From: Bradyrhizobium diazoefficiens
GTDB taxonomy: Bacteria; Pseudomonadota; Alphaproteobacteria; Rhizobiales; Xanthobacteraceae
Reading direction: 5' to 3' (one strand)
Assembly: GCA_018129965.1 (NCBI GenBank)
Contig: JAFCKW010000005.1
DNA: 32,000 bases
Part shown: positions 1 through 32,000 of the stretch, piece by piece
How positions within the stretch are numbered: position 1 is the first letter of the stretch
How the letters are laid out: every line of letters starts with the position of its first letter
The notes under the pieces: generated by a model
Seen by the model: only the letters and a program-made list of their open reading frames with translations
Databases searched by the model: none
Told to the model about the DNA's origin: nothing
Translations under genes and position numbers: made by a program

Positions 1-2
1 AC

Positions 3-443
3 GAGGATTTGGAAATTGTCCAGAGCGTTCTCGCGCTCGGGGTCTCCGGTTACATTCCCAAATCGACATCGAAGCGCGAACTCACGGACTCCATTGGTGA
101 AGTATTGCGAGGAACCATCTATCTTCCCAAGCGCTATCGGGAAGCGGCAAGAACGCGACGCCCCAAGGTCGACAATCGGGAGCTTCTTAAGAGCCTTCAC
201 GATCTGACGCCGCAGCAACTGCGTGTACTGGACATGTTGCGCAGGGGTCTACAGAACAAGCAAATTGCTTATGAACTTAAGATTTGCGAAACTACGGTCA
301 AGGTTCATGTGTCGGATATTTTACGCAAATTGAACGTATTTAGCCGTACCAATGCCATCATAGAAATCTCGAAAATCGATTTTGCGAGTCTGATCTGTTC
401 TCCTCCGGTCAAGCATCAGGTATCTGAGCGTATCGAGACGTAA
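3..443 (+). CDS. LuxR/FixJ (NarL)-family response regulator, 3' part only (5' end outside window)
   Basis: Frame is open from the window edge. C-terminal LuxR-type HTH (LTPQQLRVLDMLRRGLQNKQIAYELKICETTVKVHVSDILRKLNV) follows the end of a receiver domain (LGVSGYIPKS). Confidence 0.8.
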   Translation, partial: EDLEIVQSVLALGVSGYIPKSTSKRELTDSIGEVLRGTIYLPKRYREAARTRRPKVDNRELLKSLHDLTPQQLRVLDMLRRGLQNKQIAYELKICETTVKVHVSDILRKLNVFSRTNAIIEISKIDFASLICSPPVKHQVSERIET

Positions 444-497
444 TAGGCCTTGCGGCCGCTTGATCGACCGATACAACGCGATTCGAATGAGCCCATC

Positions 498-1850
498 TCA
501 AGCCAACAGGAATGATAACAGAGATCGCATCTCAGCGGGTTTGACAGGCTTCTTAAGGAGTTCAATGCCGTAGATCGAAGCCTCCCTCGCTGCCTCTACC
601 GAATAGTCCGCAGTGACTATCATGGCGGGAATTTCGATCCTGACCTGCTGGCGTACCGCACTGATGGCCTCCAGACCGCTTTCATTGCCGTCTAGATGAA
701 GATCCGCGATGATCGCATCAGGCGCGCCGCCGAGTGCTCCGATTCGCTCCAACGCATCTGCTGCGGATATCGTCTTGGCGACGTCGCATCCCCATTCTTC
801 AAGCAGGAAGGCCATCGCCTCCGCGCTCGATGAATCGTTTTCAACGAGCAGTATTTTTGCACCTTCGAGTCCGCTGTATTGGAAGTCGACATATTGAAGC
901 TCGCGCCCCGTCTCCGGGTACGCCTCGAGTTCTGTACGAGGCAGGGTGACAGAAAAGGACGAGCCGTGACCTACGCGCGAAGCAAGATGAATTTCATGGC
1001 CGAGAGCCGTCGCGAAGCGGCGCACGATCGATAGACCAAGCCCGAAACCGGCTTCATCTCCGTCGCCTGCTTCACCGCGCTGGAATTCCAGAAAGATCGC
1101 TTGCCGTTGGCCTTCGGGTATACCAGGTCCGGTATCATGAACTTGTATCTGGAGTTTGTCGCCCTTCTGCCGGCAACCCATCAGGACTCTGCCTTTCTGA
1201 GTGTACCTGAGGGCGTTGGCCAACAGATTCTGCAAAATCCGGCGAAGCATCATCGGGTCTGAAATCACCGCGTGGGACGACGGCTGAATCGTCAATGACA
1301 AGCCTCGCTTCGCGGCAAACGGCGCGAATTCCTGTTTAAGCGGGTCGAACAAGGACGAAATCAATAGCGGACGCGGTTCCGGCTTCAAAACGCCAACGTC
1401 GAGCTTGGAAATATCGAGCAGTGTTCTTAGCAAATCCTCAAGCGTAAGCAAGGACCGGTCAACTTGCTCGATGAGCGCGGTTCCCTGTTCCGAAACAGCC
1501 ATCTCTGCGAACGCCGAGAGCGTCAGCCTCGCCGCATTTAACGGCTGTAGGAGATCGTGGGTTACGGAAATCAACACGGAAGATTTCAGCGAACTGGCCG
1601 CCTCGGCCTGCTGTTTGGCACGATAGAGATAGCCGTTGGTGCGCTCAATCGAACGTAACGCCTCCTGCAATTGTTGGGTTCGGCTGCGAACCTGATGATC
1701 CAGCGCGATAGCCGTCTCGAACAATGAAAACGCATTGGATTGCTGATCCATCGACCGTTCCACGCGTGACATCAGCGCGGCGTTGATCTTCCTGAGTTTC
1801 GTGGTCTCCCGTTGCAGCGCCTCTACGGAATCTTGATCTTGCGGCATCAT
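498..1850 (-). CDS. Soluble hybrid sensor histidine kinase (coiled-coil N-terminus, HisKA, HATPase_c, C-terminal receiver)
   Basis: H-box SVTHDLLQPLNAARL; N box LLANALRYT; G boxes HDTGPGIP and GFGLGLSIV; receiver KILLVENDSS...IIADLHLDG...LLKKP. No obvious TM segment. Start overlaps the FIST gene stop by 4 nt. Confidence 0.88.
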   Translation of the reverse strand: MMPQDQDSVEALQRETTKLRKINAALMSRVERSMDQQSNAFSLFETAIALDHQVRSRTQQLQEALRSIERTNGYLYRAKQQAEAASSLKSSVLISVTHDLLQPLNAARLTLSAFAEMAVSEQGTALIEQVDRSLLTLEDLLRTLLDISKLDVGVLKPEPRPLLISSLFDPLKQEFAPFAAKRGLSLTIQPSSHAVISDPMMLRRILQNLLANALRYTQKGRVLMGCRQKGDKLQIQVHDTGPGIPEGQRQAIFLEFQRGEAGDGDEAGFGLGLSIVRRFATALGHEIHLASRVGHGSSFSVTLPRTELEAYPETGRELQYVDFQYSGLEGAKILLVENDSSSAEAMAFLLEEWGCDVAKTISAADALERIGALGGAPDAIIADLHLDGNESGLEAISAVRQQVRIEIPAMIVTADYSVEAAREASIYGIELLKKPVKPAEMRSLLSFLLA

Positions 1851-3022
1851 GGCGAAACCGGCCTCTTGCCGATCGCAACTCCGGTCAATGTCTGGTTCAG
1901 GTGCATTGCGCGGTACTGTTCGCCGTAGGTGTGAAACCCGACCACCCGATTTTCGCGATAAAGTTCAGACATGTCGCGGGCGAATTGATGCTGTTCCGCA
2001 TCCAGCCGCCGAAACAGACATTCAAAGCCGATATAGAGCGAGACCTCGCCGATCTCTGCCCGTGTTTCAGCAAACAGCTCGAGCATTGCTCCGATCGGAT
2101 TACGGGCTTTCGCTACGGTGAGGACCATTCCTTCATCGATAGCGCAGTAAAAATTGAGAGATCCGTCGTCAGGATTTACCCGCTGGATCGAGCGTGCATA
2201 GTACGTGCCGCCGGCCCGGACAAGAACGGGATGAGAAGCAAACGAAAACATATCAAGGTGGGTGTCACCGATTCCAACTGCACGCGAATATTCCTGGGCA
2301 GCCGGCTCCGCATTCAGCTCCTTGACAACGCGCAATTCTATATCAGCTTCGGTTACCACCATCTTTGTCGATGTCGGCTCGAAGTTATCGCATTTGAATA
2401 GGCGAAAGGGCAGTGACGTTGTCAGAATGATCAGCACCGCGGCGTCGGTATGGGCCTGGCCGTCGCAAAAGACCCACGTCTGTCCAAAACGCAGACCGTC
2501 GCCCGCGGATCCTCCAACGACGTGAATATTATCGAGCGACGCGTAGAGCGCCGACATCACCACATCCTCGCGTTTGCACATGCCATCAATCAGCAAAAGT
2601 CCAAAGGATTGTCGATCCGCTACTTCTGGCGAACATCGTGTAAATTCTTGCCGCAGCTCGGCGCCAATTCTGCGGCCATCCTCGACCCGAAATTGGGCGA
2701 GATCGAGTAATGGCCTCGCGACTGCGCTAAAGTCCTGCGCGCTAAATCCCAGCGCGACAACGCTGTTGTCATCCCAGCCTCCGGGCGCAAGTTCGCCAGC
2801 AGTCGTGCAGCCATAGACCGGAATGGGTCCATAGATTTCAGCGATTTCAGCGGCAAACTCGTGCGGATCGTAGCAAGGCGAACAAAAGACGATAACAATC
2901 GCCAGTCCGTCCCTGGGCAGTTGCCGAGCAATCTCCGCCGCCGCCTCGACTGCCGACGACGCTTTCGCCTGGACGACGGCGACGCCAGATTCATTGCTGA
3001 ACCGGTGATCGGTCCTACCCAC
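1847..3022 (-). CDS. FIST-domain signal-transduction sensor protein
   Basis: FIST_N/FIST_C-like pattern (IVIVFCSPCYDPHEF, VYGCTTAGEL, LLLIDGM, VVGGSAGDG, GFHTYGE). The ORF track extends to 3106. I prefer the GTG at 3022, preceded by GAGAGGGA at about 8 nt. The extra N-terminal 28 aa look like read-through into IS debris. Confidence 0.7.
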   Translation of the reverse strand: MGRTDHRFSNESGVAVVQAKASSAVEAAAEIARQLPRDGLAIVIVFCSPCYDPHEFAAEIAEIYGPIPVYGCTTAGELAPGGWDDNSVVALGFSAQDFSAVARPLLDLAQFRVEDGRRIGAELRQEFTRCSPEVADRQSFGLLLIDGMCKREDVVMSALYASLDNIHVVGGSAGDGLRFGQTWVFCDGQAHTDAAVLIILTTSLPFRLFKCDNFEPTSTKMVVTEADIELRVVKELNAEPAAQEYSRAVGIGDTHLDMFSFASHPVLVRAGGTYYARSIQRVNPDDGSLNFYCAIDEGMVLTVAKARNPIGAMLELFAETRAEIGEVSLYIGFECLFRRLDAEQHQFARDMSELYRENRVVGFHTYGEQYRAMHLNQTLTGVAIGKRPVSP

Positions 3023-3244
3023 CTGGTTGATCCCTCTCTCGTCAGCCTTGGTGCGTTGCCAAGGCGTTTTTCTTTCGATGATAGGGCTTTCTTCCGACCG
3101 CCGCAAGAATATGCAACAAAACTCGGCAGGTTGCCCTGCAGGCGGAACTGCTCAAAGGCCGCCATCCATATCTTCTGACGGTGCTTCTTCCGATTGCGAT
3201 CGCCGGTGACTGGCCTGCTAACTAAGGGGTCGTGCCGCGCGGTG

Positions 3245-3726
3245 CTAGACTGGAACGCCCGCACGCTTCAAACGCACCGGATTGCTCGTCCAGCTCCCGG
3301 GAACGAAGAGACGTAATGCCACCATTGGCGTCAGCGACACCAATGTTTGGCAATTGGCCATCTTGCCGAAAGATGAGACATGTTGCGGAGCGACACCAAC
3401 CGAACGAACGCCCTTCTTCGGAATCGCTGTGTCATTGATGACCGGCACCGCATATTTGCCGCCGACGAGGCGGTCGGCCTGAATCAACAGTTCCGACTCC
3501 AACGGCGCCGCATCCCAGACGCCATCAGCGATGAAATGGTGCAACTGGTCATAGTCGCCCGGCGCCAGCCGCGCCGCCATAGGCTGGACGCTCTTGCGAT
3601 CGCCCGGCGCGCCCTGTGACCCAGGCAATCCAGGAACGGCTCAAGCCAGCGCGCAAGCTCTTCTTCCCACCTCGACTGTGTTTCCAACATGGTCGGCCGT
3701 CCAAAAGCCGACCACCCATGGATCAT
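3245..3726 (-). mobile_element. IS701-like DDE transposase remnant (N-terminal part, frameshifted and truncated)
   Basis: Two frames carry consecutive N-terminal transposase pieces. These are WEEELARWLEPFLDCLGHRARR (3484-3726 frame), then RKSVQPMAARLAPGDYDQLHHFIADGVWDAAPL...INDTAIPKKGVRSVGVAPQHVSSFGKMANCQTLVSL (3245-3628 frame). The catalytic C-terminal half is absent. Weak similarity may continue to about 3110. Confidence 0.6.
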
Positions 3727-3787
3727 TGAAAACCTGATTCGGGAATCCAGTTGCGCCGATCAAACCAAAAAATCTGCCAAAGTAGCG

Positions 3788-4090
3788 CTAGGCAATTTCT
3801 CGGGCTGTTTGAGTCTGTTGTGCGAACTCGTGCGGCGTCAAGTTGCCGAGTGATGTATCAGACACTCCGCGCGGATGGACCCGTTGAAGGTTTTGATGAA
3901 CGCGTTGTCGCGTCGGCTTGCCTAACCGGCTGAAGTCCAGCGTGACGCTTCGTTGACAGGCCCACAGATCGAGGTCGCGTGAGACAAACTCCGTTCCCGG
4001 CTCGACACGGACTAAGGCGGCCATCTTGGCGCGACCAATTCGTCGATGAGCTCAAGACGGTCGGCTTGGTGCTATCCGCGGAGAAATTGA
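3788..4090 (-). mobile_element. IS3-family transposase (OrfB integrase-core C-terminus) remnant, frameshifted with internal deletion
   Basis: VRVEPGTEFVSRDLDLWACQRSVTLDFSRLGKPT, then in the next frame DNAFIKTFNGSIRAECL, then LGNLTPHEFAQQ. This is the canonical DNGxEF...FSRPGKPTDNAxIExFNG...ECL...LGxxTPxEFA string broken over frames. Confidence 0.55.
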
Positions 4091-4449
4091 GAGGCTTTCC
4101 TTTGACGTGAAGGTAACGATCAGGCCCAGTGCGGGCCAGCCGGGTTGAACTGCCGTGACGCAAGGTCAATCTGTGTGCGGAGGACGCGGGTCGGGCAGGG
4201 ACGGCGGGATCTGGCTGCGGGATGGGGCTGGGTTGAGCCTGCGGTTTGGACCAACCTGCCAAGCTGGACGACTTATAGTGAAGCCGCCGCCTCGGGCCGC
4301 TGCCTTCCGCCTGCCTATTAACCGCAGAAATTCACGAAATGCTTACCATCGTTATGTTTTAACAACCGCGCAGGTCTCGTATGCACGAAGGATACATCGA
4401 GATCAGGCTTGTATTCGAGCGGGGATAAATACCGTCTGGGGATACTGTC

Positions 4450-6135
4450 GTGCGTTCGGATCAAAACTATTTGCTGCAAGCCATCCTTGACAATTTCCCC
4501 GGCGGGATCTCGGTCATGGATTGCGACCTGCGCATCATCTTTGCCAATCCGGCGGCGCGCCGAGTTCTCGATCTGCCGGACAGCATGTTTGTCGGTGATC
4601 CGCCCTTTCTCGAAGAAATATTCCGCTTCAACGCACGCCGCGGCGAATACGGACCCGGCGACGTCGAACAACAGGTTTCGGCCCGAATAGAACTGGCGAA
4701 GGCGCGAAAGCCTCACGTATTCGAACGCCAACGTCCCGACGGGATTACCATCGAGGTCCGGGGCGCTCCGGTCGAAGGCGGCGGGTTCGTCACAACATAT
4801 ATCGACGTGACAGAACGGCGCCGCAATGAAGCCCGCATCGAACACATGGCCCATCACGACGCGTTGACCGAACTGCCAAATCGCGTGCTGTTTCATAAAC
4901 GCCTGGGCGAAGAACTCGCGCGCATCGCCCGCGGTGGCAATCTCGCCGTGCTATGTCTCGACCTCGACCACTTCAAGAATGTCAACGATACGCTCGGTCA
5001 CCCGGTCGGGGACGTGCTGCTCAAAATGGTGGCGGAACGGCTCAGCAATTGTTTGCGCGACACCGATGTCGTCGCGCGCTTCGGCGGCGACGAGTTCGCG
5101 GTTATCATGCCGATAATAGATGGAGATCGCGACGCCGAAGGGCTGGCGCGCAAGCTGATTGATGTTCTGGGTTCCCCTTACGAAATCCAGGGGCAAGAGA
5201 TCATTGTCGGGGCCAGCATAGGCATCGCGATTGCACCACGCGATGGCGATGCCACCGAGGGGTTGCTGCGCAATTCAGACATTGCCTTGTACCGTGCCAA
5301 GGTGGATGGCCGCGGGCGTTTTAGCTTTTTTGAGCCGGAAATGGATCGGCGTATCCAGGCGCGGCGGACGCTCGAGCTCGAGCTTCGCAAAGCCTTGAGC
5401 AACGGCGAGTTTGAACTCTACTATCAGCCGGTGGTCAATTTGCGAAGTGGCGACGTCAGCGGCTTCGAGGCCTTGCTGCGATGGCATAATCCCGAGCGCG
5501 GCATGGTTTCGCCAGCCGAGTTCATTCCTCTCGCCGAAGAGACAGGCCTCATTATTCCGCTGGGCGAATGGGTCTTGCGCAAAGCCTGCGCCGAAGCGAT
5601 CACCTGGCCGCTCCCCATTAAAGTGGCCGTAAATCTTTCGCCAGTCCAGTTCAAGAGCCGCAATCTGGTCCAGGCTGTTCTGACCGCGCTGGCTTATTCG
5701 CGGCTGCCGCCCGGGCGGCTGGAGCTGGAGATCACCGAAACCGTGCTTCTAGGCGACACCGACGCGAATTTGGCCACCCTCCATCAACTGCGCGAACTCG
5801 GCGTGCACATTTCGATGGACGACTTCGGCACCGGCTATTCTTCGCTAAGCTATCTGCGCAGTTTCCCGTTCGACAAGATCAAGATCGATCAATCGTTCGT
5901 GCGCGAGCTCACGGAACGGCCGGATTGCATGGCAATCGTCCGCGCGGTTGCCGGCCTTGGAACGAGTCTTGGCATCACGACGACGGCGGAAGGGGTCGAA
6001 ACACAGGAACAGTTCGACCGCCTTTGTGCCGAGGGTTGCACCGAAATGCAGGGATATTTGTTCAGCCCGCCACGGCCGGCAAGCGAAGCTGTGATGTTGA
6101 TGTTGAGAAACTCTGTCATGGTCGATGTCGCTTGA
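4450..6135 (+). CDS. PAS-GGDEF-EAL cyclic-di-GMP turnover protein
   Basis: N-terminal PAS-like segment (LLQAILDNFPGGISVMD). GGDEF domain with an intact RFGGDEFAV motif. EAL domain with FEALLRW, ELEITE, DDFGTGYSSLSYL and QGYLF motifs. GTG start. Confidence 0.9.
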   Translation: MRSDQNYLLQAILDNFPGGISVMDCDLRIIFANPAARRVLDLPDSMFVGDPPFLEEIFRFNARRGEYGPGDVEQQVSARIELAKARKPHVFERQRPDGITIEVRGAPVEGGGFVTTYIDVTERRRNEARIEHMAHHDALTELPNRVLFHKRLGEELARIARGGNLAVLCLDLDHFKNVNDTLGHPVGDVLLKMVAERLSNCLRDTDVVARFGGDEFAVIMPIIDGDRDAEGLARKLIDVLGSPYEIQGQEIIVGASIGIAIAPRDGDATEGLLRNSDIALYRAKVDGRGRFSFFEPEMDRRIQARRTLELELRKALSNGEFELYYQPVVNLRSGDVSGFEALLRWHNPERGMVSPAEFIPLAEETGLIIPLGEWVLRKACAEAITWPLPIKVAVNLSPVQFKSRNLVQAVLTALAYSRLPPGRLELEITETVLLGDTDANLATLHQLRELGVHISMDDFGTGYSSLSYLRSFPFDKIKIDQSFVRELTERPDCMAIVRAVAGLGTSLGITTTAEGVETQEQFDRLCAEGCTEMQGYLFSPPRPASEAVMLMLRNSVMVDVA

Positions 6136-6187
6136 GCGTGGGTTGAACTTCGATTCCGCGATAGTGACATTCTCCGATACATTTTTG

Positions 6188-6280
6188 AGACTGTACGGCA
6201 TGCATGGATGCCGGCCTGATCAAGGGCGAAGCCTTCGTCGTCGATGCAAACATTAGCGAAGCAGACGCCAGCCGTTGTCA
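6188..6280 (+). mobile_element. Short fragment resembling an IS5/IS1182-type transposase
   Basis: Translation ACMDAGLIKGEAFVVDANISEADASR resembles the conserved GLvxGExFAvDaSxIxADAS stretch of IS1182/IS5-type transposases. About 30 codons only, with stops on both sides. Confidence 0.35.
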
Positions 6281-6289
6281 CGGCAACAC

Positions 6290-7014
6290 CCTGCCATTGA
6301 GTTGATAGACGACGACATACAAAGTCGTGCGTGAAAAATTTCTAAGCCATTGAGCGCGAGTCAGTTTTTGGCTCGCTTGCGGGTTTGAGATTGCAGGGTT
6401 CAGGCGCGCACAACCTTCGTGGCGCCTCCGGCCGCGCGTCGCAAGAGGTTTTCGTCGAGCTGGCGTCAGCGGTCTTGTATCAATGTATCCGGTCTCTGAT
6501 TGGAGCGAGTTTTGCTCCGGACCAATATGGATATCAGCGCGCGCGCGTGCGATCTCATTATGGACAGGCCTCAACGGGCCATTTGGGTCACCAGTGTCGC
6601 ATGCGCCGGTAAGACCGATCCTGCATCTCTTCTTATCCTCTCGCAAACCTCATCGAGTAAAGGGTGCGGTGGCTTGCCAACAGCATGGGCTCGACCGCCT
6701 GCTTGAGCCGCGTCTTCTCTATCGCGACCATCTCGGTCGACTGGCGACAGCGCCTTCAGGGCTTGCTGTTCGGCGGAAGACAGCGGGCGGATCTCGTCGA
6801 TCATGACAAGAGCGAAGCGCGCAATCAGCCGCGCGTCCAGCCTGTCGGTCTTGGCGCGCCGCCCCTCGGTCTCGCGGAAGGCCTTGATGCGGCGCGGATT
6901 AACGATGCCGATCGCCTCCAACATGAGGCGGCTAACACCCTCGTGCCGGAGCCTGCGGATGCCATCGGCGATGGTAAGCGAAGGCGCTTGCTGCGCGAAC
7001 GAGGCTGCTGTCAT
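6290..7014 (-). mobile_element. IS110-family transposase remnant (multiple frameshifts and deletions)
   Basis: IVNPRRIKAFRETEGRRAKTDRLDARLIARFA is the hallmark N-terminal IS110 (DEDD) motif. The following LKALS.R..EMVAIEKTRLKQ segment appears in a shifted frame. The N-terminal EATG region is deleted and the C-terminal part is only vaguely recognisable. Confidence 0.55.
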
Positions 7015-7350
7015 GGATTAGACTTGTATGCCGACTTGCAGCGCCAGGCCGCCGTCCTTGCGACTGTTCGATCGAGAGACCCGACGCAGACGCCGTTGCC
7101 GGGCTACGACCGCGCCCGCGGCCAGGAATCCAACGAGCTGTCTGCTTCGCCTGTCACTCTACAGTGACGAGGCCAAGATACCGGAATCCACTTTTCGGGA
7201 TCAGGCCCTTGGGCCGGACGCCAGTCGGATAGGTCCGTCAGGCGCTTCAGCAACGACCGCGGGCAGGTGGGACCCTAATACTAAAGGACCGTATCCCAAG
7301 TCATAGGACAATAGTTGACTAAGTTATCATCAGCGAGAGGAGGCGGGACT

Positions 7351-8130
7351 ATGCATGCCATCTTGGAATCTGAGCCGCGGGCGGCTGACCCGCAAAAAAC
7401 GAAAAAGATGATCAATCTCGTGCCGGTGGCCATCTCCTGGGGAGTGCTGCTCGCCATCTACGTAGGGCTTCGGCTTTACCAGCAGGCATTTGCGTTCAAG
7501 TACGGCCTGGATTCGACATCCCCCGAATTTGCGACCTACTGGCTGACGCTGTTCAAAGTCGAGGTACCGCTTATTTTCGGGGTGGGCTTCGCCATTTGGG
7601 CCTACCTTTGGCTCACCCGGGATAAGAACCTCGACAAGATCGACGCCGAAACGGAACTGCGCCGCTACTTTAGCCTCGTCGCGTGGTTTTTGCTGTATAC
7701 GTTTTCTTTTCTGTGGATTGCTAGCTTCTTTGGTGAGAGCGATGCTAGTTGGCATCAAACCGTGATTCGCGACACCGCGCTTACTCCCAGCCATATCGTC
7801 GTATTTTACGCTTGTATTCCACTGTATATCATCTTGGGCGTTAGCAGCCTTCTATATGCTACCACGCGGATTCCCAAATTCTCAAAAGGCTATTCGGTGC
7901 CGCTCATCATGGCTGTGCTCGGGCCCGGGCTCATTCTGCCGAACCTTGGCTATAACGAGTGGGGCCACGCGTTCTGGCTCACTGAAGAAATCTTCAGCCA
8001 TCCGCTCCATTGGGGCTTCCCGGTTCTTGGGTGGACCGGCTTTGCTCTTGGCGGCGTCCTTCTTCAGGCGACCATGAGGATGGCGGAGCTTTTCAAAGAG
8101 ATCGATGGCGCAAACTTGGCGAAAGCCTGA
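7351..8130 (+). CDS. pmoC: Copper membrane monooxygenase subunit C (PmoC/AmoC family), divergent
   Basis: FFGESDASWHQTVIRDTALTPSHIVVFY gives Asp-x3-His-x12-His. NEWGHAFWLTEEIFSHPLHW gives Asn-x3-His-x13-His. Both have the spacing of the PmoC metal sites as I recall them. Multiple TM helices. ATG at 7351 is preceded by GAGAGGAGG with 7-nt spacing. The TTG at 7315 in the ORF track is unlikely. Confidence 0.9.
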   Translation: MHAILESEPRAADPQKTKKMINLVPVAISWGVLLAIYVGLRLYQQAFAFKYGLDSTSPEFATYWLTLFKVEVPLIFGVGFAIWAYLWLTRDKNLDKIDAETELRRYFSLVAWFLLYTFSFLWIASFFGESDASWHQTVIRDTALTPSHIVVFYACIPLYIILGVSSLLYATTRIPKFSKGYSVPLIMAVLGPGLILPNLGYNEWGHAFWLTEEIFSHPLHWGFPVLGWTGFALGGVLLQATMRMAELFKEIDGANLAKA

Positions 8131-8170
8131 CGCCTTGGCTGATGCCGGCGATGGTGGACAATGCGAATGT

Positions 8171-8218
8171 AGGCGGTGTCTCTGCTGAATCGACTGACTG
8201 ACAGGTAGGACACCGCCT
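8171..8218 (+). promoter_or_regulatory. Intercistronic stem-loop between subunit C and A genes (10-bp perfect stem, 28-nt loop)
   Basis: AGGCGGTGTC (8171-8180) is the exact reverse complement of GACACCGCCT (8209-8218). No U-tract follows, so it is not a canonical intrinsic terminator. The loop contains GACTGACTGAC. Confidence 0.5.
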
Positions 8219-8269
8219 TCGGCAAAGAACCGTTGCCTAATCATAAGAATACGAATTACCGGGGGGAGC

Positions 8270-9073
8270 ATGACTGACAACGATCAGGCAATTTTAGCTG
8301 CGGCAGAAATGTCGCCAAGAATAGCGCGCTATTCACGAACTTTCGACTACCTGATTGTCGTCATAGCTGCCTTCCTTGTATGGTCTGTTACGCACATCCA
8401 TTTTCTCCTTTTCGCTGGGGACTGGGATTTTTTTATTGACTGGAAAGACAGACAGTATTGGATTCTGATAACGCCGATAGTCTCCATAATGTCGGCCGCG
8501 GCATTTCAGGCGATTTTCTGGTCTCTATTTCGCCTGCCAATCGGAGCGACAGCTAGCGCACTTCTGTTCCTGATCGGCGTCTGGATTGTCAGATACCATA
8601 GTTGGGAAGGCATGGCCTACTTCCCGCTCAGTCTCGTTGTTCCAGCGACCGGTCTAGTCGGAGCGATGGCGCTCGACTGCATCCTCGTGCTGAGCCGAAG
8701 CTGGGTTATAACGGCCGTGTTCGGCGGCGTTATTTATGGTCTCTCGTTCTTTCCGACAAACTGGATTTATCTGGCGCCATATTTCCAGCCAGCAGAGCAT
8801 ATGGGTGAGATGGCGTCTGTTGCCGATATCATCGGCTACGTCTTTCCTCGTTCAGGCACGCCTGAATACATAAGAATTATCGAACGCGGAACCTTGCGCA
8901 CGTTCGGCGACTCCGCAAACTGGGTCTCAGCATTCTTTTCTGCGTTCGTTTGCATATTCGCCTACTCGGTGTTCTGGTTGATGGGTGTGGCCGCTTGCAC
9001 ACCCAAATACATACCGGTGGGATACCGCTTCAAGGAGCTTTATGGCGCTAAAATCGATGCGGGTGCCGTATGA
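8270..9073 (+). CDS. pmoA: Copper membrane monooxygenase subunit A (PmoA/AmoA family), divergent
   Basis: HIHFLLFAGDWDFFIDWKDRQYW and RSGTPEYIRIIERGTLRTFG match the two most conserved PmoA/AmoA blocks. Polytopic membrane protein. GGGGGGAG SD sits before the ATG. About 20 aa longer at the C-terminus than the PmoA sequences I recall. Confidence 0.9.
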   Translation: MTDNDQAILAAAEMSPRIARYSRTFDYLIVVIAAFLVWSVTHIHFLLFAGDWDFFIDWKDRQYWILITPIVSIMSAAAFQAIFWSLFRLPIGATASALLFLIGVWIVRYHSWEGMAYFPLSLVVPATGLVGAMALDCILVLSRSWVITAVFGGVIYGLSFFPTNWIYLAPYFQPAEHMGEMASVADIIGYVFPRSGTPEYIRIIERGTLRTFGDSANWVSAFFSAFVCIFAYSVFWLMGVAACTPKYIPVGYRFKELYGAKIDAGAV

Positions 9074-10329
9074 GCAAGATATTGAAAAAGGCGACGTTGC
9101 TCGTTTTGGCCGCGACGACATTGCTATTTTCCCTTATGGATCAGGCCGCATTCGCGCACGGCGAGCGGGCGACCGAGCCTTACATCAGAACGCGCACTGT
9201 GCATTGGTATGACGTCACTTGGTCAACCGATGCGCTTAACGTCAACGACACAGTAACCGTCCAGGGCAAGTTTCACTTATTGAACGATTGGCCGGATTCG
9301 GTGAGTCTGCCCAATCTGGTGTTCCTTTCCAACGGCTCGCCCGGCGCCGTCATGACCCGCGTAGAATCGTACATCAACGAAATTCCCGCACGGCAGTCCA
9401 CCAAGGGTTTGATCATCGGACGGGATTATGACTTCAAACTCGTTATGAAGGCGCGTAAGGTGGGACAGTGGCACCTTCATCCGGTCATGAACATCCATGG
9501 GGCCGGGGCGGTCGTTGGGCCGGGAGAATGGATAACTGTCAGCGGCAACGAAGCGGATTTCAAGGATCCGCTCACGACCTTGACTGGAAACAAGATCGAC
9601 GATCTGCAAACGTTTGGCGTTTCACGCGTGCAGATGTGGCAGTTTGGGTTCGGGCTGATTGCCGCGGTGTGGATCCTATGGTGGCTGCGCAGGCCCCTCA
9701 TCATTTCGCGCTGGCTCGTGGTCCAGAAGGGGCGAGAGAACCTTCTCATCACTCCAATGGACGACAAGGTTGCGGCGGGGCTGCTGGTCCTCTTGGCGAT
9801 GGTGGTGCTGGTCGGATACACCAGAACGACGTCCGAGTTTCCGGAACTGGTTCCGCTTCAATCGGGGTCTCTCTCCGCGCCGCCACTGCCCAAGCCGCCC
9901 CACGCGGTTGAAGTCAAGTTCAAGAGGGCCGAGTACGACGTTCCCGGTCGGTCCATGCGCTTGAGCGTAGAGATGACCAATACGTCCGATCAACCCGTGA
10001 GCGTTGGCGAGTTCACCACCGCTAACCTGCGTTTCATAAATAAGAGTCTTCCTGCGGCGGTGGCGGCAGTCAGTTCGAAATTTCCGAAGGAGCTGGTCCC
10101 CCGGAACGGCCTTGTCATCGACAATCCGGAGCCGCTTGCACCTGGTGAAAGCCGTCTGGTGAACCTGGATACAACGGATGCGGCATGGGAAGTAGAACGT
10201 CTGGTGAGCTTTCTTTCTAACGTTGACAGTAGAATGGGCGGATTGCTGTTTTTCTATGACGGGAAAGGCAACCGCTCCATGAGCGAAGTATACGGGCCCA
10301 TTGTTCCAGTCTTCAAAAAGACGATCTGA
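9070..10329 (+). CDS. pmoB: Copper membrane monooxygenase subunit B (PmoB/AmoB family), divergent
   Basis: The signal peptide ends AAFA|HGE, so the mature N-terminus is His30. HGERATEPYIRTRTVHWYD...GKFHLL and GQWHLHPVMNIHGAGAVVGPGEW align with PmoB copper-ligand blocks. Two central TM helices are followed by a C-terminal beta-rich domain. ATGA overlap with the subunit A stop. Confidence 0.9.
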   Translation: MSKILKKATLLVLAATTLLFSLMDQAAFAHGERATEPYIRTRTVHWYDVTWSTDALNVNDTVTVQGKFHLLNDWPDSVSLPNLVFLSNGSPGAVMTRVESYINEIPARQSTKGLIIGRDYDFKLVMKARKVGQWHLHPVMNIHGAGAVVGPGEWITVSGNEADFKDPLTTLTGNKIDDLQTFGVSRVQMWQFGFGLIAAVWILWWLRRPLIISRWLVVQKGRENLLITPMDDKVAAGLLVLLAMVVLVGYTRTTSEFPELVPLQSGSLSAPPLPKPPHAVEVKFKRAEYDVPGRSMRLSVEMTNTSDQPVSVGEFTTANLRFINKSLPAAVAAVSSKFPKELVPRNGLVIDNPEPLAPGESRLVNLDTTDAAWEVERLVSFLSNVDSRMGGLLFFYDGKGNRSMSEVYGPIVPVFKKTI

Positions 10330-10358
10330 AGCCAGGTTTAATAGGACGAAGCTGCGCG

Positions 10359-10967
10359 ATGGTCGATAAGCTCACGATCAGGAGGTACTCCAGATCGGCA
10401 TTGCGCGGCCTTTCGTTTGCAGTGCCTCTGCTGGTTTTGTCGTCCCAGCCGGCCTCTTCCCACGGTGGCGTCAGTATGGAAAATGACGTGTGTAGGCTCC
10501 GATTGGGAGCATACATCATGCACTTTACCGGGTACCAGCCGCAAGCAACCGGCAGCAGGGAGTTCTGCGAAGACATTCCGGAGACCGGCAAAACCGTGGT
10601 GGTGCTGGACGCGGTTGATGAGGCTCTGCGCGACATCCCGATCGAGGTGCGAATCGTGCGGGATACGGGAGACAACAGCAATTTGGAGACCATCACCGTT
10701 GTGCACCTGCAGCCCAAAGTTTACCCCTCTGGCAGCATTGCCTTGGAATATACGTTCGACAAGGCTGGAAAATTTATCGGACTGGTTACCGCGGGCGCAA
10801 AGGGCGAATACGTCTCACGGTTTCCCTTCAGTGTGGCTTCTGGAAAGTCGTTCTACGAGAAATACCTGCTTTTCATCGTAGTTCCATTGGTAGGATTTGC
10901 CTTATATCGTTATTCGGCACGTGTCAGAAAGAAATTGGACACCCGCCTAAGTATACCACCAAACTAG
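10359..10967 (+). CDS. Secreted, C-terminally membrane-anchored beta-rich protein of unknown function (PmoD/AmoD-like architecture; possible copper protein)
   Basis: Lies 29 nt after the subunit B gene on the same strand. The signal peptide ends PASS|HGG, giving His35 as the predicted mature N-terminus. Has Cys45-x8-Met54-His55 plus Cys70. About 125 aa with alternating beta-strand-like pattern. One C-terminal TM helix (YLLFIVVPLVGFALY) is followed by a basic tail (RVRKK). Confidence 0.6.
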   Translation: MVDKLTIRRYSRSALRGLSFAVPLLVLSSQPASSHGGVSMENDVCRLRLGAYIMHFTGYQPQATGSREFCEDIPETGKTVVVLDAVDEALRDIPIEVRIVRDTGDNSNLETITVVHLQPKVYPSGSIALEYTFDKAGKFIGLVTAGAKGEYVSRFPFSVASGKSFYEKYLLFIVVPLVGFALYRYSARVRKKLDTRLSIPPN

Positions 10968-11065
10968 CTGGGATAAGGCCGGTGATTGTTTGGCCAGGAG
11001 GGGGAACGGGCCTTGCCGCCAAGCTCGCTAGGAGAGCTAGCGCGACCGGCGAGGCGAAGCTGAGG

Positions 11066-12001
11066 ATGCGCGTTGTAATTGCGCTTGTGGTGGCATCGTG
11101 TTCTGGATGCTCCGGATCATCGGAGCCGCCGGAGGGGACTTCGGTCGTCAGCTTCGACTATGCGCACGCTGTGCGCCGCGGCTCCTGTTCCCCCGGCAGC
11201 AAGCCGGCCGGAGCAGGTGCCACCGACGGCCTCACATCGCGCGATGGCTTTCATTATAACGTGAGGGCACCTGCAAACCTCGATCCGACCTATGCGCATC
11301 CGCTGCTCGTCGTCTATGCGCCGGCGGGCTATGATGCGAAACAGAGCGAATCCCTCACCCGCCTCACCACCGAGGCAACCCGCAGCGGCTTCGTCGTGGT
11401 TTATGTCGGTAGCCGTCCTCTATCGGTGAAGACGATAGAAAAACTTGCGCAGCTACCTAAAGAAGTTGCCGCCGTTTGGTGCGTCGATCCAAATCGAGTG
11501 TATGCGACCGGCCACTCCGATGGCGGAACGGTGTCCATTGCGCTCGCCGTTCTGGAAGAGACTACAGGCACCGTGTCGGCAATTGCTCCGAGCGCCGCGG
11601 GCTTCTCTCGGAAAGACCTCGAAGCCTTTCGATGCCCGAAGCCCATTCCGGTGATGGTCATGCACGGCAAGCAGGACACACATTTTCCGGGCTGGGGAAA
11701 GGAAGCCGCCCTGTGGTGGGCGCGCTGCAATGCCTGTAACATTAGAAGATTGCCTGTGTCGCAAGACAATGGGTGCCTCGCCTTCCAGGGTTGCGCGCCC
11801 AACGGGACCACGATTTACTGTGAGGGCGGCGGTTCTCATAAGGACTGGCCGCCGTTGCAAAACGAAATATTGCGATTTTTCGAATCCGTCAGCTCGCTGG
11901 GGATGCGGCAAGGAACTCTGCAAGCTGGCCAACTTTCGGAAGATATCCGGCGTCATGGTCTAACCATTCGTCTGCTGCACGAATCTCGCTGTTGCCTATG
12001 A
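11066..12001 (+). CDS. Lipoprotein alpha/beta-hydrolase, PHB-depolymerase/LpqC-type esterase family
   Basis: Lipobox VVASC directly after MRVVIAL. Nucleophile elbow GHSDGG, acid-residue block VMHGKQDTHFP and His block GGGSHKDWP. The ORF track starts at 10982, but ATG 11066 gives a sensible lipoprotein signal. Confidence 0.7.
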   Translation: MRVVIALVVASCSGCSGSSEPPEGTSVVSFDYAHAVRRGSCSPGSKPAGAGATDGLTSRDGFHYNVRAPANLDPTYAHPLLVVYAPAGYDAKQSESLTRLTTEATRSGFVVVYVGSRPLSVKTIEKLAQLPKEVAAVWCVDPNRVYATGHSDGGTVSIALAVLEETTGTVSAIAPSAAGFSRKDLEAFRCPKPIPVMVMHGKQDTHFPGWGKEAALWWARCNACNIRRLPVSQDNGCLAFQGCAPNGTTIYCEGGGSHKDWPPLQNEILRFFESVSSLGMRQGTLQAGQLSEDIRRHGLTIRLLHESRCCL

Positions 12002-12345
12002 TGCCGGTCCACGCGAATGGCGGTCATGATCCGGCACGGCGTTTGCGAAGCAGCGCTCACTTGGCCCGCAAGATTGAGTTGCCGACGGGCCGTATCTTTG
12101 ATGCACTGCATCATGTCTATACCGCTCGGACGCTCGGGGCGAAACCCGTGACCTTGAAGCTATTCTGGTCGAGCCGAGAGACGCAAGGCAGGCCCAGACA
12201 TTGCCCATTTCCAGCGCCGCGCGATGCGCTTAATTGTAATTGTTAGCCACAAATACCGTATTCAGAAGGGTAGCTGCATCGTTCATCTGCGATTTGCTCT
12301 GAGAGAACCCGTTAGAGGGTCGCGCGCCGAGTATGGGAGGACAGA

Positions 12346-12520
12346 ATGACAGAGCTTGTGCCGCCGGATCTGATCCCAAACTGGATCCCCGGCGAGAAGA
12401 TCGTGGACAGTTCTCACCTTGGCTGGAGCGGCCTAACGCTCAAAGGGTATCACTATCCTGACCAGGAAGCGAACATTCCCTTAATGCGCGACTACATGAT
12501 CGTTATCTATGAAGGCGCCG
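12346..12520 (+). pseudogene. N-terminal fragment of an AraC-family regulator (truncated)
   Basis: MTELVPPDLIPNWIPGEKIVDSSHLGWSGLTLKGYHYPDQEANIPLMRDYMIVIYEG resembles the cupin-type N-terminus of AraC regulators. The frame then runs into the antisense of the reductase remnant. No HTH domain is present. Confidence 0.4.
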
Positions 12521-13482
12521 CAGTCGGCGCCGGCGCCTTGAGGCCACAGAGGCTGCGCGCGGCGATCTGGGCCTGCGACGTGGCATTGTGGATCGTCTCG
12601 ATCCGGAAGCGCCCGCCAAGGTAGGGGTTATCCGCGGCGGTGCAATCGCCGATGGCATAGATCTTCGGGGCGGAACTGCGCATGTGGCTGTCCACGACGA
12701 TGCCGTTCGTGCAGGTCAGACCCACCTGACCGCCAGTCCGTGATTGGGCACCGCGCCGATCCCGACGATGACCAGATCCGCCGCAAACGCCTCGCCGCTG
12801 TCCAGGATGCAGGCGCTGACCCTGCCATCGCTGCCCGCGATCGAGCTCAGCCGGGTGTTGAGCCGGATATCCACACCCTCGGTTCGGAGCCGCTTTGTCA
12901 CAAGGTTGGAAGCAGAGGGCGTCGCGACCCGCGCCATGACGCGGCCGGCAGCCTCGATCACCGTGACCCGCTTGCCCTATTCGACAGCCGCCGACGCGAT
13001 CTCCAATCCGATCACCCCGCCGCCTAGAATGGGAAGCGAGGTGCAGCCGGCGAGCGCTTCCTTCAGGCCCCGCGCATCGGAAAGGCTGCGCAGATAGCAG
13101 ACGCCGTTCAGGCCGGCCCCCGCGCAGTGCGCTGGATCCGGTTGCCAGGATCAGCGCCTCATAGGGATACGCCCTGCCTCCCTGGTGACGACTCTGCTGC
13201 GGGCGCGGTCGATCTCGACAACCTTGGCGCCGGTCTCGAGCTGGATTCGGTTCTGTTCGAAGAACGGCTCCGGCTTCAGCCGGGTCGCCGCGCCCCGGTG
13301 GCAAGAAATGCCTTTGAAAGTGGTGGCCGCTGATAGGGCGCCACAGTTTCCGCGCTCAGCAGCGTGACTCGGCCTTCAAAGCTGTGTTGCCGCAGCCAGG
13401 ACGCGGCGTAGACGCCGGCGGTTCCAGCTCCGACGATGACGATACTCTCCTCCATTAGCGCATCCTTTTCTGTTCCGGCCAA
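12507..13482 (-). pseudogene. Rubredoxin/ferredoxin-NAD(P) reductase (AlkT-like FAD pyridine-nucleotide-disulfide oxidoreductase), pseudogene
   Basis: The pieces lie in order over three frames. They are IVIVGAGTAGVYAA...APYQRPPLSKAFL; YPYEALILATGS; GVCYLRSLSDARGLKEAL...ILGGGVIGLEIASAAVE-TAG-GKRVTVIEAAGRVMARV...DLVIVGIGAVPN; and GIVVDSHMRSSAPKIYAIGDC...RIETIHNATSQAQIAA. There are at least three frameshifts and one in-frame TAG. The C-terminal roughly 80 aa are missing. Confidence 0.85.
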
Positions 13483-13499
13483 AGTCCCGAAATACCCCG

Positions 13500-16103
13500 T
13501 CAGATCAGATTGCGACGCTCGGCCTCGCTGATGGCCTGCACGCGGTTGCGTGCTTTCAGGTCAGCGAAAATCTTGCGCATATGCCATTTCACCGTGTCTT
13601 CGCTGACCAGGAGCTGGTCGGCGATCCGCTTGTTCGAAAGTCCATCGCGGGCAAGTCGCAGGACGCTGATCTGCCGGACGGACAGCGTGGTAAGCTCGGG
13701 GGGGAGCGAGGGCCGCTCAGTCCTTGGCCTTGGCCTGGCGATCCCGTCGAAATCGAACGTGACAAAGGCATCGGCGGATGCCGGGGTCAGGGCCAGCAAC
13801 AGATCCCGCGTGTCTAGCCCAGTCCGATAGCATCCCAACTGCTTGATGAGTTCGAAGGCATTGACCGCCTTTCGTCGTGCGGGTGTCAGCGCTCCGGCGG
13901 CGGCATGGGCCGCGGCTTCGCACATCAGCGCGCGCACTTCCAATCGACCAGCGCCGATCGACCGGGCGATCTTGGCAGCCGCCTCGGCATTGCGGCGGGC
14001 GAGGCTGTGCTGCCGCTTGGGGATGGCTTCCATCGCGCGCAACAGCGATATTTGAGCACGCATGGGTCTTGCATGGGGCCCGGACAGGACCTCACCAGAG
14101 TCCCTCGGCAGCAGGTGGTCGACGTCGTGCGTACCGCTGAAGAGGGCCAGTTCGGCAAGTTCCAACTCGATCAGCACTCCCAGTCGCGGCAACGACCTTT
14201 CCGCCGCAAGCGCGCGTGCCCGTTCCAGCAACGCCGCGGCGCCCCTGATATTGCCCTTGGCCCGATGCCATGTCGCGATGACGCGGCTCACACCGTAGAA
14301 CACGTCGGTGACGCCGTAGTTGAAGATGAAGTCAAGCAAGCCGGCGATGGAATTCTCGTCGAAATCCAGCCGCCGTTGCTCGAACAGCGTCTCAAGTTCC
14401 AGAGCGATCAGCATCTTTGACGAAAAGGATGTACGTGTCACCTCAACATCGCTGTCATTGCGGGCGGTATCGATAAGCTGCAATGCGGCGCGCATGTCGC
14501 CCCGGGCGAGAGCCGCGTGGATCTCGGCCGCATAAAGCCAGCCAAAAGCATAGCGCTGGCGCGCGGCGCTGTTGACCGAATGGGCCATGATCAGGGCCTG
14601 CTTCAGTTCGTCAAACCGGTATTCACTGGCCAGCATGAAGGCCAGACAGGTGAGTGCCGCACCCTTACCGACGGAATTATCGTCGCCGAAGTTTTGGATC
14701 CAGTCGTTGCACAGCCGTTCGCTCAATTGCAGTTCGTCATGGGTAGCAGCACCAATCGCGCGGACCAGTTGCAGCCAGCCGCGGTCAGGATGCGCGCCGG
14801 ACGGCGTGCGCGGGGCGGGCAGATAGGCCAGCAGCTTTTCGGCTTTGTCGGCCTGCTGGCTGAAATACATGGTCCAGGCGTAGCTGAGGCAGATGATCGG
14901 ATGCTTGCGCAACTCGCGGGCTGGGAAACGGCCAAGCCATTCGCGCAACGCCTCGATCTCGCCCTGGCGCAGGGCGAGATCGAGCATGATGTCCTCGCTC
15001 AGTCCCAGCGCCCAGCGGTGGTCGCCCGCCCGCAGCGCAAGGTTTACCGCCCTCTGGAACTCGCGCCTCCGCCAGTGCCAGAAGGCCGCGCGTTTCAGGA
15101 CATAGGATTTTCGCTCGGCACTGCGCGCCAAAAACCGATGCTGAAGGTAGTCGCGTAGAACCGGGTGCAACGAGAATAGCGTCGGGCCGCTTTCGGCCGG
15201 GCGAAACAGCAAATGATCGAGGTTGATCTCCTCGATCAGCGCGGCGGCGTTGGTGGACTTGTAGGCGTAATTGTAGCTTTCCGCCGAAATCGGGTCGATC
15301 ATCGCTGCGTTTTCAACGAACTCAAGCTGCTGGCGCGACAGGCGCCTCTCGATCTCCTCGTGGAGGAAGGTTACCGTTTCAGGCCAGTTTGCCGCGGGCC
15401 GGACCGGCAATTCGGTCCGGCACATGATGTGGCAGAGCGCGGGCCAGCCCTGCGTCTCCGCGATCATCTGCTGCGCCGTTACGTTGGGGACCGGGTGCAC
15501 CTTCAAGAACGCTTCGGCATCATCCAAGGTAAAGGCCAGATCGCGGGCATAGACCTCCCGCACTCCGCTTTCGAGCCCAAGCCGGGCAAAACCGCGCCGG
15601 GTATCCCCGGCGATAGCGAATCGGACATTCGGCGGACTTTCCAGCGCGAAGGTTTCCAGTGCGTGCAGCAGAGCGGGTGCGTGTTCGATGTCGTCGATGC
15701 AGATTACCTTGGCCGGCCGCTCAGCGCCGAATTCTTCCCATAGCGTGGACACCAACTCGGCCAGATCCGCCGGGACCGCCCGGTTTTCGCGGGGCGCTGC
15801 GTCGAGCAGTTGGCTGCAGATGGCCTCTGCCAGCGCGCCTTCCGTTCCGCATCCGTCGCGCAAAGACACCCAGGCCGCGTTGTTTCCAGCCGCCCTGAAG
15901 GCCAACCAGTTCTGCGCCAGAACGACTGATTTTCCATAACCCTGCGTTGCGCGCAGGATCAGTGTCCGGAGCTCCGGTTGGCCTGAAAACGTAAATCTGG
16001 GCCGCGCGATACAGCCCTTGGCGATCGTCTCCAGACGCGCGGAAATGCGGGCGGCAAGCAGCCGTCCCGAATGTATCGGGTCGTCGCTGGTATCCATGGT
16101 CAT
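13500..16103 (-). CDS. AlkS-like LuxR/MalT-family (STAND ATPase + TPR-like + LuxR HTH) transcriptional activator
   Basis: 867 aa. N-terminal P-loop ATQGYGKS. Long helical-repeat middle region. C-terminal LuxR HTH LSVRQISVLRLARDGLSNKRIADQLLVSEDTVKWHMRKIFADLKARNRVQAI. Divergent from alkB and followed 17 nt later by the reductase remnant, as in the alkST arrangement. Confidence 0.85.
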   Translation of the reverse strand: MTMDTSDDPIHSGRLLAARISARLETIAKGCIARPRFTFSGQPELRTLILRATQGYGKSVVLAQNWLAFRAAGNNAAWVSLRDGCGTEGALAEAICSQLLDAAPRENRAVPADLAELVSTLWEEFGAERPAKVICIDDIEHAPALLHALETFALESPPNVRFAIAGDTRRGFARLGLESGVREVYARDLAFTLDDAEAFLKVHPVPNVTAQQMIAETQGWPALCHIMCRTELPVRPAANWPETVTFLHEEIERRLSRQQLEFVENAAMIDPISAESYNYAYKSTNAAALIEEINLDHLLFRPAESGPTLFSLHPVLRDYLQHRFLARSAERKSYVLKRAAFWHWRRREFQRAVNLALRAGDHRWALGLSEDIMLDLALRQGEIEALREWLGRFPARELRKHPIICLSYAWTMYFSQQADKAEKLLAYLPAPRTPSGAHPDRGWLQLVRAIGAATHDELQLSERLCNDWIQNFGDDNSVGKGAALTCLAFMLASEYRFDELKQALIMAHSVNSAARQRYAFGWLYAAEIHAALARGDMRAALQLIDTARNDSDVEVTRTSFSSKMLIALELETLFEQRRLDFDENSIAGLLDFIFNYGVTDVFYGVSRVIATWHRAKGNIRGAAALLERARALAAERSLPRLGVLIELELAELALFSGTHDVDHLLPRDSGEVLSGPHARPMRAQISLLRAMEAIPKRQHSLARRNAEAAAKIARSIGAGRLEVRALMCEAAAHAAAGALTPARRKAVNAFELIKQLGCYRTGLDTRDLLLALTPASADAFVTFDFDGIARPRPRTERPSLPPELTTLSVRQISVLRLARDGLSNKRIADQLLVSEDTVKWHMRKIFADLKARNRVQAISEAERRNLI

Positions 16104-16156
16104 CGACGTCTCAAAGCACGCACGAATGAGCGTAGGATACTTGTTTGGAACACAAG

Positions 16157-16176
16157 AACTACACCTAAGTGTAGTT
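16157..16176. promoter_or_regulatory. Perfect 8-4-8 inverted repeat in the divergent regulator/alkB promoter region (candidate operator)
   Basis: AACTACAC-ctaa-GTGTAGTT. Lies 54-73 nt upstream of the regulator start and 116-135 nt upstream of the alkB start. Confidence 0.45.
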
Positions 16177-16291
16177 GTGGATCCTGACGCAATGATCTCC
16201 GCTTGCTCGGTCGCCCGCTCGGGAACCGGGAAGGGCGTACTGGTGTCACCTGCCGCGCGATGAATGGTGGGGTCAAGGGAGGATATGCCGA

Positions 16292-17494
16292 ATGATCAAT
16301 ACGCCAGAACAATCCGCTTCAACCGTGGGGTACGTTGACCACAAGCGCTATCTCTGGATGCTGTCCACCCTGTGGCCGGCAACGCCGATGATCGGGCTGT
16401 GGCTGGTGGCGCAGACCGGTTGGAGCATCTGGTACGCCCTGGTCCTGATCATCTGGTACGGGATGGTGCCGCTTCTGGACGCGATGTTCGGCGAGGATTT
16501 CAACAACCCGCCGGAAGAGGCCGTCGAGATGCTCGAGAAGGACCGATACTATCGCGTCCTAACCTATCTGACCGTGCCGATCCATTATGCAGCCCTTCTG
16601 GTGTCGGCCTGGTGGGTCAGTACCCATGCGATGTCTTGGCCCGAAATCATAACCTTGGCGCTCTCGCTGGGAATCGTGAACGGCCTCGCGCTGAACACCG
16701 GGCATGAGCTCGGGCACAAGAAGGAGACTTTCGACCGCTGGTTGGCCAAGCTGGTGCTTGCGGTTGCGGGTTACGGTCATTTCTTCATCGAGCACAACAA
16801 GGGCCATCACCGCGACGTTGCCACCCCGATGGATCCCGCGACCTCACGAATGGGCGAAAGTATCTACCAATTCTCCACCCGCGAGATCCCCGGTGCCTTC
16901 CGCCGCGCCTGGGCACTCGAGGAAGAGCGTCTGTCGCGCCGGGGCAAAAGCGTTTGGAGCCTGGAGAACGAGATTTTGCAGCCGATGCTGATCACCTTCG
17001 CGCTCTATGCGGGCCTGCTGGCCTTTTTCGGCCCCCTGATGCTGGTCTTCCTTCCGATCCAGATGGCGTTCGGGTGGTGGCAGCTGACTAGCGCCAACTA
17101 CATCGAGCATTATGGCCTGCTGCGTGAGAAGCTGCCCAATGGCCGCTACGAGCACCAGAAACCGCACCACTCGTGGAACTCGAACCACATCGTGTCGAAC
17201 CTGATCCTGTTCCATTTGCAGCGCCATTCGGATCACCACGCGCATCCGACGCGGTCCTACCAATCGCTGCGCGACTTCAAGGATCTGCCGACGCTGCCCT
17301 CGGGCTATCCGGGCATGTTCTTCATCGCGCTGATCCCGGGCTGGTTCAGGTCGGCTATGGACTCGCGCGTGGTAGATTGGGCCCATGGCGATCTGAGCAA
17401 GATTCAGATCGAGGATGGCAAGCAAGCGTTTTACGAACGCAAGTTTGGCACGGTCGGCACCGACGCTAAGCCCGGCCTGGTTGCTGCCGAGTGA
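16292..17494 (+). CDS. alkB: Integral-membrane alkane 1-monooxygenase (AlkB, di-iron)
   Basis: All histidine boxes are present: HELGHK, EHNKGHH, NYIEHYGL and LQRHSDHH. TM-rich N-terminal half. 400 aa. Confidence 0.95.
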   Translation: MINTPEQSASTVGYVDHKRYLWMLSTLWPATPMIGLWLVAQTGWSIWYALVLIIWYGMVPLLDAMFGEDFNNPPEEAVEMLEKDRYYRVLTYLTVPIHYAALLVSAWWVSTHAMSWPEIITLALSLGIVNGLALNTGHELGHKKETFDRWLAKLVLAVAGYGHFFIEHNKGHHRDVATPMDPATSRMGESIYQFSTREIPGAFRRAWALEEERLSRRGKSVWSLENEILQPMLITFALYAGLLAFFGPLMLVFLPIQMAFGWWQLTSANYIEHYGLLREKLPNGRYEHQKPHHSWNSNHIVSNLILFHLQRHSDHHAHPTRSYQSLRDFKDLPTLPSGYPGMFFIALIPGWFRSAMDSRVVDWAHGDLSKIQIEDGKQAFYERKFGTVGTDAKPGLVAAE

Positions 17495-17722
17495 AGCGCC
17501 ATCTTCCGCGCCGCTCTGGCTTGCCGAGCGGCATGGACACCCGACACCACAGCCCCGAGCCGCACGACTCGTTTCAATCGTCGAGCGGCAGCGGCTGGCC
17601 ATGTGGGGCGGTCAGGCCGTGCGATAGGATAGGGGGCCGCGCGCCGATCACGGAGAAGACCAGAGATAGCTGCCATTCGGCCCGGCAAAACCGGATCGGC
17701 GGAAAAGGGAGGAAATAGGAAC

Positions 17723-18283
17723 ATGGCCAGGTACCAGTGTCCCGATTGTAAATACACCTATGACGAAACGCTGGGCCATCCGCATGAAGGATTTCCTGCA
17801 GGCACTGCTTGGGCCAACGTGCCCGACGAATGGGCTTGCCCCGATTGCGCAGTGCGCGACAAGGTCGATTTCGAATTAATCGGCGGATCGCCCGCCGCTA
17901 CCACGTCGGCTACTCAGGCCGTCGAGGTTGCCGCGGCGGCACATAGCGCCGTAACGGTCACTGACACCGCAGTGATCGAGAAGCCCGCCAGCCCGATGTC
18001 GGAACCGGCAGTGCGAACGACAGGCGTCCTGCGGGCCGTGGCCTCGGCCCCGGAGGCTATGCAATCCGAAGCGGTCGTCATGGACGGCAAGTCCCCCTCT
18101 GCTGGCTGCAAGCCCTTTGCGAAATGGATATGCATCACCTGCGGCCATATCTATGACGAGGCGCTTGGTGATGCGTCCGATGGCTTCGCCGCTGGGACGC
18201 GGTTCGAGGATATTCCTGACGATTGGTGTTGCCCGGACTGCGGCGCAACGAAAAAAGACTACGTTCTTTGCCAGGAAACTTAG
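17723..18283 (+). CDS. alkG: Two-domain rubredoxin (AlkG-type)
   Basis: Two complete CxxC...CxxC rubredoxin modules ([12 protein letters not shown]...WACPDCAV and [12 protein letters not shown]...WCCPDCGA). They are joined by a roughly 70-80 aa Ala/Thr/Ser/Val-rich linker. GGGAGG SD. Confidence 0.92.
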
Positions 18284-18339
18284 TCAATCCGTGTCGGCAA
18301 AGTGTATCGGGCCGATCAGGCCTGCTATGGAGGTCAACC

Positions 18340-19791
18340 GTGAATATTCACGCTCATCCGAACGACATATCGTTGGGCGATACCAGATCATCCCTTGCGG
18401 ATGTTTTTGTGAAGCAACGCAGGGCAGGCTGGGCGCGGCGCTCGGATTTCGACCGCAAGGCACGCATCGCGGCGCTGAACCGGCTGAGGGAAGTCCTGCA
18501 GCGGCGCGAGGCGGACATCATCGCGGCTCTCCATGCGGATTTCCGCAAGCCCGAGAGCGAGGTGAGGCTGACCGAAATCTTGCCGGTGCTGCAGGAGATC
18601 GCGCACACCAAACGCCACCTGAAGGGCTGGATGCGACCACGCCGGGCGGCGGCCACACTGGGTGTTCTGGGCACCAAGGCCAGGATCCGGCCCGAGCCGA
18701 AGGGTGTCTGCCTGATTATTGCGCCCTGGAACTATCCGTTGAACCTGGCGTTCGGGCCGCTGGTCTCGGCACTGGCGGCGGGCAACAGCGCGATCATCAA
18801 GCCGTCGGAACTGACGCTCGCGACCTCTGCCCTGATTGCAGATATCGTGGCCGAGACGTTTTCGCCAGATCTGGTGGCGGTGGTCGAGGGCGATGCTGCG
18901 GTCTCGCAGGAATTGCTGGCGCTGCCGTTCGACCACATCTTCTTCACCGGCAGCCCGCAGGTGGGCAAGCTGGTGATGGAGGCGGCGGCGAAATCGCTGG
19001 CCTCGGTTACCCTAGAACTGGGAGGCAAGTCGCCCACCATCGTCGGCCCCACCGCCAACCTGAAAAAGGCCGCGCGCAATATTGTTTGGGGCAAGTTTGC
19101 CAACAACGGCCAGACCTGCATCGCGCCCGACCACGTGTTCGTGCACCGCGACATCGCGCAGAAGTTCAACGAGACGGTGGTGGCGGAAATCGGCCGCGTC
19201 TATGGCAAGACGCCCGAGGCGCAGAAGATGACACCCGATTATTGCCGTATTGTGAACGACCGGCATTTCAACCGAGTTGCCGGCCTGATCGAGGATGCCC
19301 GTGCCAAGAGCGCGCGGATCCTGCTGGGCGGGCAGACGGACGCGGCGCAGAAATTCGTGGCGCCCACGCTGATCAGCCAGATCACCCTCGAGATGGCGAT
19401 TTCGCGCGAGGAGCTGTTCGGCCCGATCCTGCCGATCATCGAATATGACGATATCGACAAGGTGATTGATCAGATCAACGCCAACCCGAAACCGTTGGCG
19501 CTTTATGTCTTCGACAATAGCCGGGCTTTTGCCGAGGACATCATCACGCGCACCAGTTCGGGCGCGGTGGGGATCAACCTGACGGTCGTGCATTTCCTGC
19601 ATCCCAACCTGCCCTTTGGCGGGGTGAACAACTCGGGCATCGGTGCGGCGCACGGAATCTATGGCTTTCGGGCATTTTCGCATGAAAAGGCCGTCCTGCA
19701 GGACCGGTACTCGATCGTCCACATGCTGTTCCCGCCCTATACGGGTTTCGTGAAGCGGCTCATCAGCCTTGTCGTCAAGGTGCTGGGGTGA
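18340..19791 (+). CDS. NAD(P)-dependent aldehyde dehydrogenase, class-3/fatty-aldehyde type (AlkH-like)
   Basis: Catalytic blocks LELGGKSP and [14 protein letters not shown], plus [13 protein letters not shown] at 18340 is preceded by GGAGG with 6-nt spacing. The ORF-track start at 18223 would overlap the rubredoxin gene by 61 nt. Confidence 0.9.
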
Positions 19792-21437
19792 CCGGTTCGA
19801 TGGAACAACGATCAGAAAGTCACGGAATGTACGACTACATCATCGTGGGAGCCGGTTCGGCGGGCTGCGTGCTTGCAAATAGGCTGTCCGCAGATCCCAC
19901 GAAGCGCATCCTCTTGCTGGAGGCGGGACCGCGAGACAAAAGCGCGCTGATCCATACGCCGATCGGCATCGCGCTGCTGGCCAACAGCAAGAAACTGAAC
20001 TGGGCCTTCAATACCGAACCCCAGCGGCATCTGAACGCCCGCCGTCTGTTCTGGCCGCGCGGCAAGACGCTGGGCGGGTCCAGTTCGATCAACGCCATGG
20101 TCTATATGCGCGGCCACGAGGCGGATTACGACGGTTGGGAAGCTGCCTCTGACACCTCGGTCTGGGGCTGGGACCGTGTCCGCGCCCTGTTCAAGCGACT
20201 GGAAAACAATCAACGGTTCGGAAGTTCCGAATATCACGGGGCGGGCGGTGAACTGTTCGTCAGCGAATTGCAGACGGTCAACCCGCTCAGCCGATCCTTC
20301 GTCAAGGCGGGGCGTGAACTGCAGATCCAGCATAACGATGATTTCAACGGCGAGCGTCAGGAAGGGGTCGGCCTTTATCAGGTTACGCAGAACCGCGGGC
20401 GGCGCTGGAGCTCGGCCAAGGCGTTTCTGGAAAGCGCGCTGGATCGGTCGAACCTGGAGGTCGTCACCGATGCGCGGGTGACCCGCGTGGTGATGGACGG
20501 TCGGCGCGCGACCGGCGTGTCCTACAGGCGGGGCAACGAATACAAGCAGGCGCGGCTGAACCCCGGGGGCGAGGTCCTGCTGTCCGGCGGCGCGGTGAAC
20601 TCGCCGCAGATGTTGATGCTTTCAGGCATCGGCGCGGCGGAGGAGCTGAAGGAACATGGCATTCCGGTGGTGCATGACCTGCCCGCCGTGGGCAAGAACC
20701 TGCAGGACCATCTGGACATCACGCTGATGAACGCGGCCACTTCGCGCAAACCGATCGGAGTGGCGTTGAGCTTCCTGCCGCGTGGGGTGGCGGGGCTGTT
20801 TTCCTACATCTTCCGCCGCAAGGGGTTTCTGACCAGCAACGTCGCGGAATCGGGCGGCTTCGTCAAAAGCACACCCGAGCGCGACCGGCCGAACCTGCAA
20901 TTCCACTTCCTCCCGACCTATCTGAACGACCATGGACGCAAGATCACCTATGGTTATGGCTATACCCTGCACATCTGCGACCTGCTGCCGAAAAGCCGGG
21001 GCAGGATCGGTCTGAAAAGCCCCGATCCCCTGGATGATCCGCTGATCGACCCGCAATACCTCGAGGACCCGGAGGACATGAAAACCATGATCGCCGGGGT
21101 CAAGATCGGCAGGCGCATCTTCGACGCGCCTGCCATGGCTGTTCATTCCCGGCGCGAGGTTTTGCCCGGTCCCGCGGTTCAGAGCGATGACGAGATCGCC
21201 GCCGATATCCGCAAGCGGGCTGAGACGATCTATCACCCGGTCGGAACCTGCCGGATGGGCGCCGACCCGGCGTCGGTGGTCGATCCGCAGCTTCGGGTGC
21301 GCGGTATCGAGGGGCTACGGGTGATCGACGCCTCGATCATGCCGACGTTGGTAGCGGGCAACACCAATGCGCCGACCATGATGATCGCAGAAAATGCCGC
21401 TGACATGATTTTGGGGAACATCCATTTGCAAGCCTGA
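19788..21437 (+). CDS. GMC-family FAD alcohol dehydrogenase (AlkJ/choline-dehydrogenase-like)
   Basis: [23 protein letters not shown] fold, [13 protein letters not shown], and C-terminal [10 protein letters not shown]...[24 protein letters not shown]. Possible starts are GTG 19788 (overlaps the upstream stop), ATG 19800 or the ATG of MYDY. Confidence 0.9.
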
Positions 21438-21659
21438 AAAATCGCAGTAATTCCGCCGAGGCTGCCACCCCACAAATGATGTTGATCCGGGAGGGGTGAC
21501 CGCAATCGGGCGGGCTCCGATGGGGAGCCTACATCCGACGCTCTCAGCGCTTTCGCATCGGACAGGACGGATCAATCCTGTCCACGAAACTCAACCCCGA
21601 TCCGCCCGTAACGTTCGCGGATCGTGCGGCAACAAACAAACCATCGGAGGGAAGTGCGT

Positions 21660-21830
21660 ATGCTCGGATTGATGCAAGACTAGCCTTTGCTTTGCCATCG
21701 GATTATCGAACACGCGGCGAAGTATCACGGTACGCAAGAGGTTGTCACGCGGTCGGTCGAAGGTCCCATTCATCGCACCAATTACGCCGAAATTCATGCG
21801 CGCGCGCTGAAAGTATCGCAACGGCTCGCA
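21660..21830 (+). pseudogene. N-terminal fragment of a medium/long-chain acyl-CoA synthetase (AlkK position), with in-frame stop
   Basis: MLGLMQD-TAG-PLLCHRIIEHAAKYHGTQEVVTRSVEGPIHRTNYAEIHARALKVSQRLA. GGAGGG SD before ATG 21660. The TAG at 21681-21683 sits where related ligases have Trp (TGG). Homology ends near 21830. Confidence 0.7.
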
Positions 21831-22111
21831 GGGCCCTGGCGGCTCAACCAAGGGTGCTGATGCTTGATGAGCCGTCGATGGGGCTCGCACCTCAGGTCGT
21901 TGCTGAAATATTGCGCCTGATCTTGCGCATGCGACACGAATTGGGACTTGGGATACTTCTCGTTGAGCAAAATGCCGAGGCAGCGCTGCGTATCGCAGAC
22001 CACGCCTGCGTGCTCTCTCTGGGGCAAATCACTCTGCGCGGCGCAGGCGCAGATCTCTTGAATGATCCGAGTGTCGTCGAGGCGTTTCTTGGGGGGAATG
22101 CGGCTACTTGA
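21812..22111 (+). pseudogene. C-terminal fragment of a LivF-type branched-chain amino-acid ABC ATPase
   Basis: ALAAQPRVLMLDEPSMGLAPQVVAEILRLI...GILLVEQNAEAALRIADHACVLSLGQITLRGAGADLLNDPSVVEAFLGG. It begins at Walker B. Walker A, the Q-loop and the signature motif are absent. Confidence 0.7.
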
Positions 22112-22522
22112 TGGAAACCCACCGCATCTCCGAGTCAGGACCGGATCGCGAACTGCTTGCATCGCTGCGTGCTCTGACAGGACTGGATACCCCACCCCCG
22201 CAACCATAGAGCGTTTCGAGACCGAGTATCCGAATGCAACTTTCTGGGCGACGTTCGGTCAATCCGAAACCTCGGGCTTGGCGATGCTTTCGCCGTATCG
22301 CGACCGTCCGAAATCCGCGGGCCGGCCGCTGTTTTGGCGCAGCATCACGGTCGTCCATGGCGATGACCGCGCGAAGCCGGCCGGCGAAATCATCGACTTC
22401 GTAGGCGGACAAATCGCTCGCTACAAACGGCCGAAGCACGTTGTGTTGGTCGATAAACTTCCGAGGACTGCGGGGGCGACCTCGATCGGGCTGCTGTTAA
22501 ATCAGCGCACGGGCAGACGTAG
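22112..22522 (+). pseudogene. Middle and C-terminal fragments of an acyl-CoA synthetase (AMP-binding family), frameshifted with internal deletion
   Basis: LASLRALTGLD / IERFETEYPNATFWATFGQSETSG...SAGRPL...VVHGDD then directly EIIDFVGGQIARYKRPKHVVLVDKLPRTAG. The natural end GDLDRAAVKSAHGQT-stop (22520-22522) is only readable after a 1-nt frameshift. Confidence 0.65.
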
Positions 22523-22553
22523 CGGCAAAAGTAACCCGCCGCGACGGGCCGCC

Positions 22554-23483
22554 TCATCCGACCGCGGCAGAGAGGCGGCGAATACCATCGCGCCATTCCC
22601 GCTGTAGCCGCGCGCAGAGTTCTGCGACCGGAATGATGTCGTTGACGCCGCCGACTCCCTGTCCCGCGGTCCAGATATCCTTCCACAGTTTCGGGCTGAT
22701 CTCGCGCGCGACGTTGAAGCCGCTATGGTCCTTCGGGTTGTCGTACGGGCGGTTCAGCGTCTGGGCGAGAAAGCTTGCGCCGATGCCGGAGACTTCCGCC
22801 GTGTAAACGATATCGTCGATGTCAGACTCGCAGATCATGGTCTTTTGCTCGAGCGGCGCCATGCTTTCCTTCGTTGAAATGAAGCGGGTGCCGATCGAGA
22901 CGAGATCGGCGCCGGCCGCGATGGCGCCGGCAACGGACTGACCGTTGCTGACGGCCCCGGCAAGAATGATCGTCTTGTCACCGGCGATCTGCCTCAGTTC
23001 CGTGATGAATGCGAACGGGTTGTACGTGCCGGCGTGGCCGCCGGCCCCGCCGCAGACCGCGATGATGCCGTCCACGTTGGCGTCAAGCGCCTTCTTGGCA
23101 TGCTTCATCGTGGTCGCGTCGTGGAACACCAGCCCGCCATAGCCATGTATGGCGTCGGTCAGCTCTCGCGTAATTCCGAGCGTCGTGATGACGATGGGAA
23201 CCTCATGACGGATGGCCGCGGCGAAGTCTGCCGCGTGCCGAGGATTGGTGGAGTGAACGACGAATTGCGCACCAAAAGGCGCGCAATGTTGCCCGGCGAG
23301 CCGGCCGCGTATGTCGGCCAGCCACGCTTCGAAACCCTCGGTCGTACGCTGGTTGAGGACCGGAAATGTGCCGAGCACACCGGCCTGACAGGCTTCCACG
23401 ACCAGATCCGGTCCCGAGACGAGGAACATTGGCGCCGCCATCACCGGGATTTTGAGATGCCATCGCAGTCGATCAGGTAGCAT
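22554..23483 (-). CDS. Nitronate monooxygenase (NMO / 2-nitropropane dioxygenase-like FMN enzyme)
   Basis: IPVMAAPMFLVSGPDLVVEACQAGVLGTFP and CGGAGGHAGTYNPF motifs. I prefer ATG 23483 (MLPDRL), which leaves 31 nt after the SDR stop. The ORF track extends to 23543. Confidence 0.8.
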   Translation of the reverse strand: MLPDRLRWHLKIPVMAAPMFLVSGPDLVVEACQAGVLGTFPVLNQRTTEGFEAWLADIRGRLAGQHCAPFGAQFVVHSTNPRHAADFAAAIRHEVPIVITTLGITRELTDAIHGYGGLVFHDATTMKHAKKALDANVDGIIAVCGGAGGHAGTYNPFAFITELRQIAGDKTIILAGAVSNGQSVAGAIAAGADLVSIGTRFISTKESMAPLEQKTMICESDIDDIVYTAEVSGIGASFLAQTLNRPYDNPKDHSGFNVAREISPKLWKDIWTAGQGVGGVNDIIPVAELCARLQREWRDGIRRLSAAVG

Positions 23484-23514
23484 ATCGGATGCCGATTGCC
23501 AGAGGAAACGTGGT

Positions 23515-24288
23515 TCAGCGCGACTGCATGCGCGCGCCTGCATCCAGATTGAGCGTGGTCGCGTTCAGGTACGAGTTCTCGACGATATGTTGCACCAGCC
23601 GGGCAAATTCCCGCGGTTGCCCCATCCGGTTCGGGTACAGGATCATACGATCGACAATCGACTGAGAGACATTGTCCGGTATGCCTGCGACCATTGCGGT
23701 ATCGAACAGCCCCGGCGCGATCGAGACGACGCGGATACCTTGCGGCGCAAGGTCGCGCGCCACGGGAAGCGTCAGACCGATCACGCCCGCCTTGCTGGCG
23801 CTGTAGGCGGCTTGACCGATCTGCCCCTGGGACGCGGCACCCGAAGCCGTGTTGACGATGACGCCGCGCTCGCCGCCGTCGGCGTCAGGAGCGTTCCTGG
23901 TCATGGCAAGCGCAGCGAATCTGATGACATTGAAGGTACCGGTCAGGTTGATCGCGATCACCTTGTTCCATGTTGCGATCGGGAACGGTTCGCCCTTTGA
24001 TACGGTCTTGGCAGCATCGGCAACCCCGGCGCAATTTACTGCGACATGAACACCGCCGAACGCGGCGGCGACCGCCGCTATCCCGTCTTTCACACTGGTC
24101 TCGTCAGCGACATCGACGACGCGCGTCAGGCAGGCATCGCCGAGGTCCGATTTGAGTGCCTGCAGCTTTTTTTCGTCGCGATCGAACCCGGCGATCCGCG
24201 CGCCGGCCACGGCGAGCTGCTTGCAGGTCGCGAGCCCCAGTCCAGAGGCCGCGCCGGTCACTACGGCAATCTTGCCATGAAGCTCCAT
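23515..24288 (-). CDS. Short-chain dehydrogenase/reductase, 3-hydroxyacyl-CoA dehydrogenase type-II-like
   Basis: MELHGKIAVVTGAASGLGLA cofactor motif and YSASKAGV catalytic motif. 257 aa from ATG 24288. The Arg-rich 97-aa N-terminal extension in the ORF track overlaps the upstream gene and is rejected. Confidence 0.85.
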   Translation of the reverse strand: MELHGKIAVVTGAASGLGLATCKQLAVAGARIAGFDRDEKKLQALKSDLGDACLTRVVDVADETSVKDGIAAVAAAFGGVHVAVNCAGVADAAKTVSKGEPFPIATWNKVIAINLTGTFNVIRFAALAMTRNAPDADGGERGVIVNTASGAASQGQIGQAAYSASKAGVIGLTLPVARDLAPQGIRVVSIAPGLFDTAMVAGIPDNVSQSIVDRMILYPNRMGQPREFARLVQHIVENSYLNATTLNLDAGARMQSR

Positions 24289-24308
24289 GAAATTATCCTC
24301 GTTGTCTA

Positions 24309-25547
24309 CTATTTGCTCAGGATGGTCACGCACGCTACCGCTTCTTCGATACCGTGCAGTCCGCCGCCATTTTCTGCGATCGCGATCCGCGCGCCGTCGA
24401 CTTGGCGGGCCCCGGCCTCGTGACGCAGTTGCGCGACAAGTTCGTGGACCTGCGCGAGGCCGGTGGCGCCGACCGGATGCCCCTTCGACTCCAGCCCTCC
24501 CGACGGATTGACCGGGACGCGCCCGCCGATGGCGGTTTCGCCGCGTTCGCTGATGGCGCCGCCGTCGCCGAAGGCGCACAGGCCGAGATTTTCGATCTGG
24601 ATGATCTCACCCATGGCGGTGGCATCATGCACTTCGGCAACCGAGATATCGCCCGGACCGACGCCCGCCTTTTCGTAAGCGCGCCTGGCGGCGCGTGCGG
24701 TGCAATGGTTTTCGACGTCCGACGGGTCACGGTCGCTGCCGGTCTGGACCACGGATGCCAGCACCCGGATCGCGCGCGACCGATCGATGCCGTAGCGCTT
24801 GAGGCCCGCTGCAGTTGCCACCACAACCGCCGCTGCGCCGTCCGACACCGGCGAGCACATCGGCAGCGTCAAAGGATACGTAATCGGCGGCGCGCCCAGC
24901 ACCTCGTCAATGGAATAGGGCGTGCGAAACTGCGACAGCGGATTCTCAACAGAGTGTCGGTGATTCTTGGCTGCGACCGCGGCGATCTGGCGCTGCGTCG
25001 TTCCGAAACGCGCCATGTGATAGCGCGAGAACGCCGCATAGACGTCCATGAATACGCTGTAGGGTTTGTCCGACGTAGTGCCAGGCGGCGGATCGATGCC
25101 TTCGCCGAGCTGCATCAGCCGCTCGCCGATTTCGTCCTTGCGGCTGATGTCCCAGGCGCTGTCGAATGATCCGAACATCAGCTCGCGATCCATCGAGAAC
25201 ATCTTCTCAGCGCCAACCGCAAGCGCGATGTCTCCTTCGCCTGCTTTCAGGAAGTTGACGGCCAGGTTCAATGCCGAGCTCCCGCTTGCGCACGCGTTCT
25301 CGACGTTGACGACCGGGATCTGGCCAATCCCCATGGACCGCAGCGCGATCTGGCCGCGCACCATGTGCTGCTTTTCCATGTGCCCCTGCGACGCGTTGGC
25401 GAAGTAGGCGGCTTCCAATGCCGTGGTCTCGAGGTCGGCATCCGCGAGCGCTGCGTTGACCGCCTCCTTCGTCATCGTCTTGATGTCCTTGTCGAGCATG
25501 CGGCCAAACGGCGTCATGCCCACTCCCACGACGTATACGTCTTCCAT
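24309..25547 (-). CDS. Thiolase-superfamily protein, SCP2/lipid-transfer-type thiolase
   Basis: VYVVGVGMTPFGR, catalytic Cys block NVENACASGSSAL, C-terminal GHPVGATGLAQ and IAIAENGGG. ATG 25547 is preceded by GGGAG. The alternative start is 25562. Confidence 0.85.
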   Translation of the reverse strand: MEDVYVVGVGMTPFGRMLDKDIKTMTKEAVNAALADADLETTALEAAYFANASQGHMEKQHMVRGQIALRSMGIGQIPVVNVENACASGSSALNLAVNFLKAGEGDIALAVGAEKMFSMDRELMFGSFDSAWDISRKDEIGERLMQLGEGIDPPPGTTSDKPYSVFMDVYAAFSRYHMARFGTTQRQIAAVAAKNHRHSVENPLSQFRTPYSIDEVLGAPPITYPLTLPMCSPVSDGAAAVVVATAAGLKRYGIDRSRAIRVLASVVQTGSDRDPSDVENHCTARAARRAYEKAGVGPGDISVAEVHDATAMGEIIQIENLGLCAFGDGGAISERGETAIGGRVPVNPSGGLESKGHPVGATGLAQVHELVAQLRHEAGARQVDGARIAIAENGGGLHGIEEAVACVTILSK

Positions 25548-25564
25548 GGCGGCGGCTCCCATTC

Positions 25565-26680
25565 TCAGGTTTTATTCTGTGCCCTTAGCGACAGTTCGGA
25601 CAGCACTTCCTCCGTGTGTTCGCCGAGGCCAGGCACGCCCCGCGTCGGTCCCGGATGGTGGCCGTCAATAATCAAGGGTTGCGCGACATAGCGGCGACGC
25701 CTGCCATCGCTGTCGGCCACCTCGCCGAACAGCCCTCGTTCGATGAAGTGCGGGTCGGCCGCGACTTCGTCAATTGCGCTGACGGGACCCCAGGGGATCC
25801 CCGCGGCGTCAAGCTTGTCGGCCCATTGGGCGCGTGGCGCGGCGGCGATAGCCTTGCCGATGCGCGCAACCAGTTCGACTTCCCGTCGGGTTCGTTGCGC
25901 GCGTTTCAGATCAGCGACGTCCTCCATGCCGATCAGCGTGCAAAGCGGCCGCCAGAACCAGTCCTCATGCGCGATCGACAGCGACAGCAGCTTGCCGTCC
26001 TGGCATTCGAACAGACCATAAGCGGGCTCTGCCGCGATGTCGGCGAGCGGCTCGCCGTTCATCGCCGGGCCAACCATGACCGACATCCACGATACCAGCC
26101 CGTCGGTCATCGACACGTCGATATACGCCCCCTTTCCCATGCGCGCGCGCGCCAGCAGCGCCGCAAGCACGCCGAGCGCCGCAAACATCCCCGATGAAAG
26201 GTCGCCAACCGCGATATCGCTCGGAAGCTGCGTCGAACGCGTTGCGGCCTGGGCGTGCAGGAATCCGGCGAGGGCCTGGTAGGAGAGATCATGGGCGGGC
26301 CGGTCGCGGTAAGGGCCGGTCTGTCCGAAGCCGGAGATCGACGCATAGACCAAACTGGGATTGATCGAGGCCATCGCCTCATAACCCAGCCCCAGCCGCT
26401 GCATGGTGCCGGGCCGAAACCCTTCCAGCAGGACGTCGGCAGAAGCGACGAGATCCCGGAACCGCTGCTTGTCGCCGTCCGCCTTGAGATCGAGCGCCAC
26501 CGAGCGCTTATTGCGATTGAGCGCGGCATGGAACGCCGGAAACTGCCGCGCGGGATCTCCGATGCCCGGACGCTCGACGAGGATGACGTCGGCCCCAAGA
26601 TCGGCCATCAGAAGCGTCGCGTAGGGCCCGGGATATTGCTCAGCCAGGCTGACAATACGAATACCCTCGAGCTGCAACAT
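25565..26680 (-). CDS. Family III (CaiB/BaiF) acyl-CoA transferase
   Basis: LEGIRIVSLAEQYPGPYATLLMADLGADVILVERP N-terminal signature, RNKRSVALDLK, and the DIAVGDLSSGMFAALGVLAAL block with the conserved Asp. Confidence 0.88.
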   Translation of the reverse strand: MLQLEGIRIVSLAEQYPGPYATLLMADLGADVILVERPGIGDPARQFPAFHAALNRNKRSVALDLKADGDKQRFRDLVASADVLLEGFRPGTMQRLGLGYEAMASINPSLVYASISGFGQTGPYRDRPAHDLSYQALAGFLHAQAATRSTQLPSDIAVGDLSSGMFAALGVLAALLARARMGKGAYIDVSMTDGLVSWMSVMVGPAMNGEPLADIAAEPAYGLFECQDGKLLSLSIAHEDWFWRPLCTLIGMEDVADLKRAQRTRREVELVARIGKAIAAAPRAQWADKLDAAGIPWGPVSAIDEVAADPHFIERGLFGEVADSDGRRRRYVAQPLIIDGHHPGPTRGVPGLGEHTEEVLSELSLRAQNKT

Positions 26681-26716
26681 GACGATGTCTCTTCCCCGGA
26701 TGTGCAGAGCCTAAGC

Positions 26717-26744
26717 TTGCAGATTTTATTCGTTGGTCTATAAT
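26717..26744 (+). promoter_or_regulatory. Candidate sigma70-type promoter for the enoyl-CoA hydratase gene
   Basis: TTGCAG (26717-26722), 16-nt spacer, TATAAT (26739-26744). Sits in the AT-rich divergent intergenic region 26681-26804. Confidence 0.35.
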
Positions 26745-26764
26745 TTTACTGACTAAATTATTAA

Positions 26765-26780
26765 TTGACCCAAAAGTCAA
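26765..26780. promoter_or_regulatory. Candidate operator palindrome downstream of the putative -10
   Basis: TTGAC-ccaaaa-GTCAA, a 5-6-5 inverted repeat about 20-35 nt after the TATAAT box. Short arms, so chance occurrence is plausible. Confidence 0.25.
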
Positions 26781-26804
26781 ATACTTGTTGTCGAGGTGAG
26801 AACA

Positions 26805-27611
26805 GTGACGACGTCTAAAAAGATCAAGCCGGAGCAAAGCGTTCTGGTCGAAGTTCGTGCCGATGCGGTATGGATCACGCTCAATCGGCCGACGGCGCTC
26901 AACGCAATTACGCCCGACATGGTGGCGGGAATTACCGCCGCTCTAACGCATGCCGACGATCCGGCGATCAAGGCCGTGGTGCTGATGGGCACCGGGCGTG
27001 CCTTTTGCGCCGGAGCCGATTTGAAATACGTCAATAGCGCGACGCAGGGCGATGCACCCGCCGCGACGCGGTTCCTCGACGCCGTCCTCGACATGATGGC
27101 ACGACTGGAGACCTGTCCGCGGCCGGTCATCGCCGCAGTCAATGGGTTGGCCCTGGCGGGCGGCCTGGAATTGGTGCTGTGCTGCGATCTGGTTATCGCA
27201 GCGCGGTCAGCGAAGCTTGGTGACGCGCATGCCAATTTCGGTCTGCTGCCGGGCGGCGGCAGTTCGGTGCGACTGCCTCGAAAAATCGGTCCGACCCGTG
27301 CGAAATATCTGCTGTTTACTGGCGATTTCGTGCCGGCCGACGATCTGGTTGCCTGCGGTCTCGTCAACGAGGTCGTCGATGACGCCGAACTGACGGCGGC
27401 CGTCGAGCGCCTAGTCGCCAAGCTCGGGTCCAAGAGCTCGCTGGTGCTCCGCCGCATGAAGGCGCTGGTCACCGACGGACTTGAGCAACCAAAGGACGTT
27501 GCTCTCAGGCTCGAATTGCTCGCAAGCGAAGTCCACGCCCATAGCCACGATATGAAAGAGGGACTTGCCGCATTCGAGCAAAAGCGCAAGCCGTCATTCA
27601 TCGGCCGCTGA
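26805..27611 (+). CDS. Enoyl-CoA hydratase/isomerase (crotonase) family protein
   Basis: AFCAGADLK oxyanion-hole motif and NGLALAGGLELVLCCDLVIAARSAKLGDAHANFGLLPGGG. GTG 26805 follows GAGG at about 8 nt. The ORF track uses GTG 26796. Confidence 0.88.
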   Translation: MTTSKKIKPEQSVLVEVRADAVWITLNRPTALNAITPDMVAGITAALTHADDPAIKAVVLMGTGRAFCAGADLKYVNSATQGDAPAATRFLDAVLDMMARLETCPRPVIAAVNGLALAGGLELVLCCDLVIAARSAKLGDAHANFGLLPGGGSSVRLPRKIGPTRAKYLLFTGDFVPADDLVACGLVNEVVDDAELTAAVERLVAKLGSKSSLVLRRMKALVTDGLEQPKDVALRLELLASEVHAHSHDMKEGLAAFEQKRKPSFIGR

Positions 27612-27630
27612 AACGCTTTCTGCGTCTGAA

Positions 27631-28479
27631 TTATCCGAGCCATCGCTTGCGGCGCCGATAGTGCTTGATGCTGCGATAGCTCTTGCGCTCGCCTTCGAGG
27701 TTGAGGCCGAGATAGAATTCGCGGATGTCCTCGTTGGCGCGAAGGTCGGCCGCGTTACCTTCCAGTACGATGCGTCCGTCTTCCATGACGTATCCGAAAT
27801 CGGCGAGGTCCAGCGCGACGCGGGTGTTCTGTTCGACGATGAGCAGCGTCAGGCCATCGTCCTTCAATGAGCGGAGAACGCCGAACACCTCATCGACCAT
27901 CATCGGCGCCAGCCCCAACGACGGCTCGTCGATCATCATGAGCTTCGGATTGGCCATCAGCGCGCGGCCGATCACCACCATCTGCTGTTCACCGCCGGAC
28001 AAATAACCGGTCGTGCGCGACTTCAGCAAGGCAAGGCGCTTGATCCGGTCGTAAACGCCATCGAGCCGCCGCCGCATCGCCGGCGCCGAAGGTTCCATAT
28101 GACCGCCGGCAATCAGGTTTTGCTCAACGGTCAGATGACTGAGGACGCGGCGGCCCTCCATGACATGGACGATCCCGTCGCGGACGATCCTGGCCGGATC
28201 GCCGCCGTCGATACGCAAGCCTTCGAACGAAATCGCCCCCGACGTCACCTTGCCGTCCTCGGTCATGAGGAGGTTCGAGATCGATTTGAGCGTGGTCGAC
28301 TTGCCAGCTCCGTTGCCGCCCAAGAGCGTGACGCAAGACCCCTTGGGCACGACGAGCGTAATGCCCTTCACCGCAAGGATGACGTCGCTGTAGATAACCT
28401 CGACATTGCTGACCTCAAGCATCGACAACTCCGCGGCCGGAGCGCTGTCGCGCTCCGGCTGATTCAGCCGGGTTACCAC
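27631..28479 (-). CDS. Liv-type ABC transporter ATP-binding protein (LivF-like, with basic C-terminal tail)
   Basis: Walker A GGNGAGKST, signature LSGGEQQM, Walker B LMMIDEPSLGLAP and the LIVEQN block. Overlaps the upstream SBP gene end by 7 nt. The alternative start is the ATG of MLEVSNVEV. Confidence 0.88.
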   Translation of the reverse strand: MVTRLNQPERDSAPAAELSMLEVSNVEVIYSDVILAVKGITLVVPKGSCVTLLGGNGAGKSTTLKSISNLLMTEDGKVTSGAISFEGLRIDGGDPARIVRDGIVHVMEGRRVLSHLTVEQNLIAGGHMEPSAPAMRRRLDGVYDRIKRLALLKSRTTGYLSGGEQQMVVIGRALMANPKLMMIDEPSLGLAPMMVDEVFGVLRSLKDDGLTLLIVEQNTRVALDLADFGYVMEDGRIVLEGNAADLRANEDIREFYLGLNLEGERKSYRSIKHYRRRKRWLG

Positions 28480-29702
28480 TTCGCAATCGTGGGAACCGGC
28501 ACGTTTTCAGCAGCGATAACATATTTACCATCCTTGATGGTCGCGACGTTGACGGTCAGGCCCTTGACCGGGAATGGCGCCTCATTCGTGTAAGTCAGGT
28601 TCGGCAGAATGCTGAAAGTCTGATCGGCCGAAATCGGTGTCGTCAGCAGCGCGGTGCGAACCGCCTCGCCAGTGACTTTGTCGGCGCCGACCTTACGCGC
28701 AGCCGCTTCGATCGCCCGGAGTGCGACCAGCGTCTGATTGTAGCCCATGACGCTCGCGACGGACCATGTCGCCTGCGACTTGTATTTTGCGACGACCATC
28801 TGGTGGAAGTCGTGGGCTTTGGTCTTTTGCTCAGTCGGCACGGCCATGCCGTAGACTTCATAGTCGCCTTCCAGGTCCTTCATGCCGCCAACGGCCTTAC
28901 CTGAGGCAATCAGGCCGTTATGCGAACTCATCATGATCGGAATATCGGCCTTGCCGAGCGCCTGCAGCGCACGCTTGGTCGCCACAACCGCGGCCGTGTT
29001 GGTCTGGATATCGATAACTTGCACGCCCTTGCGGATTAGGCGGCCAACCTGGGTGGTCAGATCGGTCGGCTGAACTTCGGTAAAAATGGTCTCGACGATT
29101 TCAGCCTTGTCCGGGTTGTCCTTGGCGAATTTCTCCGCGCCCTTGGCAATATCGACATAAGCCGGTGAGGCTTCCGAGGAAATGATGCCGACTTTCAGCG
29201 GCCCCTTGATGCCGCGGGTGCTGCGGAACCATTCGAAGAACCCGGCAGCCTCATGGCCATAAGTTGGCCGCGGGTTGAAGATCCAGGGATCGCCTTTCCA
29301 AGCGAACCCGTAACCGGCCGTCGACATCAACATGGGCACCTTGTCCGCCGGAAGCCGACCTTGCAGCGCGGCGACGTCAGGTCCCCCGACGCCGAGTACG
29401 GCCACCGGATTGAGTTCGGCCTTGATGCCGGGCCAAAGGCTCGCAGTCTGCGCCGCGTCGTAGCGGCCGTCAAAGTCCTTCATCCCGATCTTGATGCCCA
29501 TTCCCTTGCCGACTTCTTCGTTCCACCAATCGACAGTGGCGCGACGGGCGCCGACAAGGTCCTTCATGATGTCGGCGTAGGGTCCGGTAAAGTCGGCGAT
29601 CGAGGCAATATTGTAGGTTGTCTGCGCCGAAGCGGGCAGCGCGAGTGTGACGACCGCCACTGCCGCGGCGCCTGCGATCCATTTAAAACGTCTGCTCTTC
29701 AT
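28473..29702 (-). CDS. Periplasmic substrate-binding protein of a Liv-type (Leu/Ile/Val-binding family) ABC importer
   Basis: Sec signal peptide MKSRRFKWIAGAAAVAVVTLALPASA|Q. About 380-aa mature protein. Lies in an operon with LivH/LivM-like permeases. Confidence 0.8.
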   Translation of the reverse strand: MKSRRFKWIAGAAAVAVVTLALPASAQTTYNIASIADFTGPYADIMKDLVGARRATVDWWNEEVGKGMGIKIGMKDFDGRYDAAQTASLWPGIKAELNPVAVLGVGGPDVAALQGRLPADKVPMLMSTAGYGFAWKGDPWIFNPRPTYGHEAAGFFEWFRSTRGIKGPLKVGIISSEASPAYVDIAKGAEKFAKDNPDKAEIVETIFTEVQPTDLTTQVGRLIRKGVQVIDIQTNTAAVVATKRALQALGKADIPIMMSSHNGLIASGKAVGGMKDLEGDYEVYGMAVPTEQKTKAHDFHQMVVAKYKSQATWSVASVMGYNQTLVALRAIEAAARKVGADKVTGEAVRTALLTTPISADQTFSILPNLTYTNEAPFPVKGLTVNVATIKDGKYVIAAENVPVPTIAKW

Positions 29703-29764
29703 CTCTACGTCCTCCCGGTTCTGTTATGTTTCATGGACACCGCCCTGCGGCGGCTTCGCTACGT

Positions 29765-30811
29765 TCAGTATGGAAACGGCCATGTCCGATACGACCGCTT
29801 CAGGATATTCCAGCGATGCATCAGACCGCGCGGCTCGAAGATAAGAAATGCTGCAATGACGCTGCCGAGAAACACATTCATCAGGGAAAATACGACATCG
29901 CCGCCGATCGAGGGGAATTGCGAGACGACGGATGGCCCGAGCGACACGAAGGCCTCCTGAATGCATTTGATGACGACGACGCCGACGAGAGCGCCCGTGA
30001 TCGACCCCATTCCGCCGACGATTATCATGGCAATAAACCATATCGAATTGAACAGCGTGAACTGATCGACCGCGACAAAGCGAACGAAATAAGCCCACAA
30101 TCCGCCGCCGACGCCGGCATAGAATGCGCCCACCAGAAATGCGGTCGCCTTGATGGCCACGACATCAATGCCCATAATGCCGGCTGCGACGTCGTCGTCG
30201 CGCACCGCCACGAAAGCGCGTCCGTACCGGCCCCGCACGATGCCGTAAGCGCCAAAGGTCATGAGCGCCGCGACGGCGAGACAGAGATAATAGATCGAGA
30301 TATCCGTCGCGAACGCAAATCCGAACAGGCTGGCAGGGTCGAGCGTCAGGCCGTTCGAACCGCCAAACCATGGCAGGTTCAGAACGAAGAAATGAAACAG
30401 CGCCTGGGCGGCGATCGTCGTCAGCGCCAAGTAGAACCCCTTGATGCGCACCGCCGACAATCCGAAGATGAAGCCGAACACAGCCGCGGAACACCCCCCG
30501 AGCGGGATGGTCAACCAGAACGGAAACCCCAGTTTCGTGGCCAGAAAACCGGTCGTGTAGGCGCCGACGCCCATAAAGGCGGCCTGTCCCAGATTGATCT
30601 GGCCGGCATAACCGGTGGTGACCTGAAGGCCGAGGACGATCACCGACGAGATCAATATCAGTGTCGAGATGGCGAGCAGCCGCGGTCCGAACAGGATCGG
30701 CAGCGCCAGCAGGAAAATCAGAAACAAGGCTAGGGCAATCTGCTGCGGACGCGTCCGCACCAACGCCGCATCGCGCGCAAAACTGGTGGCGAAAATGCCG
30801 GCCGGATCCAT
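29765..30811 (-). CDS. Liv-type ABC transporter permease (LivM-like)
   Basis: 348-aa polytopic membrane protein with GYAGQINLGQAAFMGVGAYT, the typical LivM core motif. Confidence 0.85.
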   Translation of the reverse strand: MDPAGIFATSFARDAALVRTRPQQIALALFLIFLLALPILFGPRLLAISTLILISSVIVLGLQVTTGYAGQINLGQAAFMGVGAYTTGFLATKLGFPFWLTIPLGGCSAAVFGFIFGLSAVRIKGFYLALTTIAAQALFHFFVLNLPWFGGSNGLTLDPASLFGFAFATDISIYYLCLAVAALMTFGAYGIVRGRYGRAFVAVRDDDVAAGIMGIDVVAIKATAFLVGAFYAGVGGGLWAYFVRFVAVDQFTLFNSIWFIAMIIVGGMGSITGALVGVVVIKCIQEAFVSLGPSVVSQFPSIGGDVVFSLMNVFLGSVIAAFLIFEPRGLMHRWNILKRSYRTWPFPY

Positions 30812-30814
30812 CGC

Positions 30815-31708
30815 TCAAACCCTCTCGATCGTTCTCCACCCGAACATTCCGGTCGGGCGGATAAACAAGATGACAAGCATGATCACGAACGGGAATACCG
30901 AGCCAACCGCTCCGCCGACCACCGGGTCGACATAGGCCGTCACGAGTCCCTGCACGGCGCCGACGATCAGACCGGCCAACAAGACTCCGGCGATCGACTC
31001 GAATCCGGCGAGCAGGGCCACCGGCAGCGCCGAAAGCCCGATATCCGACGCCAGGAAATTCAGCGACTTGCCGCTGAGGTAGATGATCGCGCCGAGGGTC
31101 GACAATACGGCGCCCAGCGCCCAGGCGAAAGCGATGGAGCGTTTCACCGAGATTCCCATCGACAACGCGACCTGATGATCCTCGGCGACCGCGGTCATTT
31201 TGAGTCCGGCGCGGGTGTTGTTGAAGAACCACGACAGGCCCAGTCCGACGATCACCGTGATCACGGCGCCGATCAGCAGTGATCGCGGAATCAGGATGTC
31301 GCCGATGATCACCGGCTTCAACGCGAAGATGATCGGAAACGGCCGGACCTGCGGTCCGAATATCAACAGGATGAGGCCCCTGATGAGAATCAGCAGGCCG
31401 ATCGTCACCATCACCATCGCGAAACTGGACTCGCCGACGAGACGCGAAAAAAAGATGCGCTCGATGATAAGTCCGAAAATCGCCGATACCGCCATCGCCA
31501 GCGGAAGCGCCACGAACAGTGGCAGTCCGGTTTGGATGACCATCCACCAGACGATGAAGCCGCCGAACACGACGAGCTCGCCTTGCGCAAAGTTGAACAC
31601 CTTCGACGCGCGGTAGATGACAATGAAGCCCATCGCGATAAGGGCGTAAAGGAGCCCTACCAGCGAACCGTTGACCAGGTAATTCAGAAAGTCGATCGTG
31701 TCGAACAT
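30815..31708 (-). CDS. Liv-type ABC transporter permease (LivH-like)
   Basis: 297-aa polytopic membrane protein. N-terminus FLNYLVNGSLVGLLYALIAMGFIVIYRASKVFNFAQGE is the typical LivH signature. Confidence 0.88.
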   Translation of the reverse strand: MFDTIDFLNYLVNGSLVGLLYALIAMGFIVIYRASKVFNFAQGELVVFGGFIVWWMVIQTGLPLFVALPLAMAVSAIFGLIIERIFFSRLVGESSFAMVMVTIGLLILIRGLILLIFGPQVRPFPIIFALKPVIIGDILIPRSLLIGAVITVIVGLGLSWFFNNTRAGLKMTAVAEDHQVALSMGISVKRSIAFAWALGAVLSTLGAIIYLSGKSLNFLASDIGLSALPVALLAGFESIAGVLLAGLIVGAVQGLVTAYVDPVVGGAVGSVFPFVIMLVILFIRPTGMFGWRTIERV

Positions 31709-32000
31709 TATGACACCCCGGTTATTTTGCGTCGCGGCTGGACCGCCGCGACGGCCAGAGGTGCGGCATCCACGGAATGAACCAGTACGTTGGCTGCCAT
31801 CGTCCCGCGGCGGCCATCCTGGTAGGTGACCGGGATCGAAAGCGCCACGCGATCCTTGCCGGTGTAGAGGCCGTCAATCAACTCTGCATAGCGCTCCACC
31901 AGAAATTCACGTCGTAGCTTGCGCGTCCGGGTCAATTCGCCCTCGTCCGGATCGAGTTCCTTGGGAAAGTTCGCAAAGCGTCGGACCTGGGCGTGAGCCG
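31708..32000 (-). CDS. C-terminal part of an AMP-dependent acyl-CoA ligase of the type encoded within Liv-like transporter operons (5' end outside window)
   Basis: The frame is open to the window edge. Translation ...VRRFANFPKELDPDEGELTRTRKLRREFLVERYAELIDGLYTG... matches the characteristic tail of these ligases as I recall it. The TAA stop shares one base with the LivH-like ATG (TAATG). Confidence 0.6.
   Translation of the reverse strand, partial: AHAQVRRFANFPKELDPDEGELTRTRKLRREFLVERYAELIDGLYTGKDRVALSIPVTYQDGRRGTMAANVLVHSVDAAPLAVAAVQPRRKITGVS

Follow-up and report, generated by a model that had tools for sequence, protein, structure and literature searches.

A five-gene copper membrane monooxygenase cassette with an esterase gene in Bradyrhizobium, apparently acquired by horizontal transfer and probably encoding a C2–C4 alkane hydroxylase

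We analysed a 32,000-nucleotide stretch of Bradyrhizobium diazoefficiens DNA (contig JAFCKW010000005.1; hereafter, the window), in which a copper membrane monooxygenase (CuMMO) operon with two extra genes had been predicted from the sequence. Both extra genes are present, one for a PmoD homolog and one for an esterase, and the cassette reads as follows:

7351–8130, plus strand: xmoC, CuMMO subunit C, 259 aa (Pfam AmoC)
8270–9073, plus strand: xmoA, CuMMO subunit A, 267 aa (Pfam AMO)
9070–10329, plus strand: xmoB, CuMMO subunit B, 419 aa, with a signal peptide (Pfam Monooxygenase_B)
10359–10967, plus strand: xmoD, PmoD/AmoD-family copper protein, 202 aa (PDB 6cpd)
11066–12001, plus strand: est, exported lipoprotein serine hydrolase of the PHB-depolymerase / CE1 esterase type, 311 aa

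The C-A-B order, as predicted, is the canonical one of pmo and amo operons. A GGAGG ribosome-binding site precedes the xmoC ATG at 7351, the xmoA stop and xmoB start overlap in the expected ATGA (9070–9073), and a GTG at 10982 is an alternative upstream start for est.

The assignment of the first three genes to CuMMO subunits was confirmed by near end-to-end profile matches of XmoC to Pfam AmoC (292.8 bits, profile positions 16–243 of 245), XmoA to AMO (270.9 bits, 3–237 of 238) and XmoB to Monooxygenase_B (441.6 bits, 1–380 of 380). Among solved structures, XmoC best matched AmoC of 9pxf (E 3.9e-71), XmoA matched PmoA and AmoA chains (E 1e-61 to 1e-65), and XmoB matched the PmoB chain of 3rgb (E 6e-108) with its histidine positions aligned. 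XmoC and XmoB also exceeded the cutoffs of the NCBIfam models AmoC_BACT (336 bits, cutoff 319) and AmoB_BACT (534 bits, cutoff 336), whereas XmoA fell below that of AmoA_BACT (276 bits, cutoff 290) and far below that of TIGR03080 (259 bits, cutoff 318).

Conservation of the copper ligands, also part of the original prediction, holds throughout, with all CuB, CuC and CuD positions retained in XmoCAB. XmoB His30, directly after AFA at the probable signal-peptide cleavage site, forms the N-terminal brace with His135 and His137, next to a His45/His69 pair; these five residues align one-to-one with histidines of the solved PmoB chain (3rgb/1yew), which we take to be His33/48/72/137/139 in Methylococcus capsulatus numbering. 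XmoC carries both a CuC-type set (D131-x3-H135-x12-H148) and a CuD-type set (N202-x3-H206-x13-H220). The predicted divergence, put at well under half identity to canonical PmoA, was accurate for subunit B (41% to the PmoB sequence of 1yew) but borderline for subunit A (~50% to PmoA over 207–213 aligned residues); XmoA is 42% identical to AmoA of betaproteobacterial ammonia oxidizers (beta-AOB) and 37–40% identical to actinobacterial HmoA-type proteins. Subunit A does have the noted C-terminal extension when compared with PmoA (247 aa), but this is not unusual, because beta-AOB AmoA (274 aa) ends in a tail that aligns with it and the whole clade described below shares it (267–280 aa).

XmoD was matched by no Pfam or NCBIfam model but aligned with the PmoD structure 6cpd (E 3e-19). 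In the PmoD/AmoD motif classes of Fisher et al. 2018 (PMC6189053), it carries the AmoD-type Cx8MH motif (Cx8MHxnC), and the locus has no AmoE-type (Cx7MxH) paralog. An XmoD homolog follows xmoB in most related loci. XmoD would be an AmoD-type copper protein anchored in the membrane and facing the periplasm; by analogy with the Methylosinus pmoD knockout described in the same study, it would support copper-dependent enzyme function.

Est has a VVAS|C lipobox and a catalytic triad of S151, D204 and H258, with the nucleophile in GHSDG; triad and cysteines (about eight conserved) are invariant across 40 homologs, and the final ~30 residues are not conserved. Its Pfam matches are weak (AXE1 and Abhydrolase_2), and NCBIfam PHA-depolymerase models match below cutoff. 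The best Foldseek matches to an AlphaFold2 model (mean pLDDT 88.7) were feruloyl and acetyl-xylan esterases, a PHB depolymerase and LC-Est1C. Of 47 informative loci, 30 have an Est homolog linked to xmoCAB(D), and there are further linked homologs at L091, L092, L093, L097 and L098.

On concatenated XmoCAB, the window operon and loci L007–L031 formed one group with 100/100 bootstrap support. In our trees this clade stands apart from the references for PmoA, AmoA, PxmA and Hmo, as well as from an ERR11-type Bradyrhizobium clade. The trees are neighbour-joining only, with weakly supported nodes within the clade, and their reference set lacks Haliea Ety, Nocardioides Bmo and Methylacidiphilum PmoCAB3. 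The clade comprises 25 species-representative genomes at 59–98% XmoA identity, and its sister group consists of Sterolibacterium and Methylibium MAGs (72/100). Members from Burkholderiales and Nevskiales, including Rhodoferax, Methylibium, Nevskia and Solimonas, share 59–80% XmoA identity with the window. At 98%, XmoA is closest to that of B. manausense SZCCT0118, to which the flanking HK, FIST and GGDEF genes are 99–100% identical. The host is a soil Bradyrhizobium, neither methanotroph nor nitrifier, in agreement with the predicted non-methanotroph context, and no methanotrophy or nitrification family was found among the annotated window ORFs.

Because profile searches place the three subunits in CuMMO families and the trees keep the operon apart from pMMO, AMO, Pxm and actinobacterial Hmo, the core of the original prediction stands. 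The operon is not unplaced, however: it belongs to a known and well-populated, though biochemically uncharacterised, clade, and the enzyme is no orphan. Nor are CuMMOs outside methanotrophs and nitrifiers rare, as had been supposed, since one scan returned 128 confirmed loci.

Within the clade, the order xmoC-A-B-D is shared with Solimonas and with the betaproteobacterial xmoCABD operons of Rhodoferax and Polaromonas (Rochman et al. 2020, ISME J 14:714, as described in papers citing it). XmoA is 66% identical to that of the CuMMO of 'unknown function' in Solimonas aquatica DSM 25927 (same clade, 100/100) and 72% identical to a Rhodoferax sequence; locus L010 ('Rhodoferax ferrireducens isolate OTU1') may be one of the genomes of Rochman et al. 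2020. The Rhodoferax/Solimonas-type operons share the esterase partner and likewise reside in hosts that are neither methanotrophs nor nitrifiers; they differ in that the host here is alphaproteobacterial and that the Bradyrhizobium cassette lacks the copC-copD, aldehyde dehydrogenase and acyl-CoA synthetase genes of relatives. Even among the betaproteobacterial members, alkane use is supported only indirectly.

Compared with pMMO (PDB 1yew, 3rgb, 7s4h, 6cxh, 7s4m), the cassette shares three homologous subunits, their order, the CuB, bis-His, CuC and CuD ligand positions and a downstream PmoD homolog, but it differs in the divergence given above, in its separate clade and in a non-methanotroph host without nearby methanol-oxidation genes. 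Betaproteobacterial AMO (amoCAB-amoE-amoD-copCD; PDB 9cl6, 9leg, 9pxf) has the extended subunit A tail and the Cx8MHxnC protein in common with it, and in relatives of the Bradyrhizobium operon, D is followed by copC and a copD-cytochrome c fusion; unlike AMO, the locus has an esterase gene and no AmoE-type paralog, and no hao or cycAB was seen nearby. The CuMMOs of Mycolicibacterium chubuense NBB4 (HmoCAB) and Rhodococcus sp. ZPP also occur in non-methanotroph, non-nitrifier hosts, which are hydrocarbon degraders, and the substrates listed for Hmo are C2–C4 alkanes and alkenes (PMC8784404). These actinobacterial enzymes fall outside the proteobacterial groups in our trees, and their loci have an AMP-binding gene instead of an esterase gene and, according to Fisher et al. 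2018 (PMC6189053), no PmoD. The ERR11-type CuMMO (B. shewense ERR11, B. manausense BR 3351, B. sacchari, B. altum and others), whose function Khadka et al. 2018 gave as unknown, shares the genus and the xmoCABD layout but belongs to a different clade, with XmoA identity of only 46–47% and no esterase homolog within the fetched flanks.

The cassette is flanked by broken genes and adjoins a separate alkane-hydroxylase cluster:

6571–7014, minus strand: IS110-family transposase remnant just upstream of xmoC (Pfam DEDD_Tnp_IS110, profile positions 74–130 of 155 only)
12346–12624, plus strand: AraC-family regulator gene, truncated to its 5' part (93% identity to the start of the SZCCT0118 AraC gene)
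12507–13482, minus strand: broken rubredoxin/ferredoxin reductase pseudogene of the alkB cluster (Pyr_redox_2 and ferredoxin-reductase matches)
13500–21437, both strands: alkane-hydroxylase cluster, adjacent but separate (Pfam and NCBIfam), comprising the next five genes
13500–16103, minus strand: MalT/LuxR regulator
16292–17494, plus strand: alkB (PDB 8sbb, E 8e-167; all four His motifs)
17723–18283, plus strand: two-domain rubredoxin
18340–19791, plus strand: aldehyde dehydrogenase
19788–21437, plus strand: GMC alcohol oxidoreductase

The IS110 remnant is likely a scar where the cassette begins on the left; identical metagenomic contigs show a fragment of a DDE_5 transposase gene beyond it, further upstream, and a NosP-like nitric-oxide sensor with a hybrid kinase is encoded ~4 kb upstream of xmoC. 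On the right, the truncated AraC gene, intact in B. manausense SZCCT0118 (297 aa; L007:17316–18209), marks a rearrangement junction. The reductase pseudogene contains at least two frameshifts, with matches spread over three reading frames, and is fragmented the same way in independent assemblies. GC3 is 0.58–0.69 in the cassette versus 0.75–0.81 for most genes to its right and 0.66–0.81 in the alkB cluster. The nesting of the operon among Beta- and Gammaproteobacteria in the tree, the lower GC3 and the IS110 and DDE_5 remnants together indicate that a Bradyrhizobium acquired the cassette horizontally from a Burkholderiales/Nevskiales-type donor.

The alkane-oxidation neighbours of the original prediction do exist downstream, but they carry little weight as functional evidence, because flanking genes are broken and the linkage is absent elsewhere. 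In SZCCT0118, a chemoreceptor gene and the intact AraC gene follow the esterase, with no alkB within ~7 kb of it, and no relative outside Bradyrhizobium has alkB adjoining xmo. The arrangement is a strain-specific juxtaposition.

The cassette appears to have retained its function and shows signs of purifying selection: none of the five ORFs is shortened, dN/dS is 0.16–0.28 in the comparison of two strains (the window and SZCCT0118), and an identical XmoA protein turns up in many samples, in 59 blocks of the assembly collection.

Gene neighbourhoods in the relatives bear on the substrate. In L098, the closest relative outside Bradyrhizobium (XmoA 80% identity), a MimR_N/GAF regulator gene precedes xmoCAB-D-est, followed by genes for an aldehyde dehydrogenase, an AMP-binding acyl-CoA synthetase and an acetyl-CoA hydrolase/transferase. 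Solimonas has PQQ and Zn alcohol dehydrogenase genes directly upstream, and on a contig from a marine gammaproteobacterium the operon is followed downstream by genes for PrpD, enoyl-CoA hydratase and CoA-transferase. In the propanotroph Azoarcus sp. DD4, a TodX/FadL-type channel gene stands before a related operon, and OmpW takes its place at two other loci. On the strength of the aldehyde dehydrogenase, acyl-CoA synthetase, PQQ alcohol dehydrogenase and OmpW/TodX genes, we consider the CuMMO of this intact cassette most likely a C2–C4 alkane hydroxylase, a reading we hold to be probable but far from secure. Later papers citing Rochman et al. 2020, whose title in reference lists concerns CuMMOs of 'alkane-utilizing Betaproteobacteria', link betaproteobacterial xmoA lineages to short-chain alkanes while still calling them uncharacterised, and a 2025 paper (PMC11964087) lists these lineages as without experimental evidence for substrate specificity. 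Rochman et al. 2020 itself reportedly included SIP and RT-PCR results. The NCBIfam 'bacterial ammonia monooxygenase' equivalog models passed by XmoC and XmoB count against the alkane reading.

By homology to solved structures, XmoCAB would form a pMMO/AMO-like trimer of heterotrimers in the cytoplasmic membrane, using O2, reducing equivalents and its copper sites (the XmoB His30/His135/His137 brace and the XmoC D-H-H and N-H-H sites) to hydroxylate a small hydrophobic molecule. The natural substrate would most likely be a C2–C4 n-alkane (ethane, propane or butane), with ammonia and methane as side substrates at most. Host alcohol and aldehyde dehydrogenases would then convert the alcohol to a short fatty acid, and activation of this acid would yield its acyl-CoA. 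As the cassette lacks the copC-copD and alcohol/aldehyde-oxidation genes present at the operon in many relatives, activity in Bradyrhizobium would depend on genes elsewhere in the genome.

Alternatively, the substrate could be an oxygenated or unsaturated small molecule (acetone or another ketone, an ether, ethene), with the esterase processing what the enzyme makes, such as an ester or lactone that arises once a hemiacetal has been oxidised. Known CuMMO substrates do extend beyond alkanes: acetone oxidation has been reported for a pMMO homolog (PMC8630023) and acetone proposed for Methylacidiphilum PmoCAB3, and ethylene-assimilating Haliea carry CuMMOs (PMC6215863) for which ethene is proposed. 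Azoarcus sp. DD4 co-metabolises 1,4-dioxane. An esterase that is catalytically intact by sequence and recurs so widely is also hard to fit to simple terminal alkane oxidation, and a second esterase gene (Abhydrolase_3) lies directly upstream of Solimonas xmoC. We nevertheless regard such a substrate as unlikely, given that the window and the annotated relatives' loci hold no Baeyer-Villiger monooxygenase, epoxide-pathway or acetol-pathway genes, that the serine nucleophile and carboxylesterase fold matches make Est look unlike an epoxide hydrolase, and that the relatives' dehydrogenase and acyl-CoA synthetase genes fit primary-alcohol metabolism.

We give very little credence to methane oxidation (for example of trace or atmospheric methane) or to a decaying passenger cassette without current function. 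The complete set of pMMO ligand positions would suit the former, and the missing copCD and broken flanking genes the latter. Against methane stand the separate clade, the TIGR03080 score and the absence of methanol-oxidation genes nearby in the window annotation; Rochman et al. 2020 reportedly saw no methane assimilation by carriers of such operons. The intact ORFs, low dN/dS between the two strains and identical copies in many samples argue against decay. About as unlikely is heterotrophic or co-metabolic ammonia oxidation to hydroxylamine, for which the AmoC_BACT and AmoB_BACT scores, the XmoD motif, the XmoA tail and the NosP-like sensor speak, but against which count the missed AmoA_BACT cutoff, the low identity to AmoA and separation from AMO references, the absence of hao or cycAB-like genes among annotated window ORFs and relatives' annotated flanks, and the carbon-catabolic neighbours in relatives.

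The original prediction did not identify the two extra genes, which tell more about the locus than the rest of it. Est would be an exported, lipid-anchored, disulfide-rich serine esterase travelling with xmo operons, and might hydrolyse an ester or lactone side product in the periplasm or remodel lipids around the enzyme. The literature searched had not previously tied an esterase to CuMMOs, and its recurrence beside xmoCAB(D) was our least expected result.

Five open reading frames occupy window positions 7351-12001, all in the same direction on the + strand, where the original prediction had described a divergent copper membrane monooxygenase (CuMMO) operon with two extra genes.

7351-8130, + strand: xmoC, CuMMO subunit C gene; Pfam AmoC, 292.8 bits (cutoff 26.7), near full-length coverage
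8270-9073, + strand: xmoA, CuMMO subunit A gene; Pfam AMO, 270.9 bits (cutoff 27.5), near full-length coverage
9070-10329, + strand: xmoB, CuMMO subunit B gene; Pfam Monooxygenase_B, 441.6 bits (cutoff 22.7), near full-length coverage
10359-10967, + strand: xmoD, PmoD/AmoD homolog; matches the solved PmoD domain (PDB 6cpd, E 3e-19) over residues 43-157
11066-12001 (best start 11066), + strand: est, predicted exported esterase; alpha/beta hydrolase with lipobox VVAS/C

The three subunits are encoded together, exceed the Pfam gathering scores and are matched nearly end to end by the family profiles proposed for them, which argues for membership of the CuMMO superfamily. A GGAGG ribosome-binding site precedes the ATG at 7351, and xmoA overlaps xmoB in an ATGA, as had been read from the sequence. 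Copper ligands were assigned by comparison with solved pMMO and AMO chains and by direct motif location. XmoB carries His30 immediately behind AFA, the inferred signal-peptide cleavage site, together with His45, His69, His135 and His137, and XmoC carries D131/H135/H148 (D-x3-H-x12-H) and N202/H206/H220 (N-x3-H-x13-H). The N-terminal His brace and HxH pair of subunit B and the two motifs of subunit C that characterize CuMMOs are therefore present, and every ligand position originally named was recovered. As a whole the original prediction was borne out, and its core interpretation is supported.

Divergence from known CuMMOs is substantial, not extreme. XmoA shares approximately 50% identity with PmoA across the aligned core, 47-49% with PxmA, 42% with AmoA of betaproteobacterial ammonia oxidizers (beta-AOB) and 37-40% with actinobacterial HmoA-type proteins; for XmoB, identity with the solved PmoB sequence of 1yew is 41%. 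The C-terminal extension reported for subunit A does exist, but it is not peculiar to this protein, being common to the whole clade and aligning with the tail of beta-AOB AmoA. The C-A-B gene order is likewise normal in pmo and amo operons. A promoter and terminator scan of 6100-13600 was uninformative, yielding 7 promoter-like sites versus 3.0 +/- 1.9 expected, all within genes, and fewer terminator-like sites than in shuffled sequences.

No Pfam or NCBIfam model matched XmoD in our searches. Using the family definition of PMC6189053, its signal peptide, family-invariant C45 and C70 and hydrophobic C-terminal helix YLLFIVVPLVGFALY place it in the PmoD/AmoD copper protein family. The motif C45-x8-M54-H55 corresponds to the AmoD-type Cx8MHxnC class, which is typically found inside pmo and amo operons (Fisher et al. 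2018, PMC6189053). We rejected the CuA-forming Cx7MxHxnC motif (PmoD/AmoE type) for XmoD, which has C-x8-M-H instead; among the proteins studied by Fisher et al. 2018 (PMC6189053), CuA formation was confined to the Cx7MxH class.

To place the operon, species-representative genomes were scanned for related loci, and neighbour-joining trees were built from XmoA alone and, with bootstrap, from concatenated XmoCAB. The nearest locus was found in Bradyrhizobium manausense SZCCT0118, with 98% identical XmoA and flanking kinase, FIST and GGDEF genes that are 99-100% identical, and the exact XmoA sequence recurs in the same gene neighbourhood on contigs from many sequencing samples. The next relatives (59-80% XmoA identity) are not Alphaproteobacteria; they belong to the Burkholderiales (Sterolibacterium, Methylibium, Rhodoferax, Acidovorax and Extensimonas soli) and the Nevskiales (Nevskia, Panacagrimonas, Polycyclovorans and Solimonas aquatica). 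The window and related loci L007-L031 form one clade with 100/100 bootstrap support, apart from the PmoA and AmoA references, PxmA and actinobacterial Hmo, as well as from a second Bradyrhizobium lineage (ERR11, BR 3351 and others; XmoA 46-47% identical). The operon thus falls outside the pMMO, AMO, Pxm and Hmo clades in these trees.

Within the window clade lies 'Rhodoferax ferrireducens isolate OTU1' (L010, XmoA 72%), possibly one of the genomes of the Rochman study. By stable-isotope probing and RT-PCR, that study reportedly connected ethane and propane, but not methane, with the xmoCABD genes of Rhodoferax and Polaromonas. This grouping, and the order xmoC-A-B followed by a pmoD homolog that typifies the xmoCABD clade, place the window, as judged from sequence, in the alkane-associated clade of the Rochman et al. 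2020 type. Polaromonas, Rhodoferax and Solimonas have also been listed among the clades with CuMMO genes of unassigned function (Awala et al. 2021), and our literature search for CuMMO in Bradyrhizobium returned nothing beyond Khadka et al. 2018. The novelty originally claimed was therefore overstated: the CuMMO operon is real, but its clade is already known, well populated and indirectly tied to short-chain alkanes, and it is Bradyrhizobium that is the new host genus.

At least one carrier of the clade in this genus, SZCCT0118, is a named strain in a genome collection rather than a metagenome-assembled genome (MAG). Bradyrhizobium is culturable and genetically tractable, and the compactness of the five-gene cassette makes knockout, induction and substrate tests feasible. 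The locus thereby offers a culturable host in which the substrate of the clade can be tested, and bears on the wider question of what CuMMOs oxidize in the numerous lineages that are neither methanotrophic nor nitrifying. Two genomes labelled B. manausense, SZCCT0118 and BR 3351, carry CuMMO operons of different clades (XmoA 46%), so CuMMO content differs among strains under that label.

GC3 is 0.58-0.69 in the left 12 kb of the window (0.58-0.69 in the cassette) versus 0.75-0.81 for most genes to the right, and two transposase remnants lie upstream of the operon.

6571-7014, - strand: IS110-family transposase remnant
~3245-3580, - strand: DDE_5 transposase remnant

The remnants and the lower GC3 of the left 12 kb suggest a genomic island, and these features, taken with the nesting of the operon among Beta- and Gammaproteobacteria, point to horizontal acquisition of the region containing the cassette. 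Between the two Bradyrhizobium copies, dN/dS values of 0.16-0.28 argue that the cassette genes are still under selection.

We next considered the substrate, drawing on the gene neighbourhoods of the relatives. The nearest locus outside Bradyrhizobium (L098, XmoA 80%) begins with a MimR_N/GAF regulator, followed by xmoCAB, the D gene and est, behind which lie genes for an aldehyde dehydrogenase, an AMP-binding acyl-CoA synthetase and an acetyl-CoA hydrolase/transferase. In Solimonas, a quinohaemoprotein-type PQQ alcohol dehydrogenase and a Zn alcohol dehydrogenase are encoded immediately upstream, and on a marine gammaproteobacterial contig the downstream genes include those for PrpD, enoyl-CoA hydratase and CoA-transferase. 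A Toluene_X (TodX/FadL type) channel gene directly precedes xmoC in the propanotroph Azoarcus sp. DD4, a member of a neighbouring clade, as does OmpW in two metagenomic contigs of that clade; these outer-membrane channels for hydrophobic compounds are encoded at loci L091, L092 and L097. Such contexts suit a small hydrophobic substrate that is taken up and then processed by way of alcohol, aldehyde and acid to acyl-CoA, and they do not match hydroxylamine or C1 metabolism. Because the relatives' genes suit such a route, we favour the reading that the cassette encodes a C2-C4 alkane hydroxylase and regard it as reasonably probable.

Among the alternatives, a CuMMO that oxidizes ketones, ethers or alkenes, with the esterase handling the product, seems unlikely, though it fares best of the three. 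We give little credence to a methane monooxygenase or a functionless passenger. With the pMMO profile TIGR03080, XmoA reaches 259 bits, short of the cutoff of 318, and the clade stands apart from the PmoA references. Pxm identity was also discarded, as the order here is C-A-B and the pxm loci (L079, L081, L085 and L089) are arranged A-B-C and form their own clade. Least probable is an ammonia monooxygenase, for although XmoC and XmoB pass the AmoC_BACT (336 bits, cutoff 319) and AmoB_BACT (534 bits, cutoff 336) models, XmoA stays under that of AmoA_BACT (276 bits, cutoff 290), so that the three subunits do not pass jointly, and XmoA, 42% identical to AmoA, is separated from the AMO references, which share a branch with PmoA. 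The annotated ORFs of the 32-kb window include no hao, cycA or cycB. Automated pipelines would nonetheless call XmoC and XmoB 'bacterial ammonia monooxygenase', a label that could cause nitrification potential to be overestimated in soil and rhizosphere metagenomes; the locus thus counsels caution against an AMO reading of such genes in soil data, besides revealing a conserved esterase partner.

That partner, Est, matches esterase families in Pfam and NCBIfam weakly, scoring below the cutoffs of NF050058 (44.2 bits, cutoff 150) and TIGR01840 (22.5 bits, cutoff 107.85). Across 40 aligned homologs, Ser151 (in GHSDG), Asp204, His258 and six cysteines are invariant, and the lipobox cysteine is nearly so. 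The AlphaFold2 model (mean pLDDT 88.7) has an alpha/beta-hydrolase fold with a Ser-Asp-His triad, and Foldseek returned feruloyl and acetyl-xylan esterases, PHB depolymerase and LC-Est1C as best matches (E 1e-12 to 1e-9). On the strength of the invariant triad and cysteines, the lipobox and the model matches, we assign Est as a catalytically competent, exported, disulfide-rich carboxylesterase. Its family is a distinct small subfamily, with 99 homologs at E <= 1e-30 and 211 at E <= 1e-10 in an exhaustive search of 1.84 billion representatives. Epoxide hydrolase and true PHB depolymerase were dropped as identities for gene 5, given the Ser nucleophile and scores far under curated cutoffs. The last ~30 residues (window ~11920-12001) have low model confidence and no conservation in homologs, and identity to the SZCCT0118 copy stops within the same interval; on its right side, the shared cassette seems to end within the 3' end of est.

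Linkage between est and CuMMO operons was surveyed by tblastn of the window proteins against 80 genome loci, of which 47 were informative (C-A-B order, with 5 kb or more sequenced on the downstream side of xmoB). An esterase homolog was present in 30/47, in several CuMMO clades (loci within L008-L086), and in 0/5 pxmABC loci; the fetched flanks of ERR11-type Bradyrhizobium loci held none. Its position varies: the gene stands right behind D, in the interval from B to D, or upstream, and in other loci it follows D at a distance of 2.5-3 kb, with copC and a copD-cytochrome c fusion in between (two loci annotated), an arrangement that resembles the pmoD-copC-copD extension of the Methylosinus trichosporium OB3b pmo operon (Fisher et al. 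2018, PMC6189053). In a reverse survey starting from the esterase, four of the eight homologs examined adjoin CuMMO genes, among them the one in the Alicyclobacillaceae MAG L093, which lies immediately upstream of xmoCAB; the linkage was noted at L091, L092, L093, L097 and L098. Three further homologs, in Nitrospira MAGs (L090, L094 and L095), sit in a row of CTP synthase, KdsA, KpsF, CDP-alcohol phosphatidyltransferase, esterase and PlsY genes, a lipid and envelope biosynthesis context whose fetched flanks contain no amo genes, and one more has an unrelated context. Pairwise esterase and XmoB distances correlate (Mantel r = 0.37, p = 0.001).

Est belongs to a small, sharply bounded subfamily with an invariant triad and many conserved cysteines, and is co-inherited with xmo across several deep proteobacterial clades and one Firmicute MAG. 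For these reasons we tentatively propose, as a possibility we hold to be somewhat doubtful, that Est is an unrecognised dedicated accessory of CuMMO systems outside methanotrophs and nitrifiers, in a module xmoCAB-D-(copCD)-est. The location of the Nitrospira homologs between the CDP-alcohol phosphatidyltransferase gene and plsY raises the prospect that the substrates of Est may be membrane lipids or lipid-like esters in the surroundings of the CuMMO rather than a catabolic intermediate, in which case it would be required for full CuMMO activity. The recurrent partner in any event supplies a new and concrete candidate for a requirement of CuMMOs beyond their three structural subunits. Our literature search, of incomplete coverage, found no esterase or hydrolase tied to CuMMO operons, and we offer the link as a lead, with no claim to priority. 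The Firmicute MAG L093 carries xmoCAB, an additional lone xmoC, the esterase, an ABC/FtsX pair, an AMP-binding gene and a MimR_N/GAF/sigma-54 activator, with a CDP-alcohol phosphatidyltransferase gene also behind xmoB; its CuMMO groups in our trees with actinobacterial Hmo-type enzymes, outside the proteobacterial groups.

The alkane-oxidation neighbours mentioned in the original prediction are a real alkB cluster, but a poor guide to xmo function. AlkB matches PDB 8sbb (E 8e-167) with all four His motifs, and its companions are a rubredoxin, an aldehyde dehydrogenase, a GMC oxidoreductase and a MalT/LuxR regulator. We rejected the cluster as the functional context of xmo, as no relative outside Bradyrhizobium shows the two linked. 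In SZCCT0118, alkB is missing from the 7 kb downstream; there, a chemoreceptor gene comes after the esterase, and an intact AraC regulator after that. Two damaged genes mark the corresponding part of the window.

12346-12624, + strand: AraC 5' fragment, 92 codons; intact copy (297 aa) at L007:17316-18209 in SZCCT0118
12507-13482, - strand: rubredoxin/ferredoxin reductase pseudogene of the alkB cluster, split over three reading frames

The AraC fragment adjoins the frameshifted reductase gene, which is fragmented identically in independent assemblies and therefore does not reflect a sequencing error in the window. GC3 of the alkB cluster differs from that of the cassette. Since AraC is a fragment here and is whole in SZCCT0118, together with the chemoreceptor gene, the xmo-alkB adjacency is a strain-specific rearrangement.

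Approximately 4 kb upstream of xmoC, at 498-3106 (- strand), lie genes for a NosP-like FIST protein (NCBIfam NosP 420 bits, cutoff 450) and a hybrid histidine kinase. A similar pair (2860-3981 and 15689-17002; 38% and 47% identity) flanks the xmoCABD-est-copCD operon of L097, an unrelated metagenomic contig. We set this sensor and kinase aside as the xmo regulator, keeping them as a lead, since most relatives are without such a pair, which may be a regulatory module or a coincidence. Finally, the ORF at 22062-22607 (+ strand, 181 aa) aligns with AMP-binding acyl-CoA synthetases through their C-terminal part alone and probably represents a gene fragment; whole AMP-binding genes accompany CuMMO operons in relatives and actinobacteria (L087, L088, L093 and L098).

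Follow-up and report, generated by a model that had tools for sequence, protein, structure and literature searches.

In a 32,000-nt stretch of Bradyrhizobium diazoefficiens DNA, referred to here as the window, an operon for a copper membrane monooxygenase (CuMMO) lies beside a gene set for the di-iron alkane monooxygenase AlkB. The arrangement is probably a patchwork of two known, independently mobile hydrocarbon-oxidation modules that were joined by a rearrangement in a single lineage, and not a designed two-enzyme pathway, because the rearrangement broke genes at both joins. The first module would be the xmoCAB-pmoD-esterase operon (7351-12001), and the second a truncated, GC-ameliorated cassette of the OCT type (about 12519-22154), with the order alkT-alkS <-> alkB-alkG-alkH-alkJ-alkK-(alkL). 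The original prediction had placed CuMMO and alk clusters at 7351-12001 and 16292-21437, and Pfam and NCBIfam matches confirmed both positions. Also correct was that two hydrocarbon oxygenase systems of unrelated mechanism lie next to each other and that the spacer between them consists of two gene remnants (the 5' piece of an AraC-type gene, and alkT) and an AlkS-like regulator.

The CuMMO operon

The operon is intact from 7351 to 12001 and is encoded on the plus strand, in a low-GC block with IS remnants. Subunits C, A, and B gave Pfam and NCBIfam matches to AmoC, AMO subunit A, and Monooxygenase_B, respectively, with E values of 1e-80 to 1e-132. The product of xmoC (7351-8130; PF04896, E 2.9e-87) scored 336 bits against NCBIfam AmoC_BACT, above the cutoff of 319, and has kept the metal motifs D-x3-H-x12-H and N-x3-H-x13-H. 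It is followed by xmoA (8270-9073; PF02461, E 1.6e-80) and xmoB (9070-10329; PF04744, E 3.5e-132), the product of which aligns to PmoB of M. capsulatus (PDB 3RGB, E 6e-108) and, by comparison with that structure, conserves the WHxH motif as well as the N-terminal His that follows the signal peptide. The next gene (10359-10967) encodes a PmoD homolog (phmmer against PDB 6CPD, E 3e-19) with a signal peptide, a periplasmic domain, and a C-terminal TM helix, and such a gene stands downstream of xmoB in 65 of 80 genome loci. The last gene (11066-12001) encodes a lipoprotein esterase of the PHB-depolymerase family (AXE1 and esterase_phb matches; lipobox VASC and a GHSDG motif) that adjoins the CuMMO in 42 of the 80.

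The enzyme belongs to the same three-subunit family as pMMO and AMO, with fold-level homology to M. capsulatus pMMO and conservation of the CuB-site histidines and the subunit-C metal motifs. Unlike those enzymes, XmoA falls below both NCBIfam equivalog cutoffs (276 against 290 for AmoA; 259 against 318 for PmoA), and genes for methanol, formaldehyde, or hydroxylamine oxidation are absent from its context, which argues against methane or ammonia as the expected physiological substrate. XmoA is 66-80% identical to proteins of Burkholderiaceae, Sterolibacterium, Rhodoferax, Panacagrimonas, and Solimonas, with the copper ligand motifs conserved (nearest named relatives: a Burkholderiaceae MAG, 80%, and Solimonas, 66%). 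The commoner CuMMO type of Bradyrhizobium (B. shewense ERR11, B. manausense BR3351) is only 46-47% identical. Non-methanotroph operons of Betaproteobacteria and Nevskiaceae/Solimonas, listed as of "unknown function" (PMC6215863, PMC8630023), share the order xmoC-A-B-pmoD, in most cases with the same esterase next. The operon belongs to this non-methanotroph clade of Rhodoferax/Burkholderiaceae/Nevskiaceae/Solimonas type, and its substrate is presumably short-chain hydrocarbons; our literature search found no demonstrated substrate for the clade. Rochman and colleagues, in 2020, reportedly linked such operons to alkane-utilising Rhodoferax and Polaromonas.

Various CuMMO relatives carry a sigma-54/MimR-like regulator, an ALDH, an acyl-CoA ligase, CopCD, or alcohol dehydrogenases, all of which the xmo locus here lacks; in place of the relatives' neighbour genes it has an IS110 fragment upstream.

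A truncated copy of a mobile alk cassette

The segment from about 12519 to 22154 is the mobile alkST/alkBFGHJKL cassette of conjugative plasmids in truncated form, and within it the alkS <-> alkB-alkG-alkH-alkJ set is intact (13500-21437). The gene alkS (13500-16103, minus strand) encodes an 867-aa activator of the MalT/LuxR type with GerE and AAA domains. AlkS scores below the NCBIfam MalT cutoff (129 against 537 bits), the precomputed Pfam family for the identical 867-aa product on contigs L081 and L082 is WHD_MalT, and full-length identity is 53% to the AlkS-position proteins of pSMR1-4 and TARA cassettes and 43% to that of Pseudomonas pCP7-41.

The remaining intact genes are on the plus strand. 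AlkB (16292-17494; PF00487; PDB 8SBB, E 8e-167), an integral-membrane di-iron alkane 1-monooxygenase with the His boxes HELGHK, EHNKGHH, NYIEHYG, and LQRHSDHH, is 80-84.5% identical to plasmid AlkBs. The others encode a two-domain rubredoxin, AlkG (17723-18283; two PF00301 domains, four CxxC motifs), an aldehyde dehydrogenase, AlkH (18340-19791, the start taken from gene calls on identical contigs; PF00171, E 1.6e-95), and a GMC-family alcohol dehydrogenase, AlkJ (19827-21437, with 19827 as the true start; GMC_oxred_N and GMC_oxred_C), which are 57%, 73-79%, and 74-84% identical to their cassette counterparts, respectively. AlkB retains W55, the residue that restricts GPo1-type AlkB to medium chains (PMC3604635), so the predicted division into two substrate ranges is plausible.

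The OCT/GPo1 relatives on pCP7-41 of Pseudomonas sp. 7-41 and pSMR1-4 of Pseudosulfitobacter have the same order, alkT-alkS <-> alkB-(alkF)-alkG-alkH-alkJ-alkK(-alkL), and the AlkB His boxes, W55, and two-domain AlkG are shared with GPo1-type systems. Compared with these two plasmid relatives, AlkH is 73-76% identical and AlkS 43-53%. The proposed likeness to the GPo1 layout (alkST/alkBFGHJKL) accordingly holds for gene order and for AlkB, which is 80% identical to that of pCP7-41, but the reductase is dead and there is no acyl-CoA synthetase gene. Unlike in the OCT/GPo1 system, alkT is a pseudogene, alkK is a stub of 57 codons, and alkL and alkF are absent from the segment. The GC content of the cassette is 62%, compared with 46-54% in plasmid and marine copies, and, unlike the plasmid copies, it has no visible plasmid or transposon association in the window and is flanked by broken host genes.

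Decay and selection

Intact AlkT proteins, used as tblastn queries, recovered the gene for the rubredoxin reductase, alkT (12540-13473, minus strand), in three pieces (aa 7-63, frame -3; aa 69-261, frame -2; about aa 254-323, frame -1). It has two frameshifts, the middle piece contains two in-frame stops, and the 3' end (the last ~75 aa) is lost. The gene is equally broken in the independent assemblies L081 and L082, and the frameshifts are therefore unlikely to be assembly errors. The "divergent regulator-reductase pair" of the original prediction is thus a regulator and a dead reductase, and its "acyl-CoA synthetase" after alkJ dissolves into three plus-strand fragments: the 5' stub of alkK (21660-21830), which tblastn aligns to no more than the first 57 aa of AlkK (30-39% identity) and which carries in-frame stops, one at codon 8; the 3' part of a gene for a LivF-like ABC ATPase (21836-22111, start approximate; a weak AAA_21 match in the ORF at 21692-22111), in which the Walker-B region LMLDEPSMGLAP is readable; and the remnant of an unrelated, fadD-like host acyl-CoA ligase (22155-22516), comprising aa 270-352 and 443-501 of an intact 502-aa gene and disrupted by a frameshift as well as an internal deletion.

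Another reading starts from the damage: alkT, alkK, and the AraC, livF-like, and fadD-like genes are all in fragments, the left block has IS remnants, and in a sister lineage xmoB has been hit by an IS and alkJ by a deletion. The alk segment, and possibly the CuMMO operon with it, would then consist of non-functional relics decaying after horizontal acquisition, with AlkB starved of electrons for want of AlkT. We consider this unlikely. The alkS, alkB, alkG, alkH, and alkJ genes (about 7.4 kb) are free of frameshifts and stops, while four disabling lesions fall within the 0.93 kb that remain of alkT; the catalytic motifs are all intact; and dN/dS is well under 1 in every retained gene. These ratios, based on few substitutions (3-90 per gene), were 0.16-0.27 for the xmo genes (xmoC, compared with L001, 0.18; xmoA, 0.17) and 0-0.30 for alkS, alkB, alkG, alkH, and alkJ (alkS, 0.30), and the three changes in alkB relative to the sister lineage are all synonymous. 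Such purifying selection makes it probable that the two oxygenases still work. Many AlkB hosts encode their rubredoxin reductase apart from alkB, so AlkB could stay active after loss of the linked alkT; with alkT dead, the electrons for AlkB would have to come from a reductase encoded elsewhere.

Junctions of the two modules

The left junction (12518/12519) lies inside an AraC-type regulator gene, of which a 5' fragment of 58 codons remains (12346-12518, plus strand). Its homolog is intact (297 aa) in contig L001 of Bradyrhizobium manausense SZCCT0118; the fragment is 93% identical to it at the aa level, and the homology ends exactly at 12518. The GC content steps at precisely this point, from 55-57% on the left to 62% on the right. 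The right junction, at about 22155, falls within the fadD-like gene. From there to 32000 the window is collinear with contigs L103 and L104 (about 86% nt identity), which have no alk genes and in which the fadD-like gene is intact and convergent to NMO.

The low-GC left block contains fragments of a DDE_5 transposase (3245-3628, minus strand; PF13546, E 2e-31, profile positions 24-152 of 272) and, about 340 bp upstream of xmoC, of an IS110-family transposase (6571-7014, minus strand; PF01548, E 3.5e-10, partial), the latter also present in L001. Neither junction has an IS element or a target-site duplication, and repeats there are at chance level, so we can only infer the mechanism of the rearrangement and the order of its events. 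An IS-mediated origin of the adjacency is suggested solely by the nearby IS remnants. In the reading that we prefer, the modules would have met through at least one deletion or illegitimate-recombination event in an ancestor of the lineage, with events on the left cutting the AraC-type gene and the 3' end of alkT and events on the right cutting alkK and the fadD-like gene.

Both blocks look acquired, given the IS remnants, the atypical GC of the left block, and the occurrence of the cassette on conjugative plasmids, and they might have arrived together on one larger ICE or plasmid segment, the SZCCT0118 type having lost alk secondarily. Identity to L001 falls from 98.5% to 79% from about 11736 and forms a mosaic of 79-83% shortly before the junction, which would suit such a history. 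However, the AraC gene is intact in SZCCT0118 and cannot have been restored from a 58-codon fragment, which marks adjacency to alk as the derived condition; the GC step coincides with the junction; and the window yielded no tRNA, integrase, or element ends. Co-arrival is therefore very improbable.

Distribution among relatives

The original prediction saw in the neighbourhood an integrated island of two ranges, with the CuMMO acting on gaseous or short alkanes and AlkB on medium chains, shared downstream steps through AlkJ and AlkH, and possibly common control by AlkS. In favour of this, neither oxygenase set is broken, purifying selection acts on both, and alkJ and alkH are, as foreseen, the sole alcohol and aldehyde dehydrogenase genes of the neighbourhood. 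The xmo operon has beside it no ALDH, acyl-CoA ligase, or alcohol dehydrogenase of its own, unlike close relatives such as L106 (ALDH and acyl-CoA ligase) and Solimonas (PQQ- and Zn-ADHs), which leaves room for the use of AlkH and AlkJ. Contigs from many samples, moreover, show the arrangement with 100% identity, and a second sub-lineage has it too, so it has persisted and is not a one-off.

Outside this lineage the modules occur apart. The closest genome, SZCCT0118, is 98.5% identical over window positions 1-11886 and keeps the same CuMMO operon, with no alk genes, and hence neither alkJ nor alkH, in the ~7 kb of L001 downstream of it; the JGI contigs L110 and L111 show the alk-free arrangement too. 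AlkB, AlkG, or AlkJ was found in the flanks of none of 160 other CuMMO loci (61 with at least 8 kb downstream; flanks summing to 1.76 Mb), and in a Panacagrimonas MAG some 790 kb lie between the CuMMO and alkB. Conversely, intact alk cassettes without a CuMMO are present in TARA contigs L088-L090 (IS-flanked), in contigs L091 and L092, and on the conjugative plasmids pSMR1-4 and pCP7-41. Among the loci compared, the juxtaposition is thus confined to one lineage. A strain-specific accident of IS-mediated rearrangement, which the original prediction had named as the counter-case, largely describes the lineage-confined adjacency and the truncated-gene junctions, except that no IS lies exactly at either junction.

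A sister lineage (98.4% identical) has the same junction, but IS elements have entered its xmoB and its alkT remnant, and its alkJ has lost 266 bp (20320-20586). Disruption of xmoB and alkJ there, truncation of genes by the junctions on both sides, and the decay of the cassette's own reductase and ligase all speak against an integrated pathway.

Regulation

The alkS-alkB intergenic region contains a perfect palindrome, AACTACAC-N4-GTGTAGTT (16157-16176), identified in a repeat search. AlkS binds a 20-bp inverted repeat (PMC8784404), and the palindrome, likewise of 20 bp and in the alkS-alkB spacer as in the OCT/GPo1 system, is a putative AlkS operator. It is in the same position in L088 and L091, making three cassettes altogether, and a scan of the window that tolerated up to 3 mismatches returned this one copy, where 0.02 were expected. 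The region upstream of xmoC has no such palindrome, even allowing 3 mismatches, which leaves the predicted shared regulator unsupported. Read-through is implausible because alkS and alkT lie antisense between the operons; their separation by two gene remnants likewise weighs against an integrated island. Integration of the two oxygenases into one island with shared downstream steps is, on the combined evidence of junctions, distribution, and regulation, unlikely.

Under the preferred reading of two joined modules, each oxygenase probably works under its own regulation, as judged from sequence. AlkS would sense medium-chain alkanes and, at the palindrome, activate alkBGHJ; AlkB, given W55, would hydroxylate alkanes of roughly C5-C12 with electrons delivered via AlkG; and AlkJ and AlkH would convert the alcohol to the fatty acid, which a ligase encoded elsewhere, with the beta-oxidation-type genes on the right, may then process. 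The CuMMO operon would be transcribed from its own promoter, outside the AlkS regulon.

Gene organization of the window

The window combines two known modules, a CuMMO operon and an alk cassette, in a lineage-specific mosaic; we mapped both, together with their flanks, from an ORF listing and Pfam/NCBIfam scans of the 32-kb sequence. The left flank encodes a LuxR-type HTH protein (9-443, + strand), a hybrid histidine kinase (498-1850, - strand), a FIST protein (1847-3106, - strand) and a PAS-GGDEF-EAL protein (4450-6135, + strand), and two IS remnants also lie upstream of the CuMMO operon, a DDE_5 transposase fragment (3245-3628, - strand) and an IS110 transposase fragment (6571-7014, - strand). 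The operon, on the + strand, comprises xmoC (7351-8130), xmoA (8270-9073), xmoB (9070-10329), a PmoD homolog (10359-10967; PDB 6CPD, E 3e-19) and a lipoprotein esterase of the PHB-depolymerase family (11066-12001), and is followed by the 5' fragment of an AraC-type gene (12346-12518, + strand). The alk genes consist of a broken rubredoxin reductase gene, alkT (12540-13473), and alkS, encoding an 867-aa MalT/LuxR regulator (13500-16103), on the - strand, and alkB (16292-17494), alkG for a two-domain rubredoxin (17723-18283), alkH for an aldehyde dehydrogenase (18340-19791) and alkJ for a GMC alcohol dehydrogenase (19827-21437) on the + strand. Beyond about 1.1 kb of gene debris (21660-22516, + strand) is a beta-oxidation/uptake-like cluster on mixed strands (22554-31708) with genes for NMO, SDR, an SCP-x-type thiolase, a family III CoA-transferase, an enoyl-CoA hydratase and a Liv-type ABC transporter.

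This map agrees with the original prediction on the adjacency and the coordinates of the two clusters, and also on the confinement of alcohol and aldehyde oxidation genes to the alk side, since the xmo operon is devoid of dehydrogenases. Neither the Rfam scan nor the tRNA scan gave a match in the window, so it contains no tRNA integration site or riboswitch. The CuMMO operon is intact, and the alk cassette is truncated yet probably working.

The CuMMO operon

The CuMMO subunits are contiguous on one strand in C-A-B order (7351-10329; Pfam AmoC, AMO and Monooxygenase_B). By regular-expression search and alignment to 3RGB, XmoB has H30 after an AFA cleavage site and H135-L-H137 in a WHLH motif, and this N-terminal histidine and the WHLH motif coincide with the copper ligands in the alignment with M. 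capsulatus PmoB; the metal motifs of XmoC are D131/H135/H148 (D-x3-H-x12-H) and N202/H206/H220 (N-x3-H-x13-H). XmoA scored below the cutoffs of both NCBIfam equivalogs, AmoA_BACT (276 bits against 290) and CH4_NH3mon_ox_A (259 bits against 318), and is thus a CuMMO family member but no recognised pMMO or AMO equivalog. Between the window and the closest genome, B. manausense SZCCT0118 (locus L001), the xmo genes have dN/dS values of 0.16-0.27, from small counts.

The esterase, which has a VASC lipobox and a GHSDG nucleophile motif, directly follows xmoCAB-pmoD not only in the window but also at 42 of the 80 CuMMO loci from genomes, and at 14 of the 25 closest loci; this conserved partner may point to ester intermediates or to oxidation at subterminal positions. 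Around this CuMMO clade the other accessory genes vary, with an ALDH at 6 of the 25 closest loci, an acyl-CoA ligase at 8, CopC/CopD at about 10 and a PQQ-ADH at 2. Relative to PDB 6CPD, the PmoD homolog keeps the cysteine and one histidine, but lacks the two methionines that flank this cysteine in 6CPD, where CMVM stands for the CRLR of the window; its copper site may differ from that of characterised PmoD.

Bradyrhizobium genomes contain at least two CuMMO types that differ greatly, one at loci L044, L046, L054, L059-L061 and L063, the other at L001 and in an uncultured Bradyrhizobium (L024). The window's type clusters with betaproteobacterial and Nevskiaceae enzymes, and its XmoA is just 46-47% identical to that of the type found in B. 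shewense ERR11, B. sacchari and B. manausense BR3351. The window extends the hosts of the poorly understood Rhodoferax/Solimonas-type CuMMO to a Bradyrhizobium lineage, for which SZCCT0118 is an isolate relative. Whereas the CuMMO of a Burkholderiaceae MAG is accompanied by a MimR-like sigma-54 activator and that of Solimonas by a sigma-54 activator, the window operon has the IS110 fragment in the upstream position. A GMC oxidoreductase near the Solimonas CuMMO was considered as a counterpart of AlkJ and rejected, as it matches the window AlkJ over only 67 C-terminal residues.

A truncated alk cassette with conserved core genes

Relatives of the window AlkB at 76-84% identity are encoded in the arrangement alkT-alkS <-> alkB-alkG-alkH-alkJ-alkK, which is carried by conjugative plasmids of Pseudosulfitobacter, Marinobacter and Pseudomonas, by TARA ocean contigs, where IS elements flank the cassette, and by further copies on other metagenome contigs; the Pseudomonas plasmid pCP7-41 has a complete alkST/alkBFGHJKL set. 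Homology of the window to the plasmid and metagenome cassettes extends from the truncated alkT through the end of alkJ. The GPo1-like layout put forward in the original prediction stands in part: alkS, alkB, alkG, alkH and alkJ are intact and in matching order, but alkT is dead, alkK is a stub, and a search for alkL (OmpW-type porin) gave zero matches in the window. When 7000-22000 was compared with plasmids by megablast, only partial alkB and GMC matches were found, so the region does not correspond to a known plasmid segment. The cassette has a GC content of 62% in the window compared with 46-54% in the plasmid and marine copies, suggesting long residence in high-GC hosts.

AlkB contains the histidine boxes expected of an eight-His di-iron site plus NYxEHYG, namely HELGHK (at 138), EHNKGHH (at 167), NYIEHYG (at 269) and LQRHSDHH (at 309), and matches PDB 8SBB with an E value of 8e-167. 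It also has W55, within LIIWYG, the bulky residue that restricts GPo1-type AlkB to medium-chain alkanes (PMC3604635). AlkG consists of two PF00301 domains with four CxxC motifs; AlkS (867 aa) has a LuxR-type GerE domain and a MalT match below cutoff and is 43-53% identical to the cassette regulators; AlkH and AlkJ are 73-84% identical to their cassette counterparts.

Alignment with intact AlkT proteins split the alkT homology over three frames (aa 7-63, 69-261 and about 254-323), with two frameshifts, two in-frame stops in the middle piece and the last ~75 aa missing. The same state occurs in independently assembled contigs that are 100% identical over 21 kb, so the damage is not a sequencing error. 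Of alkK, the first 57 codons alone are recognisable and contain stops, one at codon 8. The intact alk genes span 7.4 kb, in contrast to the four lesions in the 0.93-kb alkT remnant. Compared with a 98.4% identical sister lineage (L084, L085), alkB has 0 nonsynonymous and 3 synonymous changes, and dN/dS, from small counts, is 0.14 for alkH, 0.22 for alkJ, 0.31 for alkG and 0.30 for alkS. These values, the intact motifs and the contrast with alkT speak for functional retained genes in this lineage. With the linked alkT dead, electrons for AlkB would come from a reductase encoded elsewhere, and a rubredoxin reductase encoded apart from alkB is common among AlkB systems. The window is an example of an OCT-type AlkB set persisting under purifying selection after loss of its linked reductase.

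Junctions of the alk segment

SZCCT0118 is 98.5% identical to window positions 1-11886. Within 11736-12300 the identity falls to about 79-83%, the drop lying in the 3' part of the esterase gene, and it recovers to ~97% in the AraC fragment; within L001 13430-17300, a 3.4-kb stretch of SZCCT0118 with a chemoreceptor gene corresponds to 175 bp in the window. Past the matching stretch, the SZCCT0118 sequence continues with this chemoreceptor gene, followed by an AraC-type gene that is intact (297 aa) and by an Abhydrolase_3 gene. The match between the window and the 5' part of the AraC gene ends exactly at 12518, beyond which the truncated alkT begins; because an intact AraC gene cannot regenerate from a stub, the arrangement with alk alongside is the derived one. 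At 12518/12519 there is a sharp step in GC content, from 55-57% on the left (1-12518; GC3 58-69%) to 62% on the right (12519-32000; GC3 71-81%), so that the block with the CuMMO is the one of atypical, low GC. AraC-type and Abhydrolase_3 genes recur near the CuMMO operons of SZCCT0118 (L001 17316-19314), the uncultured Bradyrhizobium (L024 19802-19969) and Solimonas aquatica (L107 7507-8712 and 19912-20804). Before its truncation, the window's AraC gene might have encoded a regulator associated with the CuMMO.

On the right, window 22155-32000 is collinear, at about 86% nucleotide identity, with two soil metagenome contigs (L103, L104), from both of which alk genes are absent. Both contigs have an intact 502-aa acyl-CoA ligase gene convergent to NMO; in the window, a remnant of it covers residues 270-352 and 443-501, with an internal deletion and a frameshift. 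The ORF at 22062-22607 was considered as the C-terminus of AlkK and rejected, being a remnant of this different, host acyl-CoA ligase. Between the alkK stub and the fadD-like remnant is the 3' fragment of a LivF-like ABC ATPase (LMLDEPSMGLAP..., 21836-22111), which makes three gene fragments at the right junction. A few kb beyond the intact ligase, L103 has a bufferin-type cluster (15192-17725; BufA1, MbnB/TglH, HvfC and DoxX) of copper-related RiPP genes that is absent from the window. Together, the two junction comparisons indicate that the alk segment (about 12519-22154) is cut at both ends, each abutting a truncated resident gene. Rearrangements would thus have joined the CuMMO operon and the alk cassette, destroying genes at both borders.

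Distribution of the adjacency

Our survey took in 80 CuMMO loci of GTDB species representatives and another 80 found in metagenomes, with 1.76 Mb of flanks and at least 8 kb downstream at 61 of the 160 loci; we found no AlkB, AlkG or AlkJ homolog in the flanks. Two JGI contigs (L110, L111) repeat the alk-free arrangement of SZCCT0118 exactly, the CuMMO of all three being 98-98.5% identical to that of the window, and in a Panacagrimonas MAG, CuMMO and AlkB are both present about 790 kb apart. We observed the adjacency only in window-identical contigs from many samples and in the sister lineage, which has the same left junction; the original prediction's question of conservation in relatives is therefore answered in the negative. 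The window-identical JGI and Logan contigs were found via a protein index; an exact-match scan of JGI metagenome contigs with the 45-bp left junction gave zero matches. Literature searches found no report of CuMMO-alkB adjacency.

Regulation and functional coupling

The alkS-alkB spacer contains a perfect palindrome, AACTACAC-N4-GTGTAGTT (16157-16176), which is found in the same place in a TARA ocean cassette contig (L088) and another metagenome cassette contig (L091). It is a putative AlkS operator, matching the 20-bp inverted repeat described for AlkS (PMC8784404), and at up to 3 mismatches it has one copy in the 32 kb compared with 0.02 expected by chance. Upstream of xmoC, we found no such palindrome at up to 3 mismatches, no sigma-54 -24/-12 element above chance and no conserved motif in an alignment with three relatives. 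With the palindrome confined to the alkS-alkB spacer, these results go against the suggestion that one regulator is common to both operons. Read-through from xmo into alkBGHJ is also unlikely, since the two co-oriented operons are 4.3 kb apart with antisense alkS between them.

A functional coupling of both oxygenases through AlkJ and AlkH would fit with these two being the sole dehydrogenases near the xmo operon, and with the oxidation of propane and butane by GPo1 AlkB itself, as reported in a passage of PMC3604635 that cites Johnson and Hyman 2006. However, SZCCT0118 keeps the same CuMMO operon although the ~7 kb of sequence downstream contains no alk genes, so that the operon does not require adjacent alkJ and alkH, and we consider such coupling improbable. 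It seems similarly doubtful that the CuMMO arrived without the ALDH, ligase and ADH of its relatives and is complemented by alkJ and alkH of a decaying neighbour cassette; if true, the window would represent early modular assembly of a short- and medium-chain two-oxygenase island, before regulatory integration. We favor the mosaic reading, in which both modules are of known kinds and their physical adjacency, shared with no other CuMMO locus among 160, is what is new. It opens no new mechanism and makes no long-standing question newly testable, and part of its value lies in a clean, datable case of catabolic-module shuffling, in which genomes ~1.5% apart have the CuMMO operon either next to the alk cassette or lacking it as a neighbour, and the scars have been preserved.

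Mobile elements and the sister lineage

Neither junction has an IS or tRNA exactly at it, and the repeats that might bracket the alk segment (IS ends, target duplications) proved on searching to be limited to short pairs at chance level; a role for IS elements is thus only suggested, by the nearby IS remnants and the sister lineage. There, an IS insertion in xmoB has left the last 150 codons alone beside the IS, an IS630-type element sits within the remnant of alkT, and alkJ is split by a deletion of 266 bp. The complete elements in this lineage are of the DDE_5/DDE_Tnp_1 and DDE_3 (IS630-like) types (L084 1-2002 and 6052-6723), and their interruption of xmoB and of the alkT remnant points to ongoing IS activity. 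The alkS genes of the window and the sister lineage share 96.5% identity, compared with 99.75% for the adjacent alkB, a mosaic divergence that suggests recombination inside the cassette.

Follow-up and report, generated by a model that had tools for sequence, protein, structure and literature searches.

[quoted passage not shown] Every PmoD class tested bound copper in vitro, including the class with only CxnC, and in 29% of PmoDs no ligand past CxnC is conserved (PMC6189053). For PmoD Met49242_1452 from Methylocystis sp. Rockwell (6CPD), a homodimeric CuA-type center has been shown in vitro. Its formation, which Fisher et al. found to be confined to homologs with a Cx7MxHxnC motif, was abolished by a Met49Ala substitution, and the crystal contains a Cys41–Cys65 disulfide (PMC6189053). 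This CuA species, reportedly unstable in oxygen (2026 review), needed prior reduction by DTT in vitro. Roles considered by Fisher et al. for the family are copper loading, electron delivery, and stabilization (PMC6189053), and the cryo-EM structures of pMMO and AMO show no bound PmoD (2026 review). As for the AmoD class, defined by a Cx8MHxnC motif, Fisher et al. reported no representative tested for copper binding or spectroscopy (PMC6189053), and the 2026 review notes that little work has been done on AmoD. This class includes N. europaea NE0941 and NE2060, which are listed with a His at the "H1" position, and members from Bradyrhizobium and Solimonas are already present in the 2018 dataset of Fisher et al. 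(PMC6189053).

We analyzed a window (the whole stretch of DNA under study) of 32 kb from a Bradyrhizobium manausense-like strain. Its identity to B. manausense is about 98%, the value for DNA being 98.2% over 9.5 kb with SZCCT0118. The window contains a CuMMO operon in which the genes for subunits C, A, and B are followed by a fourth gene, hereafter D (Table 1). As stated in the initial annotation, D starts (10359) 29 nt after the end of the gene for subunit B (10329). Since a terminator scan found no terminator-like site in this gap, B and D are presumably co-transcribed, and a similar spacer precedes the conserved ATG in four relatives. The B subunit has a predicted mature N-terminus of its own (AFA↓HGE), and its sequence contains the CuB-site motif HLH. 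Downstream of the operon are genes for an AlkS-like regulator, AlkB, a rubredoxin, an aldehyde dehydrogenase, and a GMC oxidoreductase. Because the operon adjoins this alkB-type alkane-oxidation cluster, the CuMMO is probably one that oxidizes hydrocarbons, not an AMO or a pMMO. No copC or copD was found within the 32-kb window, which weakens the copper-trafficking context there. The gene immediately following D encodes a hydrolase with weak profile matches (Pfam AXE1, 1.5e-05; NCBIfam esterase_phb, 6.8e-05, and dPHAscl type-1, 1.7e-11, both scoring far under the curated cut-offs). Its start is likely Met28 of its open reading frame, which would give a lipoprotein-like "VVASC" signal. This hydrolase recurs as a fifth gene, being found in 19 of 40 loci from non-nitrifiers, 10 of which have it directly downstream, and in none of 42 nitrifier loci.

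Table 1. Features of the D gene, its product, and neighboring genes in the window
Feature	Position	Strand	Basis or detail
CuMMO subunit C gene, first of the operon	7315..8130	+	Pfam AmoC 2.9e-87; NCBIfam AmoC_BACT 336 bits
CuMMO subunit A gene	8270..9073	+	Pfam AMO 1.6e-80
CuMMO subunit B gene	9070..10329	+	Pfam Monooxygenase_B 3.5e-132; NCBIfam AmoB_BACT 534 bits
B–D spacer, 29 nt	10330..10358	+	AGGA at 10343-10346, 12 nt 5' of ATG
D open reading frame, fourth of the operon, 202 aa	10359-10967	+	
Predicted signal peptide, residues 1-34	10359..10460	+	n/h/c regions; A-x-A↓HG kept in homologs
His35-Gly36, predicted first two mature residues	10461..10466	+	His35 = CAC, 10461-10463
Predicted periplasmic cupredoxin-like beta-sandwich, residues 35 to about 165	10461..10853	+	AF2, nine strands; Foldseek
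Cys45-x8-Met54-His55, candidate metal-ligand cluster	10491..10523	+	Cys45 = TGT, 10491-10493; Met54-His55 = ATG CAC, 10518-10523; alignment to 6CPD, ligands from PMC6189053
Internal GGGAG, 8 nt 5' of Met54 ATG	10505..10520	+	sequence
Cys70 (TGC), second invariant cysteine, = PmoD Cys65	10566..10568	+	
Predicted C-terminal transmembrane helix, residues about 168-186	10860..10916	+	hydropathy; AF2 helix 131-163 of mature chain
Predicted basic cytoplasmic tail and stop codon	10917..10967	+	6 K/R, 1 D/E
PHB-depolymerase-family alpha/beta hydrolase gene	10982..12001	+	weak profile matches

The D protein has 564 homologs in the database. When it was compared to the PDB using phmmer, PmoD (6CPD) was the sole match, with an E-value of 3e-19, which reached 2.4e-30 with a family profile. 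An AF2 model (mean pLDDT of 85.6, dropping to about 59 for the first 10 residues) consists of a beta-sandwich and one long C-terminal helix. Foldseek searches with this model returned 6cpd_B and 6cpd_A on top (E 1.2e-12, TMt of 0.84 and 0.80, 34% identity, rmsd of 2.6 Å for 6cpd_B), the next matches being generic Ig-like folds with E-values of at least 2e-4. CopC, PCuAC, and classical cupredoxins, considered as candidates for the nearest fold, were absent from the top 50 PDB hits. Pfam and NCBIfam scans assigned the protein to no family, giving only a spurious UL21a line (E 0.034), and the "hypothetical" labels are explained by the lack of a PmoD model in current domain libraries. The D protein is 53% identical to AmoD from a Nitrosospira locus (P0101) with the order amoC-A-B-(AmoE)-(AmoD)-copC-copD but only 33% identical to AmoE from the same locus. 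It displays sequence similarity to the family, a predicted signal peptide, two cysteines, a transmembrane helix, a cupredoxin-like fold, and a place in a CuMMO operon. Judged by this homology, the D protein is a member of the PmoD/AmoD family, and chance is excluded. The initial annotation, which recognized a PmoD/AmoD architecture from the sequence, had hesitated between a distant PmoD relative and an unrelated, undescribed subunit; the first option stands, the relationship being clear rather than distant, while the second falls on both homology and fold.

The motif of the D protein, C45-RLRLGAYI-M54-H55...C70, can be read directly from the sequence as originally described, and it is the Cx8MHxnC motif of the AmoD subclass. 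Both cysteines are invariant in close homologs (119/119 and 121/121), and Met54, His55, and the N-terminal His-Gly are near-invariant in the subclass. When aligned to 6CPD, Cys45 corresponds to Cys41 and His55 to His51, so that both invariant cysteines and the His ligand align. In contrast, the Met is shifted by one: the CuA-forming subclass has a Met at C1+8 and a His at C1+10, whereas the D protein has Ile53 in place of Met49 and its Met at C1+9. Furthermore, Met42 and Met44 of PmoD are replaced by Arg46 and Arg48. On this alignment, a CuA-type PmoD would be the wrong label for the D protein. The D protein and the Methylocystis PmoD are homologous, and the Methylocystis gene also lies within its operon. 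AmoD (orf5) of AOB (Nitrosospira P0101, N. europaea NE0941/NE2060) matches the D protein in length and architecture, with an A-x-A↓HGG N-terminus, C-x8-MH...C, a beta-sandwich, a C-terminal transmembrane helix, and a gene after B. There are nevertheless differences with the AOB since in beta-AOB the AmoD gene is preceded by its paralog amoE and followed by copCD, whereas here a single D directly follows B, the CuMMO subunits share just 40-49% identity with those of Nitrosospira (AmoCAB), and alkane-oxidation genes adjoin the operon. AmoE (orf4) of beta-AOB and comammox Nitrospira belongs to the same family and shares an A-x-A↓HG mature N-terminus and two cysteines, but it is only 28-39% identical to the D protein and its motif is Cx7MxHxnC or a variant. 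As for canonical CuA domains (cytochrome c oxidase subunit II and N2O reductase), the cupredoxin-type beta-sandwich is shared according to the 6CPD paper, but their Hx34Cx3Cx3Hx2M loop is absent from the D protein, in which the candidate ligands are near the N-terminus instead.

The D protein starts with a predicted Sec-type signal peptide, comprising an n-region (residues 1-16) with a net charge of +4, an h-region (residues 17-28, GLSFAVPLLVLS), and a c-region (SQPASS) whose −3 and −1 residues are Ala and Ser; HGG comes next. Because of these features and their conservation, signal peptidase I is predicted to cleave at A32-S33-S34↓H35, the PASS↓HGG site that had been proposed originally: a His-Gly follows an A-x-A type site in all 114 close homologs covering it. 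Proteomics in the family detected no signal peptides (PMC6189053). The rest of the proposed layout, a beta-rich domain followed by a C-terminal transmembrane helix and a basic tail, is borne out by the AF2 model, hydropathy, and the excess of K/R over D/E in the tail.

Taken together, these findings make it very likely that D encodes an AmoD-type PmoD/AmoD protein that is exported, membrane tethered, copper binding, and accessory to the CuMMO with which it is co-transcribed. Sec would export it, and cleavage after Ser34 would leave His35 as residue 1; its C-terminal helix would then anchor it in the inner membrane on the periplasmic side, with its basic tail inside the cell. Copper would be bound via the N-terminal cluster, i.e., Cys45, Met54, His55, and possibly His35 and Cys70; for the Cx8MHxnC subclass, D included, such binding is extrapolated from the other classes tested. 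Rather than being a catalytic subunit, the protein would most likely be involved in copper acquisition or loading (maturation or repair of copper sites), probably supplying the monooxygenase with copper or helping it to mature.

The N-terminal histidine is one candidate among the residues that would hold the copper. His35 falls at the position that Fisher et al. list as "H1" in a supplementary table, and a His is found at the predicted mature N-terminus of 114 of 129 (88%) representatives of 50%-identity clusters; among diverse family representatives it is commoner than the published His ligand. We hypothesize, on the basis of this strong conservation, that the N-terminal His might be a copper ligand. 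It is conceivable, though we would not favor it, that the near-universal His-Gly provides the physiological ligand in a histidine-brace-like mononuclear site with His55 and/or Met54. Under this scenario, periplasmic oxidation would join Cys45 and Cys70 in a disulfide, and His35 would bind copper through its free alpha-amine and its imidazole, with His55 and/or Met54 as further ligands; such a site would be suited to passing copper on to the CuMMO. LPMOs and CopC have a free His as their N-terminus, which is the basis for the likeness. With these sites and the CuB site of PmoB/AmoB, the D protein would share a predicted free N-terminal His, then a Gly, and a periplasmic or extracytoplasmic copper biology. 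However, neither the Foldseek top 50 nor sequence searches reveal any shared sequence or fold with CopC, LPMO, or PCuAC, and the likeness comes down to one residue. Published biochemistry would have missed an N-terminal-His site: all constructs carried a vector-derived Ser-Met before the first residue, and the CuA-forming PmoD has a Glu at the H1 position, its construct beginning after that position (3 residues before Cys41 in the crystallized form). The N-terminal segment of this PmoD is also longer. In the searchable literature, which mostly excludes subscription papers, we found no report of the N-terminal His being tested as a PmoD/AmoD copper ligand or of "PmoD" together with "histidine brace," and where the 2026 AMO review mentions a His-brace, it refers to the CuB site in AmoB/PmoB rather than to AmoD.

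Alternatively, the D protein might transfer electrons, with a homodimer holding a mixed-valent CuA-type Cu2S2 center bridged by both Cys45 and passing electrons to the CuMMO. This would fit with a fold and family shared with the CuA-forming PmoD, with Cys45 and His55 aligning with CuA ligands, with the adjacent Met54, and with electron delivery being among the proposals of Fisher et al. Nevertheless, this scenario is unlikely since Ile53 occupies the very position at which Met49Ala abolished CuA in PmoD, and CuA is limited to Cx7MxHxnC homologs. Moreover, the DTT requirement, the instability in oxygen, and the disulfide between the two cysteines in the crystal all speak against it.

The same disulfide is the starting point for a different scenario in which Cys45 and Cys70 are merely bonded to each other, and the D protein inserts, arrays, or stabilizes the CuMMO without binding copper in vivo. 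The initial annotation had warned that the cysteines could simply form a disulfide, a caveat that is apt considering the equivalent Cys41–Cys65 bond in 6CPD. The two cysteines are the only universally invariant residues in the family, more than a quarter of PmoDs (the 29% above) lack a conserved ligand past CxnC, and stabilization is among the listed roles. We nevertheless find a purely structural role rather improbable because it leaves the near-invariant His-Gly, Met54, and His55 of the subclass unexplained, all tested classes bind copper in vitro, even CxnC-only ones, the phenotype of the pmoD deletion is copper dependent, and copC/copD are frequent neighbors.

A third scenario concerns the start codon. 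Public Bradyrhizobium records (PGAP and GenBank) carry 149- and 163-aa calls of the D gene, labeled "hypothetical protein," which, if correct, would correspond to short signal-less proteins starting at Met54 or Met40 and hence cytoplasmic. The good GGGAG ahead of the Met54 ATG lends some weight to this possibility and likely accounts for the 149-aa calls. However, four relatives have the D start ATG in the equivalent position, some 29 nt past the B stop codon, with the frame kept open and codons 35-53 mostly identical or synonymously changed. At the protein level, residues 35-53 are conserved across Alpha-, Beta-, and Gammaproteobacteria and Nitrospira, with H35, G36, D43, C45, and G50 invariant, and the short form would be devoid of the first invariant Cys of the family. 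A short product is therefore highly improbable; as conservation of the frame indicates, the 202-aa reading frame is real, and the public calls are N-terminally truncated. The region also harbors overlapping open reading frames on the minus strand (10313-10717 and 10338-10706) and in the +2 frame (10417-10881). It is accounted for by the conserved, homology-supported plus-strand frame. Finally, the idea that the D protein is unrelated to PmoD and only mimics its architecture, for which the empty Pfam and NCBIfam scans could be invoked, is refuted by the phmmer and profile E-values, the TM score of 0.84, and the identity to AmoD, and its probability is negligible.

The AmoD-type assignment is mirrored in the genomic context of relatives. 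A survey of co-occurrence, which the initial annotation had suggested, showed that in non-nitrifier proteobacterial loci a D homolog directly follows the CuMMO B gene in 40 of 40 cases, with complete C-A-B in 37. Comammox Nitrospira and Nitrosomonadaceae have it in E-D(-D2) arrays, and wherever the contig or flank extends far enough, amo genes are seen at that locus. Within their flanks, 66 of 85 loci have copC/copD. Rochman et al. 2020 (ISME J) reportedly described operons with a fourth gene for the CuMMOs of alkane-utilizing Betaproteobacteria. A literature search for "xmoCABD" found nothing.

The D protein is thus a typical representative of an established family, PmoD/AmoD, whose Cx8MHxnC class was already cataloged by Fisher et al. 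2018. For annotation, this means that Bradyrhizobium and many other Proteobacteria that neither nitrify nor oxidize methane have an AmoD-type PmoD where a "hypothetical protein" is placed behind the B gene. It also weakens the notion of PmoD as peculiar to oxidizers of methane and ammonia, a fixed C-A-B-D unit being widespread in probably alkane-oxidizing CuMMO lineages. Two findings go beyond the textbook: the public Bradyrhizobium calls are truncated, starting too late to include the signal peptide, His35, or the first invariant Cys, and an N-terminal His-Gly is present in 88% of the representatives. This conserved His-Gly is a more useful lead than the routine family assignment because, if the N-terminal His is a ligand, the in vivo copper site of AmoD/PmoD and its role for the CuMMO would need to be re-examined with a native N-terminus.

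ORF reading and Pfam/NCBIfam scans showed four closely packed genes on the + strand, encoding the CuMMO subunits C, A and B followed by D, and a terminator scan found no terminator-like site between B and D. The residue positions named for D in the initial annotation were all correct when checked against the sequence.

Features of the CuMMO operon and its surroundings in the window
Feature	Position	Strand	Remarks
IS110-family transposase fragment	6571-7014	-	just upstream of C gene
CuMMO C gene	7315-8130	+	Pfam AmoC, 2.9e-87
CuMMO A gene	8270-9073	+	Pfam AMO, 1.6e-80
CuMMO B gene	9070-10329	+	Pfam Monooxygenase_B, 3.5e-132; NCBIfam AmoB_BACT, 534 bits
D gene, 202 aa	10359-10967	+	start 29 nt past B stop codon
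His35 codon	10461-10463	+	read from sequence
Cys45 codon	10491-10493	+	read from sequence
Met54-His55 codons	10518-10523	+	read from sequence
Cys70 codon	10566-10568	+	read from sequence
Lipoprotein-like PHB-depolymerase-family alpha/beta hydrolase, signal MRVVIALVVASC	10982-12001	+	first gene 3' of D; related loci listed for recurring hydrolase: L004, L005, L012, L016, L017, L020, L021, L025, L026, L077
Pyr_redox_2 (rubredoxin/ferredoxin-reductase-like; pyridine-nucleotide-disulfide reductase), decayed	12507-13482	-	split over three reading frames, internal stops
867-aa MalT/LuxR (AlkS-like) regulator	within 13500-21437	-	
AlkB-type FA_desaturase hydroxylase	16292-17494		
Two-domain rubredoxin	17723-18283		
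Aldehyde dehydrogenase	18223-19791		
GMC oxidoreductase	19788-21437		

D matched no family model in Pfam and NCBIfam scans. A phmmer search against all PDB sequences gave a sole match, PmoD from Methylocystis sp. Rockwell (6CPD; E 3e-19, residues 43-157), which strengthened to 2.4e-30 with a family profile of 90 sequences. With a mean pLDDT of 85.6 and a pTM of 0.68, AlphaFold2 modeled mature D as a nine-strand beta-sandwich followed by a long C-terminal helix. When this model was compared with the PDB using Foldseek, 6cpd_B and 6cpd_A led (E 1.2e-12, TMt 0.84 and 0.80, 34% identity), the remaining matches were generic Ig-like (E >= 2e-4), and neither CopC, PCuAC nor a classical cupredoxin was among the top 50. 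Homologues of D are numerous, with 564 at E <= 1e-3 in a large protein database and 644 clusters in an exhaustive search of 50%-identity representatives. One from Nitrosospira, 53% identical, lies in the order amoC-amoA-amoB-(190 aa)-(homologue)-copC-copD; since it follows the 190-aa gene after amoB, it is AmoD, the second of the amoE/amoD pair. Identity of D to AmoE of the same cluster is only 33%. Homology to PmoD/AmoD is thus clear, which sets aside the option, left in the initial annotation, of an unrelated and undescribed accessory subunit. Judged by sequence, D is an AmoD-type member of the PmoD family, ordinary in kind.

By the definition of Fisher et al. 2018 (PMC6189053), PmoD/AmoD proteins possess a signal peptide and a C-terminal TM helix, and their periplasmic domain holds two invariant cysteines; every element of this layout proposed for D was found. 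Its N terminus has the tripartite form of a Sec signal peptide, with an n-region of net charge +4, a 12-residue h-region and the c-region SQPASS (Ala at -3, Ser at -1). Residues ~168-186 are strongly hydrophobic and the final 19 residues contain six K/R and one D/E, a predicted helix and basic tail that fit an N-out, C-in anchor. [quoted passage not shown] Compared with 6CPD, D has Ile53 at the position of Met49, and Arg46/Arg48 where the crystal has Met42/Met44. According to Fisher et al., CuA formation is confined to the Cx7MxHxnC class, and their text shows no Cx8MHxnC protein among those assayed (PMC6189053); a 2026 review describes AmoD as little studied. Since their supplementary table already lists, for the Cx8MHxnC class in "other" organisms, Bradyrhizobium sp. 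ERR11 (a PmoD-CopC fusion), Bradyrhizobium sp. Ai1a-2 and Solimonas aquatica, the family assignment of D is not new.

Public Bradyrhizobium records in the 90%-identity cluster of D, from Bradyrhizobium manausense and B. diazoefficiens, are 149 aa (WP_249125012.1) or 163 aa (MBR1087726.1) long, start at Met54 or Met40 and are all named "hypothetical protein." Such calls would leave D without its signal peptide, without His35 and without the family's first invariant Cys. A GGGAG located 8 nt ahead of the Met54 ATG probably draws gene callers to the short start. The 202-aa form is supported as the real gene: the upstream ATG, ~29 nt past the B stop, is kept in four relatives, codons 35-53 are mainly identical or differ synonymously in relatives 75-87% identical, and H35, G36, D43, C45 and G50 are invariant both in 114-119 close homologues and in an alignment taking in Nitrosospira AmoE. 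On these sequence grounds, the 149- and 163-aa calls are regarded as mis-started.

Scanning one genome per GTDB species with D revealed 479 stretches encoding relatives, and the 79 loci retained, with three more of the Nitrosospira type, were set against the window proteins. The best relative is B. manausense SZCCT0118, with a 99% identical D protein and 98.2% DNA identity over window 2378-11886. Non-nitrifying Proteobacteria account for forty of the compared loci (Nevskiaceae, Sterolibacterium, Rhodocyclales, Rhodoferax, Acidovorax, Methylibium, Hyphomicrobium and several Bradyrhizobium species). In this co-occurrence survey, suggested by the initial annotation, a D homologue lies immediately 3' of B in 40/40 non-nitrifier loci; C-A-B is complete in 37, the other three being cut by contig ends, and 39 have a single D copy. 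Nitrosomonadaceae loci have the order C-A-B-E-D and comammox Nitrospira have E-D-D2 arrays, a minority of which share their locus with a visible amoC, A or B gene. Flanking copC/copD occur in 66/85 related loci; there are none in the 32-kb window. The family surveyed is not one spread through CuMMO-less genomes with no conserved Cys, His or Met. One Rhodocyclales MAG locus (L012; 3243-4542, 7860-8534) encodes three D paralogues, two ahead of C and one behind B, all with an A↓HG N terminus (arrow, predicted cleavage) and a C-x8-MH motif. Three MAGs (L010, L019 and L033) are named Klebsiella pneumoniae or Bordetella parapertussis yet carry CuMMO C-A-B-D, and a partial copy of D (P0277) is filed as Enterococcus faecalis; these labels look like wrong taxonomy or contamination.

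The N-terminal His is the part of the initial annotation that goes past the published description. All 114 close homologues covering the cleavage site have A-x-A then His-Gly, and the same A↓HG stands 9-11 residues ahead of the first Cys in those AmoD- and AmoE-type paralogues of the fetched loci whose 5' end is intact. Among 50%-identity cluster representatives, the position of His35 (H1) is His in 114/129 (88%) covering it, 112 with His-Gly, and all 114 with H1 His have Ala, Gly or Ser at -1; the published ligand His (H2; His51 of PmoD, His55 of D) is His in only 108/148. The third comammox paralogue, D2, has AQA↓QH in place of A↓HG; its predicted mature N terminus is AQA↓QH(G/F/T)HEL, Gln then His (e.g., L028 2517-3119 and L034 8638-9261), and its H2 is often Tyr or Leu. 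The B subunit (9070-10329) contains the HLH motif of the CuB site and has a predicted mature N terminus that is likewise A-x-A↓His-Gly (AAFA↓HGERATEPY), so that two operon proteins, B and D, would begin with a free His-Gly. Fisher et al. include an "H1" column in their metadata table, the main text being silent on it, and all their constructs carry a vector-derived Ser-Met at the N terminus (PMC6189053). Since, in addition, H1 is Glu in the CuA-forming PmoD, whose construct begins three residues ahead of Cys41, a free alpha-amino His was beyond the reach of the published constructs. We found no paper linking a histidine brace to PmoD or AmoD in a literature search that mostly misses subscription journals. 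The first ten residues of the mature D model have a pLDDT of ~59. We tentatively hypothesize that the conserved His35 may be a histidine brace-like copper ligand, a possibility we hold at well below even chances.

A PHB-depolymerase-family hydrolase gene is found near C-A-B-D in 19/40 non-nitrifier and 0/42 nitrifier loci, directly 3' of D on the same strand in 10 of the 19, which makes it a candidate fifth accessory gene in these CuMMO clusters. Synteny with B. manausense SZCCT0118 ends at ~11886, just upstream of the Pyr_redox_2 remnant, which looks like a pseudogene. Beyond it, 13500-21437 holds an alkane-oxidation set in the order regulator, AlkB, rubredoxin, aldehyde dehydrogenase and GMC oxidoreductase. 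Because this classical set lies beside the operon, a hydrocarbon monooxygenase is a likelier identity for the CuMMO than AMO or pMMO. GC content is 53-60% in 1-11000, including the operon, and 59-65% in the remainder; the low GC and the IS110 fragment hint at horizontal acquisition of the CuMMO region. In L083, a locus with a 75%-identical relative, the esterase-like gene precedes a copD-cytochrome c fusion gene and copC, after which come genes of the FIST and histidine-kinase types. Comparable FIST and kinase genes are located at 498-3106 of the window, on the upstream side of its operon, suggesting a rearrangement.

Taken together, homology, fold, architecture and operon position bear out the initial observation and support its PmoD/AmoD interpretation. 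D would be exported by the Sec pathway and cleaved to expose His35, its cupredoxin-like domain would be tethered at the periplasmic membrane face, and its N-terminal ligand cluster would bind copper, making D an accessory to the adjacent CuMMO. We favor a role in copper acquisition or loading, which would fit better than electron transfer because D lacks the CuA motif, the phenotype of pmoD deletion is copper dependent, the family is habitually linked with copC/copD, and the CuA species formed in vitro only with reduced thiols and is, reportedly, oxygen labile. Although its relative PmoD forms such a site, a CuA electron-transfer dimer is unlikely for D on the first and last of these counts. 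A structural factor relying on its disulfide only, like the Cys41-Cys65 bond in the PmoD crystal (PMC6189053), appears quite improbable. A short cytoplasmic product, as in the truncated public calls, is very hard to reconcile with the conserved upstream ATG, the synonymous changes in codons 35-53 and the invariant H35/G36/D43/C45/G50, and a protein unrelated to PmoD, despite the lack of a Pfam model, is barely conceivable given the matches to 6CPD and AmoD. While the chief use of the assignment of D is for annotation, its conserved N-terminal His-Gly is a lead open to experiment.
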